Source of the DNA: Candidatus Eiseniibacteriota bacterium
GTDB lineage: Bacteria; Eisenbacteria; RBG-16-71-46; CAIMUX01; VGJL01
Direction: 5' to 3'
Assembly: GCA_041946735.1 (NCBI GenBank)
Contig: JBHGAY010000017.1
Coordinates: 56,009 to 120,008, forward strand
DNA length: 64,000 nucleotides
Shown: positions 1 through 64,000 of the stretch, piece by piece
How the letters are laid out: each line of letters starts with the position of its first letter
How positions within the stretch are numbered: the stretch's first letter is position 1
The notes under the pieces: generated by a model
The model's database searches: none
What the model was told of the DNA's origin: nothing
The model's input: only the letters and a program-made list of their open reading frames with translations
Translations under genes and position numbers: made by a program

Positions 1-1
1 G

Positions 2-742
2 GAGGTTCACGATGTTCTGTGTCGAGGGCAGATCGCGCGTGAAGCGGCGGTTCCCCTGGGCATCGAACGCCGAGATGCGGTAGTGGACGAAGGCGTTGCC
101 CAGGCTATGCGGGCCCCATGCCTCCATCGTCCCGTCGCCATCGGGGTCGGCGAGCACGAAGGGGACGTCGAGCGCGTTCGAGTAGTCATCGATCGCGTGC
201 TGCGGGAACGCGCCGATGTTGCTCCCGTTCGCCTCACGGCCGTTCCAGCACCACATCATGATCGCGCCGTAGTACCAGTCCCTCTCGGACCAGAGAACCT
301 CCACGTCGCCGTCCCCTTCGAGGTCGGCGACGGACGGGCCGGGCTTCTGATCGTTGGTCCCGTATCCCATCGCGGACTGCTCGGTCGTCGGCCAGCCCGG
401 CAGGAAGGTGCCGTCGCCGCGCAGACCGAAGGTGTCGCCGCCGGTGAGGAAGATCTCGGCCGCGCCGTCGCCGTCCACGTCGGCGAGGGTCGGGGTATAC
501 GGGAACCCCGCGCCCGGCGCATGCAGGTTCACCGGCCAGCCGCGCGCCGGTGGAGATTCGCCCGCGGGCGGCGAGCCGGCGGCTGTCAGCGTCACGGCGG
601 ACGCCCCTTCGACCGCATCGCCTGCGGGCGGGGCTGACGTGCGAAGGGAAGAAGGGGGACCGGCTGCCGCCACGGCGCAGGCGAGCGCGAGCAGGAGCGG
701 AAGCGCGAAAGCGACGCGATGGGATGGGACACGACGGTGCAT
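2..742 (-). CDS. Secreted FG-GAP/VCBS-repeat protein (runs off the window edge)
   Basis: Not in the ORF track; hand-translated from ATG 742 (RBS AAGGAGG upstream). Signal peptide MHRRVPSHRVAFALPLLLALACAVAAA, then repeats ADVDGDGAAEI, ADLEGDGDVEV, ADPDGDGTMEA and GWP motifs. Confidence 0.8.
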   Translation of the reverse strand, partial: MHRRVPSHRVAFALPLLLALACAVAAAGPPSSLRTSAPPAGDAVEGASAVTLTAAGSPPAGESPPARGWPVNLHAPGAGFPYTPTLADVDGDGAAEIFLTGGDTFGLRGDGTFLPGWPTTEQSAMGYGTNDQKPGPSVADLEGDGDVEVLWSERDWYYGAIMMWCWNGREANGSNIGAFPQHAIDDYSNALDVPFVLADPDGDGTMEAWGPHSLGNAFVHYRISAFDAQGNRRFTRDLPSTQNIVNL

Positions 743-897
743 CGGCGACCTCCTTGAAGAGCGTCCAGAGCGTCCCAGGTTGATTTCGTCCGCGGCGTAT
801 TCTAGCACATCGCGTCACAAAGAGACCGCCCCAAGCTGGAGCGGTCTCTCGTCTCTCGTCTCGCGTCTCTCGAGGCGGATGAGCAGGTCCTATTCCA

Positions 898-3800
898 CTA
901 TTCCAGTAGCAGCATCTTGCGTGTCTGCCCGTCGCTCCCCGCCTCCAGCCGGTATAGGTAGATCCCGGAGGGAAGGGAATGGCCCGCGTCGTCCCGGCCG
1001 TCCCAGGTGTAGGCATGCGAGCCGGCTTCCAGAGACCCGTCGACCAGGCGGCGAACCTCGCGGCCGGTCACGTCGAAGACAGAGAGGCGGGTTGCGCCGG
1101 CACGCTCCAGGCTGAAGCGGATCGTCGTGCGCGGGTTGAACGGGTTCGGCTGGTTCTGCGAGAGGGCGAAGGACACGCCGGCGAGCGAGGCGTCGTCCTG
1201 CGCGTCCGCGACCCCGATTCCCGTAAAGATCAGCTCCACGTCGTCGACGCCGGCTTCGACGATCGACGCCGTTCCCTCGTCCGAGGCGATGAAGCGCACG
1301 CGAACGAGCCCCGTGTAGGAGATGATCGAGGAGAGATCGAACTCCATCAGCCGCCAGCTTCGATCGCTCGTCCTCGTGTTCTCCAGGTCGTGCCACGTTT
1401 GACCGTCGTCGTCGGTGATCTGGACGATCCACGGATCCTCCCGCGGTCCGGTCCCGGTGTCGTTCGTGAACCAGCGGTGATAGCGCAGGATCGCGACCCC
1501 CTCGCCGGACAGCGGGAGGATCGGGGTCGTCAGGGTCGTCCTGCCGCCGTCCACGTCGTTGGCCGTTTGGTTGTCACCGGGCGCCGACTGGCCGGTGATC
1601 CACGCGTTCGCTCCCGGATCCGGCGTGTGATCGTCTTCGGGCTGGACCGGCATCAGGCCGCTCCATGTCCCGTTCGGATCGACGCGCTCCCAGATCCCGG
1701 TGTCCGCGTCGTCGTCCGCAGATCCGATCGTCCAGCCATGGTCCGCCTCCATGTCGTCGAGGAAGACCGTGACGGTCGGGGCGACATAGAAGGTGAACAG
1801 CTCCTGTGGGGCCTCGGGCGGATCGGTCGCTTCGTTGTCTCCCGCGTCCCGGGCGAGGACGTAGAACTCCACCTTCGTTCCCCAGCTCTGGCCGGGGATG
1901 TAGCCGCGGTAGTTCACTCCGCCCAGGCCGTTCATCGTCAGCTGGGTGAAGGCGCCGCCGTCGATGCGGTAGTAGACGCTTGCCTCGTCGAGCGGCGAGC
2001 CGTCCTGGATCGTCGCGTGCACGGCGTAGGGGCCGATCGTGTCGTTCGTGGTCGGCACTGTCACGGTGCTGATCGACGGGGCGGTGACGTCGGTGAGGGC
2101 GAAGTCGATCTGGACCGTCCCGCCCGCGGTCACCTGCACCGCCTCGACCGTGTCCGGCTCGAACCCGGAATGCGATGCGACCAGCGTGTACACCCCGGGC
2201 ATCTCGTTCGCCTGGTACGTTCCGTTGACGATCGAGTGGTACTCGTGGCCGTTCTCGAGGACGGTCACCGCCGCTCCCGAGAGCGGGATGTTGTCGGCCG
2301 AGGCGTTGCGCACCACGCCGTGGATGACTCCGTAGAGGACCTCGCGGGTGGGAACGAAGCGGATCGCCCGGTTCGCGCCCAGGTTGGCGGCCCCCGCCCC
2401 GTACCGGTTGAAGAAGGTGTAGAGCAGGCCGACCGATTGGTCCTTGTTCTCGATGCCGACCGTCGCGTAGCCGTCGACTGCATCCACGTTCGCGATCGTG
2501 TTGTAATGGAACTCGATGATTCCGTCCCCGGTTTCCGTCTCGTGGAATGCCGGATCGTACAAGATCGCCTCGAACGTCTCGATCGAGCTGTAGTTGTACA
2601 TGTTCCGCATGTGGCTCCACTCGATGATCCATCGATGGTTCGCCTGGTCGTAGCGCTGGAAGACCTTCCCACCGTTGTATTGCGAGAGATCGTCCCAGAA
2701 CGGAGCGATCATCGCTTCCGGACCTCCCGCTCCGGGGATCGTCCAGTTGCGGTACTCGTGGTTGTAGGTCGCCCCCATGGCGAGCCAGCCGTTCGAGCAG
2801 ATCGTCGCCCGCGTGTAGGTGTCCCCGTAGTACTGGAACGGGAACGGGACGTCGACGACGCGGGACTTGTCCTGGTAGTCGCCGTTGTCGCCGAGCACCA
2901 CTTCCGTCCCAGTGCCTCCGTAGGCGGGATCGAGCTCGACCCAGGAATAGACGGGCGCTTCGGGATAGGCGACATCGGTGTCGTCGAAGGCGTAGTAGCC
3001 GTACGCGTCCGGCCCGGTCGGATCGTCGGTCGATCGAGTCCCGATCGGCAGCGAAATCTCGGTCGTGTCGGTGGCCCCGCCGTTGAAGGAGAGGATCACC
3101 TGCAGGCGCGCCTCATATCCCTGGAAGCAGTCCGCGGCGGCATGGATCGCGAAGGTGTTCGAGCTGTTCATCCCGTTGCCGTCGACCGGGATCGCGGGGA
3201 ATGCGCCGTCGCCGTCCGGGACGTCGACGAACTCGCTGAGCGAGAGGAGCATCGCCGTGATCGACGAGGCGGGGAAGCCGCCCTGGTTGACGAGGCGGAT
3301 CGCGAGCTGGCCGGTTTCGCCGGGATCCATCTGGGCGTTGCCGCCGACGTTCGACAGCTCGATCGTCCCGTCCCATACGAGATCGGCGGAGACGACCGGA
3401 AGCTCGAGCATGCTGTGCCAGTGATCGCTCCCGGACGTGACGTCGATTCCGAATCGTAGCGTGACTCCGTCCTGGCAGATCGTATCGACACGGAAGTCGA
3501 AGTCGTCTGCGCACCAGGCCGAGCCGCCGCCGGGAATGTTGCCGAAGGTCTCCGAGTCGTCGATGACCTGCACGCGCGGATCGTCGCAGGTGAGCTGCGC
3601 CGTCACGTCGTTCGCCGTCTGCGGCCCGAAGTTCCGGAGCTGCACCCGCAGCTCCACGGTCTCTCCCGGCTCGATCTTCGCGTCGCCGTTGCCGTTGCTC
3701 TCGCCCGTGGCGTCGTCGTCGAGCGCCGTGGCGGCGAGCGCGACGTAACGGTTCTGGTTCACGACCGGAATCGTCTGCTCATAGGCGTGCCGGTCGTGCT

Positions 3801-5739
3801 TCGTGACGGTCAGCAGCATGTCTCCGGGAGTCGCGGTCGTGATCGGGATCTCAACGATCCCCTGGGCGTCGGTGACGCCAACCGCGTGCGTCTCGGTTCC
3901 CTTCCAGAGACACACTTGCGCCCCCTCCGACGGGAGTCCGTTCTCACGCACGGTCACGGTGACCGAGTTCGCCCCGGCGGGAATGCTCGACGGCGCGGTG
4001 ACCTGGAGAGGCTCGGGGAAGGCGGTCCAGCAGGGGACCGCGGGATCCCCCATGAGATTGTTCCAGTGCGACCAGATCGTGACGTGGTTCGGGTCGACGA
4101 GCTGGTAGTTGAGGAACATCTCCATCTTGCCGCGGGTGAGCGCGGCGCCGAGGTTGTAGGCCCCTTCGTAGAGCAGTCCGTAGTAGATGCCGTAGGTGAT
4201 GCAGTTGTTGTAGCGGGTGTGAGTGCCGGTCGTCGCCGTGCCGATCGCGCCGATCGCCGCCTTCGGGCTCGTCGCGCTGCCGGCCCGGAGGAAGGCCTCC
4301 GAGCGGCAGGAGTTCGTCGAGTAGAACGATCCCGTGTCGCAGGTGATCGTCACGACGAACGGCATCTTCCAGCCGTTGGTCAGGTTGTAGGTGTTGGTGT
4401 TGCTCCAGCCACTCATTCCCTGGATGCCGCGGTAACAGAAGATCGTGTCGCCGCGGTTCATCGCGGTGGCCATCTGGCTCACGAACGGGCTGTTGAATAC
4501 GGTGTCGATCTGGGCGTATCCCAACTGGCGCAGCCGAATCTTGATCCATTGCTGCACCTGCACGGTGCTGTAGCCGGAGTCGTACGGGTCGCCGACCAGA
4601 CAGGCGCGCGTGAACCAGCCCGGATCGCTCGTGTCCGGCGTCCTCTCGTAGCCCAAGATCTTCGCGACGATCGTCTCCAGCTCGGTCAGCGAGGAGAAGG
4701 AGAGGCGTCCCACATGCGCGTCGGCAAGGACGTCGTTCCCCTCGAGCTGCACGTAGGGGTGGTCTCCCTCACCGTGATATCCCGAAACGTCCTCGAACCA
4801 GGTCGGGACCGGGTAGCCGCCATAGGCGTCGCCCGCGATCACCACGTACTCGGGCGGGTCTTCCCAGGTGTCGTACGCTTCCTGGATGTAGCTCTTGATG
4901 GCGCTGTTGGTGCTTCCGATCTGCGCCGTCGTCACCATGACCGCCTTGTATCCCTCGCGCATGCGCCAGTCCACGAGCGGTTGCAGGCGGCTCGTGAGGT
5001 TGGTGTCGCTGCCGCACACCAGGATCCAGGAGCCGGGACGCACTTCGAGGCCGCGCAGCGCCTGCTCGTGGTTGATGACGAGCTCCTGGTACATGCGGGC
5101 GAAGCTCGGCGGGATGGAGCGATGGTGGCGCGTCTTGACGTTCTCTTCGCTCGATCCCTGGAACGACACCTCCACGCGGATGGTCGAGGCGACGGAGAGC
5201 GACTGACGGGATGGGTCGTAGCGCACCGGGCGGAAGGTGATCGGCACGAGGCGCAGCTCGCGGCTGATCGCGGGCGCGCCGACCGACACGGCAGGCTCTT
5301 CGCCGTACCCTTGCCGCCCGTAGGCCGCGCCGTCGAAGGCGAAGCCGGCCTGCTCGTCGTCCTCCTGCATCGGGACCAACGGGAATCCTTCGACCTCCAC
5401 CTCCCCTTCGCGCCGGGCACTGACGTTCACGCCGGCGCGGTCGGGAATCGCGAGGAACCGGGTGAAGGTGGGAATGGCCGGCTGGCCCGGATTCCCTTCC
5501 AGTCCACCGCCCGGAATCGCGGCCGAGAGGAAGGAGCGCTCCCCGGCGCGCAGTTCCTCCACTGAGAGAACCGGCAGCTCGAAGTCGAGGACGAGCCCGG
5601 ACTCGGTCGAAGACACCACCCGGATCGTGGGCAGATCGTCCGGGCCGACTGCGGTGGGATTCAGGAGTTCCGTCGAGGCGAGAGCAGGAATTGAGGAGAG
5701 CAGGAAAACGGACGTAAGAACGCCCAGGACGAGGCGCAT
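898..5739 (-). CDS. Gingipain-like C25 family protein with propeptide, accessory domains and C-terminal FlgD/T9SS-like domain
   Basis: Signal peptide MRLVLGVLTSVFLLSS, GRLS and NLMGDP C25 motifs, TITCDTG Cys, C-terminal QNQPNPFNPRTTIRF...WDGRDDAG..LPSGIYLYRL. Confidence 0.85.
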   Translation of the reverse strand: MRLVLGVLTSVFLLSSIPALASTELLNPTAVGPDDLPTIRVVSSTESGLVLDFELPVLSVEELRAGERSFLSAAIPGGGLEGNPGQPAIPTFTRFLAIPDRAGVNVSARREGEVEVEGFPLVPMQEDDEQAGFAFDGAAYGRQGYGEEPAVSVGAPAISRELRLVPITFRPVRYDPSRQSLSVASTIRVEVSFQGSSEENVKTRHHRSIPPSFARMYQELVINHEQALRGLEVRPGSWILVCGSDTNLTSRLQPLVDWRMREGYKAVMVTTAQIGSTNSAIKSYIQEAYDTWEDPPEYVVIAGDAYGGYPVPTWFEDVSGYHGEGDHPYVQLEGNDVLADAHVGRLSFSSLTELETIVAKILGYERTPDTSDPGWFTRACLVGDPYDSGYSTVQVQQWIKIRLRQLGYAQIDTVFNSPFVSQMATAMNRGDTIFCYRGIQGMSGWSNTNTYNLTNGWKMPFVVTITCDTGSFYSTNSCRSEAFLRAGSATSPKAAIGAIGTATTGTHTRYNNCITYGIYYGLLYEGAYNLGAALTRGKMEMFLNYQLVDPNHVTIWSHWNNLMGDPAVPCWTAFPEPLQVTAPSSIPAGANSVTVTVRENGLPSEGAQVCLWKGTETHAVGVTDAQGIVEIPITTATPGDMLLTVTKHDRHAYEQTIPVVNQNRYVALAATALDDDATGESNGNGDAKIEPGETVELRVQLRNFGPQTANDVTAQLTCDDPRVQVIDDSETFGNIPGGGSAWCADDFDFRVDTICQDGVTLRFGIDVTSGSDHWHSMLELPVVSADLVWDGTIELSNVGGNAQMDPGETGQLAIRLVNQGGFPASSITAMLLSLSEFVDVPDGDGAFPAIPVDGNGMNSSNTFAIHAAADCFQGYEARLQVILSFNGGATDTTEISLPIGTRSTDDPTGPDAYGYYAFDDTDVAYPEAPVYSWVELDPAYGGTGTEVVLGDNGDYQDKSRVVDVPFPFQYYGDTYTRATICSNGWLAMGATYNHEYRNWTIPGAGGPEAMIAPFWDDLSQYNGGKVFQRYDQANHRWIIEWSHMRNMYNYSSIETFEAILYDPAFHETETGDGIIEFHYNTIANVDAVDGYATVGIENKDQSVGLLYTFFNRYGAGAANLGANRAIRFVPTREVLYGVIHGVVRNASADNIPLSGAAVTVLENGHEYHSIVNGTYQANEMPGVYTLVASHSGFEPDTVEAVQVTAGGTVQIDFALTDVTAPSISTVTVPTTNDTIGPYAVHATIQDGSPLDEASVYYRIDGGAFTQLTMNGLGGVNYRGYIPGQSWGTKVEFYVLARDAGDNEATDPPEAPQELFTFYVAPTVTVFLDDMEADHGWTIGSADDDADTGIWERVDPNGTWSGLMPVQPEDDHTPDPGANAWITGQSAPGDNQTANDVDGGRTTLTTPILPLSGEGVAILRYHRWFTNDTGTGPREDPWIVQITDDDGQTWHDLENTRTSDRSWRLMEFDLSSIISYTGLVRVRFIASDEGTASIVEAGVDDVELIFTGIGVADAQDDASLAGVSFALSQNQPNPFNPRTTIRFSLERAGATRLSVFDVTGREVRRLVDGSLEAGSHAYTWDGRDDAGHSLPSGIYLYRLEAGSDGQTRKMLLLE

Positions 5740-5904
5740 CAGAGCTTCCTCCGGTTGCGGCACCTGGTTGTGCGGGCGGAATGGGCCGACCGCGGACGTC
5801 ACAAAGAACCGGACTCTATTCTACCGGATTGTCAGCGCCGGTGATAGAAGGTGACGGGCCGGCGCGTTCCCGGAGGTTGGGGATGCGAGGCAGGGGAGCG
5901 GAGG

Positions 5905-6711
5905 CTAGGAGACCGAAGTGGACCTGGGCAGGGAGGTCACGATCGCGACCCCGGCGCTCGTTCCGATCCGATCCGCCCCGGCGGCGATCATCCGCAGCGC
6001 GTCATGGAGCGTGCGGATCCCGCCCGAAGCTTTGACGCCGAGCGCGGTCCCCGCTTCGCGGCGAAGGAGCTGGACGTCCTCGACCGTCGCGCCGCTCGGC
6101 CCGAAGCCGGTCGAGGTCTTCAAGTAGCTCGCTCCCGCTTGCGTCGCGAGGGCGGCGGCGCGGACCTTCTCGCTATCGGTCAGCCGGGAGGTCTCGAGGA
6201 TGGCCTTGACGACCCGCCCGCCCGCCGCGCGCACGACCGCCGTGACGTCGGCCCGCACGGCCTCGTCCGACGCCGTCCCCGAGCGGACCAGGCCGGCGGG
6301 CAGCACGACGTCCAGCTCCACCGCTCCATCCTCGACCGCGCGCGCCGCCTCGAACGCCTTCGCGTCGCTTCTGTGCATCCCACTCGGGAATCCGATGACG
6401 GTGACCGCGGCGATGCCGGTCGCCTCCAGGCGGGCGGCGACCCGGGAGACGTAGACCGGTGAGACGCAGACCCCGACGAAGCGATGGCGGATCGCGCTCT
6501 CGCAGAGCGCCTCGATCTCGGAGATGGTGGCGGCGGGGGAGAGCAGCGTCTCTTCGATTCGAGAACGCAGCAGGTCCGACAAGCGGGCGAGGGCGGCTTC
6601 CGGAAGGTGCGAAGCGAGAGCGTCCCCCCGGGCAAGGATCTCGGCCGCTTCGCTCGCCAGGCGCCTCTCCTCGCCGGTGGCGATCCGGATGACGGGACGG
6701 CCTGCGCTCAC
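5905..6711 (-). CDS. deoC: Deoxyribose-phosphate aldolase
   Basis: VCVSP, TVIGFPSG, ELDVV, VKAILET, LKTSTGF and VKASGGIR motifs. GTG start overlaps the upstream stop (GTGA). Confidence 0.9.
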   Translation of the reverse strand: MSAGRPVIRIATGEERRLASEAAEILARGDALASHLPEAALARLSDLLRSRIEETLLSPAATISEIEALCESAIRHRFVGVCVSPVYVSRVAARLEATGIAAVTVIGFPSGMHRSDAKAFEAARAVEDGAVELDVVLPAGLVRSGTASDEAVRADVTAVVRAAGGRVVKAILETSRLTDSEKVRAAALATQAGASYLKTSTGFGPSGATVEDVQLLRREAGTALGVKASGGIRTLHDALRMIAAGADRIGTSAGVAIVTSLPRSTSVS

Positions 6712-7229
6712 GCCCCGCCTCTGCTCCGGCGCCGTGATTGCGGCCGGAACTCGACGAACGCCTCCGGGAGCAGATCCGAGAGCTTCCCGGCTCCTCGCTG
6801 CCGCCGGGCCGTTCCCCACCGGATCTCGAGATCCTCGCCGCCCGCCTCGAGCAGCCGTTGCAGGCAACTGCCGCAAGGAGCGGCTGCCCCGCGAGGGGGC
6901 GGACCGATCAGCACGAGGCGTCGCGCGCCTGCCTTTCCCCCGGCGAGCCGGAGGGACGCGAGAGCGCCGGTCTCCGCGCAGATCGAGCCGGCGGGCAGGT
7001 CGTCGATCGAGATGGAGACCCCAGAGAATCGCGCCCCGCTCGCGTCCTCGATGCAGGCGCTCCAGCGCGGCCGGCCCAAGGAGCGGGACAGGATCGCCGC
7101 CGCCTCCGCTACGAGGGGCAGCCAATTCGCCGGCCACCCGGCGGATGAGGAGGCCGCACCGCCTGCCGGCCCGCCGTGGGACTTCCCTTGCCCGTGCCCG
7201 TTCACGTCTCCGCTGACGCTCACGCTCAT
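6708..7229 (-). CDS. cdd: Divergent cytidine deaminase-family protein
   Basis: C-terminal part of ORF 6708..8261: zinc motifs ICAE and PCGSCLQ, terminal LSDLLPEAF. ATG overlaps the dusB stop (ATGA) and the gene lies next to deoC. Confidence 0.7.
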   Translation of the reverse strand: MSVSVSGDVNGHGQGKSHGGPAGGAASSSAGWPANWLPLVAEAAAILSRSLGRPRWSACIEDASGARFSGVSISIDDLPAGSICAETGALASLRLAGGKAGARRLVLIGPPPRGAAAPCGSCLQRLLEAGGEDLEIRWGTARRQRGAGKLSDLLPEAFVEFRPQSRRRSRGGA

Positions 7230-8350
7230 GCCCACGCCTGTGCTTGCGCTTGCGTTTGCTCCCGCTCTTGCTCTTGCTCTTGCGCCTGCGCCTGCGCCTG
7301 CTCCTGCGCCTGCACCCCCCCTTGCTTCCGCGCCAGCTCTCCCTCCTGCTCCTGCGCCTGCTCTCCCGCCTGTTCCTGCGCGGGCCACGCGAGGAATCGA
7401 TCGAGGACCGCCCGCACCCCTTCCACGCTCGTCTCCTGCATCGCCGCCGCGCGCAGCTCGGCGATGTGCGGGGCGCCGCGCAGGATCTGGCTCAGGTGCT
7501 TGCGGCTCTCCACGAGCGCCTTGCGCTCCCCCTTGTCGGGGATCGTGTCGTGCAGTTGCTCCCAGTAGACGGCGACCTGCTCCGCGCGCCCCGGCGGACC
7601 GGGGTCGACGCCGGTCTCGAGAAAGCCTCGAGCGCGGCGGAAGATCCACGGGTTGCCGATCGCCGCCCGGCCGATCATCACCCCGTCGCATCCGGTCGTC
7701 TCCAGCATCCGCTTCACGTCTTCGGGAGACCGCACGTCTCCGTTGCCGATCACCGGGATGGAGACCGCCTGCTTCACGCGCCCGATCCACTCCCATGCCG
7801 CCTCGCCCTTGAACATCTGCTGTCGCGTCCGAGCGTGCAGCGTGAGCGCCGCAATCCCCATGTCTTCCAGGCGGCGGGCGAGATCGACGATCAAGATCGA
7901 GTCGCAATCCCAGCCGAGCCGGGTCTTCACGGTAACGGGAAGACCGACGGCCTGCACGACCGCGCGCGCCAGCGAGAGCAACCGTTCCGGCTCCCTCAAG
8001 AGGCCCGACCCGGCGCCGCCCTTGCAGGCGACCTTCTTGGCCGGGCAGCCGAAGTTGATGTCGATCAGGTCGGGGCCGGCCGCTTCCGAGAGGCGAGCCG
8101 CCTCGACGAGCGCCTCCTCCCGGTTGCCGTAGATCTGGATCGCCACCGGATGCTCGTCGTCCGCGAGCCGGATCTTGCCATGGCTCTTCGCCGCCTGGCG
8201 GATGAGCGCTTCGGAGGAAACGAACTCGGTCGTGACGAGATCGGCCCCGAGCCGCCGGCAAACGCGCCGGAACGGCCTCTCGGTGACGTCCTCCATGGGA
8301 GCCAGAAGCAGCGGGGGACGGTCGAAGCTGAGCGAGCCGATCTTCACCAT
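7226..8350 (-). CDS. dusB: tRNA-dihydrouridine synthase B with Q/A/E-rich tail
   Basis: LAPMEDVT, IDINFGCP, VTVKTRLG, LHART, IGNGDV and GVMIGRAAIGNPWIF motifs. Confidence 0.92.
   Translation of the reverse strand: MVKIGSLSFDRPPLLLAPMEDVTERPFRRVCRRLGADLVTTEFVSSEALIRQAAKSHGKIRLADDEHPVAIQIYGNREEALVEAARLSEAAGPDLIDINFGCPAKKVACKGGAGSGLLREPERLLSLARAVVQAVGLPVTVKTRLGWDCDSILIVDLARRLEDMGIAALTLHARTRQQMFKGEAAWEWIGRVKQAVSIPVIGNGDVRSPEDVKRMLETTGCDGVMIGRAAIGNPWIFRRARGFLETGVDPGPPGRAEQVAVYWEQLHDTIPDKGERKALVESRKHLSQILRGAPHIAELRAAAMQETSVEGVRAVLDRFLAWPAQEQAGEQAQEQEGELARKQGGVQAQEQAQAQAQEQEQEREQTQAQAQAWA
7230..7385. repeat. Degenerate hexamer repeat encoding the QEQAQA tail of DusB
   Basis: Runs of GCTCTT, GCGCCT and GCTCCT units on the + strand. 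Confidence 0.75.
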
Positions 8351-8432
8351 AGATCGGGATCCTACCAAATCGGGCGGCTCTCGCCCCTCTTCGCCGGGCC
8401 GCCCTCGCCGGATGCTCCTCGCCGGCCGGAGC

Positions 8433-11400
8433 TCATCGGGCGATGACGACCCTCGCCTCTCGCGCTCCTCCCGGCCCGGACACACGGACGAAGTAGACGC
8501 CGCTTGCCACCGCTCCTCCGCGCGAATCCTCCCCATCCCAGCGGACGATCTGAGGCCCCGCGGCCGTGACCGTCTCGACCTCGCGCACCCTGCGTCCGGC
8601 CACGTCGAACACCTCGACGCGGGTCGGTCCCCCGGGGAGGGCCCGGAAGAGGATGTCGACGGCGGAGGCCGAGGGGTTCGGGTAGGCGGAGGGCCGGTTC
8701 AGGGTGAGGTCGGTGCCCCTGGGAAGGACTTCGCGCAGGATCCATTGATCCGGATCGAGCGCGATCGAGTCGGGGGAGAAGGGAAGCGAAGCGAGCGAGA
8801 AGACCTCCGAGCGGCGGCCGACGAAGATCGTCCTCGACAGGCTGTCGCCGGCGCCGAAGAGGCGGACCTCGAGCGGAAACGCGAAGATCTCCGGCGGCGA
8901 GGAGTCGGGGGCCCCGTGCGGGTAGGAGATCGGATCCTGCGTCTGCCGCACCACCAGGCGGACTGCCTTCGTGCCTGCGTCACCGGAGGCGTCCCAGTCC
9001 CACGCGAGGATCGGGCGGCCCGTTCCATAGAGCCACGGATCGAAGAACCAGCGGAGATCGCGTCCCGCGGTCTCCTCGACCGCGCGGACGAAGTCGGGCG
9101 TCGAAGCGTTCCCATACGCGTATTGACCGTAGTACTCGTGGAGCGACTCGAAGAAGGCGTCGCGACCGAGGACCCCGCGAAGCATGTGCAACACCCAGGC
9201 GCCCTTGTCGTAGGTCGTCGATCCGAACGGATCGTCCGGCTCGACGACGCTCCCGTCGTACTCGATGTCGACCTGCAAGCGCCTGCGGTGCATCCAGGCG
9301 CGGTAGCCGGCATCGCCTCCGCGCGACTCGGCGAGGAGCGCCTCGGCGTACACGGCGAAGCCTTCGTTGAGCCAGATATCGTCGAGCGCTGCCGGCGTGA
9401 CCGAGTCTCCCCACCACTGGTGCGCGATCTCGTGAGCGAGGGTCCAGTCGAAGCGGTTGTCGCCGGTCACGAAGCCATAGCCGTAGGAGATGCAGGTCTG
9501 ATGCTCCATCGCGCCGGATCGCCAGGAAAACTCGGCAACCCCCAGCTTCTCGGTCGCCGCTCCCGGCCGGCCTGCACGGCGGAACGGGTACGGACCGAAG
9601 AGCGTCTCGTAGAGACGGAGCACCTCGTGCGTCGCGGCAAAATCGACCCGCGCCTTCGCGGAGTCCTCGGGGAAGGCATAGAAGAGGAGTGGCAGGGAGT
9701 CGCCGTCCGCGGCTCGGAAGACCTCCTCCCAGTGGGCGTAGTCCGTCGCCGCGATCGAGACGAGATAGGGAGCGATGGGGTACGCCGTCTCCCAAGAGGT
9801 GAGCGTGCGTCCCTCGCCGCCCGCCTCGCTTCGCACTCTGTTCCCGTTCCCCGCCACCACGAATTCGTCCGGCAGATCGACCGTGACCGAGACGAGCGCC
9901 TTGTCGTCGAAGCGGTCCTTGCACGGCCAGAAGGTGTGGGCCCGATCCGGCTCGCTGAGACTCGCAACCGTCGGGAAAGCATTCCCTTCCGGTCCATGGC
10001 TCGAGAAGAACTCGAAGTTCGCGAAGTAGGGATCGCCGGGCGTCCCGTGGTAACGCAGCCAGACCTCGCCTTCCGCCCCGGGATTGACCGGTGAGGGCAG
10101 GGCGATCTCGATCCGCTCGGGATCGGGGCGCGAGAGGCCGCAGGGGGCTCCGCCGCTGGCCGCCGAATCCGCGACGAGGGTCGGCCCGAAATCCAGCACC
10201 ACGCTCTCCATCTCGGTATTCGCGAGGAACCGGAGCCGGACGGCTCCCGATAGTGAGCGGGCCTCGGGGTCGATGCGCAGCGACAGGTCGTAGCGGAGAG
10301 CGTCGTACTCGTCGGTCGGATCGGACGCGCCTTCACGGGCGACTCGGGGCCGAGTGGACGGTCCGGCGGCCGGCTTGGCGCGCCCGGGATCCTCCACGCG
10401 GGCCGCATCCCCGGTCGCATCCGAAGGGAATCGCGGCGAAGCGAACGAAGGGGAGGCCGATCCGAGCGCGAGCGCGGCGAGCAGCGCGAGAGGTAGCGTC
10501 AACGTCCGGCTCCCTCGAAAGGATCGAGTCCGTCGCGGCAGCGGGGGAGGATCCTGCGCTCGGGTCGCGGCCAGCTCCTCGCGCGCCTCGGGGAGCTTCT
10601 TCCGCAGGCTCTCCCGAAGACCGGCCAGACCGTCCGAGGCGGCGGCGATCTTCACCGCGGAGGGAGCGAGCAGCCTGCAGAGATTCCAAAGGTCGTCGCG
10701 ATGGACCACCTCGGGAGCGATGCGATTCTCCGCTCCCATGTTGTGGTAGTTGCCGAGAGGGAGCGCGAGAGCGCCGGCCGCATAGCCGAACGCCTGGAAG
10801 GCGGTCGCCTCGCACACGCCACCATCCATCAGGCCGCGCTGATAGCGGAATCCCTTCGCGGCCTTCGCGGCCTTTGCGCCCTTCGCGTCGTTCGCGTCCT
10901 TCGTCAAGGCGTCGGCCGTCTCCTGAAGCGCGCGGCTGATCCCCGGATCGAAGACCGATCGACGGTCCCCCACGCGCACGATCGGCCCCATTCCCATCCG
11001 GCCGCAGGGCAGCTCCTTGCTGGTTTCGAGCGAAACGATCGCAGTCTCCTTGGACAGCGTCCCTTCCTCGGCCAGGATGCAGGCGCCGAGAAGGCCCTCC
11101 TCTTCGGCCCTCGTGAAGACCCCCCATACCTCGACCGGCGGCCGCTCTTCGGCCAGGCGGCGGAACAGATGAAGGATCGCCGCACAACCGATCAAGTCGT
11201 CGGCGGACTTCGTTCGAATCCAGGGGCCGTCGGTCTCGAACGGGACGAGGTCCCATCCACCAATGGCGCCGGCCGGCACCTCGCGCTCCAGGAGAAGCTC
11301 CAGCGACGCGATCCGTCCCGACGGTCCCCGCAGCGCGCGACGGACCACGCCGCGTACCGGCCCTTCGGCCGTCTCGACGCGAACGGCCGCGCCTCGGAAG

Positions 11401-11699
11401 TAGGGCTCCTGCACGCCGCCCATCCAACGGGCGGTGGCGCGGCGGCCGCGGCACTGCTCGATCCTCAGTCCGGGATGATCGGTATGGGCGACGAACGCGA
11501 CTGGCCTTGCCTTGCGACGCCGGCCGGCCCGCGGCCGATACCGAGCGAGCAGGTTGCCCCAGCGGTCGCTGGCATGCGCGATGCCGAACGAATCCAGCTC
11601 GGCGCGGATTCGCGCGAGCGGTTCGTGTTCCTGAAAGCTGACGGTGGGGGCGGAGGCGAGCAGGCGAGCGAGTCGGACGGCATCACGGCGTGACGGCAC
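8433..11699 (-). CDS. In-frame fusion of an M42/M20-like metallopeptidase and an M1 aminopeptidase with FlgD-like tail
   Basis: N-half has AHTDH, SADD, AEE and NYH motifs. C-half has GAMEHQ and HEIAHQWWG...WLNEGFA. GTG 11699 has a GGAGGT RBS. No stop between the halves. Confidence 0.75.
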   Translation of the reverse strand: MPSRRDAVRLARLLASAPTVSFQEHEPLARIRAELDSFGIAHASDRWGNLLARYRPRAGRRRKARPVAFVAHTDHPGLRIEQCRGRRATARWMGGVQEPYFRGAAVRVETAEGPVRGVVRRALRGPSGRIASLELLLEREVPAGAIGGWDLVPFETDGPWIRTKSADDLIGCAAILHLFRRLAEERPPVEVWGVFTRAEEEGLLGACILAEEGTLSKETAIVSLETSKELPCGRMGMGPIVRVGDRRSVFDPGISRALQETADALTKDANDAKGAKAAKAAKGFRYQRGLMDGGVCEATAFQAFGYAAGALALPLGNYHNMGAENRIAPEVVHRDDLWNLCRLLAPSAVKIAAASDGLAGLRESLRKKLPEAREELAATRAQDPPPLPRRTRSFRGSRTLTLPLALLAALALGSASPSFASPRFPSDATGDAARVEDPGRAKPAAGPSTRPRVAREGASDPTDEYDALRYDLSLRIDPEARSLSGAVRLRFLANTEMESVVLDFGPTLVADSAASGGAPCGLSRPDPERIEIALPSPVNPGAEGEVWLRYHGTPGDPYFANFEFFSSHGPEGNAFPTVASLSEPDRAHTFWPCKDRFDDKALVSVTVDLPDEFVVAGNGNRVRSEAGGEGRTLTSWETAYPIAPYLVSIAATDYAHWEEVFRAADGDSLPLLFYAFPEDSAKARVDFAATHEVLRLYETLFGPYPFRRAGRPGAATEKLGVAEFSWRSGAMEHQTCISYGYGFVTGDNRFDWTLAHEIAHQWWGDSVTPAALDDIWLNEGFAVYAEALLAESRGGDAGYRAWMHRRRLQVDIEYDGSVVEPDDPFGSTTYDKGAWVLHMLRGVLGRDAFFESLHEYYGQYAYGNASTPDFVRAVEETAGRDLRWFFDPWLYGTGRPILAWDWDASGDAGTKAVRLVVRQTQDPISYPHGAPDSSPPEIFAFPLEVRLFGAGDSLSRTIFVGRRSEVFSLASLPFSPDSIALDPDQWILREVLPRGTDLTLNRPSAYPNPSASAVDILFRALPGGPTRVEVFDVAGRRVREVETVTAAGPQIVRWDGEDSRGGAVASGVYFVRVSGPGGAREARVVIAR

Positions 11700-11973
11700 C
11701 AAAGGACCTCCCACGACCGGAGTCGGGTGAGCGACGCGCGAGAACCGGACGGTGGCGAGCCGCGCCGTTTGCGTCTCCGGCGACCGTTCGAGCCGCGCGC
11801 GTAGCGGTAACTCGGTGGCGAGTATACGTGACGAGCGCCGGAACGCGCCACGCACCGAACCGAGATTTGCATTGAGGGGCTTTTCGAGCCGATGCTAGGC
11901 TGAAGCGTTGGAACGGGGGGGCGATGTCGGGGGTTTCAGAACCATCATCTGAAACTCGAACCGAGAGGCAGCG

Positions 11974-12840
11974 ATGTCAATCAAGTCTCTGAGCGAGCGC
12001 GAGTATCGCGCATTGGTCTCCCTTCTCGCCGACGACGACGTGAAGGTGCTGCACACCGTGTGGGAGCATCTTCTGGAGATCGGCCCCCCGGCGCTTGCCT
12101 ACCTTCGCGAGGCGTCCGAGGACCCCGATCCCCGCACACGAATTCGCGCGCGCCACATCATGGCCCGCATCGTTCTCGAGGATCTCGAGGAGCGCTTCCG
12201 CGCTCTCGCCGAGAGGGACGACGAGTCGTTCAGCCTCGAGGACGGTGTGTTCACGATCTCCCGGATCGAGTACCCGGAGCTCGATCGCGACGAGTTCCGC
12301 GATCGCCTCGATGCCTTGGCCGCCCCGCTCCGCGAGGAGCTCCAGGGGCCGCTCCCGGCGCACGAGACGATTCGCCGGGTGAATCGGTACCTCTTCGAGG
12401 ATCTCAAGTTCTCCGGGAACAACACCGAGTACTACAACCCGGACAACAGCTACATCAATCGGGTGATCGACAAGCGGACCGGTATCCCGATCACCCTGTC
12501 CGCGCTCTACCTTCTCCTCGGCGATCGGCTCGGGCTTCCCGTCAAGGGAATCGGTCTCCCCGGCCACTTCCTCGTCAAGTACGAGGACGGCGAGACGGAG
12601 ATCTTCATCGACCCGTACAACGGGGGGAAGCTGCTGACGCGGAAGGATTGCGCGCAGTATCTCACCGGCGCCGGCTACTACTTCAAAGAGGAGTACATCG
12701 CCATCTCCTCGAGCCGGGACATCGTGATCCGGATGCTCCGCAATCTCGTCCTGATTTACTCCAAGCAGCAGGACAAGCAGCGCGTCCGCAGGCTGACCCA
12801 CTACGTCGAGATCCTGCAGACCCGTGAGAAAGCGCGGTAG
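11974..12840 (+). CDS. SirB1-like transglutaminase-core protein with N-terminal HEAT-like repeat
   Basis: YYNPDNSYINRVIDKRTGIPITLS, GIGLPGHFLV, FIDPYNGG and RMLRNL motifs. Confidence 0.85.
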   Translation: MSIKSLSEREYRALVSLLADDDVKVLHTVWEHLLEIGPPALAYLREASEDPDPRTRIRARHIMARIVLEDLEERFRALAERDDESFSLEDGVFTISRIEYPELDRDEFRDRLDALAAPLREELQGPLPAHETIRRVNRYLFEDLKFSGNNTEYYNPDNSYINRVIDKRTGIPITLSALYLLLGDRLGLPVKGIGLPGHFLVKYEDGETEIFIDPYNGGKLLTRKDCAQYLTGAGYYFKEEYIAISSSRDIVIRMLRNLVLIYSKQQDKQRVRRLTHYVEILQTREKAR

Positions 12841-12852
12841 CCCAGCGGGTAG

Positions 12853-14049
12853 CTAGGCTCCTCCAGGCTCGCTTCCGCCCTTCGATCCGCCGTGACGCGT
12901 CGTCTCCTCGACGGTCACGGCGATTCCACGCCGGCCGAGATGCGACAGCATCGCCTTCGCGTCGACCGCGCTCTCGGCCGCCAGAACCCCCTTCGCCTGG
13001 ATCGTGCGGCGGGCGAGCGCGAGCGCGACGGCGGCGGTCGGAAAAGCGGTCAGCTTCATCATCGCCGAGGCGCCGGGGAACGGGTCGCCGACCTCCAGGA
13101 CGTCGAACCGCCGCGACAGGAAATGGTCGCCGTGCCTCCCGCGCGCCGTCACGCGCAGCACGACGACGTCCCGCACCTCCGGACGGTCGAGCATCGTCTG
13201 TAGGAGGCTCGCCGCGATCTCGCGCGGCGGGAGTGTGACGCGCCCGAAGCGGGCGGGCCGCGTGTCGAGCATCCCGAGGCTCTTCAGGAACCGGATCTTC
13301 GGCCAGTGACCGGGATAGCGGACGGTCTTGTAGTCCAGGCGGCGCACGCGCCCCTCGAGCGTCCACGGGAGGGTCGACGTGCCTCCCGAAGTGTGCATCG
13401 CGCGGCAGAGGCCGACCGGCTCGGGGAAGCGGATCCACTCCCCCTCGGTCAGCGTCGGAATCCGCGCGATCCGGCCTTCGCGCAGGCAAACGGACTCTCC
13501 CGAGTACTCGTTCAGCAGGCCGTGGATCGAGAAGAAGAGGGCGTAGCCGAGCGGTCCCTCCGGCTCGAGCGGAAGCCCGCCACATCGGATGCGCACTTCC
13601 TCGACCGGATCCATCCCCTCGATCGCATGGGCGGCGAGGATGTTGCCGAGGCCGGGAGCGAGGCCGAGGTCGGGGACGACGGCGATGCCGGCCTCCTTCG
13701 CCTTCTCGTCGAGCGAGCGCTGCTGGAAGACGACCTCGGTGTTCCCGCCCATATCGGTCATCGAACAACGGGCGCGGATCGCGGCCTTCGTGACGCCGAG
13801 GTTCAGGAAGTACGGGACGGCGCTTGCGACCACGTCGATCCCGGACAATCGCGCGGCGAGCGCGCTCTCGTCCGCCGCGTCGACCGTCTCGATCCGCACG
13901 CGCGCGTCGGAGCCGAACCTCTCACGCGCTCGCTCGAGCGCCGGCCCATCGGCGTCGAGCAGCAGGAGCCCTTCGACGTCCGGCTCGCGCAACAGGTCGA
14001 GAGCGCACGCCCACCCTTGCTTGCCGAGGCCCAGCACCGCGATCTTCAT
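12853..14049 (-). CDS. Saccharopine dehydrogenase / lysine 6-dehydrogenase family protein
   Basis: Rossmann GLGKQG, DLGLAPGL, CGGLP, YKTVRYPGH and AMMKLTA motifs. Confidence 0.85.
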   Translation of the reverse strand: MKIAVLGLGKQGWACALDLLREPDVEGLLLLDADGPALERARERFGSDARVRIETVDAADESALAARLSGIDVVASAVPYFLNLGVTKAAIRARCSMTDMGGNTEVVFQQRSLDEKAKEAGIAVVPDLGLAPGLGNILAAHAIEGMDPVEEVRIRCGGLPLEPEGPLGYALFFSIHGLLNEYSGESVCLREGRIARIPTLTEGEWIRFPEPVGLCRAMHTSGGTSTLPWTLEGRVRRLDYKTVRYPGHWPKIRFLKSLGMLDTRPARFGRVTLPPREIAASLLQTMLDRPEVRDVVVLRVTARGRHGDHFLSRRFDVLEVGDPFPGASAMMKLTAFPTAAVALALARRTIQAKGVLAAESAVDAKAMLSHLGRRGIAVTVEETTRHGGSKGGSEPGGA

Positions 14050-14226
14050 CTTCCCCTCCTCCTCTTCTGCGATCGGCCGTTGTGGCGGCGGGCGTGGAGT
14101 CCCGCGGCCGGCGCGCGTACGGGACGAGAGGGGAGGATAGCGGGAGTGAAGGGAGCGCGCCAGCCGGCCGGCTCACGCCGGTGCGCGTGCGCGCCGTAGC
14201 CGGCCGTCCACGCAGCCCGCTGGGGG

Positions 14227-16083
14227 TCACGAGGCGCGCGAGCCGGCCCAGTCGAACCACTCGGACAGGACGAGGATCGACCAGAGGGCGCGGGCATGGT
14301 CCGCCCTGCGCGCGCGGTGCTCGGCGAGCAGAGCGAGCGCCGCCTCGGGGGAAATCCCTGCCTCACGCAGCCGCGGATCGCCAAGCCGGGACGCCGCCCA
14401 GTCGTGGAGCGGCGCCCGAAGCCAGGCGGCGAGCGGGACCGAGAGCCCACGCTTGCGCCGGTGGATGGTGCCGCGATCGAGGTAGCGCGCCGCGTAGCGC
14501 CGCAGCAGCCTCTTCGTCTGGAACCCCTGGACGCGATCGGACGCCGGAAGCGTCGCGGCAAGCTCGAGCATGCCGAGGTCCAGGAACGGGGCGCGCAGCT
14601 CGATCGCCGAGTTCATGCTCGCGCGATCCGCCTTCGTGAGCAGACCCTCGGCGAGCGAGGTCTCGAGGTCGATCTGCTGCACGACGTCGAGCAGTTCCCC
14701 CTCCCGGGGGATCGCCTCCGGCGCCGCGAGCGCGGGGTCGAGACCGAGGCGCGCGAGGAGCGGCGGCGGGACGTTCGAGGTCCAGAGCAGGTGGCGCTCC
14801 ACTCCCTCCATTTCCGCTCCCGCTGCGAAGCGCTTCAGGAGGAACGACAGGGTGACCTTCTTGTCGCTCGGCGGGAGGCGTCCGATGAGGGTCCGGCCGA
14901 TCCTCTTCGTCCAGCCGGGAGCCGACGCGAACCGCTCCGCGAGCAGCGCGCCGATGTAGGTCGGGTAGCCGCCGAACAGCTCGTCCCCTCCTTCGCCGAC
15001 CAGCGCGAGCTTCACGTCTTCCGATGCGCGGCGAGCGAGCAGCGCGGTCGGCACCCAAGCAGGATCGGCGAGCGGCTCCCCCGAGCGCCGGACCAGCTCG
15101 GTGATCCCTGCCGGGAAGTCCCGAGCCTCGATCCATACTTCCGCCGAAGGGAGGCCGAGGCGGCGCGCCACCTTCCCCGCGAAGATCCCTTCGTCGTAGG
15201 AGGCCTCCGAGAAGCGCAGGGTGTAGGCGCGCAGCGTTTGCTCGGGATAGACGCTGCGGGCGACGGCGGCGACCAGGGAGGAGTCGATGCCGCCGCTGAG
15301 GAACACCCCGCTGTCCACCTCGGCGTCGCGCTGCCGGCGGATCGCTTCGCGGAAGACCGAGTCGAGCGTATCGATCGTGGCGGCCCTCTTGGGCGCGGAA
15401 GCGATGCGCCAGCGCCAGTACCGGCGCCGGCGCTCTCCCTTCTCGTCGAAGACGAGGATCTCCGCGGGCGAGACCTTGCGGATCTCGCGGAACGGGGTGC
15501 GAGGCGCGGTGAAGCTTCCGAACCGGAGGTAGGAGGCGAGGGCGCGGGGATCGGGGGAGAGCGACAGCCGCTTCTCGGCCGCCAGCGCCGCGATCTCGGT
15601 CGCGAAGCGGATCAACCGTCCCTCGCAGTGATAGAAGAGAGGACGTTCGCCGGTGCGGTCGCGCGCGAGCAGAAGCCGTCCGCGGCGGGGATCCCAGAGG
15701 GCGAGCGCGAAGGCGCCGACGAGCCGTTCCACGAAGCGTTCGCCCTCCTCGAGGTACAGACCGGGGAGGACGGCGACGTCGGTCTGCTGCTCGACGGGGC
15801 GGCCACGCGCGGCGAGCCAGGAGCGGATCTCCCGATGATTGTCGATCTCGCCGTTGCAGACGCAGAGGATCCCGCTGGCCGGGTCGGCGATCGGCTGCCG
15901 TCCGCTGCCGAGGCCGCGGATCGCGAGGCGGGTTGCGCCGAGCACGCCGGCCTCCGCCTCCTCGATGCCGGTGTCGTCCGGCCCGCGGTGCGCGAGCGCA
16001 TCCACCATCGCGGCCGCCGCCAGGCGGCGTGTCGCCGCATCCATGCGCGCGGCGGGATCGATGATGCCGCAGACTCCGCACAT
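14227..16083 (-). CDS. asnB: Asparagine synthase-family glutamine amidotransferase
   Basis: N-terminal MCGVCG, HRGPD, NGEI, LSGGIDSS, GEGGDELFGGY and ELRAPFLD motifs. Confidence 0.9.
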   Translation of the reverse strand: MCGVCGIIDPAARMDAATRRLAAAAMVDALAHRGPDDTGIEEAEAGVLGATRLAIRGLGSGRQPIADPASGILCVCNGEIDNHREIRSWLAARGRPVEQQTDVAVLPGLYLEEGERFVERLVGAFALALWDPRRGRLLLARDRTGERPLFYHCEGRLIRFATEIAALAAEKRLSLSPDPRALASYLRFGSFTAPRTPFREIRKVSPAEILVFDEKGERRRRYWRWRIASAPKRAATIDTLDSVFREAIRRQRDAEVDSGVFLSGGIDSSLVAAVARSVYPEQTLRAYTLRFSEASYDEGIFAGKVARRLGLPSAEVWIEARDFPAGITELVRRSGEPLADPAWVPTALLARRASEDVKLALVGEGGDELFGGYPTYIGALLAERFASAPGWTKRIGRTLIGRLPPSDKKVTLSFLLKRFAAGAEMEGVERHLLWTSNVPPPLLARLGLDPALAAPEAIPREGELLDVVQQIDLETSLAEGLLTKADRASMNSAIELRAPFLDLGMLELAATLPASDRVQGFQTKRLLRRYAARYLDRGTIHRRKRGLSVPLAAWLRAPLHDWAASRLGDPRLREAGISPEAALALLAEHRARRADHARALWSILVLSEWFDWAGSRAS

Positions 16084-16090
16084 GCCGCGC

Positions 16091-17806
16091 CTACCTCCCG
16101 CCCCCGGCTCGCGCGCCCCACCATCCCGGCAGGAGGAGGTCGAGCGTGTCGCCTCGTTGCCGCGCGATCGCGGAAAGCCTCTCGCGCCCCCTCTTGCCGC
16201 AAACGAGATAGACCGGATCCTCCCTCCCGGCGAGCCAGGTGTCCAGCCGATCGATGCGGACCGCTCCCGCCGGCCATTCGTCTCGCCGGGCGAGGAAGTA
16301 GGGGATGTAGTGGCTGGTCGACTCGCGCCCGTCCTCGCTGACGAGGACGACCGGGCGGCCGAGGTAGAAGGGGAGTCCCGGTGGGCAAGCTTCGATGACG
16401 GCGACGGTGGCGCCGCCGGCCCGCGGAGCGACCTGCTCCGCGAGGGCCTGCGAGGATCCTCGAGAGGCGTAACGTGCGAGCGTCGGGAACGCCAGCGTCA
16501 GCAGGAGGAGCGGCGGCAGCAGGAAGGTCGCGAGCGCGAGTCGGGGACGGCGCAGGACGGCGGCGGTGGCGGCGCCGGTCGCGAGCAGGGCGAAGAGGAT
16601 CGCGAGCGGCGCGAAGGAGCCGCGCAGCCGCGCGAACTCCGCGCTGCGGAGATGGAAGAGGCGCTCGAGAAGGGCCGGCGAGAGAACCTCGGCGAGCAGC
16701 AGGACTGCGAGGATGCCGCTCGCCACGGCGAGCGCGATCGAAGCGCGACGGAGAGGTCCGCCGCTGCCGCCCCCGCCACCGCCACCGGGGCGGAGCGCCG
16801 GATCGATCAGCCGGGCCGTGAGCGGCCCGAGCGCGACGACCGCCGTCAGGACGTAGCCGGGGAGCTTCGAGCGCGAGGTCGAGAAGAACAGGACGACCGC
16901 GGTCCCCCAAGCGACGAAGAGGAGGTCGGCAGGCGCGAGCCGGCGGCGTCGCGCCCGCCAGGCCCGCATGATCCCTTCCGGAAGCAGGAGGCTCCAGGGG
17001 AAGAAAACGCCGAAGAGGACCGGCACGTAGTAGTAGAAAGGCCCGCCTCGGTGAAAGCGGGCCGTGTCGGTGTAGCGGCGGAACGTCTCCTCGAGCAGCC
17101 CGTAGGCCGCGAAGTCCGGGTGGCGCGACACGAGCGACGCGAACCACGGGAGGGTGAGGGCGAGAAAGAGGGCGAGCGCCGGCAGATGGAAGATCCGGCG
17201 GAGCGCCCCACGTCGCCGCAGGACCGCGCGCCAGGCGAGCAGCACGAGAAGCGGCACGAGGAATCCCACGGGACCCTTCACGAGCGTGGCGAACGCGGCG
17301 CCCGCCGCGGACAGCAGGCTCCAGCGCATTCGATGGAGCCTGTCCTCCTCGGCCAGAAATCCGGCCAGGATCGAGCCGGTCGTGAAGAACGCGAGCGGCA
17401 TGTCGAGGATCGTCATGCGGGCGAAGATGAAGAAGAGCGGCGCCGTCGCGACCACGGCGACCGAGACGGTGGCGATCCGCGAACCGTAGGTTCGCCGGCA
17501 GAAAGCGTGCAGCATCGCGAGCGTCCCGAGCGCGAAGAGGACCGACGGGAGCCGGGCGGCGAAGGCGTTCGCGCCGAGAGCGGCGAAGCTCAAGGCGACC
17601 GTATCGAAATAGAGCGCCGGCTTGTCGAGATACGGCAGTCCCAGGTAGGACGGAACGAGCCACGACCCGGTCGCGAGCATCTCGCGCGCGACCTCCGCGT
17701 TTCTCCCTTCGTCGGGGTCGATCAGCGGCAGCTCCTGAAGACGCGCGAGGAAGAGGATCGCGGCAAGCGGCAGGACGATCCAGGGGAGGACTCGGTTCGC
17801 GGTCAC
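16091..17806 (-). CDS. ArnT-like GT39/GT83 membrane glycosyltransferase
   Basis: DPDEGRNAEVAREM, YLDKPAL, ARLPS, KGPVG and KLPGYVL motifs; many hydrophobic segments. Start position inferred. Confidence 0.85.
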   Translation of the reverse strand: MTANRVLPWIVLPLAAILFLARLQELPLIDPDEGRNAEVAREMLATGSWLVPSYLGLPYLDKPALYFDTVALSFAALGANAFAARLPSVLFALGTLAMLHAFCRRTYGSRIATVSVAVVATAPLFFIFARMTILDMPLAFFTTGSILAGFLAEEDRLHRMRWSLLSAAGAAFATLVKGPVGFLVPLLVLLAWRAVLRRRGALRRIFHLPALALFLALTLPWFASLVSRHPDFAAYGLLEETFRRYTDTARFHRGGPFYYYVPVLFGVFFPWSLLLPEGIMRAWRARRRRLAPADLLFVAWGTAVVLFFSTSRSKLPGYVLTAVVALGPLTARLIDPALRPGGGGGGGSGGPLRRASIALAVASGILAVLLLAEVLSPALLERLFHLRSAEFARLRGSFAPLAILFALLATGAATAAVLRRPRLALATFLLPPLLLLTLAFPTLARYASRGSSQALAEQVAPRAGGATVAVIEACPPGLPFYLGRPVVLVSEDGRESTSHYIPYFLARRDEWPAGAVRIDRLDTWLAGREDPVYLVCGKRGRERLSAIARQRGDTLDLLLPGWWGARAGGGR

Positions 17807-18152
17807 GGGAGAGGATCGTAACACGTCATCGCCTCGCCGGCGCGCTCCAGCCGATCGTCGACCCCGCGCCGCCGCGGCGCTTCGGGGCTGCGGAGCGTTT
17901 TGCGAGGCTGCGAGGGCGCTGCGCCGGGCGGCCGGGGGGTGCGCCGGCCACCGGCGTCGCTCTTGCCGGCTGGCGGGCGCGCGTTGACCGGCGCCGCCGT
18001 GCGGCGTAGCCTGCTGCACGAGCTTCGGCCTCGCGAGCGCCCGCGAGGCCGAGCCGTTTGACGTCGCAGCGCGCAGCGCACTTCCCGCCGCGGCCGCGCG
18101 CGGGACGCCAGGGAGAGGGAGGAAGGGAGCGAGGAAGGGAGCAAGGTAGCCC

Positions 18153-19523
18153 ATGAAGACGATCATCGAGCCGTTCAAGATCAAGATGGTGGAGCCGATC
18201 CGGATGACGACCCGCGCGGAGCGCGAAGGGTATCTCCGCGAGGCAGGCTACAACCTCTTCCGCATCCCCGCCGAGGACGTCCTGATCGATCTTCTGACCG
18301 ACAGTGGGACCTCGAGCATGAGTTCCGAGCAGTGGGCGGGAATGATGCGCGGCGACGAGTCGTACGCCGGAAGCCGCTCCTTCTTCACCTTCGAGAAGGA
18401 GGTGAAGCGGATCACCGGGATGAAGCACGTCATCCCGACCCATCAGGGCCGCGCTTCCGAGAAGATCCTCTTCACCGTGCTCCACCGTCCCGGCGCCGTC
18501 TATCTCGGCAATACGCACTTCGACACGACCCGCGCGAACATCGAGTTCGGCGGCGACGAGGCGATCGATCTTCCGATTCCCGAGGGCACGGTTCCCTCGA
18601 AGATCCATCCGTTCAAGGGCAACGTCGATCTCGAACGGCTCGAGAAGGCCCTCGTCGATCGCAAGGGCAACGTCCGCGCGGTGATCCTGACCGTGACGAA
18701 CAACTCGGGAGGGGGACAGCCGGTCAGCCTCGCGAACATCCGCGCCGCCTCCGCTCTCGCTCGCAAGCATGGGGTGCTGTTCCTCCTCGACGCCTGCCGT
18801 TTCGCAGAGAACGCCTACCTGATCAAGCGGCGCGAGCCCGGGCAGGAGAACCGCACGGTCCTCGAAATCGCTCAGGAAATGTTCTCGTACGCGGATGGCT
18901 GCACGATGTCGGCGAAGAAGGATGCATTCGCGAACATCGGCGGCTTCCTCGCGCTACAGGACGATCAGCTCGCGATGGAGGCGCGCAACCTCCTGATCCT
19001 CACCGAAGGGTTCCCCACGTACGGCGGCCTCGCCGGGCGCGACCTCGAGGCGGTCGCGCAAGGGCTCCGGGAAGTGCTCGACGAGGCGTACCTGCTCTAC
19101 CGCGTCCGTTCGGTCGAGTATCTGAGCGAGAAGCTTCAGCGGGAAGGTGTGCCGATGATCCTGCCGCCCGGCGGGCACGCCGTCTATCTCGATGCCGGCG
19201 CCTTCCTCCCGACGATCCCTCCCGAGCAGTTCCCGGGACAGGTGCTCGCCAACGAGCTCTATCTCGAGGGAGGCGTGCGAGGCGTCGAGATCGGGAGCCT
19301 GATGTTCGGCAAGACCGACCCCGAGACGGGGAAGCACGTCGCTCCGGCGATGGAGCTGGTCCGGCTCGCCATCCCGCGCCGGGTCTACACCCAGAGCCAC
19401 GTCGACTACGTGGCGGAGGTGGTGATCGCCGTCTTCCAGAAGCGCGCCTCGCTTCGCGGGATGCGCATCACATGGGAGGCGCCGTTCCTCAGGCACTTCA
19501 CCGCGCGGATGGAGCCGATCTAG
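18153..19523 (+). CDS. tnaA: Tryptophanase (beta-eliminating lyase)
   Basis: IDLLTDSGT, HQGR, MSAKKD (PLP lysine) and EGFPTYGG motifs. C-terminal LRHFTAR has His, as in tryptophanase, rather than Phe, as in tyrosine phenol-lyase. Confidence 0.85.
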   Translation: MKTIIEPFKIKMVEPIRMTTRAEREGYLREAGYNLFRIPAEDVLIDLLTDSGTSSMSSEQWAGMMRGDESYAGSRSFFTFEKEVKRITGMKHVIPTHQGRASEKILFTVLHRPGAVYLGNTHFDTTRANIEFGGDEAIDLPIPEGTVPSKIHPFKGNVDLERLEKALVDRKGNVRAVILTVTNNSGGGQPVSLANIRAASALARKHGVLFLLDACRFAENAYLIKRREPGQENRTVLEIAQEMFSYADGCTMSAKKDAFANIGGFLALQDDQLAMEARNLLILTEGFPTYGGLAGRDLEAVAQGLREVLDEAYLLYRVRSVEYLSEKLQREGVPMILPPGGHAVYLDAGAFLPTIPPEQFPGQVLANELYLEGGVRGVEIGSLMFGKTDPETGKHVAPAMELVRLAIPRRVYTQSHVDYVAEVVIAVFQKRASLRGMRITWEAPFLRHFTARMEPI

Positions 19524-19607
19524 CTTCAGGACGCGATCCGCAAGAGGAAGGAAGGCGCGGCGGACGCCTGGCCGAGTGGCGCCTGTCAGCGAGCCGAGGG
19601 GCGCCTG

Positions 19608-21365
19608 TCAGCGGGGCCGGTAGCGGTTGGTGATCGGGTAGCGGCGGTCCTTGCCGAAGGCGCGATGCGTGATCTTGATCCCGGGAGGGGCCTGCCGGCG
19701 CTTGTATTCGCTCGCGTCGACCCAGGCGTACACCTTCCTCGCGATCTCCGGATCGACTCCCGCCGCCACGAGGTCTGCGAGCGGTTCTTCGCGTTCGATC
19801 CTCGCCTCGAGGATCGGATCGAGGATCGGGTAGGGCGGCAACGTGTCGCTGTCCTTCTGATCTTCACGGAGCTCCGCCGAGGGCGGGCGCGTCAAGGTGT
19901 CTTCCGGAATCGTTTCCGTGCCATGGGCGCCGGCGTTCCGCCAGCGCGCCAGCCGGTACACCATCTGCTTCGGAACGTCTTTCAGGACGGCGAATCCGCC
20001 CGCCATGTCGCCGTACAGCGTGCAATAGCCGACGGCAAGTTCGCTCTTGTTGCCGGTCGTGAGGACGAGCCACCCGCGGTGATTCGACAGCGCCATCAGC
20101 AAGTTGCCCCGGATGCGCGCCTGCAGGTTCTCCTCCGTCAGTCCGAGTGGCCCGTCTCCGAGGATCGGAGCGAGCGCCGCCTTGTAGTCGTCGAGCACCG
20201 AATCGATCGGGATCCGCTCGAGGGAGATGTCGAGGTTCGAGGCGAGGTCTTCCGCGCCGGCGAGCGAGGAGGCGGAGGTGTAGCGGCTTGGCATGGTGAG
20301 CCCGTGCACGGCGCCCGAGCCGAGCGCGTCGCACGCGATCACCGCGGTCAACGCCGAATCGATCCCGCCGCTCAATCCCAGCACGATCTCGCGAAAGCCG
20401 TTCTTGCGGACGTAGTCGGCCGTCCCGAGCACGAGCGCGCGATAGATCTCCTCCTCGAGCGATTCGATCGGTGTCACGTTGCGTGCCGGTAGAGCCGGCC
20501 GCTCCTCGTCCGGCTCGGGCGCTCCCACGTCGACGATCTCGCTCCGCAGCTTCCCCTCGATGTCCCGGATCTCCTCGTAGCGGCCGGGACGGTAGACCGG
20601 CTCCCCGCGAGCCGGCCCGACTCTGCCCGCCTGTTCCGGGTCCACGTCGACAAGGATCAGGTCGGTCTCGAACGCCTTGCCTCTCGCCAGCAGGTTGCCT
20701 TCGGGATCGGAAACGAGGCTTCGACCGTCGAAGACCAGCTCGTCCTGACCGCCGACCAGATTGAGATACGCGAGAAAGACGCCATGCTGGCGCGCGCGCC
20801 TCCGGATCAACTCCTCGCGCTCCGCTCCCTTTCCCGCTTCGTAGGGGGAGGAGGAGATGTTGACGAGCACCTGCGCGCCGGCCCGCGCCTGGACCTCGTG
20901 GACGCCGGTCGGGGTCCAGATGTCCTCGCAGACGCTGACGCCGATCCGCCAGGGTCCGAGGACGTAGACGGGGCAGAGGCTCCCCGCCTCGAAGTAGCGC
21001 TTCTCGTCGAACACCCCGTAGTTGGGGAGGCTCGCCTTTGCGTAGACGTGGACCAGCCTGCCGCCGTGCAGCAGCACCGCGGCGTTGACCAAGCCGGTCG
21101 GACCGGAGAACGGCATCCCCACGAGGAGCCTCGGCCCCGGGCGGCGGGCGGCGAGATCGCGGATGCGCGCCTCCGTCTCCTCGACGAAGGGGCCGTAGTC
21201 GAGCAGGTCCTCGGGCGGGTAGCCGGTCACGACCAGCTCCGGGAAGGCGATCAGGTCCGGGCGGTAGGCCGCCGCCCGGTCGATCGCCTCCTCGATCCGC
21301 CGGATGTTCCCCTCGAGATCGCCGACCGTCGGATTGATCTGGGCCAGGGCAAGGCGAAGCGCCAT
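19608..21365 (-). CDS. nadE: Glutamine-dependent NAD+ synthetase
   Basis: Nitrilase domain (FPEL, VCEDIW) plus SGGIDS, ENLQARIRG, TGNKSE...GYCTLYGD and EYKRRQAP motifs. Confidence 0.95.
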   Translation of the reverse strand: MALRLALAQINPTVGDLEGNIRRIEEAIDRAAAYRPDLIAFPELVVTGYPPEDLLDYGPFVEETEARIRDLAARRPGPRLLVGMPFSGPTGLVNAAVLLHGGRLVHVYAKASLPNYGVFDEKRYFEAGSLCPVYVLGPWRIGVSVCEDIWTPTGVHEVQARAGAQVLVNISSSPYEAGKGAEREELIRRRARQHGVFLAYLNLVGGQDELVFDGRSLVSDPEGNLLARGKAFETDLILVDVDPEQAGRVGPARGEPVYRPGRYEEIRDIEGKLRSEIVDVGAPEPDEERPALPARNVTPIESLEEEIYRALVLGTADYVRKNGFREIVLGLSGGIDSALTAVIACDALGSGAVHGLTMPSRYTSASSLAGAEDLASNLDISLERIPIDSVLDDYKAALAPILGDGPLGLTEENLQARIRGNLLMALSNHRGWLVLTTGNKSELAVGYCTLYGDMAGGFAVLKDVPKQMVYRLARWRNAGAHGTETIPEDTLTRPPSAELREDQKDSDTLPPYPILDPILEARIEREEPLADLVAAGVDPEIARKVYAWVDASEYKRRQAPPGIKITHRAFGKDRRYPITNRYRPR

Positions 21366-21458
21366 TCGGATACCTCCGCCGGATCGTAGGGACCGACATC
21401 GAGGGGCGTCAAGGAGAGGGCCCGCCTCAAGGAGCGCTGTCCGCAGGCCGATAGAGGG

Positions 21459-23225
21459 GTGATGCTTCCGACTCCTTCCACGTGGCGCGGCGGCGTTGCC
21501 GGGGCCTTGCTCCTGCTGCCGCCGCTCCTGCTCCTTTGCGGTCCGGCCGGATGCGGGCGACGGCAGCAGACGATCGCCGAGTCGCCCCCGCCTCTTCCCG
21601 GCGGGACGGTGCGCGTGCTGAGCGAGCCGATCGAGGAGTTCGATCCGATCGCCGTCGACGAGGTGTACGAGTCGGTCGTGCTCCGCCAGATCTACGAAGG
21701 GCTCGTGCGTTTCGACCCGAACCTTCGCATCCACCCTTCGCTCGCAACGTCCTGGACGATCTCTCCGGACGGGCTGATCTACACGTTCCGCATCCGCACC
21801 GACGCGTTGTTCCACGACGGGCGCCCGCTGCGCGTCGAGGACGTCGCGTTCTCGCTCCGGAGAGCGATCCGGGGGAACGACGGCGATCCGGGTGTTGCGG
21901 GAAGCTACCTGCGCGGGATCCTTGGCGCCAGTCCCTTCGCGCAAGGACGAAGCGAGGATCTCGCCGGTCTCCGGATCCTGGATGAACGGACGCTCGAGAT
22001 CGAGCTGGAGCGCCCGCTCTCGATCCTCTTGAAGGTCCTCGCCATGGACCAGGCGGCGATCGTGCGCGCGCCGGAGGCCATGGCCGCCGCGGATGCCGCG
22101 ACGCCTTCCGCTGAGGCCCTTGCTGCGGCTTCTGCTGAGGCCCCCGCCGCGACCCCCGCCGCGCATCCCGCCGCGGATCCCGGCGCGGCTCCCGCGATCG
22201 TCGGAACCGGCCCCTTCCATCTCGTTCGCGAGGAGGAGGGAGGCCGCCTCGTCCTCGCGCGCAACGAGCGGTACTGGGGGGAGCCGGCCCTCATCGACAC
22301 CCTCGTGTTCGTTCCCGCCCCGAGTCTTGGCGTCGAGGCCGGCCGCGCGATCCTCGAAGGGTGGGTGGACTTCGCCTCGGTCGGACGCGACGAGATCCAT
22401 CTGCTCCAAACCGCCGGCTACCCGGTCTATCGTTTCCCGGAGCTCTCCTTCGCTTTCCTCGGACTGCGCAACGACCTGCCCCCTTTCGACATCCCGCAGG
22501 TCCGCCGCGCCGTCCTGCTCTCGATCGACCGCGAGGCGCTGCGGCGTCTGAATCCCGAGGCCATCGTGCCGGTCTCGGGGCTTCTCCCGTCGGGAATCTC
22601 GGGACGCGACCCGATCGATCGGATGCCTCGCCTCGACCGCGGAGAGGCGATGCGCCTGCTCGAGCAGGCGGGATATCCCGGCGGGCGCGGGCTGCCGAAG
22701 ATCGTGTTGGGCAGCTCGACCGGCGGCTCGTCGATCCGGACGGCCGAGGCGGTACGGGGGGATCTCCAGAGCGTCGGGTTCGATGTGGAGATCCGGCCTC
22801 TCCGCTGGAGGGCGCTCGACAGCCTCGCCACCGGCGGCGCGCTGCATGGCTTCTTCATGACCTGGGTGGCGGACATTCCCGATCCGGACTCCTTCCTGTA
22901 TGCGCTCTTCCACAGCACGGGAGACGGCAACCTGTTCCGATACCGCTCGGCCCTCGTCGACAGCCTTCTCGAGGCGGGACGCGAGCTGCCCGCCGGAGCC
23001 CCCCGCTCCGACCTCTACCTGCGCATCCAGGAGGGAATCCTTCGCGACGCGCCGATGGTGCCGCTCTTCCAGTCGCTCGAGGCGTACTCGTGGCGGCCGG
23101 AGATCCAGGGGGTCGACATCGGCCCCTGCGGCTTCTCGCTCGTTCCGTTCTCGCGCGTCCATCTACGACAGGCGCCGCAGGAACGGGAAGGACTGTCCGC
23201 GGCACGGGAGGAGAGCGAGCCGTGA
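21459..23225 (+). CDS. Family 5 (OppA/DppA-like) extracellular solute-binding lipoprotein
   Basis: Lipobox-like GPAGC, QIYEGLV...LATSWTISPDGLIYTF, GTGPF and VRRAV..IDRE motifs. Confidence 0.85.
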   Translation: MMLPTPSTWRGGVAGALLLLPPLLLLCGPAGCGRRQQTIAESPPPLPGGTVRVLSEPIEEFDPIAVDEVYESVVLRQIYEGLVRFDPNLRIHPSLATSWTISPDGLIYTFRIRTDALFHDGRPLRVEDVAFSLRRAIRGNDGDPGVAGSYLRGILGASPFAQGRSEDLAGLRILDERTLEIELERPLSILLKVLAMDQAAIVRAPEAMAAADAATPSAEALAAASAEAPAATPAAHPAADPGAAPAIVGTGPFHLVREEEGGRLVLARNERYWGEPALIDTLVFVPAPSLGVEAGRAILEGWVDFASVGRDEIHLLQTAGYPVYRFPELSFAFLGLRNDLPPFDIPQVRRAVLLSIDREALRRLNPEAIVPVSGLLPSGISGRDPIDRMPRLDRGEAMRLLEQAGYPGGRGLPKIVLGSSTGGSSIRTAEAVRGDLQSVGFDVEIRPLRWRALDSLATGGALHGFFMTWVADIPDPDSFLYALFHSTGDGNLFRYRSALVDSLLEAGRELPAGAPRSDLYLRIQEGILRDAPMVPLFQSLEAYSWRPEIQGVDIGPCGFSLVPFSRVHLRQAPQEREGLSAAREESEP

Positions 23226-25267
23226 GCCGAAGAGGATTCGTCATGCCGCTTGCGCGGAGGTTCACGCTCACCTTCGGGGCGTTGATCCTCGTCCTGTTCC
23301 TGGTCGCGAGCCTCCTGCTCGAGCGCCACTTGTCTTCCATGGCGACCAAGCAGACGGAAGCTCGCGTGTGCGGGCTCGCGCGCAGCTTCCTTGCCGTCTG
23401 CACCCCTTCGCTCCTCACCTACGACTACATCACGCTCCAGCAGATCGCCGACGATGCGATGAAGGAGCCGGACGTCGTCCAGGTGGTCATCCTCGACAAG
23501 GAGGGGATGATCGCCGGAATGACCAAGCGCCGGGACCTCCAAGGACGGCGTGCGGACGATCCGATCAGCCTGAGAGGCGCGATCGCGTCGGAAGGGTTCT
23601 TCATCGAGGGGACCGAAGCGGGAGGGAACAGCCTCGAGCGCGTCGAGCCGGTCGTGGGCGAGGACGGCACCCGCTGGGGGACGATCCGCGTCAGTCTCTC
23701 CAATGAATGGGATCGCCGCCAGGCGCGCGAGGCCCGCTTCCTGATCCTCGCGATCGGCCTGGGGGGCGCGCTTCTGGTCGTCGCCGCGTCGCACTTCCTC
23801 GCGCGGCGGATCACGCGCCCGCTCTCCATCCTCCTGGATCAGGCGCAGGGGCTCGCGAACGGCCACTGGGATCCCGAAGCGCGGATCGAGACGGGAGACG
23901 AGATCGAGGTGCTCGCGGCTCGCTTCCGGCAAACCGCCGAGAGCCTCGAGCGGCAGAAGCAGGAGCTGATCCGGGCGCACGACGACCTCGCGGCGTTGAA
24001 CGCGACTCTCGAGGAGAAGGTCCTGCAGCGCACGGCCGAGCTTCGCGATTCGCAAGAGAAGTACCGGCTGCTCGTCGAGGCCTCGCCCGATCCGATCAGC
24101 CTCGTTCAGAAGGGCCGCTTCCGCTACGTCAACCGGGCGTTTCTCGCGACCTTCGGCTACACCGAAGCCCAGGTGACGGCCGATCCTGCGTTCTCCCTCG
24201 AGAAGGTGCTCCATCCCGACTTCGTCCGCGTGGCTGGGGAGGTGGTCGCGCAGGGCGAGCACAGCGGCGAGCCGGTCGACACCGAATGGGTCGGTATCGG
24301 ACGCGGGGGACGCAGCCTCGATCTCCAGGTGCGGGGCCGCCGGATCGTCTACGAGGCGGAGCCGGCGCTCGAGCTGATCTGGTTCGACATGACCGACAAG
24401 AAGCGGCTCCTGCGCCAGGTCGTCCAGAGCGAACGCCTGCGGGCGATCGGCGAGATGACCGGCATGGTCGCTCACAACTTCAACAATCTCCTCTCGGTCA
24501 TCCTTGGTCGGGCGCAGCTGCTCGAGTCGCGAGTCTCGGATCCGGCGCAGAAGAAAGGGCTCGAGATGATCCGCAACGCCGCCACCCAGGGGGCGGAGAT
24601 CGTGAAGCGGATCCAGGAGTACTCCGGCGAAACCAGCGAGGCTCCGTACCGCTCGGTCCAGATCGGCTCTCTGCTGAAGGACGTGATCCTCTACCTCGAG
24701 AACCTCTGGCGGACGGCGGGCGAGGGGCGGATCGGGCCGATCCAGTTCGAGGTCCAGGCGGAGAACGTCCCGCCGGTGCTCGGGTCGGAGGCGCTTCTGT
24801 CCGACGTGCTGAAGCACGTGCTGACCAACGCTGCCGAGGCGATGCCGAAGGGAGGGACGATCCGCGTGCTCGTCCACGAGCTGCGCGACTCGCTCCAGAT
24901 CACCGTAGAGGACTCCGGGGTCGGCATGACGCCGGAAGTGCGGCGCCGCGCTTTCGATCCGTTCTACACCACCAAGGGATCGCGCACGCGCGGGCTCGGG
25001 TTGTCGGCGAGTTACGGGATCATCCAGCGCCATCGCGGTCGCATCGACCTGCGCCCGCTCCAACAGGGCGGCACCGCGGTCGACATCTTCCTGCCGATCC
25101 TGAAGGCCGCGCGCCCCGGGCACGAAGAGGACGTCGATTCCCCCGCTCTCTTCCATACCGAAGAGCAGGAAGCGGCCCGGCGCGCCCTGCGCAAGCTCCG
25201 GCGGCGGCCGGCGGGCGATGCGGAGGAGGAAGGGCCGGCTCCGGACCGTCCCGCCGCTGCGGCCTGA
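23222..25267 (+). CDS. Membrane sensor histidine kinase (HAMP-PAS-HisKA-HATPase)
   Basis: Two TM segments, HAMP DEIEVL, H-box VAHNFNNLL, NAAEAM, DSGVGM, FDPFYTTK and GLGL. GTG overlaps the SBP stop. Confidence 0.9.
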   Translation: MSRRGFVMPLARRFTLTFGALILVLFLVASLLLERHLSSMATKQTEARVCGLARSFLAVCTPSLLTYDYITLQQIADDAMKEPDVVQVVILDKEGMIAGMTKRRDLQGRRADDPISLRGAIASEGFFIEGTEAGGNSLERVEPVVGEDGTRWGTIRVSLSNEWDRRQAREARFLILAIGLGGALLVVAASHFLARRITRPLSILLDQAQGLANGHWDPEARIETGDEIEVLAARFRQTAESLERQKQELIRAHDDLAALNATLEEKVLQRTAELRDSQEKYRLLVEASPDPISLVQKGRFRYVNRAFLATFGYTEAQVTADPAFSLEKVLHPDFVRVAGEVVAQGEHSGEPVDTEWVGIGRGGRSLDLQVRGRRIVYEAEPALELIWFDMTDKKRLLRQVVQSERLRAIGEMTGMVAHNFNNLLSVILGRAQLLESRVSDPAQKKGLEMIRNAATQGAEIVKRIQEYSGETSEAPYRSVQIGSLLKDVILYLENLWRTAGEGRIGPIQFEVQAENVPPVLGSEALLSDVLKHVLTNAAEAMPKGGTIRVLVHELRDSLQITVEDSGVGMTPEVRRRAFDPFYTTKGSRTRGLGLSASYGIIQRHRGRIDLRPLQQGGTAVDIFLPILKAARPGHEEDVDSPALFHTEEQEAARRALRKLRRRPAGDAEEEGPAPDRPAAAA

Positions 25268-25475
25268 GCGCCGCTCCCCCGATCGCCCCGGCGCGCAGCG
25301 CACGCGAAGCGCTCCGGCGGAACAGGACGCGCTTCCGACACCCCCCCGCCAGTTGCGGCCGCGGAAGACCGGATGCTAGCCTGACCTCTCTTGATGCCCG
25401 GCCCGCGTTCATGGTCTGCGGTCCGCGGCGTTCGAGGGGAGGCCGAGACTGTCGATCCACGACAGACACCGGGCG

Positions 25476-26552
25476 GTGTCGCCGGTGCCGGAACTCCAGG
25501 AGCTGGAGGACGGTTGCCTGCGGGCGGACAGAGGTCGCCTGGAGCGGCTCGAACGCGCCATCCACCCGTTCCGGCGGTTCCTCGTGCTGACCCACGACAA
25601 CCCCGATCCCGATTCGATGGCGTCCGCCTGGCTGCTGGGGAAGGTGCTCGGCAAGCTCGGCCGCTCCGTCGCTCTCGCCTATGGCGGGATGGTGGGGCGA
25701 ACCGAGAACCGGGCGATGATCGATGTCCTTCGCCTCCCACTCCGTCCTCTCGCCTCGTTCGATCTCGACTCCTTCGATGCGTTCGGGATCGTGGACGCCC
25801 AGCCGGGGACCGGGAACAACAGCCTTCCTCCAGCGCGTCCCACGATCGTCTTCGATCACCATCCGAGGAGACGCCGCAGGCGCGGCGTCGTGTACGAGGA
25901 CATCCGAGAGGAGTACGGCGCGACGACGACGATCCTCTTCGAATATCTCCTCGCCGCCGGGATCCATCCCGATCGCCGACTGGCGACCGCCGTCTTCCAC
26001 GCGATCCGATCCGAAACGCAGAACCTCGGCCGCGAGGCGGGGCGCGCCGATGCGCGCGCCTTCCTCGCCTGCTTCCCTCTCGTCAACAACCAGGCGCTCT
26101 CGCGGATCGAGAACTCGCGGCTGCCCCGCAACTGGTTCGAGATGATCGACCAGGCGATCGACGGCACTCGCATCTACGGCGATGTCGCCGTCACGCTCCT
26201 CGGACAGATCCCGGTCCCCGACATGGTCGCCGAGTTCGCCGACCTGATCGTCCGCCTCGAGGGGATCGCCTGGGCGCTCTCGATCGGCCGTTACGGCTCC
26301 GACCTGCTCCTCTCGATCCGAACCAACGAGACGGACGAAAACGCGGGCCGGGTCATCCGCAAGATCGTCGCCGGCCAGGGGACCGCCGGCGGCCACGAGA
26401 TGATCGCGGGCGGCAAGCTGACCGGCGCGGCGTCGACCGACGCGCAATCCCGCCGGACGGAGCAGCTCCTCGTGCGCCGGCTCCTCGAGGCGCTTCACAA
26501 GAGAGGGGTCCGGCCGCGGCATCTCAGCCGGGTTCCCGGCCCCGGCCGGTAG
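25476..26552 (+). CDS. DHH/DHHA1 family phosphoesterase (NrnA-like)
   Basis: HDNPDPD, IVDA, FDHH and AGGH motifs. Confidence 0.85.
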   Translation: MSPVPELQELEDGCLRADRGRLERLERAIHPFRRFLVLTHDNPDPDSMASAWLLGKVLGKLGRSVALAYGGMVGRTENRAMIDVLRLPLRPLASFDLDSFDAFGIVDAQPGTGNNSLPPARPTIVFDHHPRRRRRRGVVYEDIREEYGATTTILFEYLLAAGIHPDRRLATAVFHAIRSETQNLGREAGRADARAFLACFPLVNNQALSRIENSRLPRNWFEMIDQAIDGTRIYGDVAVTLLGQIPVPDMVAEFADLIVRLEGIAWALSIGRYGSDLLLSIRTNETDENAGRVIRKIVAGQGTAGGHEMIAGGKLTGAASTDAQSRRTEQLLVRRLLEALHKRGVRPRHLSRVPGPGR

Positions 26553-26729
26553 AGCCCCGCGACCGGCCGGGATCGAAACGATCGCATCGCATAGCGCGCG
26601 GAGGCGCTATGATCGCTCTTCGCAGCCGCACGCCACCACGCGGCCTGCATGCCCGCAGAAGGGCACCCGTGAAGCAGGAGAAGCAGCAGAGCAGCGGGGC
26701 CGCAAGGCCGCAGAGCCAGCGATACGGCC

Positions 26730-26836
26730 GGAAACAGGAAGCAGAAGAAGCAGAAGAAGCAGAAGAATCAGAAGAAGCGAAGAAAAGGCAGAAGAACAAG
26801 CAGCAGCAGAAGAAGTAGAAAAAGAAGAAGGAGAAT
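26730..26836 (+). repeat. Purine-rich simple repeat, (GAAGCAGAA)n-like, upstream of rubrerythrin
   Basis: gaagcagaagaagcagaagaagcagaagaatcagaagaagcg..., ending in the AAGGAG RBS. Confidence 0.8.
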
Positions 26837-26840
26837 CGGA

Positions 26841-27266
26841 ATGGGAAAGGAATTGAAGGGGACGAAGACCCACGAGAATCTCAAGCACGCTTTCTCGGGG
26901 GAGTCGGGGGCGAACCGCCGCTACCTGTTCTTCGCCCGCCAGGCGGACATCGAGGGATATACCGACATCGCCGGGCAGTTTCGCGACACCGCCGAGGGGG
27001 AGACCGGGCATGCGTTCGGCCACCTCGAGTATCTGAAGACGGCGGGCGATCCCGCGACCGATCTACCGATCGGCAAGACGGAGCACAACCTGAAGGCGGC
27101 CGTCGCGGGCGAGACGTACGAGTACACCGACATGTACCCGGCCTTCGCGAAGACCGCGCGCGAGGAGGGGTTCGAGGAGGTCGCCGACTGGTTCGAGACG
27201 CTGGCGCGCGCGGAGCGCTCGCACGCGGGACGCTTCCAGAAGGCGCTGGATGGTCTAGGGAAGTGA
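26841..27266 (+). CDS. Short rubrerythrin (no rubredoxin domain)
   Basis: [22 protein letters not shown] and AERSHA di-iron motifs; 141 aa. Confidence 0.92.
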
Positions 27267-27369
27267 CCGGGACCGAGTGGGAGCCGGCCGCTCGGCGGAG
27301 GCGCGGCGCGATCCACGCGCTGCGTTCCGGAGCGGCCGGCCTCCGGCCAGGGAGGGAGGCGCGGGTAGG

Positions 27370-28725
27370 GTGAGTGCGAATCCGGTGAGCGCGACGGCCG
27401 ACGTTCGTGATGCGGGGTTCTGGGATCCGGCGGAGCTGCGCAAGGAGTTCGACCGCGTGGCGGACGTGTGCAACAGCTGCCGCCTTTGCTTCAAGTTCTG
27501 CCCCTCCTTTCCGCGTCTCTTCGATCTTCTCGACGAGAAGGACGGGACGGCGGCCGGCCTCCCCGAATCGGCCGTGCGCGAGGTGGTCGATCTCTGCTTC
27601 CAGTGCAAGCTGTGCAACGTCCACTGTCCCTACACGCCCGACCAGGGCCACCCGTTCGCGATCGACTTCCCGCGGCTGATGCTCCGCGAGCGTCTCGTGC
27701 GCGCGCGGCGCGCTGGGGTGACGTTCCAGGACCGGGTGCTCGGAAATCCGGACCTGATCGGCGCTGTCGGCTCCCTGACCGCGCCGATCTCGAACTTCGC
27801 GATCCGCAGCCGTCCCGTCCGCCTCCTCATGGAGCGAACGGCCGGGATCCACCGCGACCGTGTCCTTCCCTCCTTCGCGAAAGAGACGTTCGACCGATGG
27901 TTCCGGCGCCGCGAGAAGAAACTGCGCAAGCGCGTGTCCGGCTCGGGGGGGAAGGTCGCGCTGTTCGCCACCTGCTCGGTCAACTATCAGGAGCCGTCGA
28001 TCGGCAAGAGCGCGGTCGCGGTCCTCTCGCATCACGACATCCGGGTCGCCGTGCCGGAGCAGCGATGCTGCGGGATGGCCTACCTCGACGGCGGGGACTA
28101 CAACAACGTGATCGAGAACATCCGGTTCAATCTCCGCAGCTTTCGTCGTTTCGTCGAGGAGGGCTGGACCATCCTGGCCCTCCAGCCGACCTGCGGCTAC
28201 GTGCTGAAGAACGACTACCCTTGGCTCGATCCGGGAGACGCGTCGCGAGAGATGGCGTCGGCGACGCAGGACGTGGTCGAGTTCCTGATGCAGCGACATG
28301 CCGAGGGGAAGCTCGACACGAGCTTCCGCCGACCGGCCGGGCGGGTGCTCTACCACCTGCCCTGCCACCTCAAGGCGCAGAACATCGGGTACAAGAGCCG
28401 CGAGCTTTGCGAGCTGATTTCCGGGGAGCCGGTCGAGATGGTCGAGCGCTGCTCGGGGATGGACGGCACCTGGGGGATGAAGCGCGAGTACTTCGACGCT
28501 TCCCGAAAGGTGGCCGCGCCGATCTTCCGCAAGATCCAGGAGGAGCAGCCGGAGCATGTCTGCTCCGACTGCGTCCTGGCAGGACTGCAGATCCGGCAGG
28601 GAAGCGGCAAGACGGTGCGCCATCCGGTCGAGCTGCTGCGCGAGGCGTACGGTCTCCCGCTGGAGATTCCCACGCCCTCGCGCGGAGACCGGACGGAGCC
28701 CGCGCCGTGCGGGGAGGAGCGATGA
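27370..28725 (+). CDS. Rubrerythrin-associated Fe-S oxidoreductase (GlpC/HdrD-like, CCG domains)
   Basis: [27 protein letters not shown] and CSGMDGTWG motifs. Start position uncertain. Confidence 0.85.
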
Positions 28726-29309
28726 AGCCGATCGTCCGGGAGGAGATCCTCGACCTGACCGCTTACGAGCGGATCCGGCCCGAGATGCGGCGCGCGGCGA
28801 TCGCCGAGCGGCAGAAGCGGCGAGTCCTGGTCGGGGACAAGATGAGCCTGGTCTTCGAGAACCGCGAGACGGTGCGCTACCAGATCCAGGAGATGATTCG
28901 CGCGGAGCGGATCGTCGAGGCCGCGGCGGTCGATCACGAGATCGAGACGTACAACGAGCTTCTGCCGCGGCCGAACCAGCTCGCTGCGACCCTCTTCATC
29001 GAGGCGGACCCCGACACGATCCGCGAGGACGTCGATCTCTTCCTCGGTCTCGATCGCGGAGAGCACGTCTGGTTCGACTTGGGGGAGGGCATGAGGATCC
29101 TGGCGAGCTTCGCGCCCGGCCAGAGCGAGGAAGGGAAGATCTCCAGCGTCCAGTACATCCGGTTCCCGTTCTCGCCCGAGCAGAAGGAGAGCTTCGCGGC
29201 GGGACAGAACCCGGTCGGCCTGGTCGTCGACCATCCGAACTATCAGGCGCGGACGGTTCTCGATCCGGCGCTTCGCCGCGCTCTCGCGGCCGACCTGGGA
29301 GAGGAGTGA
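28722..29309 (+). CDS. DUF3501 family protein
   Basis: LVFENRETVRYQIQEMIRAE, YNELLP and DHPNY motifs; ATGA-coupled to the Fe-S gene; expected synteny with rubrerythrin. Confidence 0.85.
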   Translation: MKPIVREEILDLTAYERIRPEMRRAAIAERQKRRVLVGDKMSLVFENRETVRYQIQEMIRAERIVEAAAVDHEIETYNELLPRPNQLAATLFIEADPDTIREDVDLFLGLDRGEHVWFDLGEGMRILASFAPGQSEEGKISSVQYIRFPFSPEQKESFAAGQNPVGLVVDHPNYQARTVLDPALRRALAADLGEE

Positions 29310-29641
29310 TCGTGGAGGTTCGCTCCGCCCCCTACGCGAAGCTCGTCCTGGTCTGCGTCAACCTCCGCCCGGCGGACGATCCGCGCGGATCGTGCGCCGC
29401 TCGCGGCGGCCAGGAGGTCTACCAGGAGCTGAAGATGCGGGTGAAGGAGCGCCGGCTCCCGTTCCGCGTGCGCGTCAGCCACACCGGATGCCTCGATCTC
29501 TGCGCCCACGGTCCGATCGTCCAGGTCTGGCCGGCCGGCCGCGTCTATACCGGAGTCCAGGTCTCGGACGTCGAGACGATCCTCGACGCCATCGCCGCCG
29601 ACGACGATCCGATCCTTCCCCCGGAGCCGCCTTTGGCCTGA
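29306..29641 (+). CDS. Thioredoxin-like [2Fe-2S] ferredoxin
   Basis: VCVN...SCA...GCLDLCAHGP...VWP..VY pattern. Confidence 0.85.
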   Translation: MIVEVRSAPYAKLVLVCVNLRPADDPRGSCAARGGQEVYQELKMRVKERRLPFRVRVSHTGCLDLCAHGPIVQVWPAGRVYTGVQVSDVETILDAIAADDDPILPPEPPLA

Positions 29642-29774
29642 GTGCCCGCTCGAGCCGCCTCCTGCCTCAAGCGCGTGCTGGCCCGCCGGAGGACCGGCGA
29701 GCCAGCGCGACAGGGAAGTCATCCGAGCAAGCCAGCCGAGCGCGACGCGCCCGGCTGGACCGTTGCGCGGACTC

Positions 29775-32700
29775 CTAGCGTCCGAGCAGGATCAGCTTCC
29801 CGCTCGCCTCTCGCTCCTGCGACTGCAAGCGAACGAAGTAGATGCCGCCGGCGAGCGGATGGCCGCGGCGATCACGCCCATCGAAGAGGATGCGCCGCAC
29901 GCCGGCCGGCTGCGCCGCCCCCTCGTACGCGCGCACCAGCGCTCCGGTCACGTCGTAGACGCCCACCCGGTACGGCGCCGCCTCCTCCAGCGCGAACTCG
30001 ATCGCGATCGTCTGCCCCGCGGCCGGCACGCCGGCCGCCGGATTGGGCGCGATCGAGCGGATGCCGAAGCGAACGGGCTCCAGCGCGGGACTCTCAGCGC
30101 CGGCCGGTCCGAGAACGCTCTCGATCGAGAAGTCGTCCACCCCGGCCTCGACGATCGAGTCGTATCCTTCGTCGCTTGCCATGAAGCGAACCTGGACGTG
30201 TGCCGCCGGATCGACGTAGTCGGCGAGCCGGAATTCCATCCGCCGCCAGGCGGTCTCCGATTCGGTCGTGTTCTCGAGGCTGACCCAGCTCGCGCCGCCG
30301 TCATCGGTGATCTCCACGACCCACCAATCCTGGTTGCCGTTGAACCCCTCGTTGTTCGTGTACCACCGCCAGTAAACGAGGCGGGGATCGATGGCGCCCG
30401 ACAGATCGTAGACGGGAGAGAGGAGTGTCGTGCGTCCGCCGTCGATGTCGCTGACCGGCGCCTGGTCGCCCGGGTTCCCGTTACCCGTGACGAAGCAGAA
30501 CGTCCCCTCGGGAGTGTGGTCGTCCTCGGTCTGGACGATGCGGCCGTTGCGCCAGGTCCCGACCGGATCGACGCGGACCCAGAAGCCACGAAGGGCGTCG
30601 TCGCCGGGGGCGCCGGCGGTCCAACCCGACTCGGTCTCGAAAAGGTCCTCGACGTAGGAGTCGATCCTCGCGTCGAACGCCGCCTGGAACGGTTGGCCGC
30701 ACCAGGTGGTCATCGCGATCTCGAAGTGGACGAACCCCTCGGTCGGGATGCTGGCCGAGACGCTTCCGGCGAACGGCGGATCGAGTTCGGCCGAGCCGGA
30801 CGCGGGAAGGGAAGCGAGCCCGCTCTCCGCGACCGGGAGGGCGACGTCGCTCGTGTTCGCTGTCAGGGTCGCGGAGATCTCTCGCGCCCCATCGCTGCCG
30901 CTGTTGTGCAGGACGACGTGGAGGAGGAACGGCTCGTTCGGATCGATGTCCCCCTCGCCGTCGCCGTTCGCCTGGTCCTCGATCGACCAGGAGGCGAGAG
31001 AAAGGATCGGCGCGTGCAGCGTGAGGTCGAACTCTTCGATCCAGATCCGCTGTCCGCCGTCCGTGATCTCGGCCGTCCAGCGCGTCGATTCTCCGTCGAT
31101 CGCGTCCGGCGCGATCCGCACGAGGAACGGCGTGAGGTTCTCGCCCGACTGGCCCCCCGCGATCGGATCGTACCCCGCCTGCCCCTGCTCGATCGTCACG
31201 TGCGGGTTGTCGCAGGAGACGGTGACAGTGAGCGCGGTCGACGCGATATGGCCGATGTTCTCGAGCGACAGGTACATCTCGATCCGCTCGCCCGCGTCCG
31301 CCTCGCCGTCGCCGTCTCCGATGGAGGCGCCTGCGCCGTCGTCGTCGAGCGACGTCGCGCCCCACACGATCCAAGGTTGCTGGCCCGGATCGACGGCGAT
31401 CGTCCCCTCGCCGGGGAGATAGTCGAGCTTGACGGCCTTGACGTGAAGCGGAGCGGGATAGTTCGGGGTGGGAGAGAGGAGCACCACTCCCTGCGCATTC
31501 GTCTGCCCCGTCACCGCCGTCGAGAGATCGTCCGCCCAGATCGTCACGGCCGCTTGCGCGACCGGCAGGCCGTTGCAGAGCACGCGGACCGAGTAGGCCT
31601 CCTGCCCCATCGTGAACGCGCCGGTGTGCAGGAGCGAGAGCGTTCCCCGCGATGATCCCCACTGAGGCAGGGCCGGATCGCCGAGCAGGCACAGCTCGTA
31701 ATGGCACCAGAGATTCCAGGCGTCGAGGATGGCGACGTTGTCCACCTTCGAATCGACGTTGCAGTCGCCGATCAGGCCGATCCCCTCGCCATAGCGCGCG
31801 TCGACGAACTGGCGGTCGTAGTGCTGCGACGGACCGGTCGCCCAGCCGGGGCAATACCATCCGTACCGGGTGTTCCCGAGGTAGGCCGAAGCCGCGTGTT
31901 CCTCGAGCGTCGCGACTTCGGAGAAGGCCTGCGTCCAGTTCGCGTCGAAGTTGTTGGCGTAGCATCCCTGCGACGAGATGAACGCGTAGCTGTGCGAGAC
32001 GCCGTCGTTCGTCAGCGCCGCGAGATCGGCATTGTACATCTTCATGTTGTAGTCGGTCCCCGAGTGGCCGAGATGATGGCTCGTCGGGAATCCCTGGTTG
32101 TAGAGCGCGATCAGCTCCGCGGACGTCCACGAGTACCCGTTCTCGTCACAGAGCATCTCCTTCTGGAACGCGTCGGGATAGCCGTACGTGCAGTAGCCGA
32201 ACTCGCATGTGTAGTAGGTCAGCCGGTCCATGTAGATGCAGCTGTAGGTCGGGACGTCGTCCATTCGCTCGCCGATGAAGAGCGCCTTCGTCAGCTCGGA
32301 GACGACCGGGTGCTCCGCGTACATCCGGTTCTTGTGCATCCAGCGCGAGAGTTCCAGAGGATCGTGAGCGGTGACACGACCCGCGGCGACCTCGCCGACC
32401 AGGTCGAACTCGTCCCACTCTCCCCAGCGGTCGTCGCCGTCTGCGTTCCACGTGCCGTCGAGCCCCTCGTAGTAGCAGTCGCCGGGGAAGGCGTCGATCG
32501 TGCCCCCCGCGTCGACGTAGAGATTCCGCACCGGGACGGCGTCGTAGTCGCCGCCGAGGAGCAGGTAGCGCGTCTGCCAGCTCTGGTAGGCGTCGAGCAC
32601 GAAGGCGCGGAGCTTCTGCGCGGCGTCGATCCCTTCGTACTGCTGCTCGATCCACGACATGAGCACGATGGTCGCCGGCAGACCGCGGCTTGTTTCGTAG

Positions 32701-33551
32701 ACGGCCAGCTCCTGGTACGCCTCTGCGAGCGGCTCCGTCGTCACGATCACGTACGGGAAGAACCCAGGATCGACGCGCCCCGCGGCCGTCGGCGCCGTCT
32801 CGCACGTCTCGTAGAGGGCGAGATCGTCCGGATTGGCGACGAGCGACCCCAGGCGCTCGAGGGCCTCCGGGGTCCGTCGCAGGTTCTCGATCCGCCGCGC
32901 GTCGACGCCCGCGATCGGGGCGGTTTCGATCTCGAGCCTGATCGTGGGATACCAGGCGAGCGACCGGGACGCGGGCCTGTAGACGACAGGGCAGACGCGA
33001 AGGAAGGCGAGGCGATGCCCGAAGCCGGTCTGCTCCGTCACCAGATGCGCCGGATCGGATGGAAACGGCGCGTCGGAGCCGTAGACCGCCGCGTCGGGTG
33101 GCGTTGGCGGGAACGGGCCCGCGGCGCTGATCGGACGCGGAGGCTGCCCGGGCGCCAAGTCGACCGGCCCGGCGACGACCTGCTCCTGCGCCGGGATCGC
33201 CCGCACCCGGATCACCTGCTCCCCGGGCGCCAGGACGATCGCCTGCGGGCTGTAGGGGAGGACCGGCTTGCCGGGATCGAAGACCGGCTCGCATCCGGGC
33301 ACCGCAACCCGTGAGCCTCCCGCAGGATCTTGCGTCACGACCGGCGCCTCGAAGGACAGATCGAGCCGGATCATCGAGGCCTGCGCGGAGCCGGACGCCG
33401 CCAGAACGGCCGCGACGCCGAGCAAGGCGAGAACCGGCAGCAGCAGGCTGCCGCGCGCGGCGGAACGGCCGGCGGGGCGGCGGGAGCCGGGTCCCGCGAA
33501 GGTGCGATGAAGTCGAAATGGGTTGCAGCCGGTCGGGCTCCGGAATGCCAT
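29775..33551 (-). CDS. Gingipain-like C25 peptidase with FlgD-like tail
   Basis: LLGGD, HLGHS (His), SQGCY (Cys) and LLGDP motifs; C-terminal FDGRDRRG..LAGGIYFVRL. Start position uncertain. Confidence 0.85.
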   Translation of the reverse strand: MAFRSPTGCNPFRLHRTFAGPGSRRPAGRSAARGSLLLPVLALLGVAAVLAASGSAQASMIRLDLSFEAPVVTQDPAGGSRVAVPGCEPVFDPGKPVLPYSPQAIVLAPGEQVIRVRAIPAQEQVVAGPVDLAPGQPPRPISAAGPFPPTPPDAAVYGSDAPFPSDPAHLVTEQTGFGHRLAFLRVCPVVYRPASRSLAWYPTIRLEIETAPIAGVDARRIENLRRTPEALERLGSLVANPDDLALYETCETAPTAAGRVDPGFFPYVIVTTEPLAEAYQELAVYETSRGLPATIVLMSWIEQQYEGIDAAQKLRAFVLDAYQSWQTRYLLLGGDYDAVPVRNLYVDAGGTIDAFPGDCYYEGLDGTWNADGDDRWGEWDEFDLVGEVAAGRVTAHDPLELSRWMHKNRMYAEHPVVSELTKALFIGERMDDVPTYSCIYMDRLTYYTCEFGYCTYGYPDAFQKEMLCDENGYSWTSAELIALYNQGFPTSHHLGHSGTDYNMKMYNADLAALTNDGVSHSYAFISSQGCYANNFDANWTQAFSEVATLEEHAASAYLGNTRYGWYCPGWATGPSQHYDRQFVDARYGEGIGLIGDCNVDSKVDNVAILDAWNLWCHYELCLLGDPALPQWGSSRGTLSLLHTGAFTMGQEAYSVRVLCNGLPVAQAAVTIWADDLSTAVTGQTNAQGVVLLSPTPNYPAPLHVKAVKLDYLPGEGTIAVDPGQQPWIVWGATSLDDDGAGASIGDGDGEADAGERIEMYLSLENIGHIASTALTVTVSCDNPHVTIEQGQAGYDPIAGGQSGENLTPFLVRIAPDAIDGESTRWTAEITDGGQRIWIEEFDLTLHAPILSLASWSIEDQANGDGEGDIDPNEPFLLHVVLHNSGSDGAREISATLTANTSDVALPVAESGLASLPASGSAELDPPFAGSVSASIPTEGFVHFEIAMTTWCGQPFQAAFDARIDSYVEDLFETESGWTAGAPGDDALRGFWVRVDPVGTWRNGRIVQTEDDHTPEGTFCFVTGNGNPGDQAPVSDIDGGRTTLLSPVYDLSGAIDPRLVYWRWYTNNEGFNGNQDWWVVEITDDGGASWVSLENTTESETAWRRMEFRLADYVDPAAHVQVRFMASDEGYDSIVEAGVDDFSIESVLGPAGAESPALEPVRFGIRSIAPNPAAGVPAAGQTIAIEFALEEAAPYRVGVYDVTGALVRAYEGAAQPAGVRRILFDGRDRRGHPLAGGIYFVRLQSQEREASGKLILLGR

Positions 33552-33679
33552 CGAACGCTCCCCTCTGCCGCCGTGGCGCCACGACGCCACGGCACGCGAA
33601 TGCCCCCCCGGGTGCGGCGCGGACCGGATCGGAGCAGCGGCCCCGGGAGCTGGAAAGAACCCGAAACGATTGTACAGGC

Positions 33680-35845
33680 TTAGCGGACTCGAAGGATCGG
33701 GCTTTTCTCCGTCCTTCCACCCGATTCGAGCCACGCCTCGTAGCGCCCCGCGGCGGCGGGTCGTCCCCGCGCGTCGCGGCCGTCCCATTCGACGCGATGG
33801 GGACCCGCGCCAATCTCCGCATCGAGGAGGCGCGCCACGAGCCGCCCGTCGGGGCCGACGATGCGTAGGAGAGCCCTGCCCGGGGCCGCGAGTTCGAAGG
33901 CGAGCGCGACCAGCCCACGGGACGGATTGGGGAAGATGCGGAGGGTGGAAAGGTCGAGCGCGGCCGGCAAGGCGGCGCGCACGCCGCAAGCGGCCTGGGG
34001 TTCCGCGAGGATCTCGAAGTCGTCGATCGCCGCCTCCACGCAAGAGGGCTCGCCGAGGTCGGAAGCTACGAACCGGATTTGGACGATGCCGAGATCGCGA
34101 CCGAGGAGCTGATGGAGGTCGGCATCGATCGGGATCCACCTCTCGTCGGACGCTGTGGTGTTCTCGATGTCGACCCAGGGACCGCCGTCGTTGCTCGCCT
34201 GCACGATCCAGGGATCGCGCCCGGGATCGCCTCCCTGGGAGTTCGAGAACCAACGCCAGTAGCGAACGCGCGCCGTTCCGGCGCCGCCAAGGTTGTAGCC
34301 GGGAGTGAGGAGCGTCGTCGGGCCTCCGTCGACGTCGTTCCAGCCGCTGCCCTGCGTGGAATCCTGCTGGCCGGTGACCCAGCACGCGCGACCGCGCGGG
34401 GAGTGGTCGTCGCCCGGCTGCGCTGCGCTCGGCACCGGATCGACGCGCTCCCAGATTCCCGATTGCGCGGCGTCCCCCGGCAAGCCGGCCTGGAAGCCGC
34501 CATCGCTCGCCTCGAAGTCCTCCCACTCGCGCGCCACGTCGAAGACGAAGAGCTCTTGCCCCTCGGGCACGCGCGCCGCGTGCCCCTCGAGGTCGCATGC
34601 CCGGAGGAAGTACTCGACACGCGCCGGCATCGCGGGAGCTTGGATCTCCGCGATCCATGTCTCGCCGTCGGACTGAGGGCGGAGCGTCTGGCTCCGCCAC
34701 TCCCCGCCGTCGACACGGTGGAAGCAGCGGACGGAGTCGGCGAGGATCGGTGTGCCGTTCTTCGATCGGACCCGCGCCTCGATCTGCAAGGGCATCCACG
34801 GGTTGGTCGTCGTCGCGAGCGGGACGGTCTCGATGCGCACGCGCGGCGCAGGCTCCGGCACGAACAGGCAGGCCCCTTCTCCGATCGAGCAGTCCCCGTA
34901 GCGAATCTGGAACCAGCCCAGATCTCCCCAGCCGGTGCCCCAGCTGTTCTTGCAGATCCACGCCCCTTGACCGCCGCACGCGTCGTCGTCCCACCCGACG
35001 ATCACGACCGCGTGGTTGATGTCGCCGTGGCGGATCGTCGAATAGCAGCCGCCGCGGTAGTAATCGAAGTCTGGCAGGACGGCCATCGCGACGCTGATCG
35101 GCCCATGCAGGTAGACGGCTGCCTTGATGGACGGGACCGTCGGCTCGATCAGCAGGAACTCGCGCGTGCGAGTGAGCGGCTCGCATCCGTCGATGGCGCA
35201 GACGACGTTGTCGCTCGCCTGATACGGCATGCATTCCTCCGAAACCGCTCCAAGCCGGCGAAACACCTCCTCGCACCCTTCGAACCAACCGCCGCCGCAT
35301 CCGTAGCCGCTCCAGTTGCACGAGAGGAGCTGCTGCTCGCTCAGGTCGTACTCCTCCCCGTCCACGATCCGCGCGCACGCTTCGAGCGCTCCGCATGCGG
35401 AGAAGGCCCAGCAGCTCCCGCATCGCCCCTGGTTCTTCACCGGCGTCCATCCGTCGTGCTCGCGCCAGTCCCATCGGGCCGGAAGCTGGTCCTTCCCCAT
35501 CTGCTCCGACAAATCGACCTTGGGAAGGCTTTCGTAGTCCGGCGGCAGGCGGAACGTGAGGGTCGCCTCGAGCGCCGCCCATCCGCCCTCCGACACGGAG
35601 GTGGGGCCCGCGATCCAGTCCGCCCCGGTCGCATCGATCTGGCGGCGGATCTCCTCCAGCCGTGGATCCGAAGCGCCGGGGGAGGCCGCGGTGACAGGGA
35701 CGGCTGTGGCGGCGGGGGCGGCCGCCGCCACGCGGGGGGAGGACGAGCCGAGCCAGATGGAGAGGAGCCAGATCGGGGGCCAGGCGAGGAATACGGCGGC
35801 CGCCGGCGCGGCGATTCGGGTCCGGGGAAGGGAGCGATGCCGCAT
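33680..35845 (-). CDS. Papain-family C1A cysteine protease with FlgD-like tail
   Basis: WDWRE, NQGRCGSCWAF, LSEQQL, NHAV and KNSWG motifs; GGAGGT RBS. Confidence 0.9.
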   Translation of the reverse strand: MRHRSLPRTRIAAPAAAVFLAWPPIWLLSIWLGSSSPRVAAAAPAATAVPVTAASPGASDPRLEEIRRQIDATGADWIAGPTSVSEGGWAALEATLTFRLPPDYESLPKVDLSEQMGKDQLPARWDWREHDGWTPVKNQGRCGSCWAFSACGALEACARIVDGEEYDLSEQQLLSCNWSGYGCGGGWFEGCEEVFRRLGAVSEECMPYQASDNVVCAIDGCEPLTRTREFLLIEPTVPSIKAAVYLHGPISVAMAVLPDFDYYRGGCYSTIRHGDINHAVVIVGWDDDACGGQGAWICKNSWGTGWGDLGWFQIRYGDCSIGEGACLFVPEPAPRVRIETVPLATTTNPWMPLQIEARVRSKNGTPILADSVRCFHRVDGGEWRSQTLRPQSDGETWIAEIQAPAMPARVEYFLRACDLEGHAARVPEGQELFVFDVAREWEDFEASDGGFQAGLPGDAAQSGIWERVDPVPSAAQPGDDHSPRGRACWVTGQQDSTQGSGWNDVDGGPTTLLTPGYNLGGAGTARVRYWRWFSNSQGGDPGRDPWIVQASNDGGPWVDIENTTASDERWIPIDADLHQLLGRDLGIVQIRFVASDLGEPSCVEAAIDDFEILAEPQAACGVRAALPAALDLSTLRIFPNPSRGLVALAFELAAPGRALLRIVGPDGRLVARLLDAEIGAGPHRVEWDGRDARGRPAAAGRYEAWLESGGRTEKSPILRVR

Positions 35846-36097
35846 GACGAAGCACCTCCAGCGCGATGATTGTGCGCCCGCGGTGGGTGTCCGTCCAGAG
35901 GAACGCATCCGCCGACTATTCGCCGCCGTTGTTCAATCGATCATGAATGCGAATCCATGCCGTTCCCGGAGCTTCTTCTCGCAGCGACGAAGGTTTGGTG
36001 GTAGAATCAACGCGGTCGCAAAACGACCCAAGAGTTGGGAACTCAAGCCGTTCCGGGTCGGCGACACATCACCAGATCGTTCTCCTTGGGGGGTGAA

Positions 36098-39000
36098 ATG
36101 ATCCACAGCCGTTGTCCGAGGCGCTTCTCCGGCGCACTCTCGATCGGCCTCCTCTTCGTCGTCCTTCTCGCCGCCACTTCCAGCATCGCTTCCGCTTCTT
36201 GGGTCTCGCTGGGCGGCGCCGAGGGGAGCCCGGTCGATGTCCGAGTCCTGGAATCGGGACCGGACCGCATCGTCCTCGACTACACGATCCCCGGTTTCTA
36301 CGCCGAACCGGTCACGATCTCCGGGCAGACCTACTACCGGATCTCCCTCCCGGGGGAGGGCCTTCTGCTTCAGGAAGGCCTGGCGGAGCTGCCGCACGTC
36401 GCGCGCAGCGTGCTGATCTCGGACCGGGCGAAGATGGAGGTCCATTTGCTCGACGAAGAGTCGCAGGACTTCCCGCTCGCCGTCGTTCCTTCGAAGGGGA
36501 ACCTGCCGAGGACGGTGGATCCCGCGGACGTTCCGTTCCGCTTCGACCCCGCGTACGGCAGCGACCGTTTCTATCCGGAGATCGAAGCGCGCGGCGGCGC
36601 CCCGTACATCCTGCGTGATTACCGCGGGATGGTCGTCGACGCGATGCCGTTGCGCGCGCGCGGGATCGACGGGACCCTGCGTGCTGCCCGGCACATGCAG
36701 ATCGAAGTCGTGGCGACCGGCGTGGACGAAGAGAACGTGATCCACCGCGCGGGTCCGCCTGAGTCGATCGTCTCCGACTTTGCCCAGGTCTACGAGGACC
36801 GGTTCGTCAACTGGGCGATGGACCGCTACACGCCCGTCGTCGAGCGCGGCAAGATGCTCATCATCACCGACGACGCCTTCCACGCGAACGTGGCCCCGCT
36901 GGCCGAGTGGAAGAAGCAGTCGGGCATTTCCACGCGGATCGTCGACGTCTCGACGATCGGCAACACGTGGACCGCCATCAAGGCGTACATCCAATCGACC
37001 TACGACACCGAGGGAGTCGCCTTCGTGCTGCTCGTCGGCGACAACGCTCAGGTGGCGACCCCGCATGCGGGCGGGGGAGCGTCGGACCCGACCTACTCCC
37101 TCGTCCGCGGCGGGGACAACTACCCCGATCTCTTCGTCGGGCGGCTCTCCGCCGGCACTCCCGCGGAGGTCGACATCCAGGTCCTCAAGACGATCGGCTA
37201 CGAGAAGACCCCGCAGATCGGCGCGTCCTGGTATGCGAAGGGGACCGGCATCGGCTCGGACCAGGGTCCCGGCGACGACGGGGAGTACGATTACCAGCAC
37301 ATCGACAACATCCGGACGGATCTCCTGAACTACGGCTACACCCTAGTCGATCGGATCTACGATCCGGGCGCCACCGCGGCCATGGTGACCACCGCCCTCA
37401 ACGAGGGACGGAGCATCGTCAACTACTGCGGACACGGTTCGCAGAACGCCTGGTCGACGACCGGCTTCTCGAGCTCCAACGTCAGCGCTCTTCACAACGA
37501 GTGGATGCTGCCGTTCATCTGGAGCGTCGCCTGCGTCAACGGGCAGTTCGAGAACGCGACCTGCTTCGCCGAGACGTGGCTTCGCGCGAACCAGGCGGGC
37601 GTGCCGACGGGCGCGGTCGCCACCTACATGTCGTCGATCAATCAGACCTGGAACCCGCCGATGGCGGCCGAGGACGAGTTCGTCGATCTGCTGACGCAGG
37701 ATCAAATGCATACCTTCGGGGGATGCAGCTACAACGGCTCCTGCAAGATGATCGATCAGTACGGCAGCGGCGGCGTCGACATGTTCCTTACCTGGCACAT
37801 CTTCGGCGATCCTTCGCTTCTCCTGAGGACGAAGACTCCCATCGCCATGACGGCCCAGCACAGCGGTGGGATGATCATCGGGCAGACCGACTACCCGGTC
37901 GTCGTCCCCGGAGTCGCCAACGCCCTCTGCGCTCTCTATGCCGACGGCGTTCTCTACGGCGCCGCCTACACGGACGGCGGCGGAATGGCGACGGTCCACA
38001 TCGACAACCCGCCGGGCGAGGCGATGACGTTGACCCTCACCGTTTGCGCCTACAACCACATCCCGGTCATCGAGCCGGTCGAGGTGCTTCCTCCGAGCGG
38101 TCCGTTCGTCGTCTTCGCCGGCTCTTCGGTCGACGATCAGGAAGGCGGCAACGGCGACCTCGATTGCGACGCGGGCGAGATCGTCGATCTCTTCGTGACC
38201 TTGGAGAACATCGGAACCTCCCCGGCCACGAACGTGACCGCCGTCCTGAGCGCCGGGGACGATCCCTACGTCGAGATCCAAATCGACACGCTGCCGTTCG
38301 GCGACATCAACCCCGGCGGAGAGGCCATCTCCCAGGGCGGCTATCGCATCCGGTTCACGGGCGACGCGCCCGACGGCTACTCGATCCCGTTCACCCTCGC
38401 CGTCCACTGCGATCAGGGCGACTGGGATCGCAGCTTCTCCTGCCCGGTGGCGGCCGCCGTGCTCGCCTACCAGTCGCACCTCGTGGACGACACGATCCCC
38501 GGCGGGAACTCCTCCGGATGGATCGACGCCGGCGAGCTGGTGAACGTCGCGCTGCGCCTCGGCAACACCGGCCACAGCACGGCGACGAACGTGGTCGCCA
38601 CCCTCATGCCGATGAACCCGCTCGTGGAGATCGTGGACGGGACGGGGGAGGCGGCGATCCTCGAGGCGGGAGGCGAAGCGGTTCTGACGCCGTTCCAGAT
38701 CCGGATCCTGCCGGAGTGCCCGCAGCCGACGATCCTCACGCTCCGCGCGACGGTCGAGGCGGACTACGGCTACACCACCGGGTTGCAGTTCACGATCTCG
38801 GTCGGCGGTTTTGCGGACGACTTCGAAGCGCCGCACGGCTGGACCATCGGCGCTCCGGGCGACAACGCGACGAGCGGAATCTGGGTCCAGGCCGATCCGG
38901 TCGGGACGACCTACAACGGGCAGATCGCGCAGCCGGAAGACGACCATACCCTGACGCCCGGGACCGTCTGCTTCGTCACCGGCAACGGGTCGGTCGGCGG

Positions 39001-39667
39001 AGCGGCGGGCGAAGCGGACGTCGACGGCGGCAAGACCACCTTGCTCTCGCCGGTGTTCGATCTGAGTCACGTCGAGTCGGCGACGGTTCAGTACTGGCTC
39101 TACTTCACGAATCACCTCGGCAACAACCCGTCCCAGGACTATTGGGACGTCGAGGCGACCTCCAACGGCGTCGACTGGGTCCCGCTGGAGCACACCCTCA
39201 CGCACACCAACGGGTGGGAGCAGAGGACCTTCGTCCTCGAGCAGTTCGTGGGACTGACCAGCCAGGTGCAGCTGCGCTTCGTCGCGAGCGACACGGGAGC
39301 CGGCAGCCTGGTCGAGGCGCTCGTGGACGACTTCGTGCTGATCGCGACGACGCCCGTCATGGACGCGCCCGCCGCAGAGGCCTCTCTCTCGTACGCGATC
39401 CGCAACGTCAGCCCGAATCCGGCTCCCGGATCGACCGAGATCCGCTTCGAGGTCCCGGTCGAGGGTAGGGTGAGCCTGCGCGTCTACGACGTGCAGGGAC
39501 GTCTCGTGCGCGGCCTGCACGACGGGCAGGTGGCGGCAGGCGTCCACCAGCTCCAGTGGGACCGGCGCAACGACGGGGGGCACCTCGTCGGCTCCGGGGT
39601 ATACTTCGTCCAGATGCGGGCCGACGGATTCTCGCAGGTGCGCCCGGTGACGCTGATCGGGCGCTAG
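36098..39667 (+). CDS. Gingipain-like C25 peptidase with FlgD-like tail
   Basis: VVPSKGNL, LRDYRG, NYCGHG (His), SVACVNG (Cys) and FGDPS motifs; signal peptide. Confidence 0.9.
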   Translation: MIHSRCPRRFSGALSIGLLFVVLLAATSSIASASWVSLGGAEGSPVDVRVLESGPDRIVLDYTIPGFYAEPVTISGQTYYRISLPGEGLLLQEGLAELPHVARSVLISDRAKMEVHLLDEESQDFPLAVVPSKGNLPRTVDPADVPFRFDPAYGSDRFYPEIEARGGAPYILRDYRGMVVDAMPLRARGIDGTLRAARHMQIEVVATGVDEENVIHRAGPPESIVSDFAQVYEDRFVNWAMDRYTPVVERGKMLIITDDAFHANVAPLAEWKKQSGISTRIVDVSTIGNTWTAIKAYIQSTYDTEGVAFVLLVGDNAQVATPHAGGGASDPTYSLVRGGDNYPDLFVGRLSAGTPAEVDIQVLKTIGYEKTPQIGASWYAKGTGIGSDQGPGDDGEYDYQHIDNIRTDLLNYGYTLVDRIYDPGATAAMVTTALNEGRSIVNYCGHGSQNAWSTTGFSSSNVSALHNEWMLPFIWSVACVNGQFENATCFAETWLRANQAGVPTGAVATYMSSINQTWNPPMAAEDEFVDLLTQDQMHTFGGCSYNGSCKMIDQYGSGGVDMFLTWHIFGDPSLLLRTKTPIAMTAQHSGGMIIGQTDYPVVVPGVANALCALYADGVLYGAAYTDGGGMATVHIDNPPGEAMTLTLTVCAYNHIPVIEPVEVLPPSGPFVVFAGSSVDDQEGGNGDLDCDAGEIVDLFVTLENIGTSPATNVTAVLSAGDDPYVEIQIDTLPFGDINPGGEAISQGGYRIRFTGDAPDGYSIPFTLAVHCDQGDWDRSFSCPVAAAVLAYQSHLVDDTIPGGNSSGWIDAGELVNVALRLGNTGHSTATNVVATLMPMNPLVEIVDGTGEAAILEAGGEAVLTPFQIRILPECPQPTILTLRATVEADYGYTTGLQFTISVGGFADDFEAPHGWTIGAPGDNATSGIWVQADPVGTTYNGQIAQPEDDHTLTPGTVCFVTGNGSVGGAAGEADVDGGKTTLLSPVFDLSHVESATVQYWLYFTNHLGNNPSQDYWDVEATSNGVDWVPLEHTLTHTNGWEQRTFVLEQFVGLTSQVQLRFVASDTGAGSLVEALVDDFVLIATTPVMDAPAAEASLSYAIRNVSPNPAPGSTEIRFEVPVEGRVSLRVYDVQGRLVRGLHDGQVAAGVHQLQWDRRNDGGHLVGSGVYFVQMRADGFSQVRPVTLIGR

Positions 39668-39731
39668 ATCGAGCGGCGATCGCGCGGACGATCCGCGCTT
39701 TCGACCGACGCCGGCGGCAAGGGCCGGCTGC

Positions 39732-39762
39732 AGTGGGGCACGCCCGGGCGGCGTGCCCCACT
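39732..39762. terminator. 13-bp perfect hairpin downstream of the C25 gene (no U-tract)
   Basis: AGTGGGGCACGCC-CGGGC-GGCGTGCCCCACT. Confidence 0.5.
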
Positions 39763-39802
39763 CGCACAGTGGCAGGAGTCGGACGGCAGGAGGGAGGCTT
39801 GG

Positions 39803-40120
39803 ATGCGGACGAGCGCGATCGTCTTTCTCGCCTACGGGATCCTCGTGATCCTGGGCGGGCTGATGGGATACCAGAAGGCGAGGAGCATGCCGTCGCTCCT
39901 GAGCGGCGGGATCGCGGGCGTCCTGCTCGTGATCGGGGCCCTCGTCATGCTGCAGGGACGCCCGCAGGTCGTCTTCTTCGAGATGGCGGTCGCGATTCTG
40001 CTGATCCTCTTCTTCCTCTACCGGCTCCTCAGCACCGGCAAGCTGATGCCGGCCCTGCCCGCGATCGTGCTGTCGGCGATCGCGATCGTGGTCGCGCTCC
40101 TCGAGATCCGAAGACCCTGA
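39803..40120 (+). CDS. TMEM14 family small membrane protein
   Basis: YG.LV..GG.MGY.KARS.PSL..G and TGKLMPA motifs; hydrophobic helices. Confidence 0.85.
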   Translation: MRTSAIVFLAYGILVILGGLMGYQKARSMPSLLSGGIAGVLLVIGALVMLQGRPQVVFFEMAVAILLILFFLYRLLSTGKLMPALPAIVLSAIAIVVALLEIRRP

Positions 40121-40151
40121 TCCCGAGGCTGGGCCGATTCGAGTTCTGCGC

Positions 40152-41705
40152 TCAACGGATCCGCTGAGCGCGCACCGACGCGATCTCGCCGTCCGCCTCC
40201 ACCTGTAGGAAGTAGACCCCCGCCGGCACCGTCCGGCCGCCATCATCGCGCCCGTCCCACTCGAGGACATGCTCGCCCGCCGCCATCGACGCGTTCGCTC
40301 CGCTCAGAAGCGTGCGGACGAGGCGTCCCGCCGGGTCGACGACGGAGGCGCGCACCGCCGCCGGGCGCGGCAGGCCGAGCCGGAAGGCGGTGGCGGCGCG
40401 GAACGGGTTCTTCCCGGCGAGCGAGACGGAGAGGCGCGGGGAGGAGGCGGCATGGTCGAAGGCCCCGGCCGTGTCGGCGACGATCTTGTACACCTCGCCG
40501 TCCGTTCCGCTACCCCGGTCGACAATGTACATTTCGCCCGCGGAGTCCTCGGCGAAAGCGGAGATGCTGCCGATCGACTGCCCGCCGCCCGGCGCCAGCT
40601 CCGCCGTTCGCTCCGTCACCTCGGTCACGGTTTGTCCATCGTAGCGGAGCGTCCAGATCCGGTTGCTGCAGTAGTCGGCGAAGAAGTAGGCGCCGCGCAG
40701 CGAAGGGATGGCGACTCCGCGATAGACGACGCCCCCCGTGATCGAGCACCCGTCGGAGTGGCTGTACTCGTAGATCGGCCAGGTGATGCCGGTCGTGTCG
40801 CAGTCCTGGGAGGGCTCGTAGCAGTGGTGGCCCTCCGTGTTGTCCCAGCCATAGTTGACACCCCCGGTAGATCCGGCCGGCTCGAAGTCGATCTCCTCCC
40901 ATCTGTTCTGGCCGACGTCGGCGATCCAGAGATCGCCCGTCTCGCGGTCGAACGACCAGCGATACGGATTGCGCACGCCCAGATCCCAGATCTCGTCGAG
41001 AGGGAGTCCCGGCCCGGCGAACGGATTGTCCGGCGGGATCGAGTACGGAGGCTCACCGTCGACGTCGATGCGAAGGATCTTGCCGAGCAGGGAGCCGGGA
41101 TCCTGCGCGTTCTCCTCCGGGTCGCCGGCGCCCCCACCGTCCCCCATGCCGATGTACAGCATGCCGTCGGGACCGAAGAGGAGGGTGCCGCCGTTGTGGT
41201 TCGCATACGGCTGATCGATGGTCAGGATCGGCGTCCAGCTCAGCGGATCGGCGGCGTTCGGATCGGAGGAGACCGTGTAGCGCGCGATCACGGTGTCGCC
41301 GGAGAGGTTGATGTAGTCGACGAAGAACCAGCCGTTCGTCGCGTAGTCCGGATGGAAGGCAAGGCCGAGGAGGCCTCGCTCGTCGTTGCCCGAGATGTCC
41401 GGCACGAGGTCGTCGATATCGAGGAACGGGCTCGGGAGCAGCTGGCCGTTCTCGAGGATCCGGATGACTCCGCGCTGCTCGACGATGAAGAGCCGGCCGT
41501 CCCCCGGAGGAGAGATCGCGAAGACCGGGCGCGCGAGCCCCGAGGCGACCCGCACGGTTGTCGCCGCGCGGGCGGGGGCGGCGAAGCCGGCTGCGAGGGA
41601 GAGGGCGAGGGCGACGGCGACGGCGAGGACGAGGGTGGCGGCGGCGCTGACGCCGCCGAAGAAGCGGAGTGCCAGGCTGAGGGCGCGACTGTGGGTACGG
41701 TGCAT
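40152..41705 (-). CDS. PQQ-dependent sugar dehydrogenase (glucose/sorbosone family) with FlgD-like tail
   Basis: ERGLLGLAFHP, NHNGG, GKILRID, GVRNPYR and DVGQ motifs. Confidence 0.9.
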   Translation of the reverse strand: MHRTHSRALSLALRFFGGVSAAATLVLAVAVALALSLAAGFAAPARAATTVRVASGLARPVFAISPPGDGRLFIVEQRGVIRILENGQLLPSPFLDIDDLVPDISGNDERGLLGLAFHPDYATNGWFFVDYINLSGDTVIARYTVSSDPNAADPLSWTPILTIDQPYANHNGGTLLFGPDGMLYIGMGDGGGAGDPEENAQDPGSLLGKILRIDVDGEPPYSIPPDNPFAGPGLPLDEIWDLGVRNPYRWSFDRETGDLWIADVGQNRWEEIDFEPAGSTGGVNYGWDNTEGHHCYEPSQDCDTTGITWPIYEYSHSDGCSITGGVVYRGVAIPSLRGAYFFADYCSNRIWTLRYDGQTVTEVTERTAELAPGGGQSIGSISAFAEDSAGEMYIVDRGSGTDGEVYKIVADTAGAFDHAASSPRLSVSLAGKNPFRAATAFRLGLPRPAAVRASVVDPAGRLVRTLLSGANASMAAGEHVLEWDGRDDGGRTVPAGVYFLQVEADGEIASVRAQRIR

Positions 41706-41918
41706 CTCTCGGTCCTCCTGTGCGCGGCGACCCGAGAGCGTAGCAGAGGGATCGCGCTTTCCGGCCCCCGGTCGAAGTGCTACGATCTCCCGTTTCGCGA
41801 ACGACGCCGTCGCGCGACCGCGCCCACCGCGGCGACGCTCCCTCGACCGGCTCCACGGCACCCCGAGGAACCGATCGGTCCTTATATAGGACGAATCACC
41901 AGGAAGGAGTCGAAGACG

Positions 41919-44870
41919 ATGAAGCTTCTCTTGACGCGCCTCTCGATCGGGGCGGCGCTGTTGGCCGGCCTGCTCGGTCCTGCAGGCGCTTTCGCGCCGC
42001 CGGAAGCGCGCACGGTCGCTCCCATTCCGCGGCCCGGGTCGCAGGCGGCCCCGCAATGGCGGACGGAGAGCCTGAGCGCCGCGCGCCACCCGGCCGCCGC
42101 ACTGTTCGAGGAGCGCTCGGGTGGCCGCTGGCGCTACCAGTGGAACACCCTCACCGGCACGCCGCACGCCGTGTACGGGCCGGGGTATGCGAGCGGCCTC
42201 TCCTCGATCGGGACCGCCGAGGAGGCGGAGGCGGCCGCGCGCCGGTTCCTCGCGGAGAACCAGGACCTGCTGCGGGTCGATCCCACCCAGATGGAGCTGT
42301 TCTCGGCGCGGGGCGGCCTCGGCAAATACGGTGTCGTGTTCCGGCAGCGCTACCACGGAGTCGAGGTCGAAGAAGCCCGCGCGAAGGTCCTCCTGACCGA
42401 GAAGGGGATCGTCTCGTTCTTCGGCAGCGACTGGTATCCGGACATCGCGATCTCGACCTCTCCGTCGCTCGGCGAAGGGGTGGCGCGAGACATCGCGGGG
42501 CGGGCGATCGGCTTCGTCCCCGGGCGCGACAAGGACGAGGGCGCCGAGCTGCGGATTCTTCCGGTGCCCGCCGGGGAGGCGTCGCTGGACTACCGGCTGG
42601 TCTGGAAGGTCCGCCAGGAGATCGCCGATCCCTATGCGATCTGGGTCTCCTACGTCGACGCCCGCGACGGCCGGATTCTCTGGCGCTACGACGACGTCCA
42701 CTACGTCAACGTGGTCGGCACGACCGACGGCGACGTCGAGGACTTCGGGTACTGCTACGGCGAGCAGCCGCGCGTGCTCCCCCACATGAAGGTGAACGTC
42801 ACGGGCGGCGGAAACGGCTACTCCGACGCGAACGGCAACTTCACGATCGCCAACGCGGGGTCCGACCCGGTCACCGTCACCGCGCAACTCGACGGCCGGT
42901 GGATCAACGTCAACGACGTGCTCGACGGCGATGGAACGTACAGCGGGACGGCGATCCCGGGCGTGCCGTTCGATTTCCACTGGACCGACAACGACGAGAA
43001 CGACGCGGCGCGGGACATCTATCTCCACGGCAACCGGATCCATGACATCATGAAGCTCTATGATCCTGGATTCACGGGACCGGACTACCGGATGAGCGCG
43101 AACGCGAACATCGCCTCCACCTGCAACGCCTTCTGGAACGGCAGCTCGATCAACTTCTACCGCGCGGGCGGCGGCTGCGCGAACACCGGCCAGATGGGAG
43201 ACGTGATCTATCACGAATACGGCCACGGGATCACGCAGTGGATCTACGGCTACAACCCCGACGACGTCGGAGAGGGCAACTCCGATATCGCCGCCCTGTT
43301 GATCGACGGCAATCCGATCGTCGGCGAAGGGTTCTACCAGGACAACTGCGTCACCGGGATCCGGACCGCCGACAACGACATGCGCTACCCGGACGATTAC
43401 GCGCCGGGAGACATTCACGGCAACGGGCAGATCGTCTCCGGGTTCTGGTGGGATGCGCGCGAGAGGCTCGTTCCCCAGATCGGCGAGGAGGCGACGCGCG
43501 ACCTGCTCTGGACGAATTGGCATTTCGGGCGCGTGGCTCTCCAGCCCCTCTCGATGCCGGATCAGATCCTCACGGCGTTCCTGATGGACGACGACGACGG
43601 AGACCTCACCAACGGGACGCCGAACTATTACGCCTACTGCCCGGCCGCCGAGCATCACGGCTTCGACACCCCGGCGCCGGCGGGCGTCGTGCAGATCGAT
43701 CACCTGCCGCTGCACAATCAGGTGTACGACGGCAATCCGGAGACCGTGGTCGCCATCGTGACGGCGTCGGGCAACCCGATCGATCCGTCGAGCGTGCAGC
43801 TGCAGTACAGGGTCGACGATGGCGGTCCGGTGCTGGTGGCGATGCTTCCGACCGGCAACCCCGATGAATACGCGGCGCAGATCCCCGCGCTGCCGGTCGG
43901 ACGTCACGTCGACTACACGATGACCGCGTCCGACGTGCTCGGAAACGGCGGGGCGTATCCGCCGTCCTCCTGCACTCCCGACGAGCCGAACGGGGCGGTG
44001 CGCTACTACGTCGCCACGTCGGTCGAGGAGATGGAGGCCGATTCGGGCTGGACGGTCGGCTCCCCGCAGGACGACGCGACGACCGGAATCTGGACGCGCG
44101 TCGATCCCAACGGCACCCCCGCGCAGCCGGAAGACGACGTCACTGCCGCTCCCGGCGTCATGGCGTGGGTGACGGGCCAGGGATCTCCGGGCGGACAGGT
44201 CGGCGAACAGGACATCGACGGCGGACTGACGACGCTGACGAGCCCGGCGTACGACCTAAGCGGGGCGACGAGCGCCAAGGTCGTCTACTACCGCTGGTAT
44301 TCCAACGACAAGGGGGCCGACCCCGGCAACGACTTCTGGGTCGTCGACGCCTCCAACGACAACGGCGCGAACTGGACGAACGTCGAGAACACCCGCGTCT
44401 CCTTCACCTGGACGCCGAACGAGGTCGACCTCAACGCTCTCTTCGGGCAGACCGGGACCGTCCGGTTCCGATTCCTTGCGAGCGACGAGGGAGCCGGTTC
44501 CGTCGTCGAAGCGGCGCTCGATGAGTTCCTGGTGTTCGTCGATTACGCGCTCGACGCGCCCGAGCCCACCGCCGGCGGCGTCTCCTCGTTGCGCTTCGCC
44601 TTCCCGCCGGCGCATCCGAACCCCTCGGCCGGCGCGACGGAGGTCTCCTTCGAGATCCCGGCCGCCGCTCCGGTCACCGTCCGGATCCACGACGTCTCGG
44701 GCAAGCTCGTCCGTTCGCTGAGCGACGGCGCGTCGTTCTCCGCGGGCCAGAACGTCCTCTCCTGGGATGGCAAGGACGGATCGGGACGCGATCTCCCGTC
44801 CGGGGTCTACTACGCGAAGCTCGTGACGCGAGGATTCCAGGCGAGCCGGCCGATCATCTTGACTCGCTAG
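41919..44870 (+). CDS. Secreted M4/M36-like zinc metalloprotease (FTP/PepSY propeptide) with FlgD-like tail
   Basis: Signal peptide, FRQRYHGVEV, YVDARDGRIL, CNAFWNG and HEYGH...EGNSD motifs; AAGGAG RBS. Confidence 0.85.
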   Translation: MKLLLTRLSIGAALLAGLLGPAGAFAPPEARTVAPIPRPGSQAAPQWRTESLSAARHPAAALFEERSGGRWRYQWNTLTGTPHAVYGPGYASGLSSIGTAEEAEAAARRFLAENQDLLRVDPTQMELFSARGGLGKYGVVFRQRYHGVEVEEARAKVLLTEKGIVSFFGSDWYPDIAISTSPSLGEGVARDIAGRAIGFVPGRDKDEGAELRILPVPAGEASLDYRLVWKVRQEIADPYAIWVSYVDARDGRILWRYDDVHYVNVVGTTDGDVEDFGYCYGEQPRVLPHMKVNVTGGGNGYSDANGNFTIANAGSDPVTVTAQLDGRWINVNDVLDGDGTYSGTAIPGVPFDFHWTDNDENDAARDIYLHGNRIHDIMKLYDPGFTGPDYRMSANANIASTCNAFWNGSSINFYRAGGGCANTGQMGDVIYHEYGHGITQWIYGYNPDDVGEGNSDIAALLIDGNPIVGEGFYQDNCVTGIRTADNDMRYPDDYAPGDIHGNGQIVSGFWWDARERLVPQIGEEATRDLLWTNWHFGRVALQPLSMPDQILTAFLMDDDDGDLTNGTPNYYAYCPAAEHHGFDTPAPAGVVQIDHLPLHNQVYDGNPETVVAIVTASGNPIDPSSVQLQYRVDDGGPVLVAMLPTGNPDEYAAQIPALPVGRHVDYTMTASDVLGNGGAYPPSSCTPDEPNGAVRYYVATSVEEMEADSGWTVGSPQDDATTGIWTRVDPNGTPAQPEDDVTAAPGVMAWVTGQGSPGGQVGEQDIDGGLTTLTSPAYDLSGATSAKVVYYRWYSNDKGADPGNDFWVVDASNDNGANWTNVENTRVSFTWTPNEVDLNALFGQTGTVRFRFLASDEGAGSVVEAALDEFLVFVDYALDAPEPTAGGVSSLRFAFPPAHPNPSAGATEVSFEIPAAAPVTVRIHDVSGKLVRSLSDGASFSAGQNVLSWDGKDGSGRDLPSGVYYAKLVTRGFQASRPIILTR

Positions 44871-45020
44871 ACGACACGGGCGCCGCGGCCGGTTGCCCGG
44901 ACCGATCGGCGCTGCTACGATCCAATGTTCTCGGGATGGGGCCCGCCGGAATCGACGGGCCCTATCCATGAAGGGGCGCTCTCGAAGGAGCGCGCATCCG
45001 GAAACGGGAGGGGAGGGCTC

Positions 45021-46412
45021 ATGGCCGCCAGCGTGGAGAAGTCGTACGACCTGATCGTGATCGGGAGCGGACCGGGCGGGTACTCCGCCGCGATCCGCGC
45101 CTCGCAGCTCGGCATGAAGACCGCGATCGTCGAGGAGGCCGAGCTGGGCGGGATCTGCCTCAACTGGGGCTGCATCCCAACGAAGGCGCTTCTCCGTTCG
45201 GCGGAGCTGTACCAGGTCCTCCGGCACGCGAAGGATTATGGGCTGTCGGCGCCCGAGGCCGGCTTCGACTGGGGCCGCGTCATCCAGCGCAGTCGCGACG
45301 TCGCGTCTCGCATGAACAAGGGCGTCTCCTTCCTCATGAAGAAGAACGGCATCGACGTCCACCCGGTGCGCGGGAAGCTCGGCGACGCGCAAGGCACCGT
45401 CCTTGCGGGAGAGCAGACGCTGCGCGGGAAGCAGGTGATGGTGGCGACCGGCGGCCGCGCGCGCGGGATCCCCGGCGTGACGATCGACGGTGAGCGGATC
45501 CTGACGTACCGGCAGGCGATGACCCTCTCCGCACGTCCGGAGAGGATCGTCATCATCGGGGCCGGAGCGATCGGGGTCGAGTTCGCCTACTTCTTCAATT
45601 CGTTCGGGACGCGCGTGACCTTGATCGAGATGCTGCCGCACCTCCTTCCGATCGAGGACGAGGAGATCTCGAAAGAGCTCGAGCGTTCCTTCTCGAAGCA
45701 GGGGATCGCGATTCGCACCGCCACCCGCGTGCAGTCGCTCGCTCGGGACGGCGATATTGTTCGCGCGGCGGTCGCCGGCCCGAAGGGGGAGGAGACGATC
45801 GAGGCGGACGTGGCTCTCGTCGCGATCGGCGTCCAGGGAAACGTCGAGGAGATCGGGCTCGAGAAGGCGGGGGTACACGCGGAGCGGGGGAGGATTCTCG
45901 TCGACGCGCATCTGCGGACCAACGTGCCGGGGATCGTCGCGATCGGGGACGTGATCGGACCTCCGCTGCTCGCGCACGTCGCCGTCGCCGAGGGGATCCA
46001 CGCGGTGGAGACGATCGCCGGGATCGAGCGCAAGCCGATCGACTACCGCAAGGTGCCCGGTTGCACCTACTGCCAGCCGCAGGTCGCGAGCATCGGCCTG
46101 ACCGAGAAGGCGGCGCAGGAGAGGGGCTACGAATTCAAGGTGGGGCGATTCCCCGTCCGGGCGAGCGGCAAGGCGGTCGCGCTCGGCGAGACGGAGGGGA
46201 TCGGCAAGGTCCTCGTCGGGCCGTACGGGGAACTGCTCGGGGTCCACATGATCGGGCCCGAGGCGACGGAAGTGATCGCCGAGGCTTCGCTGGCGATGGC
46301 GAGCGAAGCGACGGCAGGAACGATCCTCGAAACGATCCACGCGCACCCCACGATGGCAGAGACGATTCTCGAGGCGACGGCGAATGCCCTTGGCGAAGCG
46401 ATCAACATCTGA
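45021..46412 (+). CDS. lpdA: Dihydrolipoyl dehydrogenase (E3)
   Basis: GSGPGG, GGICLNWGCIPTK, GAGAIG and HAHPT motifs. Confidence 0.95.
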   Translation: MAASVEKSYDLIVIGSGPGGYSAAIRASQLGMKTAIVEEAELGGICLNWGCIPTKALLRSAELYQVLRHAKDYGLSAPEAGFDWGRVIQRSRDVASRMNKGVSFLMKKNGIDVHPVRGKLGDAQGTVLAGEQTLRGKQVMVATGGRARGIPGVTIDGERILTYRQAMTLSARPERIVIIGAGAIGVEFAYFFNSFGTRVTLIEMLPHLLPIEDEEISKELERSFSKQGIAIRTATRVQSLARDGDIVRAAVAGPKGEETIEADVALVAIGVQGNVEEIGLEKAGVHAERGRILVDAHLRTNVPGIVAIGDVIGPPLLAHVAVAEGIHAVETIAGIERKPIDYRKVPGCTYCQPQVASIGLTEKAAQERGYEFKVGRFPVRASGKAVALGETEGIGKVLVGPYGELLGVHMIGPEATEVIAEASLAMASEATAGTILETIHAHPTMAETILEATANALGEAINI

Positions 46413-47100
46413 CGCGTCCCGGAAGCTCGCTCCGGTCCGCTGGAGCTGGCTTCCCGGCCATCCATCCTATGAGCCGGTGTGGCGACTGCAGGAGGATCTG
46501 CAGCGCCGGCGGATCGATGGCGAGATCGACGATACGATCCTGCTTCTCGAGCACGCGCCGGTCGTGACGGTCGGGCGCAATGGAAGCGAGGGAAACCTGC
46601 TTGCCCCGGAGCCGCTCCTGCGGGCCCGGGGGATCGAGCTGGTGCACACCGACCGGGGAGGAGACGTCACCTACCACGGTCCAGGCCAGCTCGTCGGCTA
46701 CCTGATCGTCGACCTGCGGCGGCTCCATCACGACGTCCATCGCTTCCTGCGCGAGATCGAGGAAGGGCTGATCCGCACGCTGGCGCGTTGGGGAATCGAG
46801 TCGGGACGGATCGCGGGGAAGACGGGGGTCTGGATCGGCGAGGAGAAGATCGCGTCGATCGGACTGCGCGCGAGCCATTGGGTGACGATGCACGGCTTCG
46901 CGCTGAACGTCGCGCGCGACGTCTCGGGGTTCGACGTGATCGTGCCATGCGGTATCCCCGGCTGCAGGATGACGTCGATGGAGCGGATCCTCGACCGTCC
47001 CGTCGACATCGACGAGGTCGGCGAGGCGGCGATCGAGGAGCTGGCGAAGCTCTGGGGGCGGCGGCCGGTCCGAGAGGAGAGGGATCGATGGCCCAGCTGA
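46384..47100 (+). CDS. lipB: Octanoyltransferase
   Basis: LLEHAPV, RGGDVTYHGPGQ, KIASIG, HGFALN and PCG motifs. Start position uncertain. Confidence 0.92.
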   Translation: MPLAKRSTSDASRKLAPVRWSWLPGHPSYEPVWRLQEDLQRRRIDGEIDDTILLLEHAPVVTVGRNGSEGNLLAPEPLLRARGIELVHTDRGGDVTYHGPGQLVGYLIVDLRRLHHDVHRFLREIEEGLIRTLARWGIESGRIAGKTGVWIGEEKIASIGLRASHWVTMHGFALNVARDVSGFDVIVPCGIPGCRMTSMERILDRPVDIDEVGEAAIEELAKLWGRRPVREERDRWPS

Positions 47101-49193
47101 GGAGCGGCAAGTCCGGCAAGGGCGCGCCGAAGCGGACGAAGAAGGTCGAGCGCGAAGCCGCTGCCGTCGAGCCGTCCGGATCGGGCAACGGGATCGCGCC
47201 GGGAATCGACCTCCTGTCGGCGTACCGGACGATGCTCCTGACCCGCCGGCTCGACGAGAAGATGCTGATCCTCCTGAAGCAGGGGAAGAGCTTCTTCCAC
47301 ATCGGGGCCAGCGGTCACGAAGCGTCGCAAATCGCGGCTGCGGCGCACATGGTCCCCGAGAAGGACTGGTCCTACCCGTACTATCGCGACCTCGCCTTCT
47401 GCCTGCAGATCGGGATGACCGCCGAGGAGGTGCTGCTCTCCTTCCTGGCGCGCGAGGAGGATCCCAACAGCGGAGGCCGGCAGATGCCGGCGCACTACGG
47501 CCACCGCCGCCTGCGGATCGTCTCGCAGTCGAGTCCGACCGGCTCGCAGTTCCTGCAAGCGGTCGGCTGCGCGCTCGGGTCGAAGCTCGAAGGGACCGAC
47601 GAGGTCGTCTACGTCTCGGCGGGCGAGGGGACGACGAGCCAGGGGGATTTCCACGAGGCGCTGAACTGGGCGAGCCGCGAGAAGCTTCCGGTCCTCTTCC
47701 ACGTCGAGGACAACAAGTACGCGATCAGCGTCCACATCTCGCAGCAGACGACCGCAACGATCTACGACCTCTGTGGCGGATACGTGGGCCTGCGCCGCTA
47801 CGCGGTCGACGGAACCGACCTGCTCGCCTGCGACCGGGTGATGCAGGAGGCGATCGCCGGATGCCGGGCGGGCGCGGGGCCTGCCTTGGTCGTCGCCGAC
47901 GTCGTCCGCCTGCTTCCCCACTCCTCGAGCGACAACCAGGCGAAGTACCGCTCGAAGGAGGAGCTGGAGGCGGACCGCTCCCGCGATCCGCTCCCGCGCC
48001 TCGAGTCGCTTCTGCTCGAGCGAGGCCTCGCGACGGCCGGCGATCTCGAGCGCCTCCGCGACGAGACGCGGCGGAAGGTCGACGAAGCGGCCGACTGGGC
48101 CGACTCGCGCCCGCATCCCGATCCCCGGACGGCCACGCTGCACGTCTGGTCGCATCCGGTCTACGAGCCTCCCGAAGGGGCGCGCGAGACGCCGCACGGC
48201 ACCGGGGACACGATCGTCCTCGTCGATGCGATCAACCACGCCCTCGTCGAGGAGATGGCGCGCAACCCGAAGATCGTCGTTTACGGGGAGGACGTCGAGG
48301 ACTACAAGGGGGGCGTCTTCACGGCGACCACCGGCCTCTCGGTCCGCTACGGGCGCGACCGGGTCTTCAACTCTCCGCTCGCTGAGTCGAGCATCGTCGG
48401 CACGGCGGTCGGGCTCGCGTCTCGCGGCTTCCGCCCGGTCGTCGAGATCCAGTTCGGCGACTACATCTGGCCGGCGATGAACCAGCTTCGCAACGAGCTG
48501 GCGACCATGCGCTACCGCTCCGCCGGCCACTGGAGCGCCCCGGTCGTCGTCCGCGTCCCGGTCGGCGGCTACATCCACGGCGCCTTGTACCATTCGCAGA
48601 ACATAGAGGCGACGTTCGCGCATTTCCCGGGCCTGTACGTTACCTATCCCTCGAACGCGTCCGACGCGAAGGGGCTGCTGAAGAGCGCGATTCGCGGCGA
48701 CGATCCGGTCCTCTTCCTGGAACACAAGGGACTGTACCGGCAGGTCTACGCGGCGGCGCCCGAGCCGGACGCCGAGTTCCTCCTCCCGTTCGGGAAGGCG
48801 CGCGTGGCGCGGCAGGGGAGCGACATTACGATCGTCACCTACGGCGCGCTCGTGAAGCGCTCGCTGGACGCCGCCTCCAAGATGGAGGCGCAGGGGGTCT
48901 CGGTCGAGGTGATCGACCTGCGGACACTGATCCCCTGGGATCGCGAAACGGTCCTCGCCAGCGTCCGCAAGACCGGGCGCCTGCTGGTCGCCCATGAGGA
49001 CATCGTGACCGGTGGGTTCGGAGCGGAAGTGGCGGCGGCGGTGGCGCGCGAGGGCTTCGAGTTCCTCGATGCTCCGATCCTCCGCGTGGGCGCGGCCGAT
49101 TCCCCGATCCCGTTCAACTGGTTCCTCGAAGCGGAGGTGCTCCCGCAGGAATCGCACCTCCTCGCCGCGCTTCAGGATCTGGCGGAGTACTGA
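47088..49193 (+). CDS. Fused E1 alpha/beta 2-oxoacid dehydrogenase (probably branched-chain type)
   Basis: GEG...N TPP motif, HSSSD, GEDV...GGVF, EIQFGDY and HSQ motifs. Confidence 0.9.
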   Translation: MAQLRSGKSGKGAPKRTKKVEREAAAVEPSGSGNGIAPGIDLLSAYRTMLLTRRLDEKMLILLKQGKSFFHIGASGHEASQIAAAAHMVPEKDWSYPYYRDLAFCLQIGMTAEEVLLSFLAREEDPNSGGRQMPAHYGHRRLRIVSQSSPTGSQFLQAVGCALGSKLEGTDEVVYVSAGEGTTSQGDFHEALNWASREKLPVLFHVEDNKYAISVHISQQTTATIYDLCGGYVGLRRYAVDGTDLLACDRVMQEAIAGCRAGAGPALVVADVVRLLPHSSSDNQAKYRSKEELEADRSRDPLPRLESLLLERGLATAGDLERLRDETRRKVDEAADWADSRPHPDPRTATLHVWSHPVYEPPEGARETPHGTGDTIVLVDAINHALVEEMARNPKIVVYGEDVEDYKGGVFTATTGLSVRYGRDRVFNSPLAESSIVGTAVGLASRGFRPVVEIQFGDYIWPAMNQLRNELATMRYRSAGHWSAPVVVRVPVGGYIHGALYHSQNIEATFAHFPGLYVTYPSNASDAKGLLKSAIRGDDPVLFLEHKGLYRQVYAAAPEPDAEFLLPFGKARVARQGSDITIVTYGALVKRSLDAASKMEAQGVSVEVIDLRTLIPWDRETVLASVRKTGRLLVAHEDIVTGGFGAEVAAAVAREGFEFLDAPILRVGAADSPIPFNWFLEAEVLPQESHLLAALQDLAEY

Positions 49194-50212
49194 TGGCGGC
49201 CCCGGCGTCCTCTTCCTCTTCGGGCCGGACGCTCGCCACCTACGACCGCCCCTTCCTCGAACGGATCGCCGCGCTCCTGGCGTTGAACCGCGCTTTCGAT
49301 GACCGCGTCACCGCGCTCTACCGCCGCGGGCTCATCCCGGGCGGGGCCTACGGCAGCCGGGGCCAGGAGGCGACGAGCGTCGGCAGCACGCTCGCTCTCG
49401 AGCCGGGCGACGTGATCGGCCCGATGATCCGCAACTCCGGCGCGATCCTCGCGCGCGGCGTCCCACCCGGCCCCTTCCTCGCGAACTTCCTCGGCCGCGT
49501 CGGCGGCATGACCCGGGGCCGCGACGGCAACACGCATTTCGCCGACCTCTCCCGCGGGATCCTGGGGCCGATCAGCATGCTCGGCGCGCTGGTGTCCGCC
49601 TGCGCGGGGGTCGCCCTCGCGTTCCGCATGCGCGGGGAGAAGCGGGTCGCGCTGACCTGGATCGGAGACGGCGGATCGAGCACCGGGGACTTCCACGAAG
49701 GGCTGAACTTCGCCGCCGTGCTCGATCTCCCGCTCGTCGTGATCGTGGAGAACAACGGCTACGCCTACTCGACCCCGGTCGAGCGCCAGTGCCGCGTCGC
49801 CTCGTTCGCCGACAAGGCGGCCGGCTACGGGATCCCGGGCACGAGCGTCGACGGCAACGATCCGCTCGCAGTCTACGAGGCGACGCGGGAGGCGGTCGCG
49901 CGAGCCCGCGAGGGGGGCGGACCGAGCTTGATCGAGGCGGTCACCTTCCGCATGCGAGGCCACGCGGAGCACGACGACGCCTGGTACGTCCCACGTGAGT
50001 TGCGCGAGGCATGGGAGGCTCGCGATCCGCTCCGCCTGTTCCGGGCCCGCCTGATCGAGGAGGGGATCCTGGACGAAGCGCAGTACGCGGCGATCGAGGC
50101 GCAGGCGGAGGAGCAGATGCGGGAGGCGGAGGCCTTCGCGCTCGCTTCTCCCGAGCCGGATCCGGCCGATGCGCTACGCGGGCTCTACGCGGGCGAGGAG
50201 GATCGCCCGTGA
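49193..50212 (+). CDS. 2-oxoacid dehydrogenase E1 alpha subunit
   Basis: GQEA, GDGGSSTGDFHEGLNFA...ENN and RMRGHAEHD motifs. Confidence 0.9.
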   Translation: MAAPASSSSSGRTLATYDRPFLERIAALLALNRAFDDRVTALYRRGLIPGGAYGSRGQEATSVGSTLALEPGDVIGPMIRNSGAILARGVPPGPFLANFLGRVGGMTRGRDGNTHFADLSRGILGPISMLGALVSACAGVALAFRMRGEKRVALTWIGDGGSSTGDFHEGLNFAAVLDLPLVVIVENNGYAYSTPVERQCRVASFADKAAGYGIPGTSVDGNDPLAVYEATREAVARAREGGGPSLIEAVTFRMRGHAEHDDAWYVPRELREAWEARDPLRLFRARLIEEGILDEAQYAAIEAQAEEQMREAEAFALASPEPDPADALRGLYAGEEDRP

Positions 50213-51192
50213 GCGCCGGCGGCGGGACGATCACCTACCTCGAGGCGATCACCGATGGCCTGCGTGAGGAGATGCGCCTCGATTCTTCCGTCTACCTCCT
50301 CGGCGAGGACATCGGCGCCTACGGCGGAGCGTTCAAGGTGACGAAGGGTCTGATCGAGGAGTTCGGACCGTGGCGGGTGATCGACACGATCGTCGCGGAG
50401 TCCGCGATCCTGGGAGCGGCGATTGGATCGGCGATCGCCGGCATGCGCCCCGTCGCCGAGATGCAGTTCGCCGACTTCGTCGCTTGCGGCTTCAACCAGC
50501 TTGTGAATCTGGCCGCAAAAGCGCACTACAGGTGGGGGCAGGCCGTGCCGCTCGTCGTCCGCCTCCCGTCCGGCGGCTATGTGCATGGCGGGCCGTTTCA
50601 CTCGCAGAATCCGGAGGCATGGTTCTGTTCCGTTCCCGGATTGAAGGTCGTCGCGCCTTCGATGCCGGCCGACGCATATGGACTGATCCGCTCGTCGATT
50701 CGAGATGACAATCCTGTAGTCTTTCTCGAACACAAATTCCTCTATCGGAGGATCAAATCCGCAATCGTGAACGAACCGAAAGTTCCTTTGGGCCGGTCGA
50801 TCGTGTACCGTCCGGGCCGTGACGCGGGAATCGTGACCTACGGTTCGGGAGTGCACCTCGCGCTCGCGGCAGCCGAGGCCCTGGCCCAAGAAGGAATCGA
50901 AGTGGAAGTCCACGATCTCCGTACGCTCGTCCCTTACGATCGCGAGTCTCTCAGCGAGACGGTGCGGCGGACGCATCGCGTCCTCGTCTTGCACGAGGCC
51001 TCGATGACGGGGGGATTCGGAGCCGAGATCGCCGCCTGGATCGGCGAGGCGCTCTTCGAGCACCTCGATGCGCCGGTGCGCAGGCTCGCCGGAGAGGACG
51101 TGCCGGTTCCTTATCATCCGGTCCTCGAGGACCGGGTTCTCCCGAATACCGAGAAGGTCACACGAGCGCTCCGCGAGCTGATCGCGTATTGA
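50209..51192 (+). CDS. 2-oxoacid dehydrogenase E1 beta subunit
   Basis: GEDIG.YGG.FKVT, EMQFADF and GPFHSQ motifs. Confidence 0.92.
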   Translation: MSAGGGTITYLEAITDGLREEMRLDSSVYLLGEDIGAYGGAFKVTKGLIEEFGPWRVIDTIVAESAILGAAIGSAIAGMRPVAEMQFADFVACGFNQLVNLAAKAHYRWGQAVPLVVRLPSGGYVHGGPFHSQNPEAWFCSVPGLKVVAPSMPADAYGLIRSSIRDDNPVVFLEHKFLYRRIKSAIVNEPKVPLGRSIVYRPGRDAGIVTYGSGVHLALAAAEALAQEGIEVEVHDLRTLVPYDRESLSETVRRTHRVLVLHEASMTGGFGAEIAAWIGEALFEHLDAPVRRLAGEDVPVPYHPVLEDRVLPNTEKVTRALRELIAY

Positions 51193-51218
51193 GCGCCGGC
51201 GGAGGAGGAAAGAAGCCG

Positions 51219-52784
51219 ATGAAAGTCGACATGGTGATGCCGCAGATGGGGGAGTCGATCGCCGAAGGAACGATCCTGCGCTGGCTGAAGAAGGAAGGGG
51301 ATGTCGTCGCCAAGGATGAGAACATCCTCGAGATCTCCACCGACAAGGTCGACTCCGAGATTCCCGCTCCCGCCGCCGGCAAGATCGTCGCGCTGCTGGC
51401 TGCCGAAGGGGAGACCGTCCCCGTCGGCAAGGTGATCGCCCACATCGAGACCGACGTCTCGGCCGCCCCCGAAACCCCGCAGCAGAAGGCGCCGGAAGCG
51501 GAGCAGAAGGCGCCGGCAAACCCCGAGGAAGCGCAGAAGAAGCACGCGGCTCCGGCGGGACGTCTCGTGCAGGAGCCCGGCGCGGCTGCCGAAGCGAAGC
51601 CGCCGGCGGAGTCCCGCCCGACGCCGACTCCCGCGCCTGCGCCCGCCCAACCGCAGCCGCAGCCTGTGGCGGCGTCGAGCGGGCCTCGTGCGGAGTCGCC
51701 GGACGGCAACGGCGGCGCAGGTCGCTTCTACTCTCCGCTCGTGCGCTCCATCGCCCAGTCCGAAGGGATCTCGCTCGAGGAGCTTTCGCGGATCGAAGGC
51801 TCGGGTCGCGGGGGACGGGTGACGAAGGAGGACTTGCTCGCCTACGTCGAGCGTCGCGGCGGATCGCGCGCCCAGCCGGCTCCGGCTCCCTCGCAGGCTT
51901 CTGCCGCCGGCGCTCCGTCGGCCGCTTCCGCGCCCGGGGCTGCCGCTCCGCAGGGCGCTCCCGTCACGCCGCAGCCCTCTCCCGTCGAGAGACCGTCGCC
52001 GGAGGCGCCGCAACCGCGCACCGCTCCGGCCCCGGCCGGGCGAGGCGTCACGGTTCCGTCGATCGGCCAGCCGGTCGAGAGCCGGGAGAGCCCCGACGGG
52101 CGGATCGACGTCGTCCCGATGGACCATGTGCGCCAGCGGATCGCGGAGCACATGGTCCGCTCCAAGGCGACCTCCCCGCATGTCGCCTCCGTGACCGAGG
52201 CGGACATGACGCGGATCGTGCAATATCGTGAGTCGCACAAAGAAGCGTTCGAGCAGCAAGAAGGCTTCAAGCTCACGTATACACCGTTCTTCGTGCAAGC
52301 GATCGTCCGGGCGCTGAAGGATTTCCCGGTCGTCAACGCCTCCGTCGAAGGGACAAACATTCTGCTCAAGCGCTTCATCCATGTCGGCGTCGCGGTGTCG
52401 GTCGACTACGGCTTGATCGTTCCGGTGATCAAGCATGCCGACACGCTCTCCTTCCTCGGCATCGCCCGGGCCGTCAACGATCTCGCGGCGCGAGCCCGCT
52501 CGAAGGCGCTCAAGCCGGACGAGGTGGCGGGGGGCACGTTCTCCATCACGAACATGGGAACCGTCGGCACGCTCTTCGGCGTTCCGATCATCGCGCAGCC
52601 CCAGGTCGGGATCCTCGGGATCGGGGCGATTCAGAAGCGCCCCGTCGTGAGGGACGACGCGATCGCGATCCGCTCGATGATGTACATGTGCCTCTCCTAC
52701 GACCATCGGGTCATCGATGGCGCCACGGGCGGCTCGTTCGTGGAGCGGGTGCGGCATTATCTGGAGACGATGGAGCTGGCGTGA
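51219..52784 (+). CDS. Dihydrolipoamide acyltransferase (E2)
   Basis: Lipoyl domain STDKVD, E3-binding GSGRGGRVTKED, Pro/Ala linkers and catalytic YDHRVIDG. Confidence 0.92.
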   Translation: MKVDMVMPQMGESIAEGTILRWLKKEGDVVAKDENILEISTDKVDSEIPAPAAGKIVALLAAEGETVPVGKVIAHIETDVSAAPETPQQKAPEAEQKAPANPEEAQKKHAAPAGRLVQEPGAAAEAKPPAESRPTPTPAPAPAQPQPQPVAASSGPRAESPDGNGGAGRFYSPLVRSIAQSEGISLEELSRIEGSGRGGRVTKEDLLAYVERRGGSRAQPAPAPSQASAAGAPSAASAPGAAAPQGAPVTPQPSPVERPSPEAPQPRTAPAPAGRGVTVPSIGQPVESRESPDGRIDVVPMDHVRQRIAEHMVRSKATSPHVASVTEADMTRIVQYRESHKEAFEQQEGFKLTYTPFFVQAIVRALKDFPVVNASVEGTNILLKRFIHVGVAVSVDYGLIVPVIKHADTLSFLGIARAVNDLAARARSKALKPDEVAGGTFSITNMGTVGTLFGVPIIAQPQVGILGIGAIQKRPVVRDDAIAIRSMMYMCLSYDHRVIDGATGGSFVERVRHYLETMELA

Positions 52785-53716
52785 TGGCGGCGGCGACGAC
52801 GACAGCGGGACGGCGTCCCGAGTGGTTGAAGGTCCGGCTCCCCCAGCACGGAACGTTCCAGACGACGCGGAAGATCGTGGAAGGGCAGAAGCTCCACACG
52901 GTCTGCGAAAGCGCTCGGTGTCCCAACATCGGGGAGTGCTGGGGAGCGGGCACGGCGACGTTCATGATTCTCGGCAACATCTGCACACGCGGCTGCCGGT
53001 TCTGCGCGGTCATCACCGGGCGGCCGACCGAGCTCGATCGGGAGGAGCCGGAACGGGTGGCGCAGGCGATCGCCTCGATGCCGGTGCGCCACGCCGTGAT
53101 CACCTCCGTCGACCGGGACGAGCTGCCCGACGGCGGCGCCTCGGTCTTCGCCGCGACGATCCGGGCGATCCGCCGCCGAACGCCGCAGGTGACCGTCGAG
53201 GTGCTGATCCCCGATTTCCTCGGCGACCGGGCGGCGCTCGACGTCGTCCTCGACGAGCGCCCCGAAGTCCTCAATCACAACGTCGAGACGGTGCCCCGTC
53301 TCTATCGAAAGGTCCGGCCCCAGGCCCGCTACGAGCGATCCCTTTGGGTGCTCCAGCGGGCGCGGAGCCGCGGCCTCGTGACGAAGAGCAGCCTGATGGT
53401 CGGCCTGGGCGAGGAGGAGGCGGAGATCGTGCAGGTTCTCCGCGACCTTCGCTCGGTCGACTGCGGTATCGCGACGATCGGCCAATACCTCCAGCCGACC
53501 GCGCAGCACCTGCCGGTGCGGCGATGGGTCACGCTGGAGGAGTTCGACCGCTATCGGCAGGCCGGGCAAGAGCTTGGCTTCGAGCACATCGAGAGCGGCC
53601 CATTGGTCCGGTCGTCCTATCACGCGGAGCGGGCGGTCTCGGGCATGGGAAGGCCCAAAACCGCCCGATCCTCGGAAGGCCTGGCAGGGATCCCCGGCAG
53701 TGGAATCCCCGTCTAG
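52784..53716 (+). CDS. lipA: Lipoyl synthase
   Basis: CESARCPNIGEC, CTRGCRFC and VRSSY motifs. Confidence 0.95.
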   Translation: MAAATTTAGRRPEWLKVRLPQHGTFQTTRKIVEGQKLHTVCESARCPNIGECWGAGTATFMILGNICTRGCRFCAVITGRPTELDREEPERVAQAIASMPVRHAVITSVDRDELPDGGASVFAATIRAIRRRTPQVTVEVLIPDFLGDRAALDVVLDERPEVLNHNVETVPRLYRKVRPQARYERSLWVLQRARSRGLVTKSSLMVGLGEEEAEIVQVLRDLRSVDCGIATIGQYLQPTAQHLPVRRWVTLEEFDRYRQAGQELGFEHIESGPLVRSSYHAERAVSGMGRPKTARSSEGLAGIPGSGIPV

Positions 53717-53799
53717 GCCTGTGTCTGCCCGGATCCCGGTCGGGAGCTCGTGAGCCGCGCGGGCGCCGGGTTTGAAAACGGGAACCGGACGAATGAATC

Positions 53800-53829
53800 T
53801 TGACGTCTCGAACGTGCGTTCGGTAATCT
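53800..53829 (+). promoter_or_regulatory. lexA promoter with an embedded GAAC-N4-GTTC SOS box
   Basis: TTGACG (53800-05), CGAACGTGCGTTCG (53809-22), TAATCT (53824-29). Confidence 0.75.
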
Positions 53830-53918
53830 GGAACAGGCAATCAGGGAACCGGACGGGGTGCGGCCCATCGAAGTCCCCAAGCCGGCTTCGCTCCGTCCGG
53901 TCCATACAGGAGGTTCCC

Positions 53919-54509
53919 ATGCGGTCCTTGACAAAACGGCAGCGCGAGATTCTCGACTACATCCTCGACACGATCGCGCAGGATGGACGCTTCCCCTCCT
54001 ACCGGGAAATCGGGGCGCACTTCGGGTTGACGTCGCCGGCGACGGTGAGCCAGCACCTGGAGGCGCTCGCCGCGAAGGGGGCGCTCAAGCGCAACGGCCG
54101 CTACTACACGCCGCATGATTCCCTCCGGCGCGACCTGGGCGTTCCCATCGTCGGTCGGGTCGCCGCGGGGAGTCCGATCACCGCCGTCGAGAACATCGAG
54201 GATCACGTGCGCTGGGAGCAGCTCGGCGGCGAGGGTCGCTTCGCGGTACGAGTGGTCGGCGACAGCATGATCGACGACGGCATCTGGGATGGAGATCTCG
54301 TGATCGTCGAGCCGCGGGACAACTTCCACTCGGGAGACCTCGTCGTCGCCTACGTTGGCGACGAGCACGAGGCGACCGTGAAGCGGTTCTACCCGCAGTC
54401 GAGCGAGATCGAGCTTCGCCCGGCGAACGCCGCCTACGAGCCGATGCGTTTCGATCCGAGCCAGGTGCATCTTGCGGGGAAGGTGACCGCCGTTCTCCGC
54501 CGGTACTAG
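53919..54509 (+). CDS. lexA: SOS repressor LexA
   Basis: LTKRQREIL wHTH, VAAG cleavage site, GDSM Ser and TVKR Lys; AGGAGG RBS. Confidence 0.93.
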   Translation: MRSLTKRQREILDYILDTIAQDGRFPSYREIGAHFGLTSPATVSQHLEALAAKGALKRNGRYYTPHDSLRRDLGVPIVGRVAAGSPITAVENIEDHVRWEQLGGEGRFAVRVVGDSMIDDGIWDGDLVIVEPRDNFHSGDLVVAYVGDEHEATVKRFYPQSSEIELRPANAAYEPMRFDPSQVHLAGKVTAVLRRY

Positions 54510-54549
54510 GAGAATCCTCCAACGATCCACGGCTCGTGAGGCTGGCCCG

Positions 54550-54804
54550 ATGCGCTGGGAGTCGATCGACGAAGCCGTGAAGGTCCGCGCGGACTTCCAG
54601 GGGGGGAGCATCACTCCCTTGCTCTTCCGCCGCGGGGAACGAGTGCACAAGGTGCAGGCGGTCAACACGCGCTGGCAGGACAGCCGCGGGCGGCACCGCC
54701 TGTGCTATTTCTCGGTGACGTCGGATTCGGGCGACATCTATCAGCTCTGTTTCGATACGGGCGACCTGGTCTGGAAGCTCGAGTACGTGATGTTCGAAGG
54801 ATAG
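54550..54804 (+). CDS. Small conserved beta-rich protein (DUF6504-like)
   Basis: 84 aa with a P..F...G....V.....RW..........YF.V......YQL......W pattern; directly downstream of lexA. Confidence 0.55.
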   Translation: MRWESIDEAVKVRADFQGGSITPLLFRRGERVHKVQAVNTRWQDSRGRHRLCYFSVTSDSGDIYQLCFDTGDLVWKLEYVMFEG

Positions 54805-54880
54805 GCGCGCCGGTGTGACCTCGGTCATCGCCCCCCTTCCCCTCCGGGATCGATCCTGGAGCGGGAAAGGGGGCTTTTGC

Positions 54881-55627
54881 ATGTCGCTTCGCAAGGTCAT
54901 CCGGATCGACGAGGAGAAGTGCGACGGCTGCGGGGAGTGCGTCCCCGCCTGCGTCGAAGGGGCGATTCGCGTCATCGATGGAAAGGCCCGGCTGCTCCGG
55001 GAAGATTACTGCGACGGCCTGGGCGCCTGCCTGGGCCACTGCCCGCAAGGGGCGATCACGATCGAGGAGAGGGAAGCCGACGCGTTCGACGAGGAGGCGG
55101 TGCGGGCGCATCTCGCCTCGATCGCCGCGGTGCATCCCGGCCTCTCCTGTCCCGGGTCGCAGCCTCGCACCTTCGACCGGCCGGTCCCGGTTGCCGCCGC
55201 TCCGGTCGCGCCAAGTGTCGTTGCTGAGGGGGAGGCGATGGGGGAGCTGTCGCACTGGCCGGTGCAGCTCCACCTGATCTCGCCCCACTCTCCCGTCTAC
55301 CGCGGCGCGGATCTCCTGCTTGCCGCCGACTGCGCGGCCTTCGCCCGCGGGGACTTCCACCGCCGGTTCCTTGCCGGGCACGCCCTCGCCATCGCCTGCC
55401 CGAAGCTCGACGACCCAGCCGGCTATGTCGAGAAGCTGTCGGCCCTGCTGGCCCCCGGCATGGCGCGCTCGCTCACGATCGTCCGGATGCAGGTGCCTTG
55501 CTGCGGCGGCCTCGAGCGGCTCGCGGCGATCGCGGCGGAGCGGGCGGGCAGCCGCGTCCCGATCCGCTGCGTCGTGCTCGCTCCCGACGGGCGGATCTTG
55601 TCGGATACGAGCGAGAGCGAGAACTAG
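54881..55627 (+). CDS. 4Fe-4S dicluster domain protein
   Basis: CDGCGECVPAC, CDGLGACLGHCP, WPVQL, ACPKLD and MQVPCC motifs. Confidence 0.85.
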   Translation: MSLRKVIRIDEEKCDGCGECVPACVEGAIRVIDGKARLLREDYCDGLGACLGHCPQGAITIEEREADAFDEEAVRAHLASIAAVHPGLSCPGSQPRTFDRPVPVAAAPVAPSVVAEGEAMGELSHWPVQLHLISPHSPVYRGADLLLAADCAAFARGDFHRRFLAGHALAIACPKLDDPAGYVEKLSALLAPGMARSLTIVRMQVPCCGGLERLAAIAAERAGSRVPIRCVVLAPDGRILSDTSESEN

Positions 55628-55778
55628 AGGCCCGACAGCCGCCGCACGAGACGCAGCGCCTCCGAGGCGCAACGCTTCGACTTTCGGCGCCCGGAGAGAA
55701 AGAGAACTCCGCCGGAGGGAAGCATCCGGCGGAGTGACATCGAGGTCGAATCCGAAAGATCGGTTGCCGGGAAGCAGG

Positions 55779-56636
55779 CTATCGATACAGTCCCCGCACC
55801 TGGCCCCAGCTCACGTGGGACGTTGCAGTGGGCGAGCAGGGATTCGGATCGCAGTCATATTCCCACGGATTAGGCTCACCGCCCATAGCGATGCAGGTAT
55901 AGTCGTACAGCACCTGGCAGGAGCCGTCGTCGAAGCAACAAGCAACATCCTCATCCTGCGGGGGTATGCCACACCCATCTTCCCCGTTCAGGACGAAGAT
56001 CGTCTGCGAGTCGGGGAATCCGATGTCGCTCACGCCTACCGGTTCCGAGATGCCACAGTCCGGCGCGGCGATGTAAGCATCCTGGAAGGCGCCGGCATCG
56101 TTGGCGCCCGGGTAGAAGGAAACGAGGTCTGCCTCACCGGACGGGGCGTCGATAGCGACGACGAGGTCCGTCGCCTCACCGTCTTGGACGCAGAGGTAGC
56201 CGACCTGAACGTTGATCGTCGAGCCGACGTCGTTCGGGGTGAGGTCGATGCTGGTACGCCACACTTCTCTCAGGTTGGCGAAGAGGAACGGCGCGCCGTT
56301 GTCGATCTCGAAGAGGAAAAGGGTAACGCTCATGTTGCCCGAGAGGTACGAGACGCCGAAGTCCACGCTCTCCACCTGGAAGCTTTCGAGCCCGTGGTCG
56401 TCGTAGAGAAAGAAGCGGCGGAGAAACCAGTTCTGAGTCGTGTACGACCCGGCAACGCCGCAGGCGACCTGCGTGTCGCCGATCGTCGTGATGTCGTAGT
56501 TCTGGTAGACCTGCAGTCTGTCCTGCGGCGTCGTTTCGACCGAATACGACGGGTGATCCACCGTCAGAAACTCCGCGGCGCTTGCCCCGGACACGAGGAA
56601 CAGGATCCCCAGGGCAAGCAGGAACAGCGGCCTCAT
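55779..56636 (-). CDS. Secreted hypothetical protein (paralog A) with a Cys-rich module and SWGQVRGLYR tail
   Basis: Signal peptide; core nearly colinear with 56978..57715. Confidence 0.8.
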   Translation of the reverse strand: MRPLFLLALGILFLVSGASAAEFLTVDHPSYSVETTPQDRLQVYQNYDITTIGDTQVACGVAGSYTTQNWFLRRFFLYDDHGLESFQVESVDFGVSYLSGNMSVTLFLFEIDNGAPFLFANLREVWRTSIDLTPNDVGSTINVQVGYLCVQDGEATDLVVAIDAPSGEADLVSFYPGANDAGAFQDAYIAAPDCGISEPVGVSDIGFPDSQTIFVLNGEDGCGIPPQDEDVACCFDDGSCQVLYDYTCIAMGGEPNPWEYDCDPNPCSPTATSHVSWGQVRGLYR

Positions 56637-56977
56637 GGGCGGCTCCTGATTCTCGGGTCTCCGATCGGTCTGGACCGCTCGCCGTCGCACCCGGGGTACA
56701 CATTCGGTGAGGCGTCTTTGGCGCTCGATCGGAGAATCCCGGACCGGAAATGAAGGAACAGGATCGCGGCGAAGACCTCTCGGCCTCCGTCCTCTCCTTG
56801 GGAACGCTGACATTCTACGCGCTTCGCCGGGCCTTGTCTCTTCCGCTGGGGCGAGGGCGCTCGTTGGCGACGGCGGAGAGATGCGAAGAGGGGACCGGTC
56901 GCCCGGTCCCCTCGCAACTCGGTTTGGCTCCGCCGGCTGGGAAGTAAGGCCGGCCTTGCCGATTGCCGATCGGTTCC

Positions 56978-57715
56978 CTACCGGAACAGCCCCCGGACGG
57001 CCCCCCACGTCGTGGGCGTCGTCGCGACCGGCGGCGGCGGTGGGCCTCCTATGCCCGACTCTCCATTGACGACGAAGATGGTCTGAGAGTCAGGAAAGCC
57101 GATGTCGCTAACTGCCATCGGCTCGGGGACGTCGCAGTTCGCGGCCGCGATGTACGCATCCTGGAAGGCGCCCGCGTCATTAGCAGCCGGGTAGAAGGAG
57201 ACCAAGTTCGGTTCCCCGGACGGCGCCTCGATCGCGACGACCAGATCCTGGCCGATGCCATCGTACATCTCCGCCGAGAGCGGGACGTTGACGAGGAAGC
57301 CCACATCGTTCGGAGTCAGGTCTACCGACTCCCTGGTGATCTCCGTCATGTTGTCGAATCGGAACTCGGATCCGTTCGGGATCTGGAAGACGACGATGTC
57401 GACCGTCATGTCCCCGGTCAGAAAGGAGACGCCGAAGTCGATGCTCTGGACGATGATTCCGGGGTCCAGACCGTGATCCTCGTGGAGGTAGAAGCGTCGA
57501 AGGAACCAGTTCTGGGTCGTGTACGATCCGGCAACGCCGCAGGCGACCTGCGTGTCGCCGATCGTCGTGATGTCGTAGTTCTGATAGACCTGTACTGGTT
57601 CGCGCTGTGGCGGGTCGACCGCATAGCTCGGATGGTCGACCGTCAGTAACTCCGCGGCGCTCGCCCCGGAGGTTACCAGCAGCACTCCGAGGGCGAGAAG
57701 TACATACGGCCTCAT
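56978..57715 (-). CDS. Secreted hypothetical protein (paralog B) with a Pro linker and TWGAVRGLFR tail
   Basis: Signal peptide; shares VYQNYDITTIGDTQVACGVAGSYTTQNWFLRRF with paralog A; AGGAG RBS. Confidence 0.8.
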   Translation of the reverse strand: MRPYVLLALGVLLVTSGASAAELLTVDHPSYAVDPPQREPVQVYQNYDITTIGDTQVACGVAGSYTTQNWFLRRFYLHEDHGLDPGIIVQSIDFGVSFLTGDMTVDIVVFQIPNGSEFRFDNMTEITRESVDLTPNDVGFLVNVPLSAEMYDGIGQDLVVAIEAPSGEPNLVSFYPAANDAGAFQDAYIAAANCDVPEPMAVSDIGFPDSQTIFVVNGESGIGGPPPPPVATTPTTWGAVRGLFR

Positions 57716-57969
57716 GGCATCACTCCTGTGGTCGGGTCGCATGCGAGGATGTGGAGGTCCGGTCGGATGCTCGAGCTGCGCTCTCCTTCTGCCTCACTGC
57801 TCCAGGCACGACCCGCATTCGCACGTCGGAGAACTCGACCGGGTGGGCCCAGCGCCACGTCAATCCCGGTCGGATGGACGCCACCCATTCTACTCCTCCG
57901 CCCGAAACCCGTCGACGAGTGCAGGCCGGCTCCTTCCCGCCCCGCCGACCGTGACCGCAACACGGGTGA

Positions 57970-57998
57970 TTGACGCCGCCGGGGGATCGGAATACCAT
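57970..57998 (+). promoter_or_regulatory. Sigma70-type promoter for the tRNA/aaRS cluster
   Basis: TTGACG-17 nt-TACCAT. Confidence 0.6.
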
Positions 57999-58120
57999 TC
58001 TGTTGCTCGGTCTTCGATGACTTGCGAGGGCAAAGCGACAGCATGCGGCGGACGCACCGGGCTTTCCGCTGTTCGTTTCGTGCGCCTTCCCTGGGCCATC
58101 GCCCGAGTTCGAGTTTCGAT

Positions 58121-58370
58121 GCGCCCGTAGTTCAATGGTCAAGTCGTGGCGGTTTCGTCGCAAATGGTTCCGTTTGGGGCTCCCGTCCGCGTTGCGCACG
58201 GCGGAAGACGCCGGCGCTGAATAGCATCCTAGGTCGCTATTCAAACAAGAGCTGTGTGCCGCAAGGACGGATGGCTCCTGGGAAGTACGGCGCCGAGCGA
58301 TAAGCCTCCAGGCAAAGAACAGTGGACCTATAATCCACGAATGCGGGTTCGATTCCCGTCGGGCGTACCA
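58121..58370 (+). tRNA. tRNA with anticodon UAU (nominally Ile/AUA), interrupted in the D-loop by ~175 nt
   Basis: Acceptor GCGCCCG/CGGGCGT, discriminator A and encoded CCA; U8A9; D-stem GTTC (58130)/GAAC (58317); anticodon arm GTGGA-CCTATAA-TCCAC; 4-nt variable loop; T-arm GCGGG-TTCGATT-CCCGT; A15-U48 compatible. Confidence 0.85.
58140..58315 (+). ncRNA. Structured intervening sequence in the tRNA D-loop (possible intron, class uncertain)
   Basis: Hairpins 58194-58217 and 58218-58243; long-range pairings CCGTCC/GGACGG and GCTGTG/TACGGC. Boundaries are ambiguous by a few nt. Confidence 0.6.
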
Positions 58371-58414
58371 GGTTCCGCGGCCACCTCAAGAGTGCGGAGG
58401 CGCGCGACGACGTC

Positions 58415-59482
58415 ATGGACGACCCGGCCGCCATCGAGACATCGCAGGACGCTTATGTCGACGTGTCCGAGAGCTACGGACGAATCGCCTGCCTCCAGCG
58501 CCTCGTCCCGCTGATCCTCAGAACGAACGAGCACACCTACCTCTCCACCCCGGAACGCGACGATCCGCTGGGCGCCACGTGGCTGGAACTGGGATTGCGC
58601 GGTCTCGAGAATCTGCACGAGCGCTTCCGCCCGAAGGTCCGAAGAGCCGCCGTCATCGGCACCGGCAGTGGCCTCGACGCGATCGGGATCGCGGAGATCT
58701 TCTCGCCCGAATCGATCGTCGCCTCGGACATCCATCCCCGGGCCCTGGAGGCGGCACGCTGGAACGTCGCGGGCTACCTGCGTCCCGAGGTCCGGTGCGA
58801 GCTGCTCCGAAGTGATCTCTTCCGCGGGTACTCTTCAGACACCACCTTCGATCTCGTCTTCGAGAACCTTCCGAACGTTCCGGAGGACGAGGCGACGGGC
58901 GCGAGCCTCCTCGAAGGGATTCGCAGCTCGAGCTGCTACAACGCGTCGGCCTACGTGGCGGATCCGCTCGTCGATCGTCATCTCCTGACGCTGCACTACA
59001 ACTGCCTTCTCGAGGCGCGCGACCATCTGACTCCCGATGGCTGGGTCGTCTCGCTGATCGGCGGCCGGATCCCGTGGGCGGTCGTCGTGGAGACATTCCG
59101 CAAGGCGGGCTTCGGCGCGCGCGTCCTCGAGTTCGGGATCAAGACGCAGACCGAGCCCGGCATCGTCCTGGAAGGCTACGCGCGCGCGGAGGAGGATGGC
59201 TCTCCGCCGTTCCTGTACTACTACCCGCCCGAGTCCTGCCTGAATGCTCTCCCACGCGGGCGGGATGGACGCGGCGATGGCGCCGACCCAGCCGGCACGG
59301 TCGAGGAGGGGAACGCCGCCCTCGATGCGTTTCGCGTCAGCGCCCGCGAAGCGCTCGCGCTCCACCGCAGAGGAAAGAAGGTCTGCCACACCGTCTACGT
59401 CGTGGGGGGGCACGCCCTGGGGGGCCGCGTCGCTGGAGGGACGCCGGCAGCACGCGCGACACAGGCGCCGCCTGCGCAATGA
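58415..59482 (+). CDS. SAM methyltransferase resembling methionine S-methyltransferase (MmtN/MMT-like)
   Basis: Motif I VIGTGSG, SDIHP, SDL, ENLPNV, IGGRIP and C-terminal VSAREAL...CHTVYV. Family assignment is from recalled motif order. Confidence 0.65.
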   Translation: MDDPAAIETSQDAYVDVSESYGRIACLQRLVPLILRTNEHTYLSTPERDDPLGATWLELGLRGLENLHERFRPKVRRAAVIGTGSGLDAIGIAEIFSPESIVASDIHPRALEAARWNVAGYLRPEVRCELLRSDLFRGYSSDTTFDLVFENLPNVPEDEATGASLLEGIRSSSCYNASAYVADPLVDRHLLTLHYNCLLEARDHLTPDGWVVSLIGGRIPWAVVVETFRKAGFGARVLEFGIKTQTEPGIVLEGYARAEEDGSPPFLYYYPPESCLNALPRGRDGRGDGADPAGTVEEGNAALDAFRVSAREALALHRRGKKVCHTVYVVGGHALGGRVAGGTPAARATQAPPAQ

Positions 59483-60207
59483 CCGCGCCCGAACCGTTCA
59501 CCGATCCCGAAGCGATCGACCGGATGGAGGCGGAGCACAGGCCGCTCTGGTCGGCGTTCGTCCGCAGCTTCTCCCCCCTACTCTTTCCCGGCGCCCGTGT
59601 GCTGGATTTCGGCTGCAGCGGAGGGGGACTGCTCCGCCTGCTGTTCGAACGGCAGACGGAAGGGGCCATCCCGGAGATCGCGCTCGCCGCCGGCATCGAC
59701 GTCGACGAGCCGGCGATGAGAACCGTCCTTGCCCGCGCTGCCGGTCGTCCTCCACGGGATCTCCCGATCGTCTTCACAACGGGGCGCCTCGCCGCCTTCC
59801 CGGAGCAGTTCGACCTGGTCGTCTCGCACGAGGTGGTCTATCTCCTTCCGGATCTCCGCGAGACATTTGCGGAGATCCGAGCGGCGCTCCGCGATCAAGG
59901 GCACTTCTGCTTCACGACCGGGTGCCACACGGACAATCCGCTCTTCGCGCGATGGAGGCGCTCGCTCGAGGCCGAAGGCGTCGCCGTCCATGCGCGTGCC
60001 GCGGACGCGTACGAGCGGGCGTTGCGCGATGCCGGATTCATCGAGATCCGAGACGACCGGCTGCGCCTGCGCGAAGAGGAGTATGCCGCCTGGGCCGCAG
60101 CCCGTGGCACGGCGCAACCGAATCCCGCCTGGTTCGCGAGCTCGGCCGAGGAGCGCGACTATTACGTCCGAACCGGCAAGCTGCTTCTCACCGCGCAGAG
60201 GGGGTGA
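59479..60207 (+). CDS. Class I SAM-dependent methyltransferase
   Basis: VLDFGCSGG, GIDV and FDLVVSHEVVYLL motifs; ATGA-coupled to the upstream gene. Confidence 0.85.
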   Translation: MTAPEPFTDPEAIDRMEAEHRPLWSAFVRSFSPLLFPGARVLDFGCSGGGLLRLLFERQTEGAIPEIALAAGIDVDEPAMRTVLARAAGRPPRDLPIVFTTGRLAAFPEQFDLVVSHEVVYLLPDLRETFAEIRAALRDQGHFCFTTGCHTDNPLFARWRRSLEAEGVAVHARAADAYERALRDAGFIEIRDDRLRLREEEYAAWAAARGTAQPNPAWFASSAEERDYYVRTGKLLLTAQRG

Positions 60208-62393
60208 TGAGGATGGGCGGGTACGATCCGGCGGCGATCGAGCCCAAGTGGCAGGAGCGCTGGCGGGAGAGACGCACCTTCGAGAGCCGGCGCGACCCGG
60301 CGCGCCCGAAATACTACGTGTACAATCCAGCGCCTTACGTCACCGGCGCGCTGCACATGGGACATGTCCGCAACTACGCCTGCGGGGACTTCGTGGCGAA
60401 GGTCCACCGTCTGAAGGGGGACGCGGTCCTCTACACGATCGGCTTCGACGCGTTCGGCCTGCCGACGGAGATGGCGGCGATCCGCAACTCCGTCGCGCCG
60501 GAGCAGTGGACCGCGGACTGCCTCGAGCAAATGCGGCGGCAGCTCTCCGCTCTCGGATGCGGCTTCGACTGGTCGCGCTCCTTCCTGACCTGCGAGCCGA
60601 AGTACTACCGGTGGACGCAATGGATCTTCCTGCAGCTCCATGAGAGAGGGCTGATCTACAGCACGGTCGGGACGACCCTATGGTGTCCGGAGTGCGACAC
60701 CTCGCTCGCGCGCGCGCAGGCGGAGGAGGGGCGCTGCTGGATCTGCGGCTCGACGGTCGAGCGCCGCCGGGTGCGCGAGTGGATGCTGCGCGTCTCCCCT
60801 TACCTGGGGCGCCTGCTGCGCGGCCTCGAGAAGACCACCGACCGCAGCGGTCTCGCAGAGCAGGGACAGGGCAACCTGATCGGCCGCCAGGACGGTTTCG
60901 CCGTGCAGCTCCGCGTCGAGGGGGTGAGGGAGCCGCTCACTGCGTTTCTCCCCGACGGCGCCTCGTGGGCGGCGCCGTGCGTGATCGCCGTCGACGCGCG
61001 GGACGAGGAAACGCTGGCCGCTCTCGCCGCGGGCGGGGGCGGGGGTGAGGAGGGAGCGCCGATCGCCCCGGCGCTCGCCGATGCGGTGCTCGCCGCCCTG
61101 CCGGGCGCCCGGCTGACCGGCTGGATCGCGGTCGAGGAGCGGACGGGGAGGCGTCTGCCCGTCGTCGTCGCCCCGCTCTCCGATCCGGCCTTTCTCGATC
61201 AGCCGCTCGTCGTGCCCCTCGCGCAGGCGGCCGGCGAGGGCGCCGCGCCACGGTCGCCAGCGCCGGGCTTCCCGCCCATGACCGTCTACCGGCAGAAGGA
61301 CTTCTCGATCTCGCGCCAGCGGCTCTGGGGCACGCCGATCCCGATCGTCCTTTGCGAGACGTGCGGCGAGGTGCCGGTGCCGGTCGAGGAGCTTCCGGTC
61401 GTGGCGCCCGGGCTCACGATCGATCCGGGCACCGGCCGCCTGCGCCGCGAAGGGGATTCCTGGGACCTCCGGCGATGCCCGCGCTGCGGAGCGCCGGCGC
61501 GGCTCGACCCGCAGGTGATGGACTGCCACATGGACTCCATCTGGCATCCGTTCCGCCCATGCGCGCTCGAATCGACCGAGTTCCTCTTCGATCCCGACGA
61601 GGTCCTCTACTGGATGCCGGCGGACATCATCCAGTTCGGCCGCGACGTGATTCCCTTCATGCTCGATCTGCGCTTCTTCTCCTACTTCCTGCACGATCTC
61701 GGGCTCGTTCCGTTCGAGGAGTTCTGCACGGAGGTGCTGGCGCACGGGCTGATCCTTCACGAGGGACGGAAGATGAGCAAGCACCTCGGGAACGCCGTCA
61801 CGCCCGAGGAGGCGATCGAGCGGTTCGGCGCCGACGCGCTGCGCTTCTACGCCCTCGCGCACGAGGAGCCGAAGAGCGACTGCCGCTGGTCGGAGGAGGG
61901 GATCGATCGCTACCGCGCGCTCCTCGCAACCTTCCATGGCCTCGTCGCATCGGCTCCGGCGGTGGAACGACCGGCCCCGCCACCCGCGACGAGGGACCGG
62001 GAGCCGGGGGCGCGCCGCAGCAAATACGCGAACGTATTCCTGAAGAAAGTCGCCCGAGAGATCGAGGGGCTCGCTTCGTACGTGGAGGAGACGCGGTACG
62101 ACCGCTACGCGAGCGGCGTCGCCCGGATGATCTCCTCGATGGAGTTCTTCGCGACGAACCATCTCGCCCGCGAGCGCGATCCTCACGTTTCGCGCCTGTG
62201 GCGATCGATCCTCGAAGACGCCGTGGCGTATCTCGCTCCCATCGCCCCGCACCTGGCCGAGGAGTGCTGGGAGATGCTGGGGAAGGAGGACTCGATCTTC
62301 TCCGCCGCGCGCCCGCCGGCGGTCACCGCACAGGCGATCCGGGACTTGCTCGAGGACTCGCGCCACATCACGACCCAGGGAAGGGACGCATGA
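60207..62393 (+). CDS. Divergent leucyl-tRNA synthetase paralog (class Ia)
   Basis: IEPKWQERW, LHMGH, FDAFGLP, YYRWTQWIF, SRQRLWGTPIP, KMSK and PIAPHLAEE motifs; ~728 aa. Confidence 0.9.
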   Translation: MRMGGYDPAAIEPKWQERWRERRTFESRRDPARPKYYVYNPAPYVTGALHMGHVRNYACGDFVAKVHRLKGDAVLYTIGFDAFGLPTEMAAIRNSVAPEQWTADCLEQMRRQLSALGCGFDWSRSFLTCEPKYYRWTQWIFLQLHERGLIYSTVGTTLWCPECDTSLARAQAEEGRCWICGSTVERRRVREWMLRVSPYLGRLLRGLEKTTDRSGLAEQGQGNLIGRQDGFAVQLRVEGVREPLTAFLPDGASWAAPCVIAVDARDEETLAALAAGGGGGEEGAPIAPALADAVLAALPGARLTGWIAVEERTGRRLPVVVAPLSDPAFLDQPLVVPLAQAAGEGAAPRSPAPGFPPMTVYRQKDFSISRQRLWGTPIPIVLCETCGEVPVPVEELPVVAPGLTIDPGTGRLRREGDSWDLRRCPRCGAPARLDPQVMDCHMDSIWHPFRPCALESTEFLFDPDEVLYWMPADIIQFGRDVIPFMLDLRFFSYFLHDLGLVPFEEFCTEVLAHGLILHEGRKMSKHLGNAVTPEEAIERFGADALRFYALAHEEPKSDCRWSEEGIDRYRALLATFHGLVASAPAVERPAPPPATRDREPGARRSKYANVFLKKVAREIEGLASYVEETRYDRYASGVARMISSMEFFATNHLARERDPHVSRLWRSILEDAVAYLAPIAPHLAEECWEMLGKEDSIFSAARPPAVTAQAIRDLLEDSRHITTQGRDA

Positions 62394-62409
62394 CTGGGAG
62401 AAGGGACGC

Positions 62410-63222
62410 ATGACGCAGACCGTATTCGATCGATTTCGATCCGCCTTGGCGTCCGGAATCGAACGGCTGGAACGCGCCCGTCGGAGCGGCGAGCCGCGCG
62501 CGCTCTGGCGGGAGGCTCTCGCGCTCGAGCACGTGATCCAGTGCGACCTCCTCTCCCTTCGAGAGGAAGAGGAGGTGATCGGCACGCTCGAGCCCGAGCG
62601 AGTCGCCCTCTGTCGCGACATCTTCTGCGTCCTCGAGACGCAGATCGAGAGCAGCTTCGCCGCGATGGCGCTGTCCGGCGGCGACGCGGTCCTCGCGCGG
62701 ATCGACGGGATCACCGAGAACTACCTGGTCCGCTACGAGGAGCTGGCGCGAAAGGAGATCGCGCTCGCCGGGATGACGGGGCGCGATCGCGTTCTGTTCA
62801 TCGGGAGCGGCCCGCTGCCGATCACCGCGATCGAGTATCACCGTCAGACGGGGTGCGAGGTGGACTGCGTGGACTTCTCGCCGCAGGCGATCGACACCTC
62901 GCACGAAGTGCTAGGGCGCCTGCGGCTCGATTCGGCCATCCACCCGCAACTTCTCCGCGGCGAGAACGTCCCCGCCGGCGGCTGGACGGTCGTCCTGGTC
63001 GGTGTGCTCGCCCGTCCGAAGAGGGAGATCTTCGAGAATCTCGCGAGGGTGTGCCCGGACGGCTGCCGCGTTCTCGCGCGGACCACGTTCGGCCTCCGCG
63101 GCCTGATCTACGAACCGATGGGGTGGGATCCCGCGAGCCTCGGCGGCTTCCGGATGACCGGCACGAACGAGGCGCGAGCGGACCAGATCATCTCGGCGAT
63201 CGGCTACGTGCTGGGGCGTTGA
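62410..63222 (+). CDS. Nicotianamine synthase-like aminocarboxypropyl transferase
   Basis: Y..RYEELARKE, VLFIGSGPLPITAI and RTTFGLRGLIYEP motifs. Confidence 0.8.
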   Translation: MTQTVFDRFRSALASGIERLERARRSGEPRALWREALALEHVIQCDLLSLREEEEVIGTLEPERVALCRDIFCVLETQIESSFAAMALSGGDAVLARIDGITENYLVRYEELARKEIALAGMTGRDRVLFIGSGPLPITAIEYHRQTGCEVDCVDFSPQAIDTSHEVLGRLRLDSAIHPQLLRGENVPAGGWTVVLVGVLARPKREIFENLARVCPDGCRVLARTTFGLRGLIYEPMGWDPASLGGFRMTGTNEARADQIISAIGYVLGR

Positions 63223-63235
63223 GGCGGGCGGGGCG

Positions 63236-63802
63236 TCAGAGGTCCAGCTCGTCGCTGACCCCCTGCATCGCGACCAGCGCAATCCCCGCGAACTCGGCCG
63301 TATCGATGCCGATCTCCTCGCACTCCCGGATCGTCTCCCGGTTCACGCTCGAGGCGAACCGGTCGTCCTTGATCCGCTTCGCGACCGACTTCGCTTTCAC
63401 GGAGGCGAGCTTCTTGTCCGGCAGGATCAAGGCGGTCGAGACGATGAGGCCCGTGATCGTCTCCCCGGCGGCGAGGGCGTGATCGAGACGGCTCTGGCGC
63501 GGTTCGGTCGTCGATAGCCGGTTGTGCCGGCGGATGGCGGCAACGACCTCCGGCTCCACCCCGTTCGCCTCGAGGATCGGCGCGCTCCGGCTGCCGTGAA
63601 CGGCAGGATCGGCCTGCGTGATCTCGATGTCGATGTCGTGCAGGAGTCCGGCGATTCCCCACACGTCCGGGTCCTCGCCGAGGCGCGCCGCGAGAGCGCG
63701 GAGCACCGCCTCGGACGCGAGGCTGTGTTTGAGGATTCTCGGGTCGGCGACGTGCTGCCGGAGTAGCGCCAGCGCCTTCTCACGATCGATGCCCGCGGAC
63801 AT
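63236..63802 (-). CDS. HDIG/HD-domain hydrolase
   Basis: KHSLASE, GLLHDID, RRHN and FASSVNRE motifs. Confidence 0.85.
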   Translation of the reverse strand: MSAGIDREKALALLRQHVADPRILKHSLASEAVLRALAARLGEDPDVWGIAGLLHDIDIEITQADPAVHGSRSAPILEANGVEPEVVAAIRRHNRLSTTEPRQSRLDHALAAGETITGLIVSTALILPDKKLASVKAKSVAKRIKDDRFASSVNRETIRECEEIGIDTAEFAGIALVAMQGVSDELDL

Positions 63803-64000
63803 GCGTTCCTCCCGGCTGGAAAATCGTCCGCGAAGGATCGTACCAGACGGGCAGCCGTCGCGGAAGCGGGCGGGCGAACCGCATGGCTATCGCTGCGCGA
63901 CGATTCGCATCCCGAGAGTGCGCAGCAGTCCGCCGCCCAAATCCCAGCGAAGCTCGTCGGGGGCTTGCCCACTGACCCGCAGGCGACCCTCGTGGATCAG

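What the first reader, a model, noticed from the sequence alone, without database searches (positions are those of the whole stretch)
60207..62393. LeuRS paralog with rewired amino-acid pocket, eroded editing domain and no C-terminal domain
Seen: HMGH, KMSK and Zn-knuckle cysteines are intact. Compared with the established bacterial LeuRS consensus, MFPYPSG becomes PAPYVTG, TMDTFxxSSWY becomes VMDCHMDSIWH, and GGxEHAxxHLLY becomes FGRDVIPFMLD, all in segments that line the leucine pocket. The CP1 motifs TTRPDT and GTG...PAHD are absent, and the protein stops shortly after PHLAEE.W without the VQVNGK domain. Inference: it is catalytically competent, not leucine-specific, non-proofreading, and suited to a short-variable-arm tRNA like its neighbour. 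New acidic residues could suit a cationic substrate.
Basis: partly seen in the sequence, partly recalled or inferred. Interest (0 to 1): 0.8.

Follow-up and report, generated by a model that had tools for sequence, protein, structure and literature searches.

The report
LeuRS-like enzyme with its own tRNA-like RNA
A rare, stripped-down relative of leucyl-tRNA synthetase sits in a conserved five-part gene module next to an unusual tRNA-like gene and three SAM-using enzymes, which suggests a private RNA-charging system rather than ordinary leucine charging.

Summary
Window 60207-62393 (+) encodes a 728-aa bacterial-type LeuRS homologue. HMGH, KMSK(H) and both zinc knuckles are intact. The leucine-pocket motifs are rewritten, CP1 is shortened and lacks its editing motifs, and the C-terminal domain is missing. 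These changes are conserved in a small clade (15 sequences seen), so they are selected, not decay.

Default ARAGORN and Rfam found no tRNA. Reading the DNA shows a tRNA-like gene at 58121-58370, 44 nt upstream of the operon. It has a full cloverleaf, anticodon UAU, A73 and an encoded CCA, and a structured insert of about 175 nt in the D-loop.

The same module recurs in two other loci with different flanks: promoter, tRNA-like RNA, two methyltransferases, LeuRS-like, nicotianamine-synthase-like. The tRNA arms carry four compensatory pair changes. Within the phylum, 2 of 206 genomes hold the module.

Best reading (0.5): a non-editing synthetase dedicated to this RNA, loading a non-leucine amino acid that the SAM enzymes make or modify. 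Substrate and fate are unknown.

No canonical leuS was found in this 94.8%-complete genome, but the related carrier G004 has one.

The parts
57970..57998 (+). Sigma-70-like promoter candidate (TTGACG, 17 nt, TACCAT), about 120 nt upstream of the tRNA-like gene.
   Evidence: Consensus scan: 2 sites found, against 0.3 expected in shuffles. Similar TTGAC(A/G)-17-nAnAAT strings lie upstream of the element in L107 and L109. I read these by eye in the sequences printed; they were not scored.
58121..58370 (+). tRNA-like gene. The 5' part (58121-58142) holds the acceptor strand GCGCCCG, UA, D-stem GUUC and D-loop AAUGGUCAA. A structured insert follows (about 58143-58316, about 174 nt; borders uncertain by a few nt). 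The 3' part (58317-58370) holds D-stem GAAC, anticodon arm GUGGA-CCUAUAA-UCCAC (anticodon UAU), a 4-nt variable loop, the T arm, acceptor strand CGGGCGU, A73 and CCA.
   Evidence: The sequence was read. ARAGORN with the intron option calls it. The MFE fold keeps the arms, with the insert as an extra domain. Removing the insert in silico gives a tRNA-Ile(UAU) call in all 3 loci. All 20 of 20 cloverleaf pairs form in 3 of 3 sequences, and 4 pairs carry compensatory changes. Default ARAGORN and Rfam at E<=1 do not report it.
58415..59482 (+). Gene 1 of the operon: a 355-aa SAM-dependent methyltransferase-like protein of PrmA/MTS type, specificity unknown.
   Evidence: Weak Pfam hits to Methyltransf_25 and Methyltransf_12. 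PDB gives only weak hits to EEF2KMT and PrmA. The ESM Atlas places it in clusters of hypothetical PrmA/MTS-like methyltransferases. Orthologues occupy the same position in L107 and L109.
59479..60207 (+). Gene 2: a 242-aa class I SAM methyltransferase. Its start overlaps the gene 1 stop, and its stop overlaps the LeuRS-like start.
   Evidence: Pfam Methyltransf_23, _12, _31, _11 and _25. Best PDB hits are LahSB, BioC and phosphoethanolamine N-methyltransferases. Orthologues are present in L107 and L109.
60207..62393 (+). Gene 3, the finding itself: a 728-aa LeuRS-like class Ia synthetase homologue with a rewired pocket, a reduced CP1 lacking editing motifs, and no C-terminal domain.
62446..63222 (+). 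Gene 4: a 258-aa nicotianamine-synthase-like protein, a putative SAM-dependent 3-amino-3-carboxypropyl transferase.
   Evidence: Pfam PF03059 NAS at 53.1 bits, cut-off 27.1. PDB hits: archaeal thermonicotianamine synthase 3fpe at E 2.5e-18 and CntL at E 3e-7. Orthologues lie directly downstream of the LeuRS-like gene in L107, L108 and L109. It is found in the same 2 of 206 genomes as the LeuRS-like gene.

Best explanation
The protein is the synthetase of a self-contained, horizontally mobile module. The module comprises a promoter, a tRNA-like RNA (anticodon UAU, A73, encoded CCA, large structured D-loop insert), two SAM methyltransferases, the LeuRS-like enzyme and a NAS-like aminocarboxypropyl transferase.

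Proposed mechanism:
1. The enzyme binds ATP through HMGH and KMSK.
2. It activates an alpha-amino acid that is not leucine. The alpha-amine anchors D81 and Y44 are kept, but the side-chain pocket is rebuilt.
3. It esterifies that amino acid to A76 of the module's own RNA, without proofreading.

Loss of the C-terminal elbow-binding domain and shrinkage of CP1 go together with the extra RNA domain at the tRNA elbow. The three SAM enzymes either make the amino acid, remodel it while it is RNA-bound, or modify the RNA itself.

Shown here: the domain architecture, the conservation of the altered motifs, the co-linearity and co-occurrence of the five parts in three loci, and covariation in the RNA.

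Inferred, not shown: that the enzyme charges this RNA, what the amino acid is, and what the charged RNA is used for.
For: (1) Module conservation. The same order recurs in all three loci, with overlapping or closely spaced genes and unrelated flanks: tRNA-like, 355-aa methyltransferase-like, about 250-aa methyltransferase, LeuRS-like, NAS-like. The loci are the window, G004 (L107) and a 146-kb metagenome contig (L109). The RNA ends 44-62 nt before gene 1 in all three.

(2) Co-occurrence. The LeuRS-like gene, the NAS-like gene and the 3' half of the RNA are each found in the same 2 of 206 genomes of the phylum.

(3) The RNA is under selection as a tRNA. All 20 cloverleaf pairs are paired in 3 of 3 sequences (60 of 60 cells). 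Four pairs have changes on both sides (4-69, 11-24, 27-43, 28-42). Slid controls give 35-50% pairing and 0-1 such pairs. 10 of 500 shuffles reach the observed values. Anticodon UAU, A73 and CCA are kept in all three. The insert of L107 and L109 folds into a multi-helix domain with 6 compensatory pairs.

(4) The enzyme keeps the catalytic core. HMGH, KMSK, Y44, D81, D480 and both zinc sites are invariant in the clade. The AF2 model has pLDDT 90.8 and pTM 0.90. Its TM-score to solved LeuRS is 0.74-0.80.

(5) The pocket, editing and C-terminal changes are conserved in 15 of 15 clade members.

(6) The related carrier G004 has a canonical LeuRS above the cut-off as well, so there the paralog is an addition and not the housekeeping enzyme.

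(7) From passages of PMC9424281: A-site residues Y43 and D80 and the main chain of F41 hold the substrate backbone. E532 (E. coli numbering) and D80 assist transfer to tRNA. The equivalents are retained here, as expected for an enzyme that still transfers to an RNA 3' end.

(8) Recalled, not from a call: bacterial LeuRS reads A73 and tertiary D/T-loop features of its tRNA rather than the anticodon. This fits an RNA that keeps A73 and is altered at the D-loop.
Against: - There is no direct evidence of aminoacylation, expression or RNA processing. No RNA-seq run holding the locus was listed.
- Only three independent loci with the upstream region could be examined. Two of them belong to one subclade.
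- The contigs of the other roughly 10 clade members could not be fetched.
- The insert might be removed by an unknown route, or the RNA might be a regulatory leader.
- The anticodon loop has oddities: C33 in the window, and a C31-U39 mismatch in L107 and L109.
- Rfam's tRNA model does not report the window element at E<=1.
- Recalled, not from a call: loss of the C-terminal domain abolishes charging in E. coli LeuRS. Loss of tRNA charging altogether therefore remains possible.
- In this genome no other LeuRS was found.
Confidence: 0.5

Rival explanations
1. A tRNA-independent ligase. The enzyme only makes an aminoacyl- or acyl-adenylate and passes it to a small-molecule amine or thiol, as MshC does. 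The substrate could be the alpha-amino-acid head group that a NAS-like enzyme installs. The tRNA-like gene would then be linked for another reason.
For: - The C-terminal tRNA-binding domain is absent and CP1 is reduced.
- The operon holds a genuine NAS-like enzyme, whose products carry a free alpha-amino-acid end.
- Related LeuRS-like groups show no adjacent tRNA-like gene. In group C, aragorn -i called an upstream tRNA-like element at 1 of 53 loci.
- One relative, P0124, is fused to a GNAT domain.
- Precedents of aaRS-like enzymes in natural-product pathways are reviewed in PMC12945691 (section 6 and passages read).
Against: - It does not explain why a covarying tRNA-like gene with CCA and A73 travels with the operon in 3 of 3 loci, 44-62 nt upstream.
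- The anticodon-binding-type helical domain is retained (Pfam Anticodon_1).
- The acidic pair used for transfer to tRNA is retained.
Confidence: 0.2
2. It is a real leucine-charging enzyme. It could be the only LeuRS of this organism, or an inhibitor-resistant spare copy.
For: - No other LeuRS, bacterial or archaeal type, was found in the 94.8%-complete assembly, even as fragments.
- Five tRNA-Leu genes are present.
- At the place where leuS sits in three relatives, this genome has other genes.
- Naturally CP1-less LeuRS exists, for example Mycoplasma mobile 3ziu, which appears among the hits.
Against: - Pocket residues differ at the positions equivalent to M40, F41, F501, Y507, H541 and H545 of T. 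thermophilus LeuRS (alignment). Their role as pocket residues is partly recalled. F41, Y43, D80 and the GIEHA loop are confirmed from PMC9424281.
- The carrier G004 has a canonical LeuRS too.
- 37 of 41 related genomes have a canonical LeuRS above the cut-off.
- The contig that carries the downstream syntenic genes ends about 1 kb after them. An assembly gap can therefore hide leuS.
- The clade branches outside all 19 sampled canonical LeuRS.
Confidence: 0.1
3. A regulatory or scaffold reading. The tRNA-like element is a cis-acting leader or tRNA mimic that controls the operon. Alternatively, the RNA is the substrate of the methyltransferases and the NAS-like enzyme only (RNA modification), with the LeuRS-like protein acting as an RNA-binding subunit rather than a charging enzyme.
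For: - The element lies between a promoter-like site and gene 1, on the same strand.
- Gene 1 resembles PrmA/MTS-type methyltransferases, a group that includes RNA methyltransferases.
- The L109 orthologue of gene 2 has a weak hit to the CmoB-type family PF08003, E 5e-5.
- No expression data are available.
Against: - A strictly conserved HMGH and KMSK and an intact adenylate site argue for catalysis.
- An encoded CCA, A73 and a perfect 7-bp acceptor stem are features of a chargeable end.
Confidence: 0.1

Closest known systems
Bacterial leucyl-tRNA synthetase (TIGR00396; T. thermophilus 1h3n, E. coli 4aq7, N. gonorrhoeae 7nu5)
   Same: The overall fold matches, with TM-score 0.74-0.80. It shares the Rossmann core with HMGH and KMSK, the CP1 insertion point after the ZN-1 domain, both zinc knuckles, Y43 and D80 equivalents, and the helical anticodon-binding-type domain.
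   Different: It scores below the family cut-off, 421 against 548 bits. The side-chain pocket motifs are rewritten, CP1 is shortened by about 60 residues and lacks the editing motifs, and the C-terminal domain is absent. It branches outside all 19 sampled canonical LeuRS.
Pyrrolysine system (pylT-pylS-pylBCD)
   Same: The architecture is similar: a dedicated, structurally unusual tRNA gene, a synthetase and biosynthetic enzymes form one compact, transferable operon. The pyl layout is recalled, not from a call.
   Different: The synthetase here is a class Ia LeuRS derivative, not class II. The anticodon is a sense anticodon (UAU), not CUA. The RNA carries a structured D-loop insert of 175-230 nt. 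The enzymes are SAM-dependent transferases. No evidence for recoding was obtained.
Naturally CP1-less LeuRS of Mycoplasma mobile (3ziu) and the agrocin-resistant AgnB2 LeuRS (5ah5)
   Same: These are LeuRS variants that lack editing or exist as second copies. Both appear among the hits.
   Different: Their depositors describe both as leucine enzymes: 3ziu was solved with Leu-AMS, and 5ah5 as a LeuRS-tRNA-LeuAMS complex (entry titles). The protein here changes the pocket and lacks the C-terminal domain.
aaRS paralogs with non-translational roles (GluQRS/YadB, MshC, the IleRS-like SbzA, the AlaRS-like AcmF)
   Same: These are synthetase-derived enzymes recruited to modify a tRNA, or to build small molecules within gene clusters. 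SbzA and AcmF are taken from PMC12945691. GluQRS and MshC are recalled.
   Different: None is LeuRS-derived. As far as I read or recall, none comes with its own tRNA-like gene.
Other LeuRS-like paralogs of about 700-790 aa (groups B and C here, e.g. WP_162827018.1 of Pseudolabrys taiwanensis, annotated 'class I tRNA ligase family protein')
   Same: They share KMSKH, loss of the C-terminal domain, loss of the editing motifs and non-canonical pocket motifs. They group with the clade in the tree at SH-aLRT 95, with a long-branch caveat.
   Different: Their pocket motifs differ (GGPFPNG, SAPFTSG and others). They retain a partial PF13603 match. The 78 group C loci have no homologues of the module's other genes within their flanks. 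Upstream tRNA-like elements were sought at the 53 of those loci with enough upstream sequence, and aragorn -i called one at only 1 of them.

Membership tests
Bacterial LeuRS (NCBIfam TIGR00396 equivalog) | Whole-protein score at or above the curated cut-off of 548.4 bits | tested here: not met
   421.4 bits.
Bacterial LeuRS (NCBIfam TIGR00396 equivalog) | Class I signature motifs HIGH and KMSKS, and both zinc-binding cysteine clusters | tested here: met
   HMGH at 50-53 and KMSKH at 522-526. Cysteines C160, C163, C177, C180 and C383, C386, C424, C427 are present.
Bacterial LeuRS (NCBIfam TIGR00396 equivalog) | Leucine side-chain pocket motifs (MFPYPSG, TMDTFxDSSWY, GGxEHAxLHLLY) | tested here: not met
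   The protein has PAPYVTG, VMDCHMDSIWH and FGRDVIPFMLD instead. This holds in 15 of 15 clade members, against 19 of 19 canonical rows that carry the standard forms or close variants.
Bacterial LeuRS (NCBIfam TIGR00396 equivalog) | CP1 editing domain with the threonine-rich motif and the catalytic Asp (AHDxxD) | tested here: not met
   Both motifs are absent. CP1 is 138 aa against 193-207 aa. There is no Pfam PF13603 hit.
Bacterial LeuRS (NCBIfam TIGR00396 equivalog) | C-terminal tRNA-binding domain | tested here: not met
   41 residues follow the AEECW motif, against 84-93 in canonical LeuRS.
Bacterial LeuRS (NCBIfam TIGR00396 equivalog) | Charges tRNA-Leu with leucine | not testable with these tools
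   This needs biochemistry. Context: no other LeuRS was found in this assembly, but G004 has one.
Dedicated tRNA/synthetase/biosynthesis cassette (pyl-type) | A dedicated tRNA gene linked to the synthetase gene | tested here: met
   A tRNA-like gene lies upstream in 3 of 3 loci that include the upstream region. Caveat: it carries a large D-loop insert.
Dedicated tRNA/synthetase/biosynthesis cassette (pyl-type) | The codon read by the tRNA is recoded in the host's genes | tested here: inconclusive
   AUA occurs at 0.29 per 1000 codons. Only 10 AUA codons could be aligned to relatives: I 2, L 3, V 1, M 1, T 1, A 1, gap 1. AUC aligns to Ile at 62-65%. TilS is present.
Dedicated tRNA/synthetase/biosynthesis cassette (pyl-type) | The operon enzymes synthesise the amino acid that is charged | not testable with these tools
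   Only family assignments are available: two methyltransferases and a NAS-like enzyme.
tRNA (Rfam RF00005) | Match to the covariance model at the gathering score | tested here: not met
   The window element is not reported at E<=1. In L107 and L109 only the 3' portions match, at 35 and 29.9 bits against a gathering score of 29. The cloverleaf is complete only across the insert.
Nicotianamine synthase family (PF03059), for gene 4 | Pfam gathering score and similarity to solved NAS/CntL enzymes | tested here: met
   53.1 bits against 27.1. Hits to 3fpe at E 2.5e-18 and to CntL at E 3e-7. Catalytic residues were not checked.

The most novel reading that the evidence does not exclude
The module is a natural, transferable code-expansion or RNA-carrier system. 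A LeuRS-derived synthetase loads a non-standard amino acid, built or finished by the NAS-like enzyme and the two methyltransferases, onto a private tRNA(UAU). That tRNA carries an extra RNA domain.

In one version the charged RNA delivers the amino acid at AUA. AUA is the second-rarest sense codon of this 68% G+C genome. That would be a third genetically encoded addition after Sec and Pyl, and the first at a sense codon.

In the other version the RNA serves as a ribosome-independent carrier on which a nicotianamine-like compound is assembled.
Probability: 0.15. Interest if true: 0.95.

Novelty: new variant of a known kind. Interest (0 to 1): 0.82.

Why it matters
LeuRS is counted among the most evolutionarily stable synthetases (abstract of PMC5388404). 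A LeuRS-derived enzyme with a rebuilt amino-acid pocket, no proofreading and no C-terminal domain is already unusual.

Being locked into an operon with its own covarying tRNA-like RNA and three SAM-dependent transferases makes it more so. That is the layout expected of an orthogonal charging system.

If the RNA is charged, three things follow:
- It would be a new natural tRNA/synthetase pair, of interest for genetic-code engineering.
- It would be a new kind of tRNA architecture, with a structured domain in the D-loop.
- It would probably point to a new amino acid or a nicotianamine-like metabolite.

The work also uncovers a wider family of LeuRS-like paralogs with diversified pockets. Sources label them only 'class I tRNA ligase family protein' or 'leucyl-tRNA synthetase'.

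Tried and rejected
- Default ARAGORN and Rfam gave no tRNA. I first took the 'neighbour tRNA' as unconfirmed. Reading the DNA reversed that.
- The genome-contig scan with the full clade alignment was swamped by canonical LeuRS and gave no orthologue.
- The metagenome scan with a clade-specific sub-alignment gave only 2 true orthologues. The other 78 loci were group C paralogs.
- The search of earlier findings returned nothing by place or by sequence.
- Literature:
  - 'LeuRS-like', 'leucyl-tRNA synthetase-like', 'leucyl-tRNA synthetase paralog' and 'LeuRS paralog' gave 0 papers.
  - An earlier query was polluted by the French 'leurs homologues'.
  - LeuRS plus paralog plus nicotianamine synthase gave nothing relevant.
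  - tRNA D-loop intron in bacteria gave only archaeal and eukaryotic cases.
  - Residue-name searches failed to find a primary source for F501, Y507, H541 and H545. Their pocket role is recalled.
- Intron hypotheses:
  - No Rfam intron or ribozyme family hit in the window at E<=1, or in L107 and L109 at E<=5.
  - No archaeal splicing endonuclease PF01974 in G000 or G004.
  - Group I boundary rules fit the window but not L107. This was my reading and was not computed.
- 'Leucine-specific domain missing' was dropped as a feature. All 43 aligned sequences, canonical ones included, have 17 residues between the two alignment anchors (P0002 residues 505 and 522) that I took to flank that insertion.
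- Sequencing runs: no RNA holder was listed. Identical DNA lies in contigs of three studies, one of which may be the source. There are no variants and no insert-less form.
- The fifth gene downstream in L107, L108 and L109 belongs to a large secreted-protein family that is repeated across this genome. It is not part of the module here.
- The insert-less form of the RNA is at most 75% identical to any host tRNA, so it is not a recent host duplicate.
- Complex prediction was not used, because no protein-protein binding is claimed.


Full report
**The gene and the observation.**
Window 60207-62393 (+) is an open frame of 728 aa. An alternative GTG start lies at 60204. The start overlaps the stop codon of the upstream gene.

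Its best family match is the bacterial LeuRS model TIGR00396 at 421.4 bits, below the curated cut-off of 548.4. Pfam reports the class I catalytic and anticodon-binding domains but no LeuRS editing domain. The best solved relative is T. thermophilus LeuRS, 1h3n, at E 3.5e-102.

- HMGH at 50-53 and KMSK(H) at 522-526.
- Both four-cysteine zinc knuckles.
- PAPYVTG in place of MFPYPSG.
- VMDCHMDSIWH in place of TMDTFxDSSWY.
- FGRDVIPFMLD in place of GGxEHAxLHLLY.
- No TTRPDT motif and no AHDxxD motif.

The CP1 stretch is 138 aa, against 193-207 aa in 23 canonical LeuRS. Only 41 residues follow the AEECW motif, against 84-93 in canonical LeuRS, so the C-terminal domain is missing.

One further difference suggested by the 1h3n alignment is the lack of the leucine-specific insertion. 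It is not diagnostic. All 43 aligned sequences, canonical ones included, have 17 residues between the two alignment anchors that I took to flank that insertion.

**Mapping on solved LeuRS.**
The alignment to 1h3n gives these substitutions in T. thermophilus numbering: M40 to P, F41 to A, Y43 kept, D80 kept, F501 to H, Y507 to H, H545 to F, Y548 to D.

The GGVEH loop becomes FGRD. MAFFT aligns the D with the conserved Glu.

Passages of PMC9424281 state the following for N. gonorrhoeae LeuRS:
- Y43 is invariant in LeuRS and stacks on the substrate.
- The substrate alpha-amine binds D80 and the carbonyl of F41.
- H547 of the GIEHA loop binds the substrate carboxylate.
- D80 and E532 (E. coli numbering) assist transfer to tRNA.

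The backbone anchors and the acidic pair are therefore retained here, while the side-chain cavity and the His of the priming loop are changed. The pocket role of F501, Y507, H541 and H545 is recalled; I found no source for it in the library.

**Structure.**
An AlphaFold2 model built on a 43-sequence alignment is confident, with mean pLDDT 90.8 and pTM 0.90. The reduced CP1 (about residues 227-340) is folded, at pLDDT around 78-95. Foldseek ranks solved bacterial LeuRS first, with TM-score 0.74-0.80 normalised on the query.

**The clade.**
A search among 5.8 billion clustered proteins returned a tight group. P0003-P0014 are full length, 45-61% identical and score 644-1001 bits; P0015 is a fragment. 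The next hits, at 450 bits, are canonical LeuRS.

A profile search of 1.84 billion representatives clustered at 50% identity found the clade only as P0012, P0003 and two fragments, P0123 and P0152.

All altered motifs are conserved in the 15 clade sequences compared. Two subclades differ slightly:
- A1 has CHMDS and GRDVIPFMLD: 5 sequences, including the window.
- A2 has CHFDA and GRDTIPFLLT: 10 sequences, including G004 and L109.

One acidic residue is the conserved catalytic acid, and the other is confined to A1.

In a maximum-likelihood tree (IQ-TREE, LG+G4, 42 rows, ValRS root) the clade is monophyletic at SH-aLRT 100. It joins two other groups of short LeuRS-like proteins, B and C, at SH-aLRT 95; long-branch attraction is possible. 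It lies outside all 19 sampled canonical LeuRS, including those of its own phylum (SH-aLRT 93). The badly trimmed IleRS row was left out.

Groups B and C also have KMSKH, no C-terminal domain, no editing motifs and other pocket motifs. So do further proteins of about 700-790 aa; by my regex, 21 of the 147 newly listed representatives carry KMSKH. One of them, P0124, is fused to a GNAT domain. The names that sources give these proteins are generic.

**Is it the housekeeping LeuRS?**
In the window's own genome (94.8% complete, 72 contigs) neither the bacterial nor the archaeal LeuRS models find another copy. tblastn with relatives' LeuRS finds no fragment. Five tRNA-Leu genes are present.

In 41 related genomes, 37 have a LeuRS above the cut-off. 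G004 carries both a canonical LeuRS and an orthologue of this protein.

In three relatives, leuS lies between a phosphorylase-like gene and a block of genes. In this genome those two sets sit on two different contigs. One contig ends about 1 kb beyond the block. On the other, different genes follow the phosphorylase-like gene.

I cannot tell whether leuS is lost or unassembled. I keep 'it charges leucine' as a minority rival.

**The neighbourhood.**
The gene is third in a tightly packed operon:
- A 355-aa methyltransferase-like protein of PrmA/MTS type (58415-59482).
- A 242-aa class I methyltransferase (59479-60207).
- The LeuRS-like gene.
- A 258-aa nicotianamine-synthase-like protein (62446-63222). 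It matches PF03059 above the cut-off, thermonicotianamine synthase 3fpe at E 2.5e-18, and CntL at E 3e-7.

The same four genes, in the same order and with overlapping ends, occur in G004 (L107) and in a 146-kb metagenome contig (L109). The last two genes occur in the fragment L108. The flanks are unrelated.

Within the phylum, the LeuRS-like and NAS-like genes are each found in 2 of 206 genomes, and they are the same two genomes.

**The tRNA-like gene.**
ARAGORN in default mode and Rfam report no tRNA in the window. Reading the 730-nt gap upstream of the operon shows two matching pieces.

At 58121-58142 there is a perfect tRNA 5' part: acceptor strand, UA, D-stem and a D-loop AAUGGUCAA containing GG.

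At 58317-58370 there is the matching 3' part: D-stem, anticodon arm with UAU, a 4-nt variable loop, the T arm with UUCGAUU, the acceptor strand, A73 and CCA.

About 174 nt separate the two parts. ARAGORN with its intron option detects a gene there, although it models the insert in the anticodon loop. The MFE fold keeps all four arms and makes the insert a long extra domain closed by the D-stem.

The same arrangement precedes the operon in L107 (7003-7308) and L109 (4573-4881), with inserts of about 230 nt. Removing the insert in silico gives a tRNA-Ile(UAU) call in all three.

On the three-sequence alignment, all 20 cloverleaf pairs are formed in all sequences. Four pairs differ on both sides between the window and the other two loci:
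- Pair 4-69: C-G against U-A.
- Pair 11-24: U-A against C-G.
- Pair 27-43: G-C against C-G.
- Pair 28-42: U-A against C-G.

Slid controls give 35-50% pairing and 0-1 such pairs. 10 of 500 shuffles reach the observed values. With three sequences this is modest statistically, but it is consistent in every arm.

The inserts of L107 and L109 fold into a common multi-helix domain with 6 compensatory pairs.

Rfam's tRNA model matches only the 3' portions of L107 (35 bits) and L109 (29.9 bits). No intron, ribozyme or riboswitch family matches. No archaeal splicing endonuclease is found in G000 or G004.

The 3'-half pattern occurs once each in G000 and G004 and in none of the other 204 genomes of the phylum. 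The insert-less form is at most 75% identical to any host tRNA.

A sigma-70-like promoter candidate lies about 120 nt upstream. Similar strings precede the element in the other two loci; I read these by eye.

The 78 loci of the group C paralog have no homologues of the module's other genes. Upstream tRNA-like elements were sought at the 53 of them with enough upstream sequence, and ARAGORN with the intron option called one at 1.

**Interpretation.**
The five parts travel together and the RNA covaries as a tRNA. The simplest reading is that the LeuRS-like enzyme is the cognate synthetase of this RNA.

Recalled, not from a call: bacterial LeuRS does not read the anticodon or the variable arm. 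It reads A73 and tertiary features around the D and T loops, and its C-terminal domain contacts the tRNA elbow.

Here A73 is kept and the RNA carries a large domain at the D-loop, while the enzyme has lost the C-terminal domain and part of CP1. That looks like co-evolution of a private pair. This is inference.

The rebuilt pocket points to a substrate other than leucine. NAS-like enzymes make compounds with a free alpha-amino-acid head and a gamma-amine. None was tested.

The SAM enzymes could instead act on the RNA-bound amino acid or on the RNA itself.

**Test of recoding.**
AUA is the second-rarest sense codon in 1,944 confident ORFs of this genome. It occurs 260 times in 894,520 codons (0.29 per 1000); UUA occurs 91 times.

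TilS is present in G000, G004 and all 13 genomes searched, so the normal AUA system exists.

I fetched about 0.4 Mb from relatives without the module and about 0.44 Mb from G004. Only 10 AUA codons fell in alignments of at least 55% identity. The aligned residues were I 2, L 3, V 1, M 1, T 1, A 1 and gap 1.

By comparison:
- AUC aligns to Ile at 62-65% (1792 of 2749 without the module; 691 of 1109 in G004).
- AUU aligns to Ile at 60-65%.
- CUA aligns to Leu at 69-75%.

The AUA fraction is low, but n is tiny, and rare codons may simply sit at variable sites. The aligned residues are mostly aliphatic. The test neither supports nor excludes recoding.

**Other data.**
No RNA run holding the locus was listed. 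Contigs from three studies, one possibly the source, hold identical DNA over 57900-58700, with no variant and no insert-less form.

**Verdict.**

The enzyme fails the membership tests for LeuRS on score, pocket, editing domain and C-terminal domain. It plausibly still works like a synthetase, on its own RNA.

I rate it a new variant of a known kind, meaning a synthetase paralog with a dedicated tRNA. It has high interest, because neither a LeuRS-derived private pair nor a bacterial tRNA-like gene with a structured D-loop domain turned up in the literature searches.

Noticed in passing
G000 whole genome; G000:C18:1-9416 and G000:C26:46658-53821: No canonical leuS was found in this 94.8%-complete assembly. 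In relatives G003, G004 and G005, leuS lies between a glycogen-phosphorylase-like gene and a conserved gene block. Here those two sets sit on different contigs. Other genes follow the phosphorylase-like gene: an unknown 581-aa protein, a LysE protein, a response regulator and an ECF sigma factor.
   Followed up: partly
P0124 (909 aa; found): A LeuRS-like paralog with pocket motif CSPFASG and KMSKH is fused to an N-terminal GNAT acetyltransferase domain. This hints that the wider family acts on amino acids or aminoacyl groups outside translation.
   Followed up: partly
L110-L187 (78 metagenome loci): A second LeuRS-like paralog, group C, is 57-70% identical to P0105, has LDCHFDALW and KMSKH, and lacks the C-terminal domain. 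It is common in the loci returned by the scan of JGI metagenome contigs (habitats not given). It has no homologues of the module's methyltransferase or NAS-like genes nearby. aragorn -i called an upstream tRNA-like element at 1 of the 53 loci with enough upstream sequence. Its own gene neighbourhood was not analysed.
   Followed up: partly
G000 genome-wide; aligned examples listed: AUA codons (260 in 894,520 codons) aligned to Ile in relatives at only 2 of 10 positions. AUC and AUU align to Ile at 60-65%, and the rare Leu and Arg codons CUA and AGA align to their own residues at 63-75%. The sample is small and the result is unexplained.
   Followed up: partly
window 898-5802, 29775-33425, 33680-35845, 36098-39667, 40152-41705, 41919-44870: A cluster of very large secreted proteins with FlgD-Ig-like C-terminal domains. 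They include C25 gingipain-type and C1 papain-type peptidases and a glucose/sorbosone dehydrogenase. This domain is repeated across the genome.
   Followed up: no
window 45021-53716: An apparently complete 2-oxoacid dehydrogenase region lies upstream of LexA: an E3 gene, a lipoyl ligase/transferase, a fused E1 plus separate E1 alpha and beta genes, an E2, and a radical-SAM protein that may be LipA. It appears ordinary.
   Followed up: no
window 57900-58700 in runs X1, X2, X3: Identical DNA across the promoter, the tRNA-like gene and the start of gene 1 is present in contigs from three different metagenome studies: soil, industrial waste and landfill. One of them may be the source sample.
   Followed up: partly
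L107:12164-13030, L109:9849-10685, L108:1968-2810: A gene of about 280 aa with no Pfam match follows the module in the three subclade-A2 loci; the L107 and L109 copies, the pair compared, are 44% identical. In this genome its relatives are scattered members of a large secreted-protein family and are not next to the module.
   Followed up: yes
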